A stretch of 64,000 bases of DNA from Eledone cirrhosa. Lineage: Eukaryota. A program made the translations under genes and the position numbers. The stretch spans positions 330,832,001 to 330,896,000 of the forward strand of contig OZ024740.1 of assembly GCA_964016885.1 (NCBI GenBank). Reading direction: 5' to 3'. Every line of letters starts with the position of its first letter. Position 1 is the first letter of the stretch. This document shows, in pieces, positions 1-64,000 of the stretch. Below the pieces are notes generated by a model. It searched no databases. It was not told where the DNA came from and saw only the letters and a program-made list of their open reading frames with translations.

Positions 1-1977
1 CTACCATCACCTCCACACAAACAACTTGTTGCCGGACGAACAGAAAGGATGCCGAAAGAAGTCACGTGGTACAAAGGACCAGTTGCTTATTGATAAGATG
101 GTAATGGGGAATTGCAGGAGGAGACACACTGATCTTGCCATGGGATGGATAGACTACAGAAAGGCATTTGACATGGTGCCTCATTCCTGGATCACCAAAA
201 GCCTGGAGATCTTCAGGGTGGCAGATAACATCAGACAGTTGCTGGGCAGGAGTATGGGGTCCTGGGAGACAGAGTTGACATCAACTGGAGTATCCTTGGG
301 AAGCGTGAAGATCAAGAGAGGTATCTTCCAGGGAGATAGCCTGTCCCCCCTGTTGTTTGTCCTTGCCCTGATGCCCTTGACCATTATGCTGCGAAAAGTG
401 AGAGCAGGATACAAGTTGGGAAGGGGAGAGCTTACCATCAATCACCTCCTCTTCATGGACGATCTTAAGCTCTTCGGGAAAAGTGAGAAGGAGTTGGATG
501 TGCTTGTTGACACTGTCCGTATTTTCAGCAGTGATATATGTATGCAGATTGGTATTGGTAAATGTGGAGTCATTGTGATGAGGAGGGGTAGGTTGAGCAG
601 AAGTAACGGGATCCAGATACCAACAGGTGAGATGATAAAGGAAATTGACTCTGAGGAAGGATACAAGTATTTGGGCGTTCTGGAGGCTGATGGCATAAAG
701 AACAAAAAAATGAAGGAATTGTTAAGAACTGAATACATTCGGAGAGTAAGGAGCGTATTGAAGTCACATCTGAACAGCAGAAATGCCATAAGCGCAGTAA
801 ATTCCCGAGCTGTGTCTATTATTAGGTACAGTGCGGGAATTCTGAGATGGAATGTTGCTGAACCAAAAGAAATGGATAGGAAGACTAGGAAGCTATTGAC
901 TATCTACAACATGTTCCACAAGAGGAGTGATGTCGATAGACTCTACCTAAGGAGATCTGAGGGTGGAAGAGGTCTTATCAGCATAGAGGACTGTGTTCAG
1001 ATGGAGAAAAACAACCTATACAAATACGTGACCTATAGTAAGGAGCCAATGCTCAGAGCTGTACTGAAGGAGGGGACAGTAGGCCAGGGGATATCCAAGG
1101 AGGAAATAACATCAAGGAGAAAGAGCAGCCTTAAGGGAAAATCCCTTCATAGTACCTTCTTTGAGAAAACTGAATTTAGAGATCCACAGACATGGAACTG
1201 GTTGAGAAGAGGAGACCTCAAAAAGGCTACAGAAGGAATGCTAATGGCTGCGCAGGAGCAGGCCCTCAAAACGAAGTGGTTGAAGCACCATATCTACAAG
1301 GAGGAGGCTAGCCCACTGTGCAGGATCTGTGGAGAGAGAGAGGAGACTGTGGCTCACATTGTGTCCGAGTGTAAACACCTAGCCCAGACCCACTATAAGG
1401 GCTGGAGACACGATGTGATGGGCAGGGTGATCCACTGGCACTTGTGCAAAGTAAACAATCTACCACATTCTGAGAAATGGTATGAGCATAGGCCAGAGGC
1501 GGTGATGGAGAACAGTCAGGTGAAGGTGCTGTGGGATTTTAGGATACAGACGGACAAAAAACTGGAACACAATAGACCTGACCTGGTGGTTGTGGACAAA
1601 GAAAAAAGATCGTGCCTGATTGTGGATGTGGCCTGCCCGTTCGACACGAGAGTGCAAGAGAAGGAGAGGGAGAAAATTAACCGATACCAGGACCTAAAGT
1701 GGGAGGTGAAAAGGATTTGGAACTGCCATGAAGTCAAAGTGATCCCGATTGTCATAGGCGCACTGGGGACTATCTCCAAAGGTTTCCAGGGATGGTTAAA
1801 GAAAATCGGCCCCTTCACGCTTTTTGGAACGCTTCAAAAGGCATGCTTGCTTGGAACGGCAAGAACCCTCCGATACGTCCTGAATATCTGAGGCTGCAGG
1901 TAGTGGCTTGATATTCAATCCAACGGACTTTCCAGTTAACCAACATCAATGACTGAGATTCAAGGAATGGCGGTAAC
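1..1977 (+). mobile_element. R4/Dong-type non-LTR retrotransposon, family A copy 1 (5' end cut by window edge)
   Basis: RT + CCHC + restriction-like endonuclease ORF, short 3' UTR (1892-1977), then (AAT)n; closely similar to 15685-17650. Confidence 0.9.
26..1891 (+). CDS. C-terminal part of RT-RLE polyprotein, uninterrupted within the window
   Basis: [22 protein letters not shown] (RT); [18 protein letters not shown] zinc knuckle; RHD, PDLVVVD, DVACP, K..RY (RLE). Confidence 0.9.
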
Positions 1978-2015
1978 AATAATAATAATAATAATAATAA
2001 TAATAATTATAATAA
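1978..2015. repeat. (AAT)n tract between Dong-A1 and Tx1 copy 1
   Basis: Direct reading. Confidence 0.95.
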
Positions 2016-2056
2016 TGATTTCTTTATTAACCACAAGGGTTTACATAAAGTAGACA

Positions 2057-5000
2057 TTAAGGCGGGGCAATCCTCACGATGGACTCAGATGATAGCTGGA
2101 TCCGTCCTAAACGCGACAGCAGGTGTTCGACATAAACCCACAAGTCAGCAATTTTCGGACACTGGACGAGTGCGTACAGGACGGTTTCGTCGCCCTGCGC
2201 GCATCTCGGACATGCCAGGCTGACGGCACCTCCATGCCTGTAGAGTTTATCCCGAACTGCCAAGGCTCCTCGGTAGCACTGCCAGGCCAGAGATTTCTGG
2301 AAGTTGTCCATAGGCCCTGGCCCGAAAGTTCTTCCGAAGAGATTGGCTAGTTGATTTTCGTCGACGCCTAGAGTTTCCCCAAGTACGTCGTCGCGCTTCC
2401 CCTCCACTAATCCTCTATAGAACGCCGAGGTGGAGTTTCCACCGATCACATTGCCCGATTGGTCGAGGGCTGTGAGCGCCTGAAGACATTCCAGTCTCCA
2501 AGCGCTCCCTCTTGGTCTTCGCTTGACCCAGGACTGCAGCTCCGTCAATGAAACGAGCTGGGGAAATACGTGTCTAGCAAACGGCGACCACACCTGATCA
2601 CCGTCGAGGAAGAGGTGGAGATGTGGTAGCCTGAGCCCGTGCCTGCGCATCATCAGCCACGGCATGCCCAGCCCTCCACGTAGCGGGTGTTGACAACAGA
2701 TGGACCGCCTGACCATCGGAGCACGTCCCTTCCACAAAAAGCGAAAGAGCAAACGCTCCAGCGCAGTCAGGCGAGGCTTAGGACAAGGTACGACGGTCAG
2801 GCGGTAGCAGATGACAGACGCGATGTACGCGTTAGGCACCTCCGCTCGACCTTTCAGGGATAGCTTCCTCTCCGCCCATTTCTGGGTGAGAGAAGCCACC
2901 CTGCTCGTCACCTCGTCCCAGTTTTTGTCCGTCTGGAGGTCCGGACCGAACCAGACTCCTAGCAATTTAACCGGTCCGACGACGCTGTTGGACGGCATGG
3001 ACCTGCCTCTCCAGGTGCCGGGCTGCAGGCCCACTGACTTTTCCTGGTTGATCATTGCTCCTGTCACCGCTTCGTATTCTCTTAGTGTAGTGCCGATCGC
3101 CTCGATGTGTTTGGCGTTCGACACCACTACGGTGACATCGTCCGCATATGCTGACACGGATCTTCCGCATCCTAGTTCGCGCGGGACTCCCCTCAACGTC
3201 TCCAGTTTGTGCAGTAATGGCTCGAGAGTCAATACGTACAAGAGGGACGAGAGGGGACATCCTTGGCGGACCTAGCGCATGATGTTGAACGGTTCCGACA
3301 GGTGACCTTTCACTCTCACCACAGAGCAGATGTCGCTGTGCATGGCAGCGATCCAGCCTCTGAAGACGGGCCCAAAGCCAGCCGCCCTCAGGACTGCCGC
3401 TAGGTAACGATGGTCGACCCTATCGAAAGCTTTCGACTGATCTAAATTGATCAAGGACCCACCCGTGCCAGGTTCCTTAGCTACCTTCTCTATGATGTAT
3501 CGCATGAGGTGGAGGTTGTCGTGGATGGATCTGTCGGGAATGGCGCATGTCTGTGCCTCTCCCACCAGACCACCAACGACAAGCGCCAACCTCTTTGCTA
3601 GCACCTTGGCCAAAATCTTGAACTCTGTGTTTAGCAGAGTTATGGGCCGGAAATTATCTATGTTATCCCCCTTGTTCGGATCCTTTCTCAGCAGTGCCAC
3701 AGCTCCTCGGCTCACAGAACTGGGAATTCTCCCGTTCTGTTGCCAGTTGCAGCAGACGTCCGTCAAGAGGCCTCCGAACATGTCTGGCATCTGTACGTAA
3801 AGTTCATAAGGCAGACCATCCAAACCAGGCGATTTACCCCTTGTGCAGCCAGTCATTGCCTCTCTTACTTCAGCGGCTGTTATCGGCTTTTCGCAACACT
3901 TCGCCTCAGTGGCCGAGAGCCGCGGCAGTCCGTCGAGGTAGACACTAAAGTCCATCCCTCTACCCGGCCCACCGCTGCCCCCGAACAGCTGAGCGAAGTG
4001 TCGCTGAAAAGCTTCACACATTTGCCCGGGATCGAGTAGCATGCGCCCGTCGTGGTCCACCAAAGACCGGATCGTGGCTTTGTTGCCACGACGCGCCTCC
4101 GCCACTCGGGCCCATTGAACGGCTTTCGTCCCCTCGTGTCTGAGAGCACGCACCCTTGCTCTGACAACGCAGCCTTCGTGCTTTGCATTGAAGAATTGGT
4201 CAAGGGCCAATTTCGCCGCAAGCACGTCGGACGCAATGCCTTTGCTAAGCGCCTCGTCTAATTTTCTAACTAGTTCTCCCTCTGCTCTATTTTTCTCTAT
4301 TGCTAAAGCCTTACTAAACCTAATCGATTCTATTCTAATCGCTCTTTTCAGAGCAAACGACCACTTGTTGTTGACGATGGCCCCCGTCAACGCCCGCTTA
4401 ACTAGTTCGCTAATCCGGTCTCTGTAGGCCTTGCGCGCTGGTAAGGACGCGTTTAGCTTCCAGTAGCCGGGTCCTCGTCTATGAAGCCTATCTAAGTCAA
4501 GCACACAGATCACGAATTTGTGGTCCGTGTAGCTGACTATCTTGAATTGTGGACAGCCTATGCTAGACCTATCTATTTCCCTACAAAATACTCTATCTAG
4601 ATATGATCTGGATGACCCTATACAATTTGTCCAAGTCCACATTGGCACATTCGGGAAATCCATTCGGTACCTGTCAGACAGTTTAAAACGCCTGAGCAGG
4701 TTGGTGAGGCTCTTGCACCCTCCACCCCTATCCGCTAATCCCACAGTGTCCCAGCGTGCATCTAAGATCCCGTTCCAGTCGCCCACTAACACTAAAGAGC
4801 GGGACGTTCCAAGAAAGGTCTCCAGACGCCGGAAGAAATCAGGCCGCCCTGCTCCTGTCGGGGCATAGACGGCCACTAGCCTGAAAGCTTACCCGTCTCC
4901 GCTGGTCACGTCCAGCACCACCAGCTTACCCTCTGGGTCCAGGAAGATGGCCCGTATGGCGAGATCCAAACCTCTCCGAAAAAGCACAGCAACTCCTCCA

Positions 5001-5200
5001 CCCGATCCAGGACGGCTGGGAGATGCGTACACATCGTAGCCGCCGAAGATCGGTGCGAAGGCCCGTGCTTCGGAGATTCTGGTCTCGCTGATGGCCACTA
5101 CATCTATGTTTAGTGACCTGAGGTCGTTGAGCAGGTGACCCTGCTTCCATGACGACCCCAATCCACGCGCATTTATGCTGCCTATTCTGAGTGAGGTCAT
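2057..5200 (-). pseudogene. Tx1-like ORF2 (APE endonuclease, RT, C-terminal Zn knuckle), disrupted
   Basis: Fragments 4889-5200 (SINARG, ISET), 3272-4876 (GDWN, YLDR, TDH, DQSKAFD) and 2057-3241 (YADD, CPRC); frameshift near 4885, stop at 3272, C-terminus missing. Confidence 0.9.
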
Positions 5201-5235
5201 GTTTAAAATAGAGTGGAAAAGATGGGAAAGAGCAC

Positions 5236-7374
5236 TTACCGTACTTTTGGCAGAGGAGGGATGGTTTTTACATCCCTTTTCACTTGATCGCCTGGTGAAG
5301 GGACCGTTGAATCGTCCCTTCGGCTGGTCGTCGGCTCTTCTAAGAGAATGTCTGAATATACTCTTCGATTGATGGTTCCTCCTAGGTCCCTGAAATCACC
5401 AACTGCGTTGGGGAATTTCGTTTTAGTGTTTGTGTATTGTTTCTGTGCTATTTTTAGCAGTCTTATGTTAGTTGGCGTTTTGATTGGTGCTGGTATTATG
5501 TAGTCCTGTTGTGAAATGTCTGTGTGTTCAATTATGTAAGTCATTAGTTTCTTGTTGTGTGTATTTATTGACGTGCATTTGTTTTTCTGGGGGTGGGGTG
5601 TGGTTCTGCTATTTTCTTGTCGTTGTTGCTGGGTGTGTGTGTTTTGTTGTTGTGTTTGCGATGTTGGTGCTTGTGGTGGTGGTGTTGAAGGTGTTGTTGG
5701 CGGTGGGGTTGTCGCCGGTGGTGATGGTGGTGCTAGTGTGGGTGGTGATGGTGTTGGTGGTGTTGCTGCTGTGGGTCTCTTTGCAGTAGACTTTACCCTT
5801 TTCTCATTTCTTTCCTCCCTTTTCAAAGGCGACGATGCGCTGCTTCTGCGTTTGTGCCTTCTTACGACATTTTGCCATCCCTCTCCCACCTCACACTCCA
5901 TGTCTGATTCTGTGAGGTCGGGGAGGGGTACCAGCTCCACTCTTTCACTTGTTGTTGTTGGTGATGTTTGCACTGGAGTCTCTGTTGCAGCTGCATTTGG
6001 TATTGCTGTTGTTGTTGTTAATATTTCCACTGCTGCTGCTGTTTTTGATTTCCGTGGCGTGGGTATGGGTGCCACGGACCTATCGTTCCTGGTTGCCGCT
6101 TGTCCTGTTGCTGGTAGCCGTGGAGCCGGATTCGGAAGGAGGGGGGTTTTCTCCTTTCTCAGGGTCTTCTCGTTGCAGAAGGCCCTGAGGTGAGTCTTCG
6201 ATCCACAGCGAAAGCATTTCGGGCGTTTGCCCTCAACACTTATGGGAAGTTGAGTGCCGTTATCGAAGTCTATCACATCCGGGATAGCTTCGATGCACTC
6301 CTGGTTGGTTTGGATTAGCATCTCAATGGAGGTGCCGACCCAATCTTCTCTTACTTTTTTCTGTACTTGCAGTACAGTTGTTTTGTCCTCGATTCCGACG
6401 AGGACAGACGCGGCCAGCCAAGAAGGGGCCATTCCGGGGGGGACGTGGGTCAGTTTGACCCTCACAATTTTTTGCCCGCAGTAGGAGGGCACCAACACCA
6501 TTTCCTTGCTCCTTAGGGTCACTACGGATTGGGCCTTTGCCTCCTGGGGTGTGGCAAAAAGTACGTCTACGGTGGCATTTATTTTGCCTCGGGTGATGTG
6601 CGTTTTCCGCTGCCACACAGACCCCAAGGCTTTTTGTATTTGGGCCTCTGTGGCTCTTTCCACCCTACGGGATTTTGTGCTTACTGTACGGTACGTGACC
6701 GTACAGTGCTGTTGGGTTTCGAAAAAATTTTCCGCTGCCTTGCAGATTGCTCGGTGTCCATTCTTTGTCACCATCTTCTTCGCTTCCTCTATCTCCTCAT
6801 CTGTTATGAGGATTGTTTCCAAGTTTTTCGCAATACCTGCAAATGAGATTGGTTTTTCTTTGCTGCTGTTGTTGTTGTTGTCGTCAGAGCTACTGTTACT
6901 TTTGTTGTTGCTGCAGGTACTACGACTACTGCCTTCGCCGCTGTTGCTGTGGTTGTTGTTGGTGTTGCTGCTGCTAATGCTGTTGTTGTTTATGCTGCTG
7001 GTGATGCTGTTGCGGCTGCTACTGTTGTTTTCATTGTCACTGTTGCTGTTGTTATTACGGCTGCTACTGCAATTATTCCTGACGTCAGACGAATGAACTG
7101 GGTTTTCGTATTTCCCGCACACCTGTTTCGTCGCTGTCGTCGTCGTCGTGGAGAAACCTTGCATGCTTTGAACGAGACTTTTCTTTTCTTTCGTCACTTG
7201 CGAAAGAGAAAGGAGGGAGAGAGACACATATAAAGAAGGGAGGGAGAGAGACAATCTTCTCTCTGCTGTAGTGACGATTGAGGAAGAAGAAGACGGAATG
7301 AGTGGGAGTGACCTATGCAAATTCTTTTTCGTAGCCATGTTGTTTTTTTTGTTTAAAATAAATATTGGGTACAA
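5236..7374 (-). CDS. Tx1-like ORF1 (nucleic-acid-binding), open 712 aa
   Basis: CFRCGSKTHLRAFC knuckle, Asn/Ser-rich N-terminal tract, Pro/Thr-rich C-terminal region; directly upstream of ORF2; homologous fragments at 21346-22685. Confidence 0.85.
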   Translation of the reverse strand: MYPIFILNKKNNMATKKNLHRSLPLIPSSSSSIVTTAERRLSLSLPSLYVSLSLLSLSQVTKEKKSLVQSMQGFSTTTTTATKQVCGKYENPVHSSDVRNNCSSSRNNNSNSDNENNSSSRNSITSSINNNSISSSNTNNNHSNSGEGSSRSTCSNNKSNSSSDDNNNNSSKEKPISFAGIAKNLETILITDEEIEEAKKMVTKNGHRAICKAAENFFETQQHCTVTYRTVSTKSRRVERATEAQIQKALGSVWQRKTHITRGKINATVDVLFATPQEAKAQSVVTLRSKEMVLVPSYCGQKIVRVKLTHVPPGMAPSWLAASVLVGIEDKTTVLQVQKKVREDWVGTSIEMLIQTNQECIEAIPDVIDFDNGTQLPISVEGKRPKCFRCGSKTHLRAFCNEKTLRKEKTPLLPNPAPRLPATGQAATRNDRSVAPIPTPRKSKTAAAVEILTTTTAIPNAAATETPVQTSPTTTSERVELVPLPDLTESDMECEVGEGWQNVVRRHKRRSSASSPLKREERNEKRVKSTAKRPTAATPPTPSPPTLAPPSPPATTPPPTTPSTPPPQAPTSQTQQQNTHTQQQRQENSRTTPHPQKNKCTSINTHNKKLMTYIIEHTDISQQDYIIPAPIKTPTNIRLLKIAQKQYTNTKTKFPNAVGDFRDLGGTINRRVYSDILLEEPTTSRRDDSTVPSPGDQVKRDVKTIPPLPKVR

Positions 7375-7553
7375 ACCCCCAATAAGCAGTTATTTAACCC
7401 CGAAGGGCCAAATAACGGGCAGAAAGACCCCTCTCACGAGGAGGAGGGTGTTTTTGTCTACAAATTGGTCTAGTTTTAAACAATTTACAATTGTTAAAGC
7501 GTTCAACATTTACAGTACCTTACAGAGCCGAGCCTCCGTCAACCATAGCATTC

Positions 7554-7608
<55 letters not shown>
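7554..7608. repeat. (AAT)n microsatellite
   Basis: Direct reading. Confidence 0.95.
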
Positions 7609-7609
<1 letters not shown>

Positions 7610-8305
7610 GGGAAGAAGACGCACGGAATAAGGGAAGAAGACGCACGAGGTGGTAGAACGTCACGAAATTGCTCCCGTAAGTTTTTGATTTTTAACATAT
7701 TTAAATCAATTGTGAAAGAACAATTTTTAGCACAAATGTTGCATAAATGCACCGAATGAGGTCCCATAAACTTTCGGATCCATATTATATTGTTGTATCG
7801 CTCAAATATTCAATTTTGTATTATATATTTTGTATTCAAAAAAAGAAAATGGTTATAAATGGAAGAAAACGCCCTCTGTCTATACTATATAGAACAGCCA
7901 AATAGCAGCAATTTCACCAATACCAGAAACTTGAAACACTACCTATCCCATCACACTAAATATAACAGCCAGATAACGGCAATTTCACCAGCATCATAAT
8001 AATAATTACTATTATTATTGTCTCAAATTTTAAAAAATGTTTAATTCAAATTTTACGGGAATATGTCAACACAAAATATAATAAAAATATATATTAAACA
8101 TACGAACAGAAACTCATAGATACTATATCAGTAACCACAACACCACCGCTGCCACCACCCCACCGCATCCATCATCGCCGCCACCACTCATTCAATGCTA
8201 CCGACACTATTCCCCTGTTAACTTGAGAGAGAAAGGGGAAGGTGGCGGTATCACTAGACAAGAGCGAGGCTAGCAAAAGATATAAATAGATTGACTTGGT
8301 GACCT
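7604..8305. repeat. Non-coding module M, copy 1
   Basis: Homologous to 12561-13383: starts agggaagaagac and ends at TATAAATAGAttgacttggtgacc. Confidence 0.8.
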
Positions 8306-8450
8306 TGCCGCCGGCCAAACGTCTACATCAACAATTATGGGACTGCTGGCTCACCCCTTCCTCACCAACAATATAAAAAGCCCCGGCACCACCACCGACA
8401 TAGCCAACAATAATAACAGCCAACTACAACAAAAAGTATATTATATTATT

Positions 8451-8505
8451 GTAATGCACTGGGTGATTGCTGGCCTTGTGTCTGGAGTGGAGAAAGTTAT
8501 TAATA
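8451..8505 (+). mobile_element. SINE 3' fragment
   Basis: gtaatgcactgggtgattgctggccttgtg matches the SINE tail seen elsewhere in the window. Confidence 0.55.
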
Positions 8506-8579
8506 ATTTCATTCTTAAGCCACGCAATGCTCACATTAAGGAACCACTCATGATAATAATTTTAAAAAAAACAACAAAA

Positions 8580-11500
8580 AGAAAACCCCGTGACCAAGAA
8601 ATACCGGGATGGCGGCCGGCGGGGAATAGCCATGTCTCTAGGGGAGAACGACCCCTCTAGTCTTTGTTGACACTCGTTCTAGAAGTGGTAACACGAAATG
8701 ATTACTCCTTGGCGGATAAGGATAAAACGCGACAAAATAAAGTAAATGTCTAATGATAAAATCTCATACCGGATCGGCCGTCACCCGGGTAAAAAAGGGC
8801 CGCGTCCCTCAGAGAGGAACCAGACTGGGATCGAAAAATCAGCTAATGGTTCAAACCTTCCCATCACTTCGGAGCTGGAGACCTTCCATAACCGGAATAC
8901 TCCTATTGTTGGCCCTCCATGCTCACCACCAAGAAATCCAAAGAAAAAGAGAGAAAAATGGTCAAGGGAAGATAATAAAGAAGTCCTTGAGGCTTTCTAG
9001 ACTGCCATGTACTACCCATCAAATACATCGAATACAGAACAAACATATATCAACTGCAAAAAGAAACATCCCGAAAGCAGAGGCTATATTGACAGTAACA
9101 AACTAGCCAATATACGAAGAAATATTGTAAGAAAAAAGTTACTAACTGATATAGAAATTGATCAGATCAAGCGAGTAGCACAAAGTCAGCGTAGGGAAAA
9201 TGAAACATGTGTCAGTGAAAACGAGGTAAATTGTAACACTTCGAATCCCAGGGTTGGGGCGGAATCACTGGCAACAGAACAAATTAAAGAAAGGATCGAA
9301 AAAGTGGAGGGAGTGCATGCTCAAGATGAAACTCCAAATGAAAATAATGAGATCGTAAATGATAGAGAAATGAATGCGAATGAACTTGCTAACTTGAAGG
9401 ATGAAATTATGATCGAATGGATGAAAATGAAAGAATCTGACATGGGGCAACGAGACACCCTCCCTAAAGATAATACACAAGACTAACATAATTCTCAAAA
9501 ACATTATCATCACAAACAAACTAAACATTACTTACTTAAATCATCTCTATTATGCATCGGCTAAAGTCACCACTCACTTATGTGGAGTGAAGATGAAAAA
9601 ACAAAGGAATTCCCACAAGAAATCTACTTGGCAAGATAACATCAATCGCCAAATAAACCTTCTTCGATCTGACATAGAAATTTTAACAAACTATAAAGTA
9701 GGTGAACATGTTAAACAAACTAAACTTAGAAAATTGAAAAAAAAGTACAGTATAAAATCAACAAGTGGCATAGACATGCTGATAGAAATAATCAAGCAAA
9801 AAGTGTCGGCCAAAACTGCTCGTATAAGGCGCTTTGAAAAACGATCTAGATTCTATAAGGACAATAATATGTTCAAAAACCAACCAAAGAAACTTCTACA
9901 GAAAAATTGGTAAGTCAACAATAACTGCTAAATTAATACCACCCAAGGAGGAAGTGCAAAAATTCTGGGATAAGATCTGGGGCGAAGAAAAAGTTCATAA
10001 CATACATGCCCCATGGAAAGACAGACAAATGAAAGATACAGCTCACCTTGAGGAACAAATATGAGAAAATATAACAGTTGAACAGTTGCGCTTGGCTCTA
10101 AGAAAAACCAGCAAATGGAAATCCCCAGGAAAAGACAAAATACAAAACTTTTGGATAAATGCCTTCACAGAGTCTCATGAGCTGTTAGCCCAACTTTACA
10201 ATGAAATAGTTAAGGGGCCAGAAAAGATACCATCATGGCTAGTTAACGGCATTACATTCCTGCTACCGAAGAATGATGAGACAAACAATCCCAAAAATTA
10301 CAGACCGATAACTTGCTTGACCACAATGTATAACATTTTAACATCAGTCCTAACTGAATACACATATGACCACCTGATAACAAATGACCTATTTCCCATT
10401 GAGCAGAAAGGGTGTAAACGAGGCTCATATGGCTGTAAGGATCAGCTTCTGGTTAACAAAATGATACTGGAAGATTGTCATAATAGACACAAAACTCTAT
10501 CGATTGCTTGGATAGATTATAAAAAAGCATTCGATGGTTTGCCACACAGTTGGATTGAAAAATGTTTAGAGATTTTCAAAATATTCCCCGTTGTCAGGAG
10601 GTTTTTGTCATTCAGTATGTAGACATGTAAAACGACACTCCTTTTGAATAGTGAAACAAAATCACTGGAAGCTGGAGAAGTTAATATTAAATGTGGAATT
10701 TTTCAGGGTGACTCTTTATCACCGCTTTTATTCTGCATCGCACTTATACCATTAAGTAAAATGCTCAATGAAACAAAACATGGATATAAAGTCTATGACA
10801 AAACCATTAATCACCTGTTCTACATGGATGACCTGAAACTATTTGCAAAAGATGATGAACAATTGCAAGGGCTATTATCCACTGTGGAGCAGTTCAGTGA
10901 TGACATTAAAATGGATTTTCGACAAGATAAATGCGCCAAAGCAACGTTCACCAGAGGAAAGCTGCTGAAGAGTTCAGACATTAATCTTGATCAGGGGAAC
11001 GTGATAAGAGAACTTGATCAAGAAAAATTTACAAATATCTAGGTGTTTGTGAAGGAGACGGAATAAAGCACTCGACAATGAAAGAAAGGATAAGGAAGGA
11101 ATGTTACCGCAGAGTAAGAGCAATCTTAAGAACGGAATTGAACGCAAGGAATAGGATCGATGCCATAAACACGCTTGCCATACCAATAGTAACCTACAGT
11201 TACAATGTCATCAACTGGTCAAGCCCAGAGATCCGTAGGCTCGATACAAAAATTCGAAAATTCTTAACCATGCACAGAATGCATCACCCTAAGGCAGATA
11301 TAGATAGAATATATCTCCCTAGGAAAGAAGGAGGACGTGGGTTAATCCAGTTAGACATTGCGTAGAAAACTGCAACAATTGGATTATCTACATATCTAAG
11401 GGAATCACATGATTGGATGATCAAACTCGTTTTGAAACGCGGAAGCATCAACAGATCATATTCCATTAAACAATATGCACAAAGATACAGTAATGGACTA

Positions 11501-12511
11501 CAAATTTCAGAAGTCCCATTTACTGCTGAAATGGAAAACACAGAAAAAGCAAAGCAGGTAAAAGTAACTGCAAAGAAAGAACTGCTACAGAAACTGGCTA
11601 AGAAATGGCAAGAAAAGCCTCTGTATGGAAAATACCTAGAGCGAGCTAACAATCCTGATGTTGACAAAACTTTAACCCATCAGTGGTTGGCCTACTCTGG
11701 ACTGAAATCGGAGACTGAAGGACTGATTATATCAGCACAAGATCAGTGTCTGCCAACCAAAAATGACCAAGCCAACATAATAAAAAATGGGTGCAGCCCA
11801 TTATGCCGTGTATGCAAAAAACAACCAGAGACCATTGACCATATAATTTCAATGTGCAGTCCTATAGCTCCAACCGAATACCTAAACAGGCATGACAGAG
11901 CTGCACAATACATACATTGGATAATGTGTAAGCATTTTGACCTGCCCCATCAAAAGAATTGGTGGGAGCATCAACCACCTCCCATACTTGAAAAAGATCA
12001 GATCTCAATCTTGTGGAACTTCAGCACCCAAACAGACCGAAAAATAGATGCAAATAGACCTGATATAATATTGAAGGACTTTAAAAAGAGGGTATGCCTG
12101 CTAATTGATATGTCTGTTCCAATAGACAAGAATGTATCTATAAAAACATTTGAAAAATTGAGCAAGTATAAGGACCTGGAGATAGAAATTGGAAAAATGT
12201 GTAAATTGAGAACTAAAACAATACCAGTGGTTGTAGGCGCTCTGGGAATGATACCTAAGGGGTCTAATGATTATTATCGCAAATCCCAGGAAACCCGCGT
12301 ATAGGAGAAATACAAAAGATAGTACTAATGGGAACTGCCCATATACTAAGGAAGATTCTGTCAATATAAGTACATCACAAGTCTAAACACTAAAGATGCA
12401 TGTGTGAGTATGTATGTTTTTCTTGAACATGGCGTACCTTGTTGTCTCTTGAGGTCACTGGTTGTAACTTGGTGATAACTCGTATGAACATAAAGCAAGA
12501 TAAATGCAACT

Positions 12512-12512
<1 letters not shown>
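8580..12512 (+). mobile_element. R4/Dong-type non-LTR retrotransposon, family B, near full-length and decayed
   Basis: Collinear RT-RLE fragments, ~145-nt 3' UTR, then (TAA)n; 5' boundary uncertain. Confidence 0.88.
8746..12369 (+). pseudogene. RT-RLE polyprotein, family B, with multiple stops and frameshifts
   Basis: [61 protein letters not shown]. Confidence 0.9.

Positions 12513-12558
<46 letters not shown>
12513..12558. repeat. (TAA)n microsatellite
   Basis: Direct reading. Confidence 0.95.
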
Positions 12559-12559
<1 letters not shown>

Positions 12560-12560
12560 T

Positions 12561-13866
12561 AGGGAAGAAGACATACATGGTGGATAGAAGGTCGAGAAAT
12601 CGCTCCCGTAAGTTTTGATTTTTTAACATATTTAAATCAATTGTGAAATAACAATTCTTAGTACAAATGTTGCATAAAACATCCAGCTTGAGTCCCAAAA
12701 AATTCGGATCCACAATATATTGTTATATCGCTAAAATATTCAATTTTGTATTATACATTTTATATAAAAAAAAATGGTTATAAATGGAAGGACACCCCCT
12801 CTGTCTACACTATATAGAACAGCCAAATAACAGCAATCTCACCAACATCAGAAACTAGATACACCACCTACCCCATCACCCCTCTGTGTACACTAAACAC
12901 AACAGCCCGATAACGGCAATTTCACCACCACCACCACCAATCTCAACATAATAATAATAATTACTATTACTATTGCCCCAAGTTTTAGTTTTAACAAAAT
13001 GTTTAATGCCAAAATTATGGGTAAATGTCAACGCATATACGCGACTAACGATAATTTCACTAAAGATAATTTCACCACCAATACCACCACCACTACCACG
13101 ATGAAAACTCTGGTCAAGTCGACTCAAATTTCTACTCCAACTTCAACACAATCACTACAGTAATACGACCACATCACCACCACCGCTGCCTCATTATCGC
13201 TACCGCCGCTATTCTCTCCCACTACCTCCTGCTAGTTGCTGCTACCACAGCACCGCCACCGCCGCCGCTGCCTCAATATCACTGCCGCCGCTATTCTCTC
13301 CCGCTACCCCCTGCTACATTGTAGAATTCTCACCAAAAGAGGAAAACATCGAAATATATAAATAGACTGAATTGATGACCCGATCAAAATAAAAATAAAA
13401 AAAACAATAATCAAAATCAAGTTTTAGTTTTAACAAAATGTTTAATTCCAATATTATGGGTAAATGTCAACACATATACGCGACTAATGATAATTTCACT
13501 AAAGATAATTTCACCACCAATACCACCACCACTACCACGATGAAAACTCTGGTCAAGTCGACTCAAATTTCTACTCCAGCTTCAACACCATCACTACAGT
13601 AATACGACCACATCACCACCACCGCTTCCTCACTATCGCTACCGCCGCTATTCCCTTCCACTACCTCCTACAAGTTGCTGCTAGCACAGCACAGCACCGC
13701 CACCACCCCCACCGCCGCTGCCTTAGTATCACTACCGCCGCTATTCTCTCCCGCTGTCCGCTGCTACATTGTAGAATTCCCACTAAAGAGGAAAACATCA
13801 AAATATATAAATAGACTGAATTGATGACCCGGTCAAAAAAAAAAAAACAACAAAAATCAAAATCAA
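12561..13866. repeat. Non-coding module M, copy 2, with an internal ~440-bp tandem duplication (12981-13419 / 13420-13866)
   Basis: Homology to 7604-8305; the two duplicated units are closely similar. Confidence 0.85.
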
Positions 13867-14039
13867 AGCAGCACAGCAACAACGAAAAACGTAAAGGAAA
13901 TAAAAATGAAGAGAAAAACAAACGGACGGATAGAGGAGGGAAGGGAAAACTAAGTCAGACATTCAAACTCTACATTACAATGAAACTTATGCTTATTCAT
14001 TTTTGTTTTTTTTTCTGCCTGTTTGTTTGTTTGTTTGTT

Positions 14040-17000
14040 TGGGTTCGTCTACAGCGTGATAATGCCACACAAAAGTCACGTGGAGTGACGAAACCACCGG
14101 AGACAAGTAATTCACCGGTGGTTATGTAACCATACATTCGCCAATCCTCGATAAGAGTGTTTAAGTGTCGAACCTAAACAGTTCGAATAACGGTGAAATG
14201 GAGACTAGAATGTCATGTGACAGACTCCCACCCAACAGGTGCTCTCTGGCTCAGCAGCAGGGACCTGGCTGTCAACCAAATACTGCTGGTGTCGGAGGAG
14301 GAAGAAGAAGAAGGAAAGGGACCAGAACCAACTGGACGAAAGAATTGAATAGAACTGTTATGCAATGTTACCTGAAGAGTAACCCAAGGAGAAAGGCTAT
14401 AGGAAAAGGATGCATAACATCTGGAACGAGATTGGTCCATTTAAATTAGATGAACAAAAACTGGCCGGGCAGGCTCGGGTAATAAGAAATAATGGGTGGA
14501 TAAGCGAGCTGGAACTGGAGGAACTGGGCAGAGAGATTAGCTTGGAGATGGAGGGTGGAGTATACCAGGCAAACGAGCCAGTGGAAAATGAAGGTGAAGA
14601 GGTCGAGAGAACGGAGGAACCACCCGAAACAGACAATGATCTGAATGCTGAGATAAATAATACCTGGAACAGAGATACGGCCACTGAGGAGATGAATGCT
14701 GACGGGCTAGGACAAGATTTGGTAGATATCCTAAACTTAGTGCTAGATGAATTGAACAATGATAGTGGGAGACCTATGAACGTAAGATTTGTAGACAGGA
14801 AAAAGTTAAAAGAAACAACAGCTAAGGTAAACAAAGTCATCCCATACCTTGAGGCGAGGAGCCTTCACCAGTGCAACAATATCCTCAAAGCAACAGCAAA
14901 TACGGTGAGGAAACTACTTGGTATAAAAGCGAGAGGAAACAACAGACAACAAAGAGCAGAGCCTTGGTGGAAGAAACGACTGAGTGGTCAAATCAGGGAA
15001 ATGGGAAATGACATTGGAAAGCTTGAGTCCCTACTGAATGGGGCACTAAAAATAGACTGGAAATAAAGTACAAAACTAGGAGGAAAAAGGTAAATATTAT
15101 CATAGAGGAACTGAAGCAACGCATTGTAGTAAAAAGTGCAAAAATCAGGCGATACGAGAACTGAGTCAGTCAGTATAAACAGAACCGCATGTTCGACAAC
15201 AACCAGAAGATGCTGTTTGGACAGCTTGAAGGGAAAGAAAGAGGCAACGACTTGATCCCTGAGGCGGAACAAACTAAAACATTCTGGAGAGGAATATGGG
15301 AGCTGGATGTTAAACACAATGACCAGGCAGTGTGGATTGAGACAATACAGAAGGAGATCAGTGAACAGGCACGCCAACAAACTGATTTGAGTATCACAGT
15401 TGAAACTCTTAAGGGGCAGGCCAAAAAACTAACCAACTGGAAATCACATGGCCCAGATGGTGTGCAGGGGTATTGGATTAAAAACATAACATCCCTCCAC
15501 CCGAAACTGACAACCATGTTCAATGACTGCTTGATGTCAGGTGAGGTACCAGAGTGGTTGACAAAAGGTACCACAGTTCTGATAATGAAAGACCGAATCA
15601 AGGGTAATGATGTTACCAACTATAGACCTATCACATGTCTGTCCGTAATGTGGAAACTGTTGACAAGCATTATGTCTGAGGAAATATACCATCACCACAA
15701 CACAAACAACTTGTTACCGGACAAACAGAAAGGATGCCGAAAGAAGTCACGTGGTACAAAGGACCAGTTACTTATTGATAAGATGGTAATGAGGAATTGC
15801 AAGAGGAGACACACTGGTCTTGCCATGGGATGGATAGACTACAAAAAGGCATTTGGCATGGTGCCTCATTCTTGGATCACCAAAAGCCTGGAAATCTTCA
15901 AGGTGGCAGATAACATCAGGCAGTTGTTGGGCAAAAGTATGAAGTCCTGGGAAACAGAGTTAACATCAACTGGAGAATACTTGGGAAGCGTGAAGATCAA
16001 GAGAGGTATCTTCCAGGGAGATAGTCTGTCCCCTCTGTTGTTTGTCCTTACCCTGATACCCCTGACAAGTGTACTGCGAAAAGTGAGAGCAGGATACAGG
16101 TTGGGAAAGGGAGGGCTTACCATCAATCACCTCCTCTTCGTGGACGATCTTAAGCTCTTCGGGAAGAGTGAGAAAGAGTTGGATGTGCTTGTTGACACGG
16201 TCCGTATTTTCAGCAATGATATATGTATGCAATTTGGTATTAGTAAGTGTGGAGTCATTGTGATGAGGAGGGGAAAGTTGAGCAGAAGTAACGGAATCCA
16301 GATACCAACAGGTGATGTGATAAAAGAAATTGACTCTGAAGAAGGATACAAGTATTTGGGGGTTCTGGAGGCTGATGACATCAAGAACAAAAAAATGAAC
16401 GAATTGATAAGAACTGAATACATTGGGAGAGTAAGGAGCGTATTAAAGTCACATCTGAACAGTAGGAATGCCATAAGTGCAGTAAATTCCCGAGCTGTGT
16501 CTATTATTAGGTACAGTGCGGGAATTCTGAGATGGAATGTTGCTCAAACAAAAAGAAATGGATAGGAAGACTATGAAGCTATTGACTATCTACAATATGT
16601 TCCACAAGAGGAGTGATGTCGATAGACTCTACTTAAGGAGATCTGAGGGTGGAAGAGGTCTTATCAGCATAGAGGACTGTGTTCAGATGGAGAAAAACAA
16701 CCTACACAAATACGTGACTGATAGTAAGGAGCCAATGCTCAGAGCTGTAATGAAGGAGGGGACAATAGGCCAGGTTTGTCCAAGGAGGAAATAACATCAA
16801 GGAGAAAGAGCAGCCTTCAGGAAAAATCCCTTCATAGTACCTTCTTTGAGAAAACTGAATTTAGAGATCCACAGACATGGAACTGGTTGAAAAGAGGAGA
16901 CATTAAAAAAACTACAGAAGGAATGCTAATGGCTGCGTAGTTGCAGGCCCTCAAAACGAAGTGGTTGAAACACCACATTTACAAGGAGGAGGCTAGCCCA

Positions 17001-17652
17001 CTGTGCAGGATCTGTGGAGAGAGAGAGGAGAGTGTGGCTCACATTGTATCCGAGTGTAAACACCTAGCCCAGACTCACTATTAGGGCTGGAGACATGATG
17101 TGATGGGCAGGGTGATCCACTGGCACCTGTGCAAAGTAAACAATTTACCACATTCTGAGAAATGGTATGAGCATAAGCCAGAGGCGGTGATGGAGAACGA
17201 TCAGGTGAAGGTGCTGTGGGATTTTAGGATACAGACGGACAAGAAACTGGAACACAATAGACCTGACCTGGTTGTTTTGGACAAAGAAAAAAGATCGTGC
17301 CTGATTGTGGATGTGGCCTGCCCATTCGACACGAGAGTGCAAGAGAAGGAGAGGGAGAAAATTAACCGATACCAGGACTTAAAGTGGGAGGTAAAAAGGA
17401 TTAGTAACTGCCATGAAGTCAAAGTGATCCCGATTGTCATAGCCGCACTAGGTACTATCTCAAAAAGCTTCCAGGGATGGTTAAAGAATATTGGCCCCTT
17501 CACGCTTTTTGGAACGCTTCAAAAGGCATGCTTGCTGGGAACAGCAAGAACCCTCCGATACGTCCTGAATATCTGAGGCTGCAGGTAGTGGCTTAATATT
17601 CATCTCAACAAACTTTCCAGTTAACTAACATCAATGACTTAGACTCAAAGAG
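14040..17652 (+). mobile_element. R4/Dong-type non-LTR retrotransposon, family A copy 2, near full-length and decayed
   Basis: Collinear ORF fragments; 3' UTR matches 1892-1977; followed by (AAT)n; 5' boundary uncertain. Confidence 0.9.
14198..17576 (+). pseudogene. RT-RLE polyprotein, family A, with several stops and frameshifts
   Basis: Fragments 14165-14449, 14410-15066, 15189-16565 (FVDD), 16537-16794, 17100-17576; high similarity to ORF 26-1891. Confidence 0.9.
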
Positions 17653-17680
17653 TAATAACAATAATAATAATAATAATAAT
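17653..17680. repeat. (AAT)n tract between Dong-A2 and Tx1 copy 2
   Basis: Direct reading. Confidence 0.9.
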
Positions 17681-20600
17681 GATGATTCCTTTATTGGCCA
17701 CAAGGGCTGACATCAAGAAAAACATCACAGACGGAACAGGACGGTACGATGTGGGTTTTGTGCGTGTAAATATTTTTATTATTTATATAAGAAAAGAAAA
17801 AAAGACATAAAAGATATATATATATAAACAATAAAATGAAAATTGAAACAATGAAAAATTCCCTAATAGGGGGAAACGTCCGAGGGTTACTCGTGGCGAA
17901 AACCACACAAAAGACCACGGCCACCCTGACTACAAGGGCAAGCCCCCTCTCCCAATTTTTCCATCTCTCAAACTACAGACGTATATTCAGACTCGGACCA
18001 TTCTCGCTACATTTAACTTGCTAGAAAGCAGCACTTGCCTCTCCACCCTGATTTTCCTCTTCAAGTGAAACTTGAAAAAGTTAATCAGGGATTCGCCGAA
18101 GAGGAAAGTGTTTGTCTTTAATCCTTTTAACCTTGTCCACCACACAATCTCTTTCGCCATGGCCACCAGTCAGATGAAAAGCGCCTGCCCTTCCTCCTCA
18201 AGGGAAGACGGCGAGACCATCTGCACAATGGACTCAGTCGACAACCGGATCAGTCCCACACGTGACAGCAACTGTTCGACATAACTCCACAAGTCTGCAA
18301 GGCCCGGGAACTGAATGAGTGCGTGCACAACGGTTTCGTCTCTATGCGCGCATCTCGGACAGGCTCGGCTGACGGCACTTCCGTGCCTGTAGAGCTTATC
18401 TCGAACCGGAGCGCTCCCCGGTATCACTGCCAGGCCAGGGATTTTTGGAAGTTATCCATAGACCCTGGGCTGAAAGTTCTCCGGAAGAGAGCAAGCAGCT
18501 GATCTTCTTCGACGCGCAGGATCTCTCCGAGAACGTCGTCGCTCTTCCCCTCCACTAGTCCTCTATAGAACGCCGAGGTGGATGTTCCACCGATACTGGT
18601 GCCCAACTGGGTGAGGGCAGTGAGCGCCTGGAGACATTCCAGTTTCCAAGCGCTATCCCTCGGTCTTTTTCTGACCCAGGACTGCAGCTCCGTCAAGGAG
18701 ACGAGCTGTGGGAAAATGTGCCTGGCGACCACACCCGTTCATCATCAAGGAAGCACCAGAGATGTAGCAGCCTCAGCGCATGTTTGCGCATCATCAGCCA
18801 TGGCATGCCCTGTCCTCCACGCAACGGGTGTTGACAGCAGATGGATCGTCTGACCATGGGAGCGCGTCCCTTCCACAAAAAGCGGAAGAGGAGGCGCTCC
18901 ATTTTGGTGAGAGTTGGGCTGGAGCAAGGGACGACGGTGAGGCGGTAGCAGATGACGGATGCGATGTACGCATTCGCCACTTCCGCCCGGCCTTTCAGGG
19001 ACAGCTCCCTCTCAGCCCATTTCTGGGTGAGGGAGGCCACCCTGCTCGCCACCTCCTTCCAGTTTTTCTCCATCTGGAGGTCCGATCCGAACCAGACCCC
19101 GAGCAATTCAACCGGTCCGTCCGTCCACCGCCCCACGACGCTGTCAGACGGCATAGACTTGCCTCTCCAGGTGCCTAGCTGCAAGCCCACCGACTTTTCC
19201 TGGTTTATCTTTGATCTTGTCACGGTTTCGTATTCCTTGAGAGTGGTGCCGAGCATCTGGACGTGTCTGATGCTCGACACCACCACGGTCACGTCGTCAG
19301 CGTAAGCCGACTCGGATTTCCCGCATCCTAGTTCGCGTGGGACGCCCCTCATCGCCCCCAGTTTGTGCAGTAACGGCTCGAGAGCCAATAGGTACAAGAG
19401 GGACGAGAGGGGACGGCCCTGACGGAGTGAGCGCTTGACAGGTGACCGTTCACCATCACAACTGAGTAGATGTCGCTGTACATTGCTGCGATCCAACGCC
19501 TGAAAACGGGCCCGAAACCGGCTTCCTCGAGGAAGCCCCCAGGTACCAATATCGAATGCTTTGGATTGATCCAAGTTGATCAGGGCCCCACTCTTGCCAT
19601 GTTCCTTAACCACCCTCTCTATGATGTATCGCATGAGGTGGAGGTTGTCGTTTATGGATCTGTCCGGGATGGCGCATATCTGCGCCTCTCCCACCAGACA
19701 CTTGACGACAAGCACCAACCTCGTTGCTAACACCTTGGCCAAAATCTTGAACTCTGCGTTTAGCAGGGTTATGGGCCTGAACTTATCAATAACATCCCGC
19801 TTGTTCGGGTCTTTTCTCAGCAGCGCCACTGCTCCCCGGCTCACAAAACTGGGAATGCTCCCGTTCTGCTGCCAGTTGCAGTAGACGTCTGCCAAGAGGT
19901 CACCGAATAAGTCTGGCATAAATGCATAAAGCTCGTAGGGCAGACCATCTAAACCTGGTGATTTAGCTCTTGTACAGTTAGCCATCGCTTCCCGTATTTC
20001 ACCGGCTGTTATTGGCTTTTCGCAACACCGTGCTGCGGTCGTCGAGAGCCGAGGCAGTCCGTCGATGTATGCACTGAAGTCCATGTCCCGATCCGGGCCG
20101 CCGCCGCTCCCGAACAGTTCAGCAAATGCTGCTGAAAAGCTTCACACATCCGCTCGGGTTCGAGCATCACGCACCCGTTTGAGTCAGACAAAGATCGAAT
20201 TGTGGCTTTGTTGCCGCGTCGCGCCTCTGCCACCCGGGCCCATTGGACGGCTTTTGTCCCCTCCTGTTTCAGAGCACGCGCTCTAGCTCTGACAAAGCAG
20301 CCTTGGTGTTTTACGTTGAAAAATTGGTCGAGTGCCAATCTCGCCGCAAGCACGTCGTTTGCGATGCCTGTCCTATACGCCTCTTCTAGCTTTCTGACTA
20401 GCTCTCCCTCTACTCTATTTTCCTCTATCACTACTTCTTTGCTAAACCTAATGCCCTTTTCTGAGCGAACCACCACCTGTTGTTGACGACCGATCCCGTC
20501 AACGCCCGCTTAACTAATACGCTAATCCGGTCTCTGTAGGCTTTGCGCGCCGCGAAAACGCGTTCAGCTTCCAGTAACCAGGCCCTTGTCTATGAAGTCT

Positions 20601-22685
20601 GTCTATGTAGATCTCACAGATCACAAATTTGTGGTCTGTGTAGTCGACTATTTTAAATTGTGGACAACTTATACTAGACCTATCTAGTTCTCTGCAGAAT
20701 ACCCTATCGAGATACGATCTGGATGACCCGAGCGGTTTGTCCATGTCCACATTGGCACATTCGGGTGATCCAGTCGATACCTGTCAGACAGTTCAAAACG
20801 TCTTAACAGGTTGGTGAGGCTCTTGCGCTTTCCTCCCCTATCCACTAGCCCCACACAATCCCAGCGTACATCCAAGATACCGTTCCAGTCGCCCACTAAC
20901 ACTAAAGAGCGGGACGTTACAAGAAAGGTCTCTAGACGTCTGAAGAAATCTGGCCGTCCTGCCCCTATTGGGGCGTAGACGGCTACTAGCCTGAAAGCAT
21001 TGCCTTCTCTGCCGGTCACGTCCAGCACCACCGACTTACCTTCTGGGTCTAGGAAGATGGCCCGTATCGCGAGATCCAAGTATCTCCGAAAAAGGACGGC
21101 AACCCCTCCCCCGATCCTGGACGGCTGGGAGATGCGTATACATCGTAGCCGTCGAAGATCGGTGCGAAGGCTTGTGCTTCGGAGATTCTGGTTTCACTGA
21201 TGGCCACCACATCTATGTTTAGTGACCTGAGGTCGTTGACCAGGTGACCCTGCTTCCAAGATGACCCCAGGCCACGTGCATTTATACTGCCTATTCTGTG
21301 TACGGCCATGTTGGATGAGAAACGGGGAAAGTGAGAAAGGGACACTTACCTTGATCGTGTGGTGAAGGGACAGTAGACCCGTCTCTTTCGCAGGTCATGG
21401 GTGTTTCCAAGAGGATGTCAGTGTATATCCTCTTGGTAACCGATTCTCTGAAGTATCAAACTGCGTTGGGGATTTTTTGTTTTAAAGGTTTGTACTGTTC
21501 TATTGAGATGTCGATGATGCTTATGTTTGACGGGAGAGTTCTTGGTGTTGGGCGGTGTAGTAGTTGTTTTCTGTGATGTCTATGTACTGCTTTATATATT
21601 GTATGAGTTCTTTTTTTGCCATGTTTATGGCTGTGTACTTTTGGGGGGGAGGGGTGATGTTGTTGCTGTTTTCTTCTTGTTGCTGTTTGATGTGTGTGTC
21701 TTGTTGTGTTTGCGTTGTTTGTGTTTTTGGTGATGCTGGTGGTGGTGTGGTTGTTGTTGTCAGTGGTGCTTGTGGTGGTGATGGTGGTGGTGTTGCTGCA
21801 AGTTTCCTTGCAGCCTTTACCCCTCTTTGTATGCCTTCGCTTTTGGAGGGTGAATCTAAGGGGTTTTATCTTTTTCGTTTTTTGTGGCAGAGAGTTTGCC
21901 ACTTCACTCCCGCCTCAAACTCCATGTCGGATTCTGTGGCGTCTGGGAGGGGTATGTGCTCCACAGCTGTTGGTGGTTGTAGTGGAGCCCTCTTCGGCAA
22001 TGTTGTTGCTGGTGTAACGACTTCAAATGTAGCTATTGGTGTTTCCGCCACTGATGATGCTGATTTAGTTGTCCGTAGCCTTGGTACGGGTGTTACGGAC
22101 GTTGCCCTCCTACTCACCGTGGAAGGAGCTTCTGCGTTTGTTGCCTGCCCTACTCTTGGTAGCAGCGGACCAGGTATTGGAAGGAGAGGGGCCTTCTTCT
22201 TTACTGTCTTCTGCGGGCAAAAGGCCCTGAGGTGACCCTTCGACCCACAGAGATAACATTTTGGCCGTCTTTCTTCTACATTTATAGGGAGTTGGAGTCC
22301 TTCTTCGATGTCTATGATATCGGGGATAGCCTCGATACATTCCATGTCAGTTTGTATAAGCATTTTCAAGCCTATACCTGACCAGTTCTCTCTCCCTATT
22401 TTTTCTACTTGCAGCATGGTCGTCTTGTTCTAGATTCTAGCAAGGACAGACGCGGCCAGCCAAGGTATGGGCACGTCGGGTGGGACCTGAGTCTCTTTGA
22501 CCCTCACAATTTTCTTCCCGCAGTAGGAGGGCACCAAGACTATCTCCTCACTCTGTAGGGTTACCAAAGTGTGAGACTTTGCTTCCTGGGGGGTGGCGAA
22601 TAGTACGTTTACTGTGGCGTACTTTCTGCCTCGGGTGATGTGGGTTTTGCGTGCCCAGACGCACCCCAAGGCCTTTTTGATTTGA
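17681..22685 (-). mobile_element. Tx1/L1-clade element copy 2 (diverged subfamily), 5'-truncated within ORF1, with complete 3' UTR
   Basis: ORF1 fragments (CYLCGSKGHLRAFC) at 21346-22685; ORF2 fragments from ATG at 21309 down to ~17950 with APE motifs, YADD and CPRC..H; 3' end cccttgtggccAATAAAggaatcatcatt. Confidence 0.9.
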
Positions 22686-22696
22686 AAATAACAATA

Positions 22697-22880
22697 ATAA
22701 TTGTTTCTACTTTTGGCACAAGGCCAGCAATTACCCAGTACATTACTGGTACTTTATTTTATCGACCCCGTAAGGATGAAAGGCAAAGTTAAACTCGGTG
22801 CGATTTGAACTAAGAATGGCAAGGGGCGTAATTCTATGCGTCAAAGCATATTGTCCGACCCTCTACCGATACTGCCAATC
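22697..22880 (-). mobile_element. tRNA-derived SINE
   Basis: A-box-like tggcagtatcgg, B box gttcaaatc, shared body and tail ggccttgtgccaaaagtagaaacaattatt. Confidence 0.85.
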
Positions 22881-22927
22881 AATAATAATAAGTATGGACG
22901 AGATGTCAATTTTTTATTACGTTTATT

Positions 22928-22993
22928 CAGGGTGATCCGTGTTTTGCGATCTCTATAGATAGGGTCCGATTCTAGAAGCTCATCAGACTCCTG
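22928..22993 (-). ncRNA. Degenerate type I hammerhead-like motif
   Basis: Minus strand: cagg(a)gt CTGATGA gc..gc aAAAc acgg ATC accctg; GAAA is mutated to AAAA. Confidence 0.35.
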
Positions 22994-23000
22994 TAAATTG

Positions 23001-23033
<33 letters not shown>

Positions 23034-23035
23034 TG

Positions 23036-23124
<89 letters not shown>

Positions 23125-23194
23125 ATACATATTAGAATGAGAGGTTATTTTACAAAATGAGAAATAACCGAGGTGTCCTACACGAGTGAATATA

Positions 23195-23455
23195 TAAATA
23201 AAAAAAGATAAAATCGAAAATCCAACTGCAGTCTTATTTTAAAAAATATATATATATCTATTTGGTTCTTTTACCGGTTCCGCAGTTCTTCTGCTTTTCA
23301 AAAGTAGAATTGAGATGGAGGTTCTGTAGTTTTTCTCGCAGACCTTCCATCACAACTCTACTTTTGAAAAGCAGAAGAACTGCGAAACCACAAATAAATA
23401 TATATATTTTTTTTAAATAACATTCCAGTTGCATTTTCGATTTCATATTTTTTTC

Positions 23456-23460
<5 letters not shown>
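23195..23460. repeat. Inverted-repeat element between (TA)n tracts, with decayed hammerhead-like arms
   Basis: Arms fold about ~23330; composite arm ttgaaaa-gcag aagaa ctgc-GAAAccggTA-aaag resembles an HHR with a mutated core. Confidence 0.6.
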
Positions 23461-23522
<62 letters not shown>

Positions 23523-24333
23523 GCAGCAGTGCCCTGTAATACCCGGGAAAGGAGGAGCTTTTCGCAGTACCCACAGTGCGCCTGAAAATGCTAGCGACAC
23601 TGGGTGCCCATACTGGATTTTCAATTACAACCTTTGCTCGGTGTGTTTATGGGAGATCTTTTTTTTGTGTGGAACTATCAATAACTGTTTAAGTCATAAG
23701 TCCTTCTTCCATCCAGCATTCTTCATTGAGAGTATTAATCTGGGGTAGTTTGAGCTCGAATAACAAACTTACTGCATTAGCGTTCAAGAACAAACACAGA
23801 ACAATTGAGGAATTCCTCGCAGTTATTGAAGAAATTATAACCGAGTGAACATATTCAGGTACTTTTCAAACACCCTATATATCAGCGTTTTTAATGCCCT
23901 TCAAATGACTGAAGCAATTTAATAAAACCATCCCGTTTTCTCCATATAGTAGATATACCCACGAAAACACTCCATAATAAGTCGGATAAACAATCAGAAA
24001 TATTGGTACTAAATAGGGACTTGTAACGTTCACTGTTGCAAAGCGTCAATAATGGAGGAGAAGTTACATCTTAATTCGTGTTAATCTTCCCCCGATCCGA
24101 CACCTCGAAATATTAACAAAAGAAACTCTACTCTGAAAGACGGCGTCTTACAATTAACATGCCGAGAGTACGAATATTCGTTAACATGCTATTTGGGTTT
24201 TAGTCTTCGGACTAATCTGAAGGTAAGCCAACTTCCAGGTCATTGATCATCATAGATTTTTGTAACTTATCACCGATTCCTGCATTGGGACACTATTGTG
24301 AACTAAGCGTGTTCAGAATCCATATCAGGATGT

Positions 24334-24364
<31 letters not shown>

Positions 24365-24480
24365 GTAATCTGAGTTTTTCGAATAATAACATTCGATTCG
24401 TTTGCAATTATGCAAACAGGCCTCAATTTTATAGCCATGTCAGTAGAATGAACACTTCATTCATGCCCTTGTGTTCGCAT

Positions 24481-24546
24481 GCGAACAGAACTGCAAACAC
24501 TAATGTTTCTGGATTTCACCCTTCATCAGTACACCTCACTGTTCAC
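24481..24546 (-). ncRNA. Type I hammerhead ribozyme motif (H1)
   Basis: gtgaacag..tgta CTGATGA agggtgaaatcca GAAA cattagt GTT tgca..ctgttcgc, with extended stem I; mutated copies at 24584-24641 (+), 25195-25230 (+) and 55371-55429 (+). Confidence 0.7.
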
Positions 24547-24740
24547 CTGCCAAACTGTTTCACTAGCTCTGACAGTTTAGCAGGTGAACATTGAGCTGTA
24601 CTGATGAAGGGTGAAACATTAGTGCCTGCAGTTCTGTTCGCATGCTAACACAAGAGCAAGCATGAAGTATTCATTCTACTGACATGGCTATAAAATTGAG
24701 GCTTCTTTACGTAATTGCAAACGAATCGAATGTTATTATT

Positions 24741-24920
24741 TGGATTGGCAGTATCGGTAGAGCATCGGATGCCAAGCATAGAGTTACGGCCCTGGCCATT
24801 CTGAGTTCAAATCCTGCCGAGGTTAACTTTGCCTTTCATCCTTACGGGGTCAATAAAATAAAAGTACCAGTAATACACTGGAATAATTGCTGGCCTTGTG
24901 CCAAAAGTAGAAACAATTAT
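24741..24920 (+). mobile_element. tRNA-derived SINE inserted in the H1 element
   Basis: A/B boxes, body and tail; interrupts the H1 sequence gaatgttattatt/atattcgaaaaactcag. Confidence 0.85.
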
Positions 24921-25361
24921 TAATATTCGAAAAACTCAGATTATATTTATTGTATTCAGCCATGTAGGACGACATTTTCTTTTTTATTTGAATATGGCAA
25001 AGCCGGCCATTCATCGCTCGTTTACAGGAAACTGACTGACTAGTCTACTGATATGCAAATCTGGCTGATCAGTGGATCTGGTTATATGCAGATCCGACTG
25101 ATCAGCCAGTCTGCTAATATGCTAATCAGGCCGATCAGTCACTGTGTATTTTTGAAAATAGTATATATTTTCACTAGCTCTGACAGTTTGGCAGGTGAAC
25201 AGTGAGCTGTACTGAGCAAGGGAGATACCCAACACAAGAGCAAGAATTAAGTGTTCATTCTACTGACATGGCTATAACATTGAGACTTGTTTGCATAACT
25301 GCAAACGAATCGAATGTTATTATTTATATTCGAAAAACTCAGATTACATTTATTGAATTCA

Positions 25362-25397
<36 letters not shown>

Positions 25398-26232
25398 GAC
25401 ATCAACCAAAATTATATTGTCGTCTGCTTTGTTTGAAATTTGTTTATGTATATTTCTAATAAATTGTTGCCTCGTTTTGGAGGATTGAGTTGTGGAAGGA
25501 GGAAGAGAAGTCGTCGTGGGAAAGGTTTAACATACAATAATAGTATTTCCTCTCTCCCCCTCTCTCACTGAAACGTCTTCTCTTTCCTCCTACATTGTGA
25601 AGATGTCCCCAGGGGTGCAATTATTGATTATATTGAAATTGAATAACCAGTCCTGTTTCTGAATATTAGCTTAACATGTGTGTAAAGGATCATCAGGATC
25701 GGAGCACTGGTGTAGGCGCTAACTGGTTATACACAGATACACAGACAAACAGAAATTGCCATTTATATAGTATATATATTTCAGTTATGTTAGGATGTTT
25801 ACCAATGGGTTAAACCGGAACTTTTGGTTGATAAACAATGATTAAAAAAATTAATGAAATCACTGTACGTTATGCAAATCGTTGTTAATGGATGTGATAT
25901 CCAGTGGCTGATGGACAAACGGAATAAAGTATTCATTAAAACAACAGAAGTCCGGCTTGGAAATTTTACTTTAGAATTTTAATCCCGCGAAAGCACTACA
26001 CATATTTTGATGACCCAGCTATTTCATTCGACGTTCACGCAAGGTTATGCGATTTAATCAGGTGTTATTTCCAGAATTATGTAAGAGGATTATGTTGAAC
26101 CCAAACATAGAATAGTAAATAGGAGATAGAAAGAAAAATAGAGGATAGAAATTATATCCATATTTATGTGTGCGCATTTTTCCCATATAAATATACTTAT
26201 GTAATATAGCTTAACGGTCATTCTTTCATCAA

Positions 26233-26335
26233 ATAATTGTTTCTACAATAGGCACAAGGCCAGCAACTATCCCAGTGTATTACTGGTACTTTACTTTATC
26301 GACCCCCGTTAGGATGAAAGGCAAATCAACCTTGA
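26233..26335 (-). mobile_element. SINE, 5'-truncated
   Basis: Tail and 3' body match the other copies. Confidence 0.75.
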
Positions 26336-29317
26336 CATTAAATAATGAAATACAGAACGATATCGATTATAACATCAGCTATTCTGTGTGGGTTAAATAG
26401 ATATGAACAAACGAGGAGATTGAACAGTTTATTTTTCCTCTATCATTATGCGATGCTGGTCAAACTACATTTAGACCGTTAAGTGGATTTTAAGCCAAAT
26501 AATCAGATTAAAGTTTAGTATTTTGAGGCATCAGTTGCTGAAATAAGTATATATAGTTGCAGCGTATATTATCTGCGTGCATATTGAAAGACTTGTATTA
26601 ACTCAAAAATGATGGAAAGGCGCCATAGCTATGATACATAAATTCTTCGAGTTTTAGTTTACCGTCATTCTGCGAAATTCACATTTATTCTGAATGTCGT
26701 TCTTATTTTGAAATACAATCTAGTATAAATTCACGATTATAGTTTAGCAGTAGCTATTAATAACAACGAAATAGAAGCCAAACCCGTATTGAATTGGATA
26801 ATAAAACATTCATATGATTTAATGCCCAAATATCTTGTGAGGAATGACAAAATAGCTTTAATACATGTCATCAAAAGAGACAAAATATGATTAGAAAAAC
26901 CTTCCCGCAACACGTTTCATTTGATCTCATGTTCGTGCATTTTCCGTGAGCTGATAACGTTCACGAGCTCGCTAAAGTAATTATCCATTTCTTTTTGCCG
27001 AATGTCGCAATGGTCCCAAATATTGTCGACATTTATAAAGGCATTAACATTTGTTTCACAGATATATGTTGATTGAAAGGGGAAACGCTATGTGTTCAAT
27101 ATTTGTAGGTAATTCTTTAAATTTGGCAACAACAGAGGAATCTAACAGAATGAATGGATGTTTTCAAGCACTCACTTTCACACCATGCTTTTCACTTATC
27201 TGTATGTAACGCCGTTCCTGAACGAACCTTACGATAACACATCTATGATGGGAGATATGCATCACATCTGCTAACCGGAATGACTGGATCACAAACTCAT
27301 CTATCTATTAGTTAAATCTTCCAAAGTAAATATTATAGAGTAAACATTATAGAGTACTCGATACTTATGGTAGAAGAGTATGGCTATATTATAATATAGC
27401 TCTACTCTACAACCTAAGTATCGACCATGAACTTTACACCTAGAAATTTCCCCTCCAAGACACATGTCCTGGAAATATATTTCTGTGGTGATCAGCATTC
27501 ACCCATGAAAAACAGTCTCCGCTCGCTACACCACCGAGATTGTCCAAGAGAAAGGCAATGGCCGATAGTCCAGATCACCAGTGGCGTGACAACAGATTTC
27601 GGGGCTACGTGGACTGGAGTGACATTCATTGAAGTGTCAAAGACAGAACGCATCACATAGTTTTGGAATCAAACTTACATTCATACATACATGTATGTAT
27701 GTATGTATGAATGAATATAGTTTATATATGGAGAACATTTCTCTATTTTGGCATAATGTATTGTAAACATGATTATACTGTAATACATTACATTTTAGTA
27801 GTTGGTATTGCGTCTTTGCATTAGCTTTTTCCTGTTTGATTGGAGCAATAATGTTATGACCTTTATCATCAGCGTTTCTAGAATTTCACAGTGTTATCAG
27901 CAGGCTGCAGAGTACTTTGGCACTGTCTATGTAACTGAACGTGATACGTGCAAACTTTATCTTCAGAATTCGTGAAGGACTCATCGCTCGAGTATATTCC
28001 ACTTTGTATTGACGTAATAATATTTTAATAATATTTCTATGTTTCTGGAGAATTCTAAACAAGATGGCATATTTTCGACATATATTTTTGTAGCTATATT
28101 TCATGCTATGTGTTATATTGCGTTGCTGTTTTACTAGATTTATGTACAGAGTGAGCGCTGTACTACTATGACTAATGTAATAGCTGAAGTCATGATGTTT
28201 TCAAATATCATTTTTGCAATCAATTTCTTGAATCCATTCGCCTCTTTTCCCGGATTTTATCCTAGTTGATTAAATTGACGGGAAGCATATTATTTTAGTG
28301 TTTTAATGTGCTAATTTAGTCATTAGTGTGAGATATATTGTCACACGTTTTAGGATATTTTCGGTGACGTATTCTGCCTCTTCTATAGGTACTGCTTATG
28401 TCATTCATATTGTTCAATTTACGGGCGATATGTGTATCTAATATGTTGCGTTGCGTATATTCTACCATGGCTTCGGTAGAATAGCCAATTTCTTCTGACA
28501 TTCCATAAAATGCAGTGAGTAACAAAATAAACAAATTCGTTATTGACAATTGGTCTCAATTGCTAAACAGTCCCCCTTAAAGAGAGCAATGAACATATTA
28601 TTCACGTAGAAGATGCTCTAAAATGGCAGTCCCTACGTAACGTAAGAGACGCAACACGCTCTAACACTGCATTCAACAAAATCTCATTTTCCCTATCCAA
28701 TCCTTGATGCTACTCAACGAATCATGGTCTATATTCTTAATATATGATCTCATTTTATATACTTTTGCCAGAACATTTTTACTATGACGTTAGATGCGCA
28801 ACTAAGTGTATTCTTCTTCAAGTCCACAGCGTGGCACTTTGCTGAAAAATCTATTAAATTGCTTCGGCTTGAGCAAATACCTGTGAGTGACAGTTTGGAC
28901 GAGGGATACTTTGTGGGATATTTTTGTTCTGGAATTGTAAACATATTGCGTTATCTGCTGGAACACCAACATCTCATATTTCGGTCTCTTTAAAGGAGGT
29001 TACTCACGGGCAAGGTTTTGGATCAATGGTGTGGTATCGAATTTCCCCATTCTTTACAAAAACTCGATAGACACAACTGGAGAAAAGGAAATTAACGCTG
29101 CGTTTCTTTTTTCAAATTAAGTAGTTAAGATATCCATGTGCAACTTGATAGTTGAAACAGAAATCAGAATGTTAAATACCCATTCATGCAAGCAGTTCTT
29201 TAAACTGAGAAACCTGTAGAGATTGAGATTGACGAAGGTTACACAAGTATATTATTTCATAGATACACAAAAATAGTAGCTAATTTAAGGTTAAGTGGAC
29301 ATTATTTCTATCCAAAT

Positions 29318-29505
29318 GGTGGTGGATTGGCAGTATCGGTAGAGAGTTGGACGCCATGCTTTGACGCATAGAGTTATGGCCCTTGCCATTCTGAGTTCAA
29401 ATCCCGCTGAGGTTAACTTTGCCTTTCATGCTTACGGGGTCGATAAAATAAAGTACCAGTAATGCACTGGATAATTGCTGGCGTTGTGCTAAAAGTAGAA
29501 ACAAT
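29318..29505 (+). mobile_element. tRNA-derived SINE, full-length
   Basis: A box tggcagtatcgg, B box gagttcaaatcc; attatttctat occurs on both flanks (possible TSD). Confidence 0.88.
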
Positions 29506-30204
29506 TATTTCTATTCGTGTGAGATAAATCGTATGCAACTCTGGATTATCATTTACCTGGTATTACTGGTTTCAAACAATTTTAGAAATCTGCTTGAAGT
29601 CAATAAGGAATAAAAATACCTTCTTCAAAGGAGACATTTACAAGGAAATATATATTATAAAAATTTCCTGGTGAATATATTCTCTTAAAGAATTTATTAA
29701 TTCAATTTAACAAAATAATATTAATTTGACGGAAATAACTGAATGTAAATGAAACATACATATAATATCAGATAATCAAGACAAACAAATCATTTTAACA
29801 GGGAAAGAAGATGAAAATGTTCCGAATTCACTAAAAATATTTGTTCACAGGAATTCCCAATTAAAAGTTGATTATAAACATTAATACATTTTGATCACTG
29901 TTGATTATAAACGTGTATTAGTATTAATCCTCTATATTATATTGATTTGCTATATTGAGTCAATTGAAACGAATAAATAAGAAGTTGTAGATTAAGACTT
30001 TGTATGAGAGAATTACACTTTTGTAATGTAACTTCCGAAATGAATGATCTTGCATAATTTGGTACCATAATTTATCAATCGAAAACTTTTTCATGATTTA
30101 TTGTTTGTAATGTTTTTCACTGGTTTTCGTGACCATATAATACAATGCACACCGTAACGATATCCCCCGCATCGCACACATCCAAACAGCCTCTAACATT
30201 ACTA

Positions 30205-30420
30205 TTTCTTCTTCTTCTTCTTCTTCTTCTTTTGTGGACCTCCATTCACATGTAGATTGCACTGCCAAACAAAGCATCCTTGGGAGGACGAGTCTCTCGG
30301 TTTTCGCAGCACAAATGTCCATTTCAATCATGCAGCACTCGGCATCAAACCTATCATGTACATGTGTAAGATCGAATTCTGTCGAGTTAAGTAATAGCAT
30401 GTCATCTGCTAATTCCAGCT
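30205..30420 (-). mobile_element. 3' end of a decayed RTE-like LINE with (GAA)n tail
   Basis: ...EWRSTK reading into gaagaagaagaa. Confidence 0.4.
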
Positions 30421-30429
30421 AACTGCTTT

Positions 30430-30770
30430 TACACCTACCAATCAAACAGGAATCCTCATTCAGATCCTTGCTTGATGAGGTCTCTGCAGCATTAGATTAG
30501 TTAAGTCTGAGTCATGTATCCTGATGGGAGACTTCAATGCACATGTTGGCACTGATTACATATAATGGAAAAGAGTATTTGGAAGGAACGGCAATACCGA
30601 TCTAAATACGAATAGAGAGGCCTTATTAGACTTCTGTTCTAGCAATGGACTCTCTATTATTAACACTTTCCGGCACAGAGACATCAATATACATTCATTG
30701 TCTGAGGGGAATCAGGGACAGAGATGAATCATTGAATTTGTTATTTTCTCTGATCTCTTCGATTCCGGTG
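30430..30770 (+). pseudogene. APE endonuclease fragment of a decayed LINE
   Basis: ctgatgggagacttcaatgcacatgttggc = LMGDFNAHVG, then WKRVFGRNG; homologous to 52370-52640. Confidence 0.7.
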
Positions 30771-32228
30771 TGCATGGCCGTGCCCAGACATGCCGGATGA
30801 CGACGGGAACGAACGGCCGGAATTGGGCGGGACAGATGAGGGGATTATTTTGGAGCTTTTTGCAATATATTATATTCATGGAAATAATGTGAACAAAATG
30901 ATGGCAATCACTATAAATGATTGCATAGATTGAATCCATGTTTTCTTATCTAGCAACGTTACATTATATCTATTGTATAATTTAAAAACAACGTACATTA
31001 GACGGAATATTTTTGGAATTAAATCTAAATACAATTTCCCATTTCGATAATTATCTTGGAAATGGATAAATATTTATTCAGATGGTATTGTCAAAATCCG
31101 TAGTAGCATGCGTGTCAATATGGAATCTTTCATAATTATATGTTTCAAAAGAGTTATTGAAAGAAGGAAAACGTTTGCGCGCACATAGGCCATTCCTATA
31201 TAATTAAATGACCGTTTTTCTCTTTTTGTTTGATTTAATGTCAGTTATTTCTAGTGCAGAATTAAAACCGTATTTATTTTCATCTACTCATATCACAAGC
31301 AAGGTAATATAGCCACTAAAATGTATGGTGTTACTGAGAAGGGAAATACACAAGAATGAGTGTACATAATTCAAGGAGAAAGATGACAAACGTAGCGTTT
31401 CAAATTTTGCAGATCAAACCTGGAATTGAATTCTGTAGACGTTATGTGTATGAGAATACAGTATCCAAATAGTTTTTGCAATTGAGAAAACTCAGCTGTT
31501 AATGGATGAGACGTAGCCGCAAAGCTGTTGCTCTTTTTATACTCGTTAGAACATGGCAACAAAAGGAGTCGCTCCTCAGAACAATTCCCATATAGGAAAC
31601 ACACAGAAAGGGAACATTTCTACGGTGTGATTAGTGATTAAAGCTGACATAGGTCAGAACTGATCATTTTAATGATTCTTTTTCATGTCTTATCGAGATT
31701 CTGAAAGTGCAGGGTATGTGCACCTTGCTAAATTTGGCAATATTACTCAAATGGAGGACAACTGGTATATTTATAAAGATAGAGGATATTTTCATGCGTG
31801 TTAATCTTTCTAACGGACAGGGCAAACCAACTTTCTGGGCAACAGATTTCGCAATTGTAATGACATAACACTGCAGCTCACATCAGTAGAAAATGTCAGA
31901 GAAAATAATCAGGCATAATAATGGGTGATATATTTGGTTCACTATGGTAATAAAAATATAGCAGTATAGTTTTAGATGTATTAACATCATCAAGATATTG
32001 CTTGCTCCATTCAACAACAGATCGAATGTCATATTCAGTATCTGCTCCCAAATCAACTTTATCAAATATATGGGATTTACCATTCATGTAAGAATAAAGA
32101 GTTTTCATACATATTTTGTAAATTATACGCTACATTCGCTGTGGACACGATCACACAAAATGCATTAAGGAAAGCTTATGATGTCGATATTGTAAAGACC
32201 TATATAATATCAGATGAATTATCATAAT

Positions 32229-32416
32229 TGTTTCTACTTTTGGCACAAGGCCAGCAATTTTCCCAGTGCATTACTGGTACTTTATTTTATCGACCCCGTA
32301 AGGATGAAAGGCAAAGTTAACCTAGGCGGGATTTGAACTCAGAATGGCTAGGGCCGTAACTCTATGCATCAAAGCATGGCGTCCAACCCTCTACCGATAC
32401 TGCCAATTCACCGCCC
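32229..32416 (-). mobile_element. tRNA-derived SINE, full-length, with 19-bp TSD
   Basis: tcagatgaattatcataat at 32210-32228 and 32417-32435. Confidence 0.92.
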
Positions 32417-35400
32417 TCAGATGAATTATCATAATGGTACTTTGACAGTGCCCTACTTTCCAATAGAGAGCCAGTCAACTACCGGATTACCCCTACTACC
32501 AAGGACCAGTACGCTAATCTAGATGGTTTTCCGGCCTTGTGTATCTCAGCAGATTATAACTTTCAATTGAACTACAGACCTCTGACTATCCAGCCGTACA
32601 GAATTGTACTGCAGAAAGATGTTGTATGAATTATGTACTTTGAATGCATATTGATTTAATTAACTACTTCAACGGCGTTTCTTCACAATGAAAGATAGTC
32701 GACCAAGTCGGGCAAAGAAGCCTTCAAAGACGTAGAAATCTAGATACAGGCGACTTGATATATGTTTGCTGCTCACTCGTCATAAAAAAGCATTAATTTT
32801 ACAGCTCCTTTGCTTTTCAGTTGCTAAAATTGACAAATCGCATTTTCCTTTTAAAGAAAGTAGAATTATATGAAATAAAGTAATGCGGTTTTGAAGTCAG
32901 ATTTCAAATGCAACTAACATGGAAGCAATTATAAATATTACAGACATGTGAAATAGAATATGTAAAGAATTCGAAAGCCAAGACCAGGAAATGACGATAT
33001 TTTTCGCCATTCAATACTATGTAATGAGTTTCGTTAGTATAACTACCATCGTTTCATGTACATTATAAAGGCATATGTGTGTGTGCGTATGTGTATAAAT
33101 TGTAGATAAATTGAGCAAGTGGAGAGGAAATACTTGTGGAATAACAATAATTATAGAAAATTTAGTAATATCGACATGAAACACATCTATCTATCTTTGT
33201 GGTATGGTTTGGTGAATATAATTCCCGAAGCTGAGGAAAGGTTATACCGGAAGAGGTGAAACCAATCTTTCATAAATTGCATTAGATATACCGTGGAATT
33301 AATAAACTGGAAACATAGCAAATGCTAGCTACATCAAATAGAATATACGAAAACTGTTATATATTCTAAGATTGTTATATCGAATCGAGACGTTACGTTT
33401 TAGTGAAAGCAATAAAATAACTGTATTAATTTTGAAACTGAAATAAGCGATTGATGTCAGGAAGGTTGGAAGTAGAATATATAAGCTGTTGGAATTCTAT
33501 TGGAAATTTGCGGAAGATCCCATATTTGTGAATATCACCGGACAAAATACTGACATTTCAATATATAGATATACAAGGTCTATTTGCTATAGACTAACCG
33601 ACAATTTAAAACTATTTTATATACATTGAGAAATATTGATTTATGTATGGTGTAATGTATGGTTTATTAACATAAGATCATAGATTAAACTCGAAGAATA
33701 CCAAATCTGCAAAGTATTATTGCGCAAGATGAAATAAAATATATGGACCTGGTAGCACGACACAAATGCAGTTTGTATAGCAGTATCTCAAAATACAGCA
33801 TGAACGCTGTCTAGCAGATTCAATTAGCAGTTATCCCTCACTACTCAAGCTGGAATCTTTTAGAGGGCATTAGCGGTCAGCTTTTCAATATTCATAGCTA
33901 GAAGACTTACCAATCGTGCTTACATTTGTACATCTACCACACACACAATGTATATCTGCTCTTTTACATCATTTGAATCCTGATCATCTATTGTAGTCCC
34001 TGCTCACCTTTTCGAGATATTGCACAAGTTCAGTTATTACTTATGAATACTGTTGAGTTGGCTAAGTTTACCATCATATATTTCACGTTTAGATTTTTCT
34101 TCCTTGCCTGAAATGTCTCCTCGAATACTTCTAGGGATACTGTTATAATGATTGTAATGGTAATGGTGAGTTACCTTTCTGTTAGTTCTCCTGTGAATAT
34201 ATACAGTCCATCGAAGTTATGCTCATGTTTGAAAATTCAATGCATAATTCATCTTATATTTTATCATGGCGACATATATCATTCAATTTTGCAACGATTT
34301 TCTTGTAGGCCTCAATCCTTATTTTTTCTGTATAGACATCACAATATATCCTCTTCTGTTTCGATATCTTTTCTGGTTTTCAAACAAAAATATATTAGAC
34401 ATTTAAAACAGAAAATTGAAATATCCGTTAGAAAAAAGTGTGATACGAGAGAAAGGATAATCGCAAATAAATGAAAAACACATCAACAATTTCAACTTAT
34501 ATACACTCAGCACAGAAAGCAGGAAAACACGGCTCATAATTTCAAATGGTCTCTCATTTGTAGGTTCTTCTGATTATGTTAGCATTTCCCCCTCCGTTTC
34601 TATTTCTATTTATTTATTATTATTTTTAAACTGGGTTTGAATTTATTTATCGTTCGCACACTTCAATTTTTCTCTCTATTTATATATATATAAATAGGAT
34701 TAATACGTCATCCTAATTATACTGATTTCATTGAGCTAAACTTTGTTCTTGTCAAAATAAATCAATGTAGAAAATGCAACGCAGTTGATAGAAATTCCGT
34801 TCGTCTATGTCGTTAATGCTTCTGTGGAGATATATAAACGTCATATTTGCTGCTATTTACCTTTTATTAGAATCTGTTTGTACTAAAAAAAGACTAGCAC
34901 AGGAATAAATTAGTTTAGTAATCCTTCCTAGTCTCAAGTAATTAAAAGCTGGTGGTAAAGACTTCGAAATGCTATCACAATATGTAGGTGATTCATTTTA
35001 TGTACGGTGTATTTGTTTATTATATCGTCTTCCAATTGTTCGTCTGATATGATGCTGGCGTATTAAACGTGGCTGCAATGTTTTTCTCTCAAGGTTAATA
35101 GTTATATATGTTTGCGAACTTCAAGTGTTTCCTATCTTATTTAATGTAAATAAATCCCTGTCTGTAGGGTTGCAACTTATGTCCAAATTCAGGAATAAGT
35201 GGCTTGATACTGTTCGGTAGCTCACCTTTATTCGTTTTTGGAGCAGCACATCTCTAAATATTTTTGTGTGGGAACATATAGAAGAACATATAAGATAGAT
35301 GGTCTAGATGATACGATAATCTTAAGGATTTCTTTCATGGTGCATTTACTACTTCACTCATTTATTTTCTAGTCAGAATAAGAGCGTCAAATTTGGTATA

Positions 35401-37172
35401 TGTTAATAGTTCTATGGAGCGTTGTCTAACTAAATCTCCTTTTCACAGAAATTTTACACTCTACGTATAGAGTTATTATTGTAACACTTTGAAAACCAAA
35501 GGAATTTATGAAGTTTGCCTATATTTTAAGTATACATACATGACAAGGCAATTATTTAGAAGACTCCTCTGCCTTTAAACTTGCGAACAAACGTGCTGAA
35601 ATATTTACACGGACTAAAGAACAATAGATTGAAAGTATTGAAATTAATTTACAAATATCGTAGCGATAATTAAATATTTTGCAATAATTCGAAACTGAAA
35701 CCATACTTTTCGTTGCAAAATAAAATAATTTGTTTATATTACATCGACGCGGACAATATACATTCTACTAAACGGTAGACATGTCAGGGGATTTTTAAAT
35801 TACGAATATTTCCTTCCTCTACATTACATTTTCGTTTTGATTCTAGTAAAATAGACGTCAATATGCGTATACGTATGAAATTCATTGAGAAAACATATTG
35901 ATTTTTGTGTTAAAATAGAAATAAAATATAGAAAATCTTATTTATTGCTGCCAGGGGAACTTATTCTTCAATAAATGAAATTGAATTCATAATTATAAAC
36001 TTCACAAAAAATATATATCAAAAATATATGTACAGTCTCGGGCATAAATACTCTGAGGTAAATATTGAAATACTTTTATGAAAAAATAACTGATTCTTAG
36101 CAGAGCTGAAAATCAGAATAAAAAGATAAAAATACGTTATTATGATAACGTTTATTTATTGATGGCGATCTTTATTGATGGTGAATATATTTGCTTCCTT
36201 CCTGCAACATATAATTTTGGATAAATTGCAGTGAGTTTTGTGGAGCAATATTACATTTTCTGCAACGAAATACTACGAGTGTATCACATCATCACCGGTT
36301 CAAAGTATTCCTATTCATTAATGTTAGAAATATAAGTTGACAAGAAATATATATACATGAAAAACGAAAGACCAAAATATATATTATATATATATATATA
36401 TATAACCTAAGGTTAAACAAGGTTCATTGATTAATCAATGATTATAGTTTTACAATAGATTATAAGCACTCAACAATGAAAGTTTTCTGGAGTTATTAAT
36501 ATTAATTTAAAATATTAATAAATATAGACATTCATGTGATCAAATATATTTTATTATATATATTTCTGACGTACTGTGCAGTTTCCTCAGTACGTCCTCA
36601 TCAGATAAAATAAATTGATGCCTGACATACCTCACCTGTACTGATGGTTCAATTCCAGTCTTGGCAGTGATTAGTTATGACAAAACTCAATATTTATATA
36701 CCATAAGCAGTAACATGACAAACTACATATAATTGAGAGGGTACTATATTTGTAAGAACCATTGTTATTTAATATTTTGTATTTTGAATTTTATAACTTA
36801 ATTATTGAATGTATTTACTAATTTAAATTTGCCCCAGATTATCTTTGAAAATATGTCATATTATCTGATATCACTTTATATTGTTTTAATTTTGATATAA
36901 TATAATAGTATAATTTCTTTCAAATATTATAGAATAAAAATTTCACGGTATTTAATTGATCGTTTCTACCTAACATAATATTTGTAAAAAAAAAAGCGGT
37001 CACGCACCATATATCTCTAATCTCCTTATGTAATTATTTTATACCATGTATAACTCCCTTTCTTCGTTTTGATCTTCATCTCTCTATCTTTACCTTTCTC
37101 CTCTATTTAGCTCTCTCTCTCATTTGATATTTACCTAATATTCCTACTCGCCTGTTGATTCTTTGGACTTAC

Positions 37173-37215
<43 letters not shown>

Positions 37216-37329
37216 GAGAGAGAGAGAATAAGGAAAAGCGAACCTTATTTGATATTTACTCCGTCACTCCTATGTTGAATAAGTATGTTGAGTGCTGGAA
37301 TTGAATTGCATCAATGTTTACCCTAAGTA

Positions 37330-38332
37330 TATATCATGTAGCTGTATGTCGAGGAAAAGAAGCTATATCATTTGTCTATTATTTATTCATAAGTATATTT
37401 TAAACTTATAGGCTCCTTTAAATGATTTTTTGTATGGTTGATTTATACTGATTTGGAGAGGAAACACGATATATTTTATCTATTGATTCTTTGGACTTAC
37501 TTTTTTATATATTGCTCTGATTATTAATTATTTGATTAATTCTTCATTTAGCGACACCGTGCATGGTTGCCAAAAACATATATATGTATCTATGACTTTG
37601 TCTAATTTATATATATATAAATACCCTTTAAAATAATACATACTCCAGTAAGTTTGACTAAATCTTTAGGCAGTATTCGACTGCGCTTTCTAGCAACCAG
37701 CCTACTTGCCGAAGGCACCAATCACAACTTTCAGCCATGATCACTGGCCACGTGACGGTTCTTAGCCATTTTGAATTCATTTCTGGCGGGAATCATGGAA
37801 AGAAAAATCTTAGTCCAGTTGAGGTATCACCTGATGATATCTGAGACTCGTGGATTTATCCAAGACCGGGTATATTAAAAAAATGGAACGAAACCGCCAG
37901 GTGGTAGAGATTATGAAGATTCTGGTGAGATTTATGTACATTTTTTTCTTCTAACTTAGATTTTTGTACCTAATTACGTGTAGTTAACTATATGTCTAGT
38001 CAATTTCTACAGGCTAAAAGGAATGTTAGGTAAATATCATATAGCTGTATGGCGCGGAAGCGAAGCTATATCATTTCTCTATTATTTCTTCATAAGTACA
38101 TTTTAAACTTATAGCCTCGTTTAAATGATTTTTTGTATGGTTGGTTTATACTGATTGGGAGAGGAAACACTATATATTTTATCTATTGATTCTTTGGACT
38201 TACTTTTTTTTATATATTGCTCTGATTATTAATTATTTAATTAATTCTTCATTGAGCCACACCGTGAATGGTTACCAAAAACATATACATGTATCTATGA
38301 CTTTGTCTAATTCATATATATACCCTTTAAAT
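37330..38332 (+). mobile_element. Non-coding PLE-like element family H2 (partial tandem, ~700-nt period)
   Basis: 37330-37630 is repeated at 38033-38332; homologous to 55752-56872; (TA)n nearby on both sides. Confidence 0.7.
37826..37911 (+). ncRNA. Degenerate type I hammerhead motif (H2) with ~52-nt stem II region
   Basis: atcac CTGATGA ... GAAA ccgccaggtg GTA gagat; positional homologue of 56531-56606. Confidence 0.5.
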
Positions 38333-38333
38333 G

Positions 38334-38447
<114 letters not shown>

Positions 38448-38619
38448 ATATATATAAATGAAAATATAGAAATTATTGTGAGCGTGAAGCCAACAGTATT
38501 TCATAACATATAAGTGACTATAATTTCAAAATGGAAAATAATTAACGTAAGATGTGGGAAAATAATACAAACTCAATTGATTTGCAGGATCATTGATATG
38601 AGATCATGTGTTGAAACAA

Positions 38620-39116
38620 ATATTGTTATATTTGAAGAGGGCCATATTGTTATAATAATAGTGTTACCAGAAATAATGATGAAACACACTCAGTGTCTGG
38701 TTTGGATAGGTTTTCGCTTCTGTATCTTTTATATTTCCAGACTAAATTCATCTGGCAATCAATGATAAACATTGATTGAACCACGGTTGAAAATACAGAT
38801 ATAAATATATATATATAGTCTATCAAAGTCTTTCGTCACACAATTGTGACATCATTAGTGGTACTATGGGAGGGAACATAATAGTATCACCGATGAAGTC
38901 ACGGATATGTGATGAAAGAACTTTGATAGACTATAAATATCTACATCTTTTCTTTTACCCGTTGGTCAATCAAGATAAACATTGATTGCCAGATGAATTA
39001 ACTATGGAGATATAAAATATACAGAATCAAAAACCTATCCAAACCAAACAGTAATTATGTTTTATTTTTATTTCTGGCAATAATATAACGGTATGACCAT
39101 CTCCAAATATAACAAA
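38620..39116. mobile_element. Palindromic non-coding element family H3 with two back-to-back decayed hammerhead motifs (38815-38867 minus, 38881-38934 plus)
   Basis: Inverted arms about ~38872; consensus atagtatca CTGATGA t gtcac..gtgac GAAA g aa CTT tgatagactat; third arm copy at 61365-61612. Confidence 0.65.
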
Positions 39117-39202
39117 ACGTATATATTTATATATATAAAAATATATATATATATATATATATATAAACCCGTAGAGCAACTATTTTTTATATGTACAGAT
39201 TA

Positions 39203-39256
39203 AAGTTTAAGATAAGAATCGGTGCTTTCCCCATTCTACAGGATCTTCAGAAACTC
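39203..39256 (-). ncRNA. Possible hammerhead motif within a small inverted repeat (39223-39289)
   Basis: gagttt CTGAAGA tcc tgtagaat ggg GAAA g..CTT aaactt; stem III is weak. Confidence 0.35.
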
Positions 39257-39334
39257 AGAGTTTCTAAGGATCCCGTAAAGAGTGAAAGCAGAGATTTTTT
39301 GCGTAAATTTTAACCTGTACATATAGTGTATATA

Positions 39335-39479
<145 letters not shown>

Positions 39480-39694
39480 ATATACTTCGCTATGTGTTTT
39501 GCGAGGCCCTTGATTTGATGTATATGAAATCGTACATTCGAATACTTTGATAGAGCCATGTTACAAATATAAACATAGATGAGTTCCATTTTAGGTCAAT
39601 ATTAATTACTCAACTAAAGGTAAATTAATGTACAACTGGTGTATGTGCTAATATTAGCTGCATAACCGTCACAATTATAACTATATATGTAGAA

Positions 39695-39749
<55 letters not shown>

Positions 39750-39798
39750 TGTTTGTGTGTGTATGCGCGCGCGTGTCTGTGTGTATGTGTATGTGTGT

Positions 39799-39835
<37 letters not shown>

Positions 39836-42487
39836 TATGTAACACATATCCTACTGAATCTAAGTGTAAAATACGGTGTGCCTAGTGAAAATGAAATAAT
39901 CATTTTAGTCAACGATTATCTTCTGAAAAGCATTCCGTTATTTAGAATAAATTTTATTTAGATTCTCCAATTAAACGTAAATCAGCAGACTTGTCAACTT
40001 CTTGTTAATTTAAAATACCTATTTTTGTATGATTTATTATTTTAATAATATATTTTCCGCCTGATACCGCTTAGATTATTTAAATACTTTTCGTGATTAG
40101 GAATTAAAAATGGAAGTTTTAACAGGAAATATTCAAGTTTTCTAGCATTGTACACACACATTATCAGGTTCCACCCAATTTCAAGCATATGCAATTAGTA
40201 TTTAACTCAGCTATATGTTATCATCGTGGGGCAGGATGCTGCGGAAATGGTTTCTTTTAGTTAGAGGTGGACGCCTGAGATAAAATCACATCGATGCTTC
40301 TTAGCATATTATTGGAACTATGAAGAGGAGATATAACCAAATTAAGACTTTAAAATGTGTTGTGAATATAAGTGAATATTACAATGGTAAAATCTATATT
40401 CTTTGTAATGTGTAATCGCGGAGATCATAAAATCGTTATGATAATAATTCCACCTCGAAAATCTGTAATCCTTTCTCAATTAGCCACTCGTATGTAAATT
40501 GTGAACATGTTCATTGACAGGGATTACTTCTCATGGTGTTGTTCTTTGTATAACAGAAAGTAAGAGCTGCAACTTTAACATTTCATCCCAGTATATTTTG
40601 TGTTTTTTTTATGGTAGAATAAAAGTGAACGTCTTATCATTTCAATTATGTGATTTCTAATAGGTTTTCATCCCATAATTGTGTAACTCCAGGTTGTGCT
40701 TTCTTCCATTCCAGACACTTTATGGGTAATCATCATCTTTATATATATTGCTTAGGAAGCATCTCTTCATGAAACATTAGGAACATATATTGATCCAGAA
40801 AGTTCATCAACCGTTATATGTTTCTATTATCTTAATTGGTTTGTCTCATAAATTATCTTCTTCATTGAGAATGTATTAACATATATCACTGAATTCCTAT
40901 CAATAAATTAGTGTTGTATTCGCGCCTTGTGGAATTTGCTTCTTTGTCAAGTAATGCTTGCTTTTTCGTTTGCACTTTCTAGACCCAATGCATCTTTTTT
41001 CACCAATTACGTATCATTAGTTTCGTTTCATTGTACCAGAACGTGTTACACAAAACTATGTATTTTACTTTGGTAAGATCTCCGTTTCCCGACACATGAA
41101 GCATGAAGCATTGACTACTACAGATATTACCAAATAAAACAAACGGTGTTTTATTACGGTAATGACATCTTAAACTTCTTCGCCCTCTATATCATTAATA
41201 CAATATAAAAGTATAAGACATTGTGCCTAGTGAAAAGGAAATAATAATTTTAGTCAACGATTATACTTTTTTAAATCTAAGCTTACAATGGAAGATGTAG
41301 GTTCCATTGAAAACTAAGCACAGTTAGCCCCACCTCTCTATAATTAAACGATTTATTTGTACGACCCTGAATGAATTTCGCGTGTTTCTCAAACGACAAA
41401 CCGATGCAAATGAGCACTGAGAGTTACATAATTTGCGCTCAAAGAAAGACATTAAATATTGCTATTTAATGTGGCTCTTACTTCGCTTTTTCTGCGACTG
41501 GCAAAGCGTGTCAGCAAAGAAATTGTGATGAAATTCTTTTTCCTTGGTCAGATACTATCAGCTACGTTCTGCTTCTTCAAAACTTTATTCGATGTTACAC
41601 TGGATCCTCATGCTATTCAAATTCTTGGTACATATAAAGTAATGGTAAACTGTGAGATATATTTTTTTTTTATATTCAAATCTTTCCAACCCGTTCAATT
41701 TTTTAACGATATGTATTTCCTGTTAAACACTTATATTAGGTAAACTTATATGTAGCCTTGTCTGTAGTATTAGGAGCCCCATGAAAGCAAATCTAGATGA
41801 ATGAATCAGGCTATTCATTGCTGATCAAGCTCCTGTCCACCTGGAAATAAGCATCTAACATAGATTGGAACGGAACATAACTTGCATTATATAATCACTT
41901 ACATTCCAGGGAGAACTAGAAATGAAAGTCTTGCTACAACCTACAGGTGATAAATATGAATCATAAACATTTCATTTACATGTATAAATTAGGCTATTAA
42001 TAAAATATCAACAAAGTTGCGGGGAGCAACATAGAACACATTCGCACCACAACGACTGCATAAAGATCTTACATATATAAGCTTAGGATATTTTTGCCGA
42101 GGAAATGTACGTATAATTTGCTGAATATACTAAACAAATACGTTAAAAATATACATCATGGGAAATTAAAAACATTATATTAAAGCTCAAATATTTTCAT
42201 TAATATTGAAGGAAATGACATATTTGAACAAGTAGCAAAATATAATTCAATATTTGAGTGAATACGTGAAAACACTAGTTCTTAGAAATGCCAAATAACT
42301 TGTAAGAGCAAGGGAAATATCATTATATTATAGTTATACATTTCCAAATACATCCTGGCAAAAGGCACTTATACTAAGAAACCTGGAGGTGAAAAGGTAT
42401 AGAAAAATAATTAACTGACGGATATCCTCACAATTTCAAATGGTACCTTTCTTTACATGCATACATATATATTAATGTATATGTATA

Positions 42488-42613
42488 CAGGGTGGCCCAA
42501 AATTCGCGATACAAAACAAAATAATTATGTTTTATATTTAATTATTTCGAATAAATTGTTTCTTATAAAACATAATTATTTTTTTAATGTATTGCGACTT
42601 TTGGGCCACCATG
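42488..42613. mobile_element. MITE, Tc1/mariner-type
   Basis: TIRs cagggtggcccaaaattcgcgataca / tgtattgcgacttttgggccaccatg, TA on both flanks, inverted interior. Confidence 0.8.
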
Positions 42614-42776
42614 TATATATTGGAAAATGTGTGAAATACTTGGTGCAGTTAGATATATAAAAAGAAAAGAAAAGAGTGACTTCACTTGTAGTTCTACAAA
42701 ACCAAATTGTATAATCATAATATTATAAGATTAAATTAAATTGTATAGAACTACAAGTGAAGTCATTCTTTATGTT

Positions 42777-42869
<93 letters not shown>

Positions 42870-45815
42870 AATATATATATAGAAAAGATAATACACGCGA
42901 GTGGGTGTGTGTTTATCAATGTGCAGGGAAAACCACCAGTGTATGAAATCTATAAGCTAAGAAAAGTGAGGTAGATGCATAATAATTAAAAATATAAATC
43001 AAAATGAATTTACCCACCTTTATATATCATGCACATACAAACACAAAGAGATTTATTTCGTCAAAATATTAGGGACTGGAAAGAAACACCCAGGTTCATA
43101 GGCGCGCATGTTAAATGATTACATTCCATACAACTCTAAGGGAACTTAAGATAACTGCCTTGCAACACGTGGTAGAGAGAAGGAAATGTCTGCATGGGAC
43201 AGTAAACTAGTGGCTTGGGTAGGACGAGTCACTAGAAAACACAGCCCAAAACCACTCAAATAAGGGAGCTCAACATAAACACAGAGAGAGAGAGAGCAAT
43301 ATATCGAAATAAATTAACGGAGTCATAAACTCGCGTTGGTCCCTGTAATTTATGAGCTGAAAGAAAAGAGAATCCTGGGTATATAATATATTTGAAGAGC
43401 CCAGGATTCTCTTTCCTTTATATATACATACATATGTGCGTGCGCGTGTGCGCGTGTGGGTGTGGGTGTGTGTGTGTGTGTCTTTATGTACGTGAGTATG
43501 TAAGCATTTATTAATATATTTATTTTGTATATACTAGTATAAAAAATGTTTATACAGAAACAATATTTGATAACATTATTCCCCTATTACCTCAATAAAT
43601 ATAAAGATACTTAAATCCTCGTGACCGTTCTTCTCTCTTCGAGCCGTCGCACTAATTCATTATACATTCATTCAAATTTCCTGCAATATTTTCTGTAATA
43701 TATAACAAAAATAATTCCATTAATTTATGATGCATTTTTATTATATCTCTATCGATACATCCTTCAACCTTCCGACTCTTATCATAATATATAAATTATT
43801 GAAGTGGTAGTTTTTGTTGTTTTTCGAAGATAGCTTCATTGTTAAAAGTACGTAAATAGATATATATTAATAGACATTCAGACAATATATAGATATCCAG
43901 GAAAGTATGTAGAAGAAGAGAGAGTTTGAAATTAATAATCCATTGTTGTACGAGGAAAGGAGCTGACCAGATTATGAAGATAAATTGTCTTTTTAAAAAT
44001 AGTGTTCGCTAAGAAATGTGAGTCAAAATAGTAATATATTATTACTATGATCAATATTCAATCGACACAAAAAATTTACGCTTAACCAGACACAGGAAAG
44101 TTAGTTTAACCTATCTCAAATGGCATATGTAACCCATAAAATAAAAGAAATAAATAAAATATGAGACGAATAAAATGTATTAAAAATCAGTAATATTATC
44201 GCATGACCTTACTCTGATTGGATTACTATCATCATCGTAAATTTCGAATTGATTTTTAAACGCTAAACCACTGTAGCCACCAACATATACATCGTGGATC
44301 AACTGCCCAACAACGACACCAAATTCCCAATGAACTGTAAATAGCGATTTTTCACCAAACGATCAATACATTTAAAAAAAGTATATATGTCCATGCCAGT
44401 CTGTTGCCGGTTTTACGCTGCCATACGAACATCGAAATAAATCTAAAAGGATACAAAAAAAAAACTAAAGGAAGCAAGAGATATCAACTGAAACGCAGTA
44501 AAATTACCCACGTTTAAGAAATAATTAATCGTATTCCATCTATTTCACAATTCATGATTAAAAAATGCAGACGAAATACTTCACACGACAAAGCAGATTA
44601 AAAATAGATAAATATAATATCATTCTACAGTTCCCTCAATGAAACTCTTAATAATACGAACTTTATTCCAATTGAAATTTCATCGTTTTTTTCTAATTAT
44701 ACACTCACTGAATATTCTGAAAGAATATGCGTTGTTACTAAATTTTCCTAAAATCCGCACCTCTTGAATTTGTTTCTAAATATGGCAATTAAGGCAAAGT
44801 GGAGAAATGTATTTGAATCCATTTTGTTCATATTTTCTTTCATCTAGTCAGGTGTATCTTCTAAATAAACATTTAGAAAGCCATAGCTATGAATAACAGA
44901 CGGGCAGGTAACGCTTGTGGCCGGTAGAAGCAAGGTGGACAATCGCGAGTGCATTTCGACCTCGTCATGACCATCTCTCCCGCTCTTACAACTGCCGGAC
45001 TTTGAAAACAAGCGAAAATATATAGTTTTTTCGTCTTTGTAAATGGGGTGATTAATCTCATTGTCATATGAAACTGTATAAGTTGGCCAAACTTATAGAA
45101 TTAGAATTTAGTTTCTATATATATAAATTTATATATATACACAGAGAGAGAGGAATAGAGAGAGAGAGGAATAGAGAGAGAGAATACATTCTGCCCTATT
45201 AGCACCTCTATGAGGCGTGGATGGAGGAAGACATCCAATTTCCATTTTCGAAAGAAATATAGCGAGCACAATCGTATTTTGATACTTCTCTTTTATCATA
45301 AAGATACATTCAGAAAAGTAGCTATGCATGTTTACAAGAGTAATCCTATGCAGTTAATGTGTTAAAAGGTCGTGTAAAAACCAAGTTTTGACTTGTAGAG
45401 AATTAGAAGATAGTTGATATGTATTTGACCAATCCAAGGTGCAAATAAATATTATGTGATGCATCGATATAGTAAATACAGAAATGAAGAGTCTCAGACA
45501 TATAGGCTGATGGCTGAGTGAGTCCAAATGCCAATAAATCGATAGAACAAAATAGAGATGTAACAGAAGGATAACGAAATAAAGTGCTAACCTTAACAGA
45601 AATCTTGGACGAAAATGAATTGTAAAAAGTTTCATCGGAAATAAAGAGATGGCTTAGATTAAACGAATGATAGAATAGTCACACGAGTAATGGAGAAAAG
45701 AACAGAAACATGATAAGAATGTGTAGAAAACGGATGGAAATTACTGTGGATTACTAATGTTGATTTAGTAAATATATGTATATATATATATATATCTCCT
45801 AAATCAACAGTAGTA

Positions 45816-45950
<135 letters not shown>

Positions 45951-45979
45951 TATTTATATATATATAGATAGATATATAT

Positions 45980-46625
45980 AAAAATTGAGATGAGCAGAAC
46001 AAACAAACATTAAACAATTCTTTAAATAAATTAAAAAATGATTTAAATATCTACCTGTTCGCAATGCTATTACCGGCGGTTTCCATTTACAAAAGATTAG
46101 AAATTCAGAGAATTTCTAACGGAAAAGTATATTTCATCAGATAGCTATTTCCTCCTATAGGACTAAGTCCCACGGTTTGCAAATATAATGCCAACTACTA
46201 GCTCGTATGAGCTATGGTCGTTAAAGTGACCCACACGTGAACCGGCCGCTAGTGAAAGCGGGAATATTACAGACGTGTTGATGGCTTTGCTGCTAAAAAA
46301 ATAGCAGTAAGCAACAACGGGTTTTGCTCTACATAGATTGGAGAATATATAAAAATTAGGTAAATATCTCTCTGAGTACTAAGTACTCATAGAGATATAT
46401 AGGGTGTCTATAATATAATTGTTGTTCTATGGTACTAATTCGATATACCAGAATTATGAATATTGATATGAGCAGGTAAATATTTAAATCATTTTTTAAT
46501 TTATTTAAAGAATTGTTTAATGTTTGTTTGTTCTCCTCATCTCAATATTTATAGTTCTGGTATCTTGAATCAGTACCATAGAACAACAATTGTATTGTAG
46601 ACAGCCTATATATCTCTATGGGTTC
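45980..46625. repeat. Interleaved inverted repeats
   Basis: 45982-46060 is inverted at 46470-46548; 46385-46458 is inverted at 46551-46622. Confidence 0.75.
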
Positions 46626-46729
46626 ATTTAAATATATATATATATATATATAACGAATGAAATTTGGTAAGGAACCAGGTGGACCATAACGCACCAAAGA
46701 ACTCAATACTTAGGGTAGTAGAGTGGGTA

Positions 46730-46851
46730 ATAGGAACGAGTAGGACCCCGACAGCTGAACTCAAGCCGTTTCGACGGCTAATTCTGGACTAAAAAAAAAA
46801 AGAATTAGCTGTCGAAACAGCTAGAGCTCAGCCGTCGGGGTCCTACTCGTT

Positions 46852-46853
<2 letters not shown>
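46730..46853. repeat. GC-rich ~55-bp-arm palindrome beside (TA)n
   Basis: taggaacgagtaggaccccgacagctga...tcagccgtcggggtcctactcgttccta. Confidence 0.85.
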
Positions 46854-46939
<86 letters not shown>

Positions 46940-47276
46940 CGTTTTCATCACGGAGATCAAGCATAGGAATACATAAAAATATATCGTCACGTGGCCTGAA
47001 AAAGTGGATAAAGTCAACAAGATTGGATTGACAATCAATAGATGGAAAACAAATCATATTGATCCTGAGTAGAGATCATATAATCATTCTATTTCAGTTC
47101 AACAATATTTATTCAAACTGTTGTCTGTTTATCGCGTTGCTATTTAATATATAACTAACTCCACACTTGCTAAACTATTTCTATAGTCTCCTGATCTTAA
47201 CACGGATATGTATTTATAATTACGCATAGGCATCATTCACAACAAGGAAACTATTTTGTAAAGCCCAGTGAATAAT

Positions 47277-47463
47277 TATTTCTACTTTTGGCACAAAGCC
47301 AACAATTATCCCAGTGTATTACTGGTGCGTTATTTTATCGATCCCGTAAGGATGAAGGCAAAGTTAACCTCGGCGGGATTTGAACTCAGATCATATAGGG
47401 CCGTAACACTTTCCTGCAAAGCATGGCGTCCAACCCTCTACGTATACTACCAATCCACCGCCC
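47277..47463 (-). mobile_element. tRNA-derived SINE, full-length, with 17-bp TSD
   Basis: aaagcccagtgaataat at 47260-47276 and 47468-47484. Confidence 0.9.
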
Positions 47464-47589
47464 TATAAAAGCCCAGTGAATAATAGAAGCAGAATTGCCA
47501 CAGAAACATTGGCATCATATTTTGCAATAGCTGCAAATTCTGATTTCAGTTTATTTCATACATTTCACATATATATACACTAACAAGTA

Positions 47590-47770
<181 letters not shown>

Positions 47771-47809
47771 CACACACACACATAAATATATATAAATACA
47801 TATACATAT

Positions 47810-48301
47810 ATAAGTATGTGTACGTACATATATATGTATACAGACGTACAGTAGTATGTATATACATACATGCACACACATATATATATGCACTTATGGG
47901 TTTACCGAGCATTTATTATAATGCTCGTTTTGTTTGTAAACAAACAGCCCGAAATTATTAGCCGTACAGTGTTCGGCATACATCGTTGCCCTTTTCTTCG
48001 ACGCTAACAAAGGAAAGAAGAACTAGTTTCTAGCTTATTAGCTGTCATCAGCACCGTATAGCTTCCTGTCAGTCGATTAAACGTTTGAAAGTATATACTT
48101 TCCTTATGCATATCAACGGCTGAGCAGCCTAATTTGCATATCGAGTGAGTTAGTCGGCCGGGTGTACCGAAAACGATAAATGTAAAAAATGAAATTTCAT
48201 TTCTCACTCTTAGTACGGCTGATACTTAAATATAAATATGTATACGTACATACATATATGTATACACGTACAGTAGTATGTATATACATATACATACATG
48301 C

Positions 48302-48374
<73 letters not shown>

Positions 48375-49377
48375 GTATGGGTTTACCGAATATTTATTAT
48401 AATGCTCTGTTTGTTTGTAAACAGACAGCCCGAAATTATTAGCCGTAGAGTGTTCGGCAACCAGCGTTGCCAGTTTGTTCAACACTGATAAAGGAACAAT
48501 GAAAAAGCTTCTAGCTTATTAGCTGTCATCAGCATCGTATGCCTTCCTGTCAGTCGATTGAACGTTTGAAAGTATATACTTTCCTCATGCATATTATTCG
48601 GGTATACCGAAAACGATAAATGGAAAAAAATGAAATTTCATTTCTCACTCTTAGTACGGCTGATACTTAAATATAAGTATGTATACGTACATATATATAT
48701 GTATACAGACGTACAGTAGTATGTATATACATACATACATGTACACACATATATATACGGCTAGTAATTTCGGGCTGTTTGTTTTCAATCAAACCGCGCA
48801 TTATAATAAATGTTTAGTAAACCCATACGTACATATATATATATATATGTGTATGCATGTATGTATGTATATACATACTACTGTGCGTCTGTATACACAT
48901 ATGCATGTAGTAATACATACTTATGTTTAAGTATCAGCTGTACTCAGAGTGAGAAATGAAATTTCATTTTTTCCATTTATCGTTTTCGGTACACCCGGCC
49001 GACTAACTCATACGATATGCCAATTCGGCAGCTCACCCGTTAATATGCATAAGGAAAGTATATGATTTCAAACGTTCAAACGACTGACAGAAGGTATACG
49101 GTGCTGATGACAGCTAATAAGCTAGAAACTAGTTCATCGTTCCTTTGTCAGTGTTGAACAAAAGGGCAACGGTGGTTGCCGAACACTGTACGGCTAATAA
49201 TTTCGGGCTGTTTGTTTACAAACAAACCGAGCATTATAATAAATGTGCGTTAAACCCATACCTACATATATATGTGTGCATGTATGTATGTATATATATA
49301 CTACTGTATGTCTGTATACATATATGTATGCATGTATAAGAGTGCTAAGAGTGAGAAATGATATTTCATTTTTTCCA

Positions 49378-49380
<3 letters not shown>
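47810..49380. mobile_element. Non-coding PLE-like/retrozyme-like array, family H4: two tandem minus units, then inverted plus units
   Basis: ~450-480-nt unit repeated; orientation switches near 48757; each full unit carries an HHR motif. Confidence 0.8.
49098..49140 (+). ncRNA. Minimal type I hammerhead ribozyme (H4), intact core
   Basis: acggtg CTGATGA c agct aata agct a GAAA c ta GTT catcgt; palindromic stem III ACTAGT; decayed copies at 48015-48057 and 48496-48538 (minus). Confidence 0.8.
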
Positions 49381-49434
<54 letters not shown>

Positions 49435-49489
49435 TAATAAAAATAATGAATAAAAAAAAACAAAGAAACAGTTCCCTATATTGAAAAAT

Positions 49490-49627
49490 TCATCATTTTA
49501 TGATCGTTTCTAGGATATATATGTGTGTGTTGGTATGTATATCATATAGATCTATGTAAAATGTTTACAAACTATCAGAGGGAATATACATACCTACACA
49601 TATATATGCTGTCTTCAGAAATAATGA
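49490..49627 (-). ncRNA. Hammerhead motif (H5), copy with GTA changed to ATA
   Basis: Reverse complement of 51146-51283 with a few substitutions. Confidence 0.65.
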
Positions 49628-50363
49628 TATTTATTTATTGAAAAAAACCAACAAAGATTTAATATAATAGGTCTGTTTGGGAACAGGTTTTGAATTGACC
49701 AATAGAAAGGTAGTAAGTGGTCAAGATGCTAGAATAGTAGTAACAGAAATTTAATTTAGGGGTAGAGGAAAGCAGACTTCAGTTTTGAATGGAAAGAGTA
49801 TTTTGAATGAAAAGATTACTTTGGGGATAAAAATAGGTCAAGCCGGTGAAAGGTACACGAACATTTGATGTTATAAAAGAATAATGCTACTGTTAAAATC
49901 TAAGGAGAATAAAATTTTACGATAAATTTGTTAGTGAAAAATATCAATCTTATTTAAAACATAAGAAATTTACATCTATAAAAAAGAAAATAAATAAATT
50001 TAATTGATAAGTATATTTATATTGATAAATTTATATTAATTCATATAGATATGATAAATAAGAGTTAGATGTAATTGAAGAAAGTTGTTAAAAACGAAGG
50101 AAAAAAAAAAAAATAATAGTAATAATAATTGGGGGAGGGGGGGGGGATAAATGTATTAGTGAGAAATAACAAATTTATATAGATTACAAGGAATATAGAT
50201 TCATAACATGAAATTAAAATAGTTTATACTTATTGGTATAAATTTTCGGAAAAGATAGCTGTAAAAGGGAAATAAAATTATGCAGTTCATTAGTAGTACA
50301 ATATTAATTATAGGTTAACTAATTTTTTTAAAAATGTTATTATAATAATTTGTAAAGTGTATA

Positions 50364-51045
50364 TTAATTAGGTTTATAATATTTAAAAGTTCTTCTAATT
50401 TTATGATTACATGATATAATTAATTCTTGTCGCTTATTTAATAGGATATCCTTAGATTTCATTATTTCAAAAAGTTCCTGGGAACATAATCTACATTCGT
50501 ATCTATTATGTTGATAAGGGGTGGCCCTTTTGAGCACACTCCAGGTCAGGTTATAATCGATATTCTTTTTTCTATAATTATTAATTATTTCAGGTAAGGA
50601 TGTTGTATTAGCTAATGCGGCATTTTTAAAACTGTGTTTGTGGGTATTAAATCTTACTTTAAATTGGTTAGAAGTAGCTCCTATATATGAATAAGTTGAG
50701 TCATTAGTGTTAATTTTACATTTATATACTATGTTATTAATAAGGCAATTTCCTTTTAATGGGCAATTTGCTTTGTTTCTACAGTTACAACCTTTCGTGA
50801 ATGTTGTATCAGAGGAGATAGTCAAATTAGGTGTGGAATTTTCTCGACTTGTTGTATGTGAATGAGATGGTGGTTTGCTGTGGTTTATTTTAGTATTATG
50901 GTTAGTTTGATGTATTGGTGGTATATTCATGTATTTTTTTACATTTATATGCATTATAGGCACTTATATTTTGTTGTATATTTTTGGTTGTTGAGTAGGA
51001 GAATTTGACCGTTGATCTATTTAAAATGTGATGGTATTTATGGTT
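50364..51045 (-). pseudogene. PLE linker and GIY-YIG endonuclease, 5'-truncated
   Basis: CNCRNKANCPLKGNCL, NIVY..YIG, FKVRFNTHKHSF, CRLCSQE, LLNKR, CNH. Confidence 0.85.
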
Positions 51046-51145
51046 CATCTTGACCACTTACTACCGTTCTATGGTCAATTCAAAACCTGTTCCCAAGCAG
51101 ACCTATTATATTAAATCTTTGTTGTTTTTTTTCAATAAACAAATA

Positions 51146-51283
51146 TCATTATTTCTGAAGACAGCATATATATGTGTAGGTATGTATATTCCCTCTGATA
51201 GTTTGTAAAAATTTTACATAGATCTATATGATATACATACCAACACACACATATATATCCTAGAAACGATCGTAAAATGATGA
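51146..51283 (+). ncRNA. Type I hammerhead ribozyme (H5) with ~100-nt stem II
   Basis: 9-bp stem I tcattattt/aaatgatga, CTGAAGA, long paired stem II, GAAA, palindromic stem III ACGATCGT, GTA site. Confidence 0.8.
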
Positions 51284-51467
51284 TTTTTTTAATATAGAGA
51301 ACTGTTTCTTTGTTTTTATTCATTATTTTTATTAATTTACCTTGACTCTGTTTTCCTGTGTCTTTCATCGAAAACATTTGAATACATCTTCTCTTTTCAT
51401 GATATTTGGATTACATTGAGTTCTTCATACGGATTGGACACTACGGTATATTTTGGTAGATTTATCT

Positions 51468-51527
<60 letters not shown>

Positions 51528-52049
51528 TATATATATATATTTATATATACAAATTTTTAGATTTTGGGGAATAAACATTCCCTGGTTGAATCCAGCACGT
51601 CCTATATCTGGCTATACTGGAACATCTCGCATTTGCCCGCCTCAACTGGGAAGAACAGCTCTGCTAGAGAACGGATCACATGTGATTGATATATGTACGA
51701 CCAGCAGATACGATGTTTTGTTTCGATATTACGGATCCCGGTCCCAGACTGGTGACCTATTTGATGAGATGGAGCAATGGGTGTTGCTTATGGCTCCCAA
51801 GTAACCAGTCACAACTCAGTCATATAGCTACGAATAGGTAAGTGCCTAAATCTTGCAGATATTAGAAAAGAACCAAATTGGAGATTTTCGCGAATAAGAC
51901 TTCCAGGACTTTAAATATGGTAGTAAATAGTGAAGTCATCCACAGTACATTGTTCTTCGCATGTAGTAACAAAGGACGCGTTTCGTTCTTGGTTAGAATG
52001 GTTCAGTCGCAAAATATAATGCAGACCCCATCTAATGCTACAAGATACG

Positions 52050-55000
52050 GTGATGGGACTGCGTGACGTCCGAGCAGGAGTGGGTGAGATTTAACAATTG
52101 TTACGTATCCTCCAAAATGTCCGGAAGAAGGCAGAACTTATTATTTGTAACTGGAATGTTATAGCTCATAAAACCAGTTAGGAGGATCTAGTGTAGGCCT
52201 GATAGTACCAGCTACATATTTCGATCGAGGATGGAATCTACCCTATTCAGATATACCCCCAGAAAGGACTGCACTAGCCTGGGTGTGATTACTCGCAAGG
52301 CCTATGCTGTCAGAATATGATATAGCTTGGATTATATTGTGGTGGTTGAAAGAAGAAACAGAGAGCTCAAATTCAGAGTCTTCCTTGATGATATAAGTGC
52401 AGCGTTCAAAATAGTTAAGACTGAGTCACCTATCCTAATGGGAGACTTCAAAGCACATGATGTCACTGACCACTTTTTATGGAAAGGATTGATTGGAAGA
52501 AGCGTCAATCACGATCTAAGTACGAATGGAGATGCCTTAGTGAATTTTATTTTTGTAATGGATACAAATGTTATAAAAGATATCGGGAAAAGAGATAAAT
52601 AATTGATTTTGGTAATGTATTTGATTTCTTCGATTCTGGGCTGGATGTCCATGTTAAGGGAGTGACTGAGCTGTTGAGTGTTCATCCTTTCTTTATCTGC
52701 AACCTAAGACTACCTATTTTCAAAAACATCTTGCAGGTCCAGCTCGACATACAGAATATAATTGTTTCTACTTTTAGCTCAAGGCCAGCAATTATTCCAG
52801 TGTATTACTGGTTCTTCATTTTATCGACCCCGTAGGGATGAAAGGCAAAGTTAACCTCGGCGGGATTTGAACTCAGATCATAAAGAGCGGTAACTCTTTG
52901 CTGCAAAGCATGGCGTTCGACCCTCTACCGATGTTGCCAACCCACCTGGGAAGCACTAATGGATAAGAAATCAGGAAACAGGTATGCGTTTAAAATTACT
53001 CCCAAATTCAGAGATCACAGAGAATTATATTCAGTAGCGTCTGATTTGGCAGTTAAATGCTGCGTTCAAAGCGGCTGGTGTGGCGCCAGATGGCAAGAGG
53101 ACCACTTGTTTGAATCAAGAGGTTAAATATATCTTTGAAGTAAAGTAGGAGGCATACAATAATCGATTTGGAAATATGACCTCCTTCTTTCACTTACTGT
53201 AAAAGCAGGTGCGAAAAGTCGCAGCAGAGACAGTAAATACGTTCAAAGAGGACTTGGGTTTATGCTGAATTCTGACTTGAAATAAACAAATATTGTTCAG
53301 GCAGACATCCACCGATGAACTGTGCAATTTTCGCCCTCGACACAGCAGAATTCTCTAATAATTCACACTGTAGCAGTTGTGGAGTTATTGTCAAGACGTG
53401 TATGCTTGTTTGGTGAACTTCGCAAAGACATACGAACCTGTTCAACGTGGCCTGTTTTGGGAGATTCTGTATAATTACAACATCGATGTAGAGCTTCTTG
53501 TTGCCATCGTATTCTGTTCGGATATAGGGTGCTAATTCGAAACAATTCAATGTAGTTGTCGGACTCCACCAAATGTGCTTACTTTAATCTCACTTCTCCA
53601 TCCCTCCCATCTAACTCTCAAACGACCCCGTCAAGTTCCTTACATTTCCATTAGAACTCTGTGGTAGAACTCTAATGCTAAAAACATCCATTTAAACATG
53701 TATGACTAACGAACTGCTGAAATAAAAGATCCATAGCGAAACGCGCTTATATGCCAGAGGGAAATGTTGATATTTTAATCTAATTCTATATAAATAAGAG
53801 AGATTTCTGTCAGGTCGCTCATATAGCAACAAATAACCTGCTGCATGGTAGAGTCATCGGCAAGTAAGCCAGCAGCCCCACCCAGCTCTCTTGATGAAGA
53901 GAGGGATTTGTGGACATTCTCTGTTATAAAAATCAATTCCTTTCAAAGGGCGGAGGAATTCAGGCTAAAGCAGAAGTGCTTCAGCACAATGCTGTTAAAA
54001 ACGATATAATGTCGTTTTATAAAAACGATATAATGTCGGGCCACAGAGAAGAAGCACCTCAGACTTATAGCTCTTTTCAACAAAACAACACCTTTGGAGA
54101 TATTTGATAGATTTGCTAATCACTTTGGCAGACTTCTTAATATCCCTGGCGGCGTGGACTATACCACTCTCGAGAAGGTTACAAAACAACCAACCATCCG
54201 GTTCGTAGATAACGAGCCTGATTTTAAGTAATTCAATGACGCAATCGACGACGAAATGAAGAAGGTAAATCGCAGGGTAGATGTGGCATACTCACTATAA
54301 TCTGGAAGCATCTAGGTGTAAAGCCTATATATATGTTGTGCACCAGATCTGAGAGAGATAAAACATTCCATGAGACGGGAAAGACACGGCCATTATGCGT
54401 ATCTTCAAAAAATGACTGTGGAACCTGCCTAGGAATGTTTTTTAACAGTAGTTGGTTGATTTTGGTCTATATTCTATTAAATAGATTGAGTAATTGTATC
54501 TGTACAAATGTCTTACCTAAAACACAATGTGACTTCCATGGTGATAGAAGCGTTGTGGACATGATCTTCTACCTGCGCCAACTCAGGAAAACTGCATTGA
54601 GCAGAAAATGCCTGTGTATGCAGTGTTCATTTACATGACAAAGACTTTAAGCACATTATCTTGTGATGGAATTTATGACGTTCTTAAGAAACATGATTCT
54701 TTTCAAAGTTCGTTAACTTGATCATGTCTCTACACGAATGAATGTTGGCAAATGTAGCACTATGTCCCAGGAAATCAAACGATTTTTGGAAACACATGGA
54801 GTTAAATAAGGATGTGTACTGGCCGCATCACTGTTCTTCCTTATCTCGAGCAGTGTTGTAAGTTGACTTCGATGGATTTGGAGATGGGATTCACACGGTG
54901 TTACACGAATCTACTCAATGTTGCATAGTTTAAAGCAAAGACACGCACTGGTAAATCCTAGAGAGGGAGATGTTGTTCGCTGATGATAGTGCGCTGGGTG

Positions 55001-55130
55001 CCCTTAGTGCTGACGATATGCATAATCAAATAGATAACTTTCCCAGACCTCCAACATCGATATCTGAAACCAGAATGAAAAACAACAGTATTAAACATAA
55101 AGGAGTAGTCTAGTGCAAAGCATTCAAATA
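52050..55130 (+). mobile_element. Highly decayed RTE-like LINE remnants (possibly two elements), interrupted by a SINE
   Basis: ILMGDFKAH (52327-52602), LPKTQCDFHGDRSVVDMIFYLRQL (54333-54638), ttgttcgctgatgat = LFADD (~54973). Confidence 0.65.
52758..52947 (-). mobile_element. tRNA-derived SINE
   Basis: A/B boxes, body and tail as in the other copies. Confidence 0.85.
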
Positions 55131-55197
55131 CCAAGGACACGCCTTTTCAGAAAATTCACAACTGGACATAGAAATCATATACGGAATAATCAGTCTA

Positions 55198-55690
55198 CTG
55201 TATACGAGCGATAAATGGCCGGCCATTTGTCGCTCGTATACAGGAGACTGGCTGGCCTGTCTGCTGATATGCAAATCTGGTTGATCAGTGGATCTGCTAA
55301 TATGCAAATCAGGCCGATCGGTCATTGTGTATTTTTGAAAATAGTATATATTTTTCTGACAGTTTGGCAGGTGAACTGTACTGATGAAGGGTGATACTCA
55401 AACACATTAGTGTCTGCACTTCTGTTCGCATGCCAACACAAGAGCAAGAATGAAGTGTTCATTCTACTGACATGGCTCTAAAACTGAAGCCTGTTTGCAA
55501 AATTGCAAACGAATTGAATGATATTATTAATATTCGAAATCCCGCCGAGGTTGACTTTGCCTTTCATCCTTACGGGGTCGATAAAATAAAGTACCAGTAA
55601 TGCACTGGCTAATTGCTGGCCTTGTGCCTAAAGTAGAATCAATTATTAATATTCGAAAAACTAAGATTACATTTATTGTATTCAGCGATT
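55198..55690 (+). mobile_element. H1 element copy with a 5' hairpin inversion and an internal SINE
   Basis: Palindrome tatacgagcgataaatggcc/ggccatttgtcgctcgtata; body matches 25000-25364; degenerate HHR at 55371-55429. Confidence 0.75.
55540..55641 (+). mobile_element. 5'-truncated SINE with 17-bp TSD attattaatattcgaaa
   Basis: Duplication at 55523-55539 and 55642-55658. Confidence 0.85.
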
Positions 55691-55699
55691 TAGATCGAA

Positions 55700-55749
<50 letters not shown>

Positions 55750-56067
55750 TCTCCTAGTTAATTTTACACCTAATTCTGTTTAATTGACTGTATCTGGGCG
55801 ATTACGCTGTCGAAATATTCGATAAATATTCCGTTGCGGCCAACGCGAAGGGCTAGTTTCGGTTATTTGTTGGAGATTTCTTCATAGAAGCCTTATTCTT
55901 ATAGCCTGGTCTATTCGATTTTTTATATAGTTAATTATGCTAATTGGGAGAGGAAATGGTATATATTTTATCTGGTGAGTCTAAAGACATGTTTTATGAT
56001 ATGTAGCTCTGATTATTTAATATATTAAATTTTCATTGAGCCACAAAGTGACCCGTTGCAAAACACG

Positions 56068-56106
<39 letters not shown>

Positions 56107-56305
56107 GTAGGTCCCAGGTTGAGTCGGGGATAACCACAGTAAGTAAGGTACTCAATACATGGCAGAGTAAACAATTTTTTATTGTATAGAAGGAGCTTCT
56201 ACAGGACTAGTACTGTTTCATTCAGATGAAATCTTTAGGAAGCTTCCTGAAGATTTCATCTGAATGAAACAGTACTAGTCCTGTAGAAGCTCCTACTATA
56301 CAATA
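56107..56305. mobile_element. Small HHR-bearing element (H6) nested in a (TA)n tract of H2; palindrome at 56180-56305
   Basis: Near-perfect ~62-bp arms centred on aggaagcttcct; (TA)n on both sides. Confidence 0.75.
56242..56290 (+). ncRNA. Type I hammerhead ribozyme (H6), intact core
   Basis: gcttc CTGAAGA t ttc atct gaa t GAAA cag tactagtc ct GTA gaagc; the minus-strand twin has CTAAAGA. Confidence 0.8.
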
Positions 56306-56530
56306 ATATATATATATATATATATGTAAACTTTTATATGTAATAATCTCCCATTAGGTTGAGATACAAATATGGCTGTATTGTGCTGTGCTTTCTAGCA
56401 AAAATGCCACCAGCCGTAAGCAACTACCACACCCCTTCCAACCTGACCGCTGCTACGTCACGATTCTTACCATTTTGAATGAATTCTTGGCGCGATCACT
56501 TTGGAAAATTTAGTCTCTGGATCAGAGCAA

Positions 56531-56606
56531 ATCTCCTGAAGAGTCCGATGCTCGAATTACATAATTGTTGGAAATCTCAAAATGCGGACGAAACCATGGT
56601 AGAGGT
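56531..56606 (+). ncRNA. Type I hammerhead ribozyme (H2), intact core, 47-nt stem II region
   Basis: atctc CTGAAGA gtcc..ggac GAAA c catg GTA gaggt; palindromic stem III ACCATGGT. Confidence 0.8.
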
Positions 56607-57013
56607 ATATAAACGTATTCTATTTTCTCCTTGTTTATTTTACACCTAATTCTGTTTAATTGACTGTATCTGGGCGATTACGCTGTCGAAATATTCCATA
56701 AATATTCCGTTGCGGCCAACGCGAAGGGCTAGTTTCGGTTATTTGTTGGAGATTTCCTCATAGAAACCTTATTCTCATAGCCTGGTCTATTCGATTTTTT
56801 ATATAGTTAATTATGGTAATTGGGAGAGGAAATGGTATATATTTTATCTGGTGATTCTATAGACATGTTTTATGATATATATATATATATATATATTTCA
56901 CCGTATTTTTGACTAGAGGAATTTTAGCCTGATAAAATGCCTTTAGTCAAAAATACGGTGAAAGGTGTTCTATTTTCTACTTTCAAACCTGCTCACTGTT
57001 TCAAAACATACTT

Positions 57014-57153
<140 letters not shown>

Positions 57154-57200
57154 AATGAATAATAACAGGTAGACATCATAAAAAGGTAGTTTATTCCGTG

Positions 57201-57312
57201 TGCTTACAAGTGTTTCCACGGTGGTACTGCAGCCTAGTTCCGCTACGTGCAAATTCACAAGTATATGCAGAACTCGAATATCCAATGCTGTGACCACTGT
57301 TTCCTCAGAGCA
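57201..57312 (-). ncRNA. Hammerhead (H7) in the downstream pLTR
   Basis: Copy of 60673-60784. Confidence 0.7.
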
Positions 57313-57810
57313 GAATGGTAAATATACAATGTAAAAACCCTTAAGTGGGGTTGTTGGGGAAGAGAGAGTGGAACAGGAAGAGAGAAAAGTGGGGAAGAAG
57401 GAGAGAGAAGGAAAGATATGCAGGGGTTGGAGAAGTAGGAGAGAGTGGCTTATAGATATCTTAATCAAAATGTTATGGTAGGGGTTTTAATAGTTACTTT
57501 TGGAGAGATGCGTAGATAGTTGAGGTCGGAATTATTTATTGCCCCAGAGATCAGGTTCATAGATGTTGAGAGGGAGGTAGGTCAAAGGTGAGAGAGAGAG
57601 AGTGTAATGGATGTAGAGAGAGATATATAGGTAGAGAGGGGACAGATAAAGTATATGTGGTGAGTGAACTTTTGGTTTTGTAGTAGTAATCTAGGAATTG
57701 TACTGAGTTACCATGTATAGTGATAAGCAGTGTATTGTCTTGTAGTGTGGGGGAGAAGAGAAGGTTGTTAGCTAGAAAGTGGTGTTGTAGTTACGGGTTC
57801 GAATGTTAAG

Positions 57811-59860
57811 TTATTTTATAGTGAGAGAATTTAGCTTTAGTTTGTGGTTGCAGTATAATGATCGTTCAATTCTATCGTTAAGTAGTTTGTTTTTGGATTT
57901 TAGTATGTAAAATAGCTCAAGGTTACATAACCTGCAGTACTTCAAACCACTCCGATATGCATTTGCGCTGGAAAGTATATCCCATTTTAAGGTGAACTGT
58001 TGGTTGTGTTCACGGAGTTGCCAGGTCTTGTTGGCGAGCGTGGTCACAAAACGGTGATTCTGATGTTTGATTGAGAATCGATGACGGTACCAGCGAGATT
58101 TAAACGATGTGGTGGTAGATCCGATATAATACCATTTCTGGTCGTCCGATTCAACCGTGCATTGGTAAACAATGTTGGACTTTAGGCATTCATTCTGCAA
58201 TGGACATCTTTCAGGTAGATGGCAGTTACATGCTTTGTTGTAGGTAGCGGGTATACCATGGATAGGTTGTGATAGCGGTACAGGTGGGTTGTGCAATACC
58301 CGTCTCCCATTTAGTGGTTGGGAGGCAGATATTGCGTTCTGCCCATCTGTTACTAAAATGCTTTGTTTTGTAGAGTTGTTTAATTGCCTTAAGTTAAGTT
58401 TTTTTATGTATGCTTCAAGGTTTGGTGCCGTGGAGTATGATAGTCTAATAGTTTTGGAGTTCAGAATTTTGCTGTACTTATGGGAACTAGGGAAGTGTTT
58501 ATTGATTAATTTAAAGAATGAAAGAGATAGTTTTGTACTAATCGAGGCATTAAAAATAGGATTATACCAGATATACTTTCTACAACGTGATTTATTTGGT
58601 GGTGATCTTCTATTATTAGTATGTCTGGTAGTATAGTGTGTGTGTGCTTGTGTTTTAGTCCCCCGGTTACGTATACCTTGATTACGTGTAGAGCTATGTG
58701 TGTTGTGGAAATTACTATCGATGTATTCTATTGTATCCCGGTGGTCAGCATTCCTTAATGCATTATTGTAGTATTCAGCATGTTCGCTAAAAATATCAGA
58801 GTTAGACGATAGGCGAGAGATTCTAAGAGAAATACTCCGGGGAACTGATTTGATCATGGAGAGTGGGTGGTTAGAGTTTAAGTCAATATACGTAAGGTTC
58901 TCATTTACCTTGTGGAAGGGTCGTATCTGTCCGGTATTTAAATTAAGAGTTACGTCCAGAAAGTTTACTACCTTAAGATTGTATTCGTATGTTATTTTTA
59001 GGCCCAGTTCACTAAAAGATTTTCTAATATTTTTCCGTAGCCTTTCAAGATTTTGGTTATTCAAGTTATTAACTAATAAGAGCCCGTCATCTCTATATAT
59101 CCCCCCCCCCCTGTAGATTACTAAATCTACTATGTAATATGTGGGCTATGTAAATTCCCACGAGATCCGTGACCTCCGCCGAGTCGTTGGAACCCATGGT
59201 AATATCGAAACTTGTGGGTCTGTCCTTACGTTCCCAGTAGCAGTTATCGAACTTAATAATGGTTTTTCTAGCCTCGAGAATAATATTAATTTCGTCCTCC
59301 GTTAGGTCGGAATTGGCCTTAGCAAACGATAGGGCCTTACGTAAAGTGCTTGGTGAGATGGAAGAGTAGTATTCGTCTATGTCAAATTGTATAAACTTAG
59401 ATTTATTCTTATTCTTAACATTATTAAACCAGCGAATTGCTTCGCTAGTGTTGCCCCATAATTTAATTTCAATTTTCTTTTTCACTTGAGTTATTACTCT
59501 GTCAAGTATATGTTTACTAATTTTCCCTATGTCTGATTTAGAAGGGCATATAAGTCTGATCTTAGGGTTAGAATCAAAATTTACCTTATGGTCCTTCAGG
59601 TTGAAGGTGGGGGTAGCGGGTATAATCGGCTCGGTTCTATCGTCTATCTTGAGATGCTTTACCACTTTGTATGCCTCGTTGTTAATATTTGCTAGCGTAG
59701 TTTCATTTTTTTTTCTATATTTTTTGTGTAGTTCGTTGCGTATGAAGTTATTATACGTATCGATATCCATGGTATACACGTTAGAAGTCTTGTCAGCTTT
59801 CACAACAATTCCATTGGTATTTTGCAATCTTCGGAGTAGTGCTTTCATGTTGTTCTGCAG
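57811..59860 (-). pseudogene. PLE RT-GIY-YIG polyprotein, N-truncated, with one frameshift at a C11 run (59101-59111)
   Basis: KADK, IRLICP, FDIDEYYSSI, MGSNDSAEV, IYRDDGLL across the frameshift, NFLDVTL, CNCHLPERCPLQNECL, NIVY..YIG, CRLCNLE. Confidence 0.9.
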
Positions 59861-59886
59861 CTCATAACAAGGTAGTTTATTCCGTG

Positions 59887-59998
59887 TGCTTACAAGTGTT
59901 TCCACGGTGGTACTGCAGCCTAGTTCCGCTACGTGCAAATTCACAAGTATTTGCAGAACTCGAATATCCAATGCAGTGACCACTGTTTCCTCAGAGCA
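59887..59998 (-). ncRNA. Hammerhead (H7) in the upstream pLTR
   Basis: Copy of 60673-60784. Confidence 0.7.
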
Positions 59999-60672
59999 GA
60001 ATGGTAAATATACAATGTAAAAACCCTTAAGTGGGGTTGTTGGGGAAGATAGAGTGGAACAGGAAGAGAGAAAAGTGGGGAAGAAGGAGAGAGAAGGAAA
60101 GATATGCAGGGGTTGGAGAAGTAGGAGAGAGTGGCTTATAGATATCTTAATCAAAATGTTATGGTAGGGGTTTTAATAGTTACTTTTGGAGAGATGCGTA
60201 GATAGTTGAGGTCGGAATTATTTATTGCCCCAGAGGTCAGGTTCATAGATGTTGAGAGGGAGGTAGGTCAAAGGTGAGAGAGAGAGTGTAATGGATGTAG
60301 AGAGAGATATATAGGTAGAGAGGGGACAGATAAAGTATATGTGGTGAGTGAACTTTTGGTTTTGTAGTAGTAATCTAGGAATTGTACTGAGTTACCATGT
60401 ATAGTGATAAGCAGTGTATTGTCTTGTAGTGTGGGGGAGAAGAGAAGGTTGTTAGCTAGAAAGTGGTGTTGTAGTTACGGGTTCGAATGTTAAGTTATTT
60501 TATAGTGAGAGAATTTAGCTTTTAGTTTGTGGTTGCAGTATAATGATCGTTCAATTCTATCGTTAAGTAGTTTCCTTCTCTCTCCTTCTTCCCCACTTTT
60601 CTCTCTTCCTGTTCCACTCTATCTTCCCTAACAACCCCACTTAAAGGTTTTTACATTGTATATTTACCATTC

Positions 60673-60784
60673 TGCTCTGAGGAAACAGTGGTCACAGCAT
60701 TGGATATTCGAGTTCTGCAAATACTTGTGAATTTGCACGTAGCGGAACTAGGCTGCAGTACCACCGTGGAAACACTTGTAAGCA
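60673..60784 (+). ncRNA. Type I hammerhead (H7) with 85-nt stem II region, in the inverted pLTR
   Basis: tgct CTGAGGA a acagtggt...accaccgt g GAAA c actt GTA agca; inner helices gttctgc/gcggaac and tgcaaat/atttgca. Confidence 0.72.
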
Positions 60785-60976
60785 CACGGAATAAACTACC
60801 TTTTTATGATGTCTACCTGTTATTATTCATTCTTTATATACACTCCGGAATACTGAAGGATCAGGAACTAAGTTTCTTGAACAATTCTTCCATAACTCGT
60901 AGAGTAACCTCTTACCGTACGTCAACCATATCCAGTGTAGTAATTAACCATCACTACATCTTGGATAATCCTATAC

Positions 60977-61033
<57 letters not shown>

Positions 61034-61319
61034 TATATTTGTGTATGCGTGTGTGTATGTGAAAATCTTTATGAAGACATTTATATTTGTATATAATACA
61101 TACTCTAAAACTGATATAATTCACCACATATATACCACGTTAGAATTAAAATAAAATAATGTTACCATCCTTCAGATCTATAACTGAACACACACTGCAT
61201 TGCCTAGCAATAAACAAACATTTACTGTCTAAAAAACAACAACTTACAACATTTGGATTCTGCTGCTATATTAAGTATAAATATTCTACATGTACATAAA
61301 GTTATAGATATAACTATTT

Positions 61320-61364
<45 letters not shown>

Positions 61365-61369
<5 letters not shown>

Positions 61370-61612
61370 ATACTTGGGGAGGGTCATATTTGTGTACTAA
61401 AATTGCCAGAATTAATAACAGAACACACTCACTGTTTGGTTGGTTTTCGCTTCTGTATCTTTTATATCGGTTATTTTAATTTATTCGGTCCTCAATGTTG
61501 CCATTGACTGACCAACGGTCAAAAATACAGATATAATATAGACACAAACACTTATATATAGTCAAACAAATTCTTTCGTTGCACATCTGCAACATCGTCA
61601 GTCGTGCTATTA
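61365..61612 (-). mobile_element. H3-family fragment with a hammerhead-like motif (61558-61610)
   Basis: atagcacga CTGACGA t gttgc agatgt gcaac GAAA gaattt gtttgactat; flanks match 38620-38867. Confidence 0.6.
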
Positions 61613-61750
61613 TGTTTCCTCCTGTTGTATTGTATGACTACGCCATCTTTATTTAATCCGGTTACTTATTTATTTATTTATTTATTTTTGTATTTTTCTC
61701 TGCGCATGCGTTTGCGTGTGTGTATAGTGTTTGATGTGTGTTCGTGGTTG

Positions 61751-61811
<61 letters not shown>

Positions 61812-61823
61812 ATATATATATAC

Positions 61824-61854
<31 letters not shown>

Positions 61855-63659
61855 AATACATATACAAATATATATTATATATAGAGTTATAAACTCAAAA
61901 TAGTTTTTACAATTAAATAGCTCAAAGAAGGGAATATTTCTGAGCCGTGTAATACAATAAATATATGAGAGGTGTGAACACTGATAGAAATATACATGTG
62001 TTCGCATTGCAAATGACTAAGTTAGCTAGGTTGAAAATTACTAATTTAAAATAATATGGTTTGCTGTCTCGATTTAAGATAAATCAATAAAAATAAAAAG
62101 AACAAACCTATATTGGCAATAGCCGTGATACCCGGACAGATTTTAAAATTTGTTGACAAATTTTAAAATTTGTTTCGCCACAATTAAGTGAAAGTTACTT
62201 TTCCTGTGCTCTTCGGCGGGTAACCGGAAATTAGCAAGTTTCACTTCAAAATATTTAAGAAGACTGAGATAAATGTGCTTTTGAACGCACATGCGTCACA
62301 GCGCCTAACACGTCACATACCCGTGCCGCTAAAAATAGCAGTCAGTTTTATGGTACTAACGTGAGGAGCCGAAAATATTATATATAGAGTTGTATACTTG
62401 TATCAGTGTTCATACCTATCATATATTCATTGTATATAAATATATATACATTTATATAGTCAATCGTTTACGACTACCACAAAAAAGACATTCAGTTAAA
62501 CATTTAATAAAATGAAAACAGAAGTATGTATTTTTGATTAGAATTAAGTATTTTTCTGTCTACCATTTTCCTAGATGAACTCTGAAGTACTACGAATAAT
62601 GGTGAATATAAAAGAAATGTGAAATATATTTAATCCATACACTCTTACTTCATATCCTCTAAACTAGCGAATATAAGACATGAAACAATAATCCTCCAAG
62701 AAAGAATCCTCAGAATTCCATCAATATTAATTTTAGAGTGCAAGTTAAATGAATACCGGCAAGCAAAAACCAAAACAAGAACAACAGCAAAAGGTTATAC
62801 CATATAATATATATATATATATATTAATCCAAGTAACATCAGAATCTATACAGAGTCACAACTAAATACATTCAAGCTGTAATACTAGGGGCAAAACCAA
62901 TATATTAAAAAAATTCATCTTACAGAAATATCAAATTATAGATAGTAAAACACAGGGAAGTTCATTTACATGTTATTGTGATTAACGTAATTAAATACTG
63001 TTAAGTTAGAGAATGCAGCTACTCAAACTGCGGTGTATTAGAAGGTGTCTCACATGAAAGACGGACCACATTTCAAAACTGAAAAAGAAAATCCCCAGCA
63101 AAAAAAAACTTGTTACACAACGTGTTACACAATTTACTATACATGTTATATAGTTTCCATGAAGACTACAATTTTCAAATAATTCTGACAACCCGAAAAT
63201 GTACGACATCATACCGTTAATAATTTAGGGCACTGTACGACAGAAAGATCCTCTGAGCCAACATATAAAATGTTGAGGAGGAAGAAAATTCGCAAACTTC
63301 AATGTGTTTTTGTTTATTCTATCAATGTAGGTATTTAACAACAGAACAATAAGACATATTTTATAACTATACACGAGAGAAAACTATACTTGTAGTAGTA
63401 ACGCGTGAAATATTTCGAACACAGATATATCGAAAGCAGATAAATATGAAACTTTAAAAAACAACTCACATCGTAGTACAAAACCTTCTTAGATAATTAT
63501 GACTTGTTCTGAAAACCTACATGTATTGAAAAAGACAAAACTATAATTTATTGTTTTACTTAATTATTTTCGTTGTCTATAGTTAATTAGCATGTATACA
63601 TAAAAATACACAGGCAGTAACATATTTTTATATATCTATCTATCTCTATATATTTATGC

Positions 63660-63788
<129 letters not shown>

Positions 63789-64000
63789 GTATATGATGGC
63801 TGCAAACTTTGCTAAGAGTATTGCAATCACTTGTCAGATTACAGAAAATGGTATACTTTCAGACACAGCCAGCCACACGAATCTGTAACATAACCTGAAT
63901 AATCCATGTCTGTACTGTGAAGGTTTTTAAGTGGAGAAAGGCATTGCACCCGACAAATCCAACTCTCTGACCATCGAAAACACTACCCGAAAAGGAAAAC

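What the first reader, a model, noticed from the sequence alone, without database searches (positions are those of the whole stretch)
7604..8305. Unexplained non-coding module M sits upstream of two distantly related Dong-type elements
Seen: M starts immediately after (AAT)n at 7609 and again at 12561. It aligns clearly at nucleotide level for ~450 bp, then loosely through a CAC/CCG-rich tract to a conserved TATAAATAGA(T/C)TGA-N-(T/A)T-G(G/A)TGACC motif (8281, 13357, 13806). Families A and B are only moderately similar even as proteins. Neither Dong has a clear TAA tract at its 5' end unless M is included. Inference 1: a shared or swapped 5' promoter leader with a TATA-like box. Inference 2: a separate minus-strand non-autonomous retroelement with an (ATT)n tail that associates head-to-head with Dong.
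Basis: partly seen in the sequence, partly recalled or inferred. Interest (0 to 1): 0.7.

Follow-up and report, generated by a model that had tools for sequence, protein, structure and literature searches.

The report
Distant retrotransposons trade one front end
The stretch is the shared front end of two distantly related jumping-gene families in this animal genome, hybrid families carrying one family's front end on the other's body stand in tens to hundreds of copies in both directions, and the front end likely serves as their on-switch.

Summary
M is the 5' UTR of two R4/Dong-type LINE families, not a separate element. Of 80 position-ordered M copies, 52 run into family A and 22 into family B; 6 are interrupted. 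Truncated copies lose M from the left.

The A and B proteins are 43% identical with saturated silent sites, yet their M heads reach 95% identity, so M moved sideways. One B lineage carries about 700 nt of A's leader at a single junction (201 exact hits); older B copies keep their own diverged leader (143). A B-evolved leader sits on A bodies (60). The window's B type is a deletion derivative with a repeated 439-nt monomer.

A 169-nt GT-AG intron is precisely missing in 2 genomic copies, which implies sense transcription from M's left end. The TATA-like box is not that start site. No HDV-like ribozyme was found. Promoter activity is inferred, not shown.

This works like mammalian L1 5' UTR recruitment, but between far more distant lineages. 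The scan noted the same phenomenon earlier on other DNA of this genome.

The parts
7554..7609 (+). (AAT)n target microsatellite in front of element A; Tx1-like element on its other side, facing away
   Evidence: 61 of 80 M copies have a TAA run and 11 a GAA run directly upstream
7610..7630 (+). extra copy of the first ~20 nt of M (22-nt tandem duplication 7605-7647), particular to this insertion
   Evidence: most other copies match only from query position 17-18 onward
7631..7676 (+). 5' end of the Dong A element (AGGGAAGAAGAC...), first exon of the leader
   Evidence: 70 of 80 copies start within the first 5 nt (only truncations in the first ~60 nt are visible in that set)
7677..7845 (+). 169-nt intron, GTAAGT ... 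AAAAAAG, rarely spliced
   Evidence: precisely absent in L227 and L232; two more tandem copies (L225, L226) join 5 nt upstream of the AG
7846..8260 (+). rest of the A leader that family B captured: internal direct repeat, inner TAA tract, CAC/CCG tract, ending at TCACTAGACA, the A-to-B junction
   Evidence: 94.8% over 689 nt between B copy L123 and A copy L155; junction counts
8281..8305 (+). TATA-like motif TATAAATAGA(T/C)TGA..TGACC, kept in A and in B's own leader; not the start of the full-length RNA; function open
8306..8745 (+). A-specific remainder of the 5' UTR, with an antisense piece of a dispersed SINE-like repeat at about 8451-8508
8746..12370 (+). family A single ORF (RT, CCHC zinc finger, restriction-like endonuclease), broken in this copy; intact 1216 aa in L199 and L134
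12371..12559 (+). A 3' UTR and (TAA)n, which is also the target in front of element B
   Evidence: 36 of 36 recognisable A 3' ends are followed by TAA units
12561..12978 (+). M head of Dong B, derived from the A leader; donor GT at 12608, acceptor AG lost in this copy
12979..13860 (+). two 439-nt monomers: ~70 nt of A-derived leader joined by a deletion to B's own CAC/CCG tract and TATA-like motif; 1 to 4 monomers in other copies
   Evidence: the deletion joint is seen in independent DNA contigs X1 and X4
13861..14197 (+). B-specific remainder of the 5' UTR
14198..17577 (+). family B single ORF (RT, CCHC, restriction-like endonuclease), broken in this copy; start codon inferred
17578..17683 (+). 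B 3' UTR and (TAA)n tail
   Evidence: 14 of 14 recognisable B 3' ends are followed by TAA/CAA units

Best explanation
M is the 5' untranslated leader of two distantly related R4/Dong-type LINE families that insert into (TAA)n, hybrid families show that it has moved between them in both directions, and it likely works as their internal RNA polymerase II promoter. Shown: M begins full-length A and B copies. An older B subfamily has its own diverged version of the leader. A later B subfamily has ~700 nt of A's leader joined at one junction to the 3' two thirds of B's own leader. The youngest B subfamily, the window's type, lost ~300 nt and repeats a 439-nt unit 1-4 times. A B-evolved leader sits on A bodies in another family. 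Two copies lack a GT-AG intron exactly. Inferred: RNA starts at or just before M's first base and is usually left unspliced, so each new copy regains the promoter. The swaps arose once each, by a reverse-transcriptase template jump, by a truncated B landing in A's leader, or by deletion inside head-to-tail A-B stacks, and the hybrids then spread by retrotransposition. The monomers likely raise promoter output, as mouse L1 monomers do.
For: Linkage: 30 of 30 best M_A hits continue into A; 30 of 30 best M_B hits continue into B monomers. Of the first 80 of 814 exact hits of a shared 27-mer, all on contig C1, 52 lead to A, 22 to B and 6 are interrupted by insertions or inversions. Polarity: 10 of 30 B-anchored copies and 13 of 30 A-anchored copies are cut from the left, and none of the 60 shows a foreign leader. 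Swap rather than conservation: fourfold-degenerate sites of A against B match at 27 of 96 (28%; chance 27%), while M heads match up to 95.5% between families, median 91.6%, against medians of 94.6% within each. One clade for B heads is rejected, p-AU 0.008 (8 rearranged rows left out). Junction: left part of L123 is 94.8% to A copy L155 and 70% to old B; right part is 92.6% to old B. Exact hits: 201 hybrid, 730 native A, 143 old-B head, reversed-pattern controls 0. Reverse hybrid: L229 is 95% to B copy L237 over 561 nt and then follows A, 60 exact hits. Splicing.
Against: No transcript, start site or promoter assay was seen. The first leader exchange is not dated: old-B and A leaders are already 69% alike over 379 nt, which could be an older swap or slow evolution of a functional head. 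The order old, hybrid, deleted rests on a tree with few supported branches (2 starred); old and hybrid subfamilies have similar internal identity (94.0 and 93.4%), and only the deleted type is clearly younger (96.3%). Only 2 precisely spliced copies were found, and 2 others are 5 nt off. The route of the swap cannot be told from the junction. B. mori Dong gets its 5' end from a ribozyme (PMC3774820), and a diverged ribozyme or other cut could have been missed here.
Confidence: 0.85

Rival explanations
1. M is a leader that both families inherited from their common ancestor and kept by strong selection, without exchange.
For: Old B copies have an M-like leader with about 80% identity in the first 110 nt and the same TATA-like motif. 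Non-mammalian L1 families keep short motifs across divergent families (PMC5381506, passages).
Against: Silent sites are saturated between the ORFs while the leaders reach 95%. Within each family the head varies more than the ORF (medians 94.6% against 97.1% in A and 95.8% in B). Sharp junctions switch parentage. This may explain the older 69% layer, not the recent one.
Confidence: 0.05
2. M is a separate non-autonomous retroelement on the minus strand with an (ATT)n tail that lands head-to-head with Dong.
For: Its left end is sharp and abuts the microsatellite. A Tx1-like LINE does use the same tracts on the minus strand.
Against: 74 of 80 copies are joined to a Dong ORF in fixed register, and the other 6 are interrupted copies. 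Truncation runs from the left. The splice signals work on the plus strand.
Confidence: 0.02
3. M is a swapped leader but not a promoter: Dong RNA comes from read-through of upstream elements or host genes and M sets the 5' end by RNA cleavage, as the HDV-like ribozyme of B. mori Dong does.
For: B. mori Dong self-cleaves at its 5' junction after TAA repeats (PMC3774820, passages). Elements here sit in head-to-tail stacks, and 5' ends are sharp.
Against: No Rfam ribozyme at E up to 5. An HDV descriptor found 0 hits in 13 leaders while detecting 47 of 50 synthetic controls. The first 171 nt fold no better than shuffles (z 0.96), and the covariation term is near zero. A splice donor 46 nt from the end and variable monomer arrays fit a polymerase II promoter better.
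Confidence: 0.12
4. The TATA-like box is the real core promoter and transcription starts 25-30 nt downstream of it.
For: The motif is kept in A, old B and every monomer.
Against: 17 of 30 A copies are full length from M's left end. The 5 that start past the motif do so at +59, +212, +269, +347 and +418, none at +25 to +35. Three of 30 B copies start in an A-rich stretch roughly 45-90 nt after the motif. A shorter RNA used only for translation is not excluded.
Confidence: 0.08

Closest known systems
5' UTR (promoter) recruitment and recombination in mouse L1 (Sookdeo et al. 2013, PMC3600994; passages read)
   Same: One ORF lineage changes its 5' leader, leaders pass between co-active families, hybrids amplify as new families, and the same three routes are discussed (DNA recombination, RNA/DNA heteroduplex, template switch). 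Tandem monomers in the leader (mouse L1 monomers: seen in a reference title and an abstract, otherwise recalled).
   Different: There the partners are L1 families whose ORFs align as DNA. Here they are restriction-like-endonuclease LINEs with 43% protein identity and saturated silent sites, the exchange ran both ways, and both target the same microsatellite.
Dong / R4 clade non-LTR retrotransposons (B. mori Dong, PMC3774820; D. stevensoni Dong1/2, PMC7998251; Dong-R4 in octopuses, PMC13282606 and PMC8967140; passages read)
   Same: Single ORF with RT and restriction-like endonuclease, (TAA)n target, head-to-tail stacking.
   Different: B. mori Dong starts with an HDV-like ribozyme; none was found here. 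A 1.1-2 kb leader with an intron, monomers and exchange between families is not mentioned in the passages read.
Human L1 SpIREs (Larson et al. 2018, PMC5860796; abstract and section 10 read)
   Same: Rare genomic copies made from RNA spliced inside the 5' UTR; the donor lies near the 5' end and is conserved.
   Different: Other clade. Only 2 exact copies found here, and loss of promoter activity is untested.
Vertebrate L1 5' UTR evolution (Boissinot and Sookdeo 2016, PMC5381506; passages read)
   Same: Conserved motifs near the 5' end across divergent families.
   Different: That paper finds little or no leader replacement outside mammals; here an invertebrate-type RLE clade shows it repeatedly.

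Membership tests
R4/Dong non-LTR retrotransposon (elements A and B) | single ORF with reverse transcriptase | tested here: met
   intact 1216-aa ORF in L199 with RVT_1, E 2.6e-29; B 860-aa part with FMDD
R4/Dong non-LTR retrotransposon (elements A and B) | C-terminal CCHC finger, RHD and PD..D..K restriction-like endonuclease | tested here: met
   motifs in both proteins (motif patterns recalled); the B copy used has H in place of the PD aspartate
R4/Dong non-LTR retrotransposon (elements A and B) | (TAA)n target on both sides | tested here: met
   61 of 80 upstream TAA, 11 GAA, 8 other; 36 of 36 and 14 of 14 3' ends; target per PMC7998251
R4/Dong non-LTR retrotransposon (elements A and B) | N-terminal SANT/Myb-like domain (PMC7998251) | not tested
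   Pfam at E up to 1 showed none, but the paper needed HHpred on an alignment, which was not run
R4/Dong non-LTR retrotransposon (elements A and B) | RT tree placement with B. mori Dong and R4 | not tested
   no reference Dong protein was fetched; the name rests on architecture and target
HDV-like 5' ribozyme of B. mori Dong / R2 | nested double pseudoknot starting at the 5' junction | tested here: not met
   control 47 of 50; descriptor recalled and strict, so a diverged form is not excluded
L1-type 5' UTR recruitment | leader replaced on a continuing ORF lineage, hybrid amplified | tested here: met
   B ORF 5' parts 92-94% between subfamilies while heads differ by about 20-30%; 201 and 60 junction hits
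L1-type 5' UTR recruitment | tandem monomers of variable number | tested here: met
   1 to 4 units; motif counts 1, 2, 3 in 4 copies each and 0 in one, of 13 deleted-type copies
L1-type 5' UTR recruitment | leader has internal promoter activity | not testable with these tools
   indirect only: full-length starts and spliced copies
SpIRE-like spliced copies | exact GT-AG removal in integrated copies with element hallmarks | tested here: met
   L227 and L232 on different contigs, full 5' end after the microsatellite, continuing into A
independent minus-strand SINE-like element | stand-alone copies truncated from the right | tested here: not met
   0 of 80 stand-alone; 6 interrupted copies explained by neighbours
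Tx1-derived leader | homology of M's first ~225 nt to the Tx1 5' UTR | tested here: inconclusive
   collinear, gappy ~70% alignment; 8 of 20 pairings beat all 200 shuffles, old-B leader never significant; an nhmmer profile of 10 heads found nothing above shuffles

The most novel reading that the evidence does not exclude
M is a portable promoter-plus-intron cassette that circulates among all LINEs sharing the (TAA)n target. It was first taken from the unrelated Tx1 clade, replaced the ancestral ribozyme and read-through mode of Dong elements, and has since been passed back and forth between lineages that cannot otherwise recombine.
Probability: 0.3. Interest if true: 0.72.

Novelty: new variant of a known kind. 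Interest (0 to 1): 0.5.

Why it matters
Leader replacement in LINEs is mainly documented in mammalian L1, between close families, and is read as escape from host silencing. Here it runs both ways between lineages whose genes no longer align as DNA, with donors, junctions and descendants all present in hundreds of young copies. That makes the genome a natural series for asking which leader gives more transcription, whether monomer number matters, and whether a shared target site promotes exchange. It also suggests that some R4/Dong elements use an internal promoter, not a ribozyme. For annotation, M must not be called a separate repeat family, and subfamilies defined by leader and by ORF will disagree.

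Tried and rejected
RNA evidence: no RNA holder listed among 5 runs, which says nothing about expression. One attempt to lay contigs over the whole A-B stretch returned nothing, so read support across element A stays open. Laying on the hybrid leader L122 showed the deletion joint in runs X1 and X4. Run X5 (organism B) gave 2 records only, too little to date the swap.

Ribozyme or structured RNA: Rfam gave 6 hits at E 0.21-4.7, all far below their gathering scores. Descriptor search, consensus fold and single fold were negative.

Splicing as the cause of the A-to-B junction: rejected, since no GT follows TCACTAGACA in A.

TATA-proximal start: no pile-up of 5' ends.

Tx1 origin: suggestive only.

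A more distant A-like family with another leader, which would root the oldest exchange: only fragments were found in the held loci, not followed.

Literature searches for leader exchange or promoters in Dong/R4 elements listed no such paper. Subscription journals and Repbase entries are not covered, and no supplements were read.

Full report
Setting. The window lies in a 3.0-Gb genome of 1796 contigs. The first 23 kb are a stack: the 3' part of a B element, a minus-strand Tx1-like LINE (2040-7553; endonuclease and RT), (AAT)n, M plus element A, (TAA)n, M plus element B, (TAA)n, and a second Tx1-like copy.

The two M copies align at 77.5% over 546 columns. The TATA-like motif stands at 8281, 13357 and 13806, and the loose tract in front of it scores well above shuffles (68 against a mean of 28 and maximum of 48).

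M is the 5' end of the elements. The 30 best genomic matches to the A version all continue into A, and the 30 best to the B version all continue into B's monomers. These sets are ranked by likeness, so I also took a 27-mer shared by both versions. It has 814 exact hits and 0 for the reversed control. I fetched the first 80 by position, all on contig C1: 52 lead into the A ORF, 22 into the B ORF and 6 into neither. The six are cut by an inserted Tx1 piece or by an inverted neighbour. Seventy of the 80 start within 5 nt of AGGGAAGAAGAC. The reverse test agrees. Among 30 A copies anchored just before the ORF, 17 are full length, 8 start inside M and 5 start behind it. Among 30 B copies, 12 are full length, 5 start about 24 nt in, 3 run off the locus and 10 are cut from the left. 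None shows an unrelated leader. This is ordinary LINE 5' truncation on the plus strand and refutes the minus-strand element.

The sharing is not inheritance. An intact A ORF (L199, 1216 aa) and the longest B frame (L147, 860 aa) are 43% identical over 845 residues, and fourfold-degenerate sites match at 27 of 96, the chance level. M heads match between families at a median of 91.6% and up to 95.5%; within each family the median is 94.6%. On a tree of heads the family label changes three times, and one clade for B heads is rejected (p-AU 0.008, 66 rows, 8 rearranged rows left out).

A-to-B capture. Nine of the 22 B copies were classed as hybrids. The complete ones carry about 700 nt of A-type leader at 89-94% identity, ending at TCACTAGACA (window 8260), 20 nt before A's TATA-like motif. 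In L123 the left part is 94.8% identical to A copy L155 and 70% to older B copies. The right part, after about 11 unmatched AT-rich bases, is 92.6% identical to older B copies from their nt ~180 on. Exact patterns give 201 hybrid junctions, 730 native A joins and 143 old-B heads. Of 20 old-B loci, 19 run into the B ORF. The window's B type lacks about 300 nt across the junction and repeats the remaining unit 1-4 times. The same deletion joint shows in contigs of two DNA runs. ORF 5' parts give within-group identities of 94.0% (old), 93.4% (hybrid) and 96.3% (deleted). The tree fits old, hybrid, deleted but has only two supported branches.

B-to-A return. L229 is 95% identical over 561 nt to the leader of B copy L237, including B-specific tract sequence, and then follows A from the C-rich tract on. 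L236, L244 and L245 are of the same kind, and the junction has 60 exact hits. This junction lies in the C-rich tract that both families share, so homology probably helped (inference).

An older layer. The old-B leader and the A leader are 69% alike over 379 nt and about 80% in the first 110 nt. A still more distant B-like copy in L194 also has an M-like leader. Whether this is an older swap or conservation of a working head is open.

How it is expressed. A pattern for copies lacking the T of the donor gave 17 hits. Twelve are point changes, one continues into another repeat, two (L227, L232) lack exactly 7677-7845 from GT to AG without microhomology, and two tandem copies join 5 nt before that AG. 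A direct search for the joined form finds only these four. So M is read in sense into RNA that the spliceosome can process and that includes M's first bases (inference from the two exact copies). The donor is kept in 55 of 80 and 11 of 20 copies as GTAAGTT, with 13 and 6 not scored. The TATA-like motif lies about 650 nt inside this RNA, and no A copy starts 25-35 nt after it. B. mori Dong makes its 5' end with an HDV-like ribozyme (PMC3774820). I found none: Rfam, a descriptor with 0 hits in 13 leaders and 47 of 50 controls found, and folding. An internal polymerase II promoter is the most likely reading but is untested; no RNA run was available.

Tx1 link. Earlier notes propose that M came from Tx1. 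Older Tx1 5' ends align collinearly with M's first ~225 nt, with a GTAAG at a similar place. Eight of 20 pairings beat all 200 shuffles, but the alignment is gappy and AT-rich, the old-B leader never scores, and a profile search finds nothing. I leave it open.

Comparison and verdict. This works like 5' UTR recruitment in mouse L1 (PMC3600994), with SpIRE-like spliced copies (PMC5860796). It differs in clade, in the distance between partners and in running both ways; outside mammals L1 shows little such replacement (PMC5381506). Eight searches listed no paper on leader exchange in Dong/R4 elements. The scan has noted the same phenomenon on other DNA of this genome; a look-up by sequence returned nothing. 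Verdict: a new variant of a known kind, well supported at the DNA level, with promoter function inferred.

Noticed in passing
window 2040-7553 and 17690-22684 (minus strand): Tx1-like LINE that uses the same (AAT)n tracts in the opposite orientation, head-to-head with M; also seen inserted into M's inner TAA tract in L158.
   Followed up: partly
window 8451-8508: The A 5' UTR carries an antisense piece of a dispersed SINE-like repeat (about 80% to 22695-22746 and five other window copies), present in most A copies.
   Followed up: partly
L124, L127, L141, L176, L194 and others: (GAA)n runs stand directly before M in 11 of 80 copies, probably slippage on the GAAGAAG start of M during 5' joining: a microsatellite born at the junction.
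   Followed up: no
L139, L143, L191: Single copies whose ORF switches from B to A or from A to B in mid-element, showing that the stacks recombine or nest often.
   Followed up: no
L194:5185-6801: A more distant B-like copy (ORF start 83% to B) with its own M-like leader whose right part resembles A's, interrupted by SINE-like repeats.
   Followed up: partly
L069, L070, L080, L081, L082 (contig C18): Five near-identical B copies that all start about 24 nt into M, likely segmental duplicates.
   Followed up: no
window 7846-7853 and B leader after the junction: Repeated AAAATGG(C/T) words resemble a YY1 site (consensus CAAGATGGC quoted in PMC5381506), but lie about 215 nt inside the element, not at its start.
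   Followed up: no
window 57176-60840: Recent local duplications (98-99%) around two minus-strand ORFs of 444 and 359 aa without a Pfam hit.
   Followed up: no

What the first reader, a model, noticed from the sequence alone, without database searches (positions are those of the whole stretch)
60673..60784. Second PLE family with an 85-nt structured stem II hammerhead, in three copies
CTGAGGA and GAAACACTTGTA are bridged by nested helices (acagtggt/accaccgt, gttctgc/gcggaac, tgcaaat/atttgca) whose sequence is unrelated to the H5 insert. Both ORF-bearing PLEs in the window therefore have long-stem-II HHRs, which suggests a lineage-wide class. Several HHRs here also show a non-canonical first stem II pair (A-G, C-A, U-U).
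Basis: partly seen in the sequence, partly recalled or inferred. Interest (0 to 1): 0.75.

Follow-up and report, generated by a model that had tools for sequence, protein, structure and literature searches.

The report
Long-armed hammerhead of Hydra-clade retrotransposons
A young jumping-gene family in this animal genome carries a hammerhead self-cutting-RNA motif whose second arm is 85 bases long instead of the 10-26 seen in relatives elsewhere; sister families keep an arm of similar length and predicted shape, which likely serves as a protein handle controlling when the RNA cuts, but cutting is untested.

Summary
Confirmed: three copies of a type I hammerhead core with an 85-nt stem II lie in the terminal repeats of one Penelope-like element of the Hydra clade (RWK, DKT, CxCx5C, TA-repeat targets). 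The family has at least 1,370 copies. Added here: an A-G internal-loop motif recurs in the arm (24 of 30 representatives, post hoc), also in the H5-type arm. All sampled 3' ends lie downstream of the cut site, so templates are uncut or religated; junctions at the cut site are weakly enriched (p 0.01-0.11). No RNA data. This scan reported the same class before in this and other genomes. New variant of a known kind.

The parts
60677..60780 (+). Hammerhead copy 1 (the finding): core, 85-nt stem II (60684-60768), GAAA, 3-bp stem III with 2-nt loop, predicted cut after 60780; lies in the inverted arm of the insertion
60673..60784 (+). Stem I strands, 4 bp (60673-76 with 60781-84)
   Evidence: pairs kept in 97.6% of cells over 21 family copies
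60685..60767 (+). Stem II arm: P1 60685-92/60760-67; P2 60695-98/60752-55; loop motif M1 60699-701/60749-51 (placed by eye); irregular P3 60707-10/60743-46; loop motif M2 60711-13/60740-42; P4 60716-22/60731-37
   Evidence: predicted, not probed
60571..60980 (+). Inverted 3' end of the element, ending in the long (+200) terminus at the TA repeat
59863..60570 (-). 5'-truncated upstream repeat (end of endonuclease, 3' UTR, hammerhead) forming the upstream pLTR; joined at 59863/59862 to the ORF body with 495 nt missing relative to full-length copies
59891..59994 (-). Hammerhead copy 2 (upstream pLTR)
57811..59862 (-). Hydra-clade RT plus GIY-YIG ORF, lacking its first ~90 codons and frameshifted in a G run near 59101-59111
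57205..57308 (-). Hammerhead copy 3 (downstream pLTR), about 500 nt after the stop codon
57151..57204 (-). Sequence after the cut site with AATAAA at +9, ending in the short (+54) terminus at the TA repeat
51155..51274 (+).

Best explanation
This is a type I hammerhead motif in the terminal repeat of a young, high-copy Hydra-clade Penelope-like retrotransposon, and its 85-nt stem II is an inherited arm predicted to fold as an irregular hairpin that likely binds a protein and so keeps cutting slow and conditional. Shown: identity of the element, position of the motif, copy number, arm lengths, the clade, and that inserted copies end downstream of the cut site with the motif intact. Inferred step 1: the arm is kept for its shape (closed base, terminal helix, A-G internal loops), not its letters. 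Inferred step 2: stem III is too weak for a monomer, so cutting would need two copies or protein help, as reported for other PLE hammerheads. Inferred step 3: the element's own RT-endonuclease (or a host RNA-binding protein) would bind the arm, favour the hammerhead fold over the competing fold and release unit-length RNA from read-through transcripts only part of the time, since reverse transcription starts 54 or 200 nt downstream of the cut site and needs uncut or religated RNA.
For: Hydra-clade motifs in the intact 774-aa ORF of L181. Tree: families with 79-91-nt arms form one clade, 100/99. Their arms are not alignable to this one by local alignment, yet length and layout persist: in A2 (21 arms of 78-83 nt) the named structure is paired in 77.6% of cells against 30-45% for slid registers, 7 of 18 pairs change on both sides. 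Base of the arm is closed in the predicted fold in 29 of 30 family representatives against 5-33% of shuffles; 20 of 30 have z of -2 or lower; sense folds better than antisense in 22 of 30. Loop motif in 13 of 13 representatives of the 78-91-nt group, 4 of 4 of the 101-116-nt group, 4 of 5 of the 58-62-nt group; 2-41% in shuffles. Within this family P1, P2/M1 and P4 stay 94-99% paired and one pair switches U-A to C-G. Outside relatives have 10-25 nt (51 of 51 hammerheads in 77 loci). 58 of 60 sampled copies end at +50-60 or about +200; 12 of 30 ORF-bearing copies read through the upstream cut site. Junctions starting at the cut site: 9 of 16 hits, against 1-3 of 22, 3 of 7 and 4 of 11 at three control offsets. 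A Poseidon-clade PLE hammerhead cleaves only with its protein (PMC11167929, section 3).
Against: No RNA, cleavage or binding data. RNAalifold predicted no consensus pairs on either alignment. A covariance model built from the 78-83-nt arms does not find this family. Within this family the arm is not more conserved than the adjacent UTR (69/83 against 107/119 and 373/433) and variable columns do not avoid paired positions significantly (6/48 against 9/37, p 0.25); P3 is only 70% paired. This family's arm folds better antisense. The hammerhead fold is not the lowest-energy fold in any of 32 tested sequences (median gap 5.7). The loop descriptor was written after looking at these sequences and is absent in 6 of 30. 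Junction enrichment is weak (p 0.012-0.107), 2 of the 9 are explained by stem I microhomology, and 0 of 30 ORF-bearing copies start at the site. [quoted passage not shown] Short-armed families thrive in the same genome.
Confidence: 0.5

Rival explanations
1. Tolerated growth: the ribozyme needs only a closed base of stem II; arms lengthen by slippage and small duplications and are kept merely because unpaired sequence would disturb the core. The extension has no function of its own.
For: Lengths form a near continuum from 11 to 116 nt; long arms occur in several unrelated clades with unalignable sequence; the 116-nt arm holds a visible short duplication; no excess conservation within this family; short arms work elsewhere.
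Against: Length stays within 78-91 nt across a clade whose proteins differ by about 35% and whose UTR spacing varies from 420 to 950 nt; two near-invariant AG strands sit in unpaired loops, which plain hairpin upkeep does not predict.
Confidence: 0.3
2. RNA-only accelerator: an internal loop of the arm replaces the usual loop II contact with stem I, or pairs two ribozymes, giving fast cleavage without protein.
For: Loop II-stem I contacts drive fast hammerheads (PMC3088659, passages); stem I can extend beyond a bulge in constrained folds.
Against: The first conserved loop lies about 12 pairs from the core; genomic copies show mostly uncut templates; stem III self-duplex is weak here (-1.1 kcal/mol against -6.4 and -10 for sister loops).
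Confidence: 0.12
3. The motif no longer cleaves, and the arm acts as something else (promoter sequence in the pLTR DNA, antisense structure, SECIS or tRNA-like insert).
For: Competing fold predicted for this copy; antisense folds better.
Against: The catalytic core is invariant across 28 aligned sequences of about ten families while the arm diverges; no Rfam match at E up to 10, no tRNA, intact ORF has no in-frame stop.
Confidence: 0.08

Closest known systems
Hammerheads of Hydra-clade PLEs (Craig et al. 2021, PMC8557442; passages, section 11, supplement parts 1-2 with Files S1, S2 read)
   Same: Same clade markers, TA-repeat targets, type I core near the 3' end, 3-4 bp stem III with tiny loop, often U-U at the base of stem II
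   Different: Published rows have 12-26 nt between the core halves (my count, 26 rows); here 85, and 47-116 in sister families
Minimal type I hammerheads of metazoan PLEs (Cervera and De la Pena 2014, PMC4209133; parts 1-2 of 4 read)
   Same: In pLTRs, short stem I, extra base before stem II, weak palindromic stem III, dimer-type design, low activity
   Different: Helix II there is 6-8 bp; no long arm with internal loops is described in the parts read
PAc Poseidon element of Anolis (PMC11167929; section 3 and passages read)
   Same: Internal RT start sites downstream of the hammerhead, two 3' ends, uncut RNA as template
   Different: Other clade; hammerhead overlaps the ORF start there, here it lies 252 nt upstream; tail 146 nt here against 30-40; protein assistance shown there, only inferred here
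PLE-X1 hammerheads of Selaginella (File S2 of PMC8557442)
   Same: Long stem II region (about 53 nt in PLE-X1_sMoe), marked as deviating
   Different: Unrelated Chlamys-type elements, shorter, no clade-wide analysis

Membership tests
Type I hammerhead ribozyme | CUGANGA, GAAA and UH core in type I order | tested here: met
   invariant in 28 aligned sequences
Type I hammerhead ribozyme | Stems I, II, III can close the junction | tested here: met
   4 bp, 7 of 8 bp, 3 bp
Type I hammerhead ribozyme | Hammerhead fold is the favoured fold | tested here: not met
   5.7, 3.2 and 4.2 kcal/mol above the lowest fold for the three copies; tertiary contacts, dimers and protein are not modelled; short-armed controls were not computed
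Type I hammerhead ribozyme | Match to an Rfam hammerhead model | tested here: not met
   none of the window's hammerheads, short ones included, was matched, so the test has no power here
Type I hammerhead ribozyme | Self-cleavage at the UH site | not testable with these tools
   no RNA holder listed; genomic junction test inconclusive
Hydra-clade PLE | Single ORF, RT with C-terminal GIY-YIG | tested here: met
   L181; Pfam gave no hit, so by alignment and motifs
Hydra-clade PLE | RWK and DKT motifs | tested here: met
Hydra-clade PLE | CxCx5C linker, CxxC and CxH, no CCHH | tested here: met
Hydra-clade PLE | Insertion into TA repeats; pLTRs, inverted 5' arm, optional tail | tested here: met
Hydra-clade PLE | Groups with named Hydra references in a tree | not tested
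   the published proteins were not available as tree input; the tree used unnamed homologues
SECIS element | SECIS model match and in-frame UGA in the ORF | tested here: not met
Non-LTR retrozyme | Short non-coding tandem monomer | tested here: not met
   unit is 3,181 nt with an ORF

The most novel reading that the evidence does not exclude
The arm is a distinct RNA domain grafted on the hammerhead, built from repeated A-G internal loops, that the telomerase-like RT recognises to choose its own RNA and to switch the ribozyme on: a natural protein-gated hammerhead, shared or re-invented by several retrotransposon clades in one animal lineage.
Probability: 0.25. Interest if true: 0.8.

Novelty: new variant of a known kind. 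Interest (0 to 1): 0.5.

Why it matters
The role of hammerheads in Penelope-like elements is stated as unclear in PMC8557442. A natural series of arms from 11 to 116 nt on one scaffold, with intact ORFs for several families, allows direct tests of whether the element's protein gates the ribozyme and where it binds. Tens of thousands of such motifs in one genome are missed by Rfam and would be missed by short-spacer descriptors, so hammerhead counts in animals may be too low.

Tried and rejected
Rfam on the window and on 60500-60960: no relevant match. tRNA scan: none. RNAalifold on A1 and A2: no pairs. Model R1: no hit to this family, weak hits to the 90a family at E 0.2-0.6. Coding or intron role of the arm: in this window the arm is in frame with the RT only because 495 nt are missing; full-length copies start the ORF 252 nt downstream. 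Sequencing runs: no RNA holder listed; contigs laid gave no information on ends. Pfam: no family. Close outside homologues: none, best 33-42%. The 31-59-nt count is inflated: 17 distinct hits clustering with L151 are an RT coding repeat with no stem I, so reversed-pattern controls do not guard against repeats that match by chance. Kink-turn, loop E and hairpin-ribozyme loops were considered for the A-G motif from memory and did not fit; not tested by a tool. Circular template: both pLTRs of an insertion share variants but only one variant was private, so not decisive. A search by sequence of earlier findings gave nothing.

Full report
Observation. The window holds three copies of a type I hammerhead core with 85 nt between CTGAGGA and GAAA: +60677..60780, -59994..59891 and -57308..57205. 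The arm alone folds at z -1.47, its reverse complement at -2.36; the lowest-energy fold of 60655-60800 is not a hammerhead. Rfam finds nothing here and there is no tRNA.

The element. The copies belong to one insertion between TA repeats: an inverted 3' end, a truncated upstream repeat, an ORF body and a downstream repeat. This copy lacks 495 nt and has a frameshift; full-length copies exist, for example L181 with a 774-aa ORF and two hammerheads 3,181 nt apart. The protein has RWK, DKT, CxCx5C, CxxC and CxH and no CCHH, the markers of the Hydra clade (PMC8557442, section 11). The best outside proteins listed are 33-42% identical. A family pattern gives 1,370 matches against 0 reversed. The organism was not determined; the genome is 3.0 Gb.

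Is the long arm lineage-wide? Genome pattern counts against reversed controls: spacer 60-90 nt, 12,749 against 82 with a stricter stem III; 91-120 nt, 19,745 against 1,018; 6-30 nt, 12,586 against 1,398; 31-59 nt, 14,482 against 2,597, inflated by an RT coding repeat without stem I. These are pattern matches, not validated ribozymes. Fetched loci fall into families with arms of 11-14, 20, 25-36, 47-52, 57-63, 78-83, 85-86, 88-92, 94-98 and 101-116 nt. A tree of 28 own-genome ORFs or fragments, each labelled by the nearest downstream hammerhead, plus 15 of the 120 listed outside proteins, puts the 79, 83, 85, 90a, 90b and 91 families in one clade (100/99); the 101-116, the 94-98 and the 60-61c families are separate clades whose mutual order is open; the 11-nt family lies outside. 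Fourteen rows are under half filled, the 79 row is a decayed fragment, and a few labels may belong to nested elements. Outside this genome, 51 of 77 metagenome loci with Hydra-type ORFs gave a hammerhead, all with 10-25 nt although spacers up to about 130 were allowed. The 26 Hydra rows of File S2 have 12-26 nt by my count; the longest arm in that table, about 53 nt, is in an unrelated Selaginella element.

Is the arm a conserved structure? For: on a plain MAFFT alignment of 21 arms of 78-83 nt a structure I named by eye is paired in 77.6% of 371 cells against 30-45% for slid registers, with 7 of 18 pairs changed on both sides; it beats 500 of 500 shuffles on three measures and not on two, and relatedness can inflate this. 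Over 30 family representatives the predicted fold closes the base of the arm in 29 (shuffles 5-33%), 20 have z of -2 or lower, and 22 fold better on the sense strand; the RT false positive does not close. The descriptor is post hoc. Against: RNAalifold gave no pairs; a model of the 78-83 arms misses this family; P3 is 70% paired; within the family the arm is not more conserved than the UTR and variation does not significantly avoid pairs. Homology of this arm to the 78-83 arms thus rests on the protein tree, position, length and motif layout.

Does it cut? Not shown. The hammerhead fold lies 5.7, 3.2 and 4.2 kcal/mol above the lowest fold in the three copies, median 5.7 over 32 sequences. Stem III has 3 bp and a 2-nt loop, the dimer-type design of PMC4209133 (parts 1-2), though its self-duplex is weak here. 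Of 60 sampled copies 33 end at +50-60 and 25 near +200 from the cut site, so templates were uncut or religated; of 30 ORF-bearing copies 12 read through the upstream site and none starts at it. Prompted by an earlier scan note, I counted junctions: 9 of 16 hits start at the site, against 1-3 of 22 (+4), 3 of 7 (-9) and 4 of 11 (-21); p 0.012-0.107 depending on ambiguous cases, two of which are stem I microhomology. This is a hint only. No RNA run was listed.

Mechanism. Best reading (0.5): a slow, conditional hammerhead whose arm is a protein handle. The analogy is PAc, whose hammerhead cleaves only with its protein, but whose insertion needs neither cleavage nor the start of stem II (PMC11167929), which cuts both ways. 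The docking reading was also given by earlier scan notes; I tested the structure, not binding. Rivals: tolerated growth (0.3), RNA-only accelerator (0.12), dead core with other use (0.08).

Literature. Six searches listed no paper on long stem II hammerheads in PLEs; most subscription papers are not searched, and a 2017 paper on dimeric PLE hammerhead variants that I recall was not seen. I read: PMC4209133 parts 1-2 of 4; PMC8557442 passages, section 11, supplement parts 1-2 of 59; PMC11167929 section 3; passages of PMC3088659 and PMC7229834; part 1 of 5 of bioRxiv 10.64898/2026.07.22.740005. Unread supplements of these may show long arms. A mismatched base of stem II is published.

Verdict. 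Real, correctly identified, a member by sequence of a known class, with an arm length and clade-wide layout I did not find described: new variant of a known kind, interest 0.5.

Noticed in passing
window 57151 and 60980; L003-L030, L271-L300: The family has two sharp 3' ends, +54 and +200 from the cut site; in 12 of 12 two-armed insertions one arm has the short and the other the long end. The 146-nt tail is much longer than the 30-40 bp published.
   Followed up: partly
window 60790-60795 and many families: AATAAA follows the cut site within about 5-12 nt in many families, short- and long-armed.
   Followed up: no
L253, L254, L255, L259, L260, L263, L267 (about 900-1000 nt after the ORF): A Hydra-type family with intact ORFs has CAGAAGA instead of CTGAAGA in a short-armed core; L256 differs again.
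   Followed up: no
L191, L261, L269: A Hydra-type family has a U3-A8 type core (TTGATAA) followed by a hairpin of about 54 nt; stem I and III not resolved.
   Followed up: no
L201, L202: The 116-nt-arm family has an intact ORF of about 813 aa and a 3' UTR of 3.5-3.8 kb.
   Followed up: partly
window +49104, +56247, +56536, -46140, -36604, -24529: Further hammerhead-like motifs with arms of 14, 12, 47, 50, 31 and 13 nt.
   Followed up: partly
L151 and similar loci: An RT coding repeat matches the hammerhead pattern with a 54-nt spacer but has no stem I: a false positive with thousands of copies likely.
   Followed up: yes
window 59101-59111; L182: The G run just before the RT catalytic motif is frameshifted in this copy and in L182, a likely slippage hot spot.
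   Followed up: no
L181, L360-L363, window: Both pLTRs of one insertion share variants that differ between insertions, as expected if both come from one template unit or from homogeneous masters.
   Followed up: partly
window 2-22400: Several decayed non-LTR retrotransposon ORFs in two duplicated blocks about 16 kb apart; types judged by eye only.
   Followed up: no
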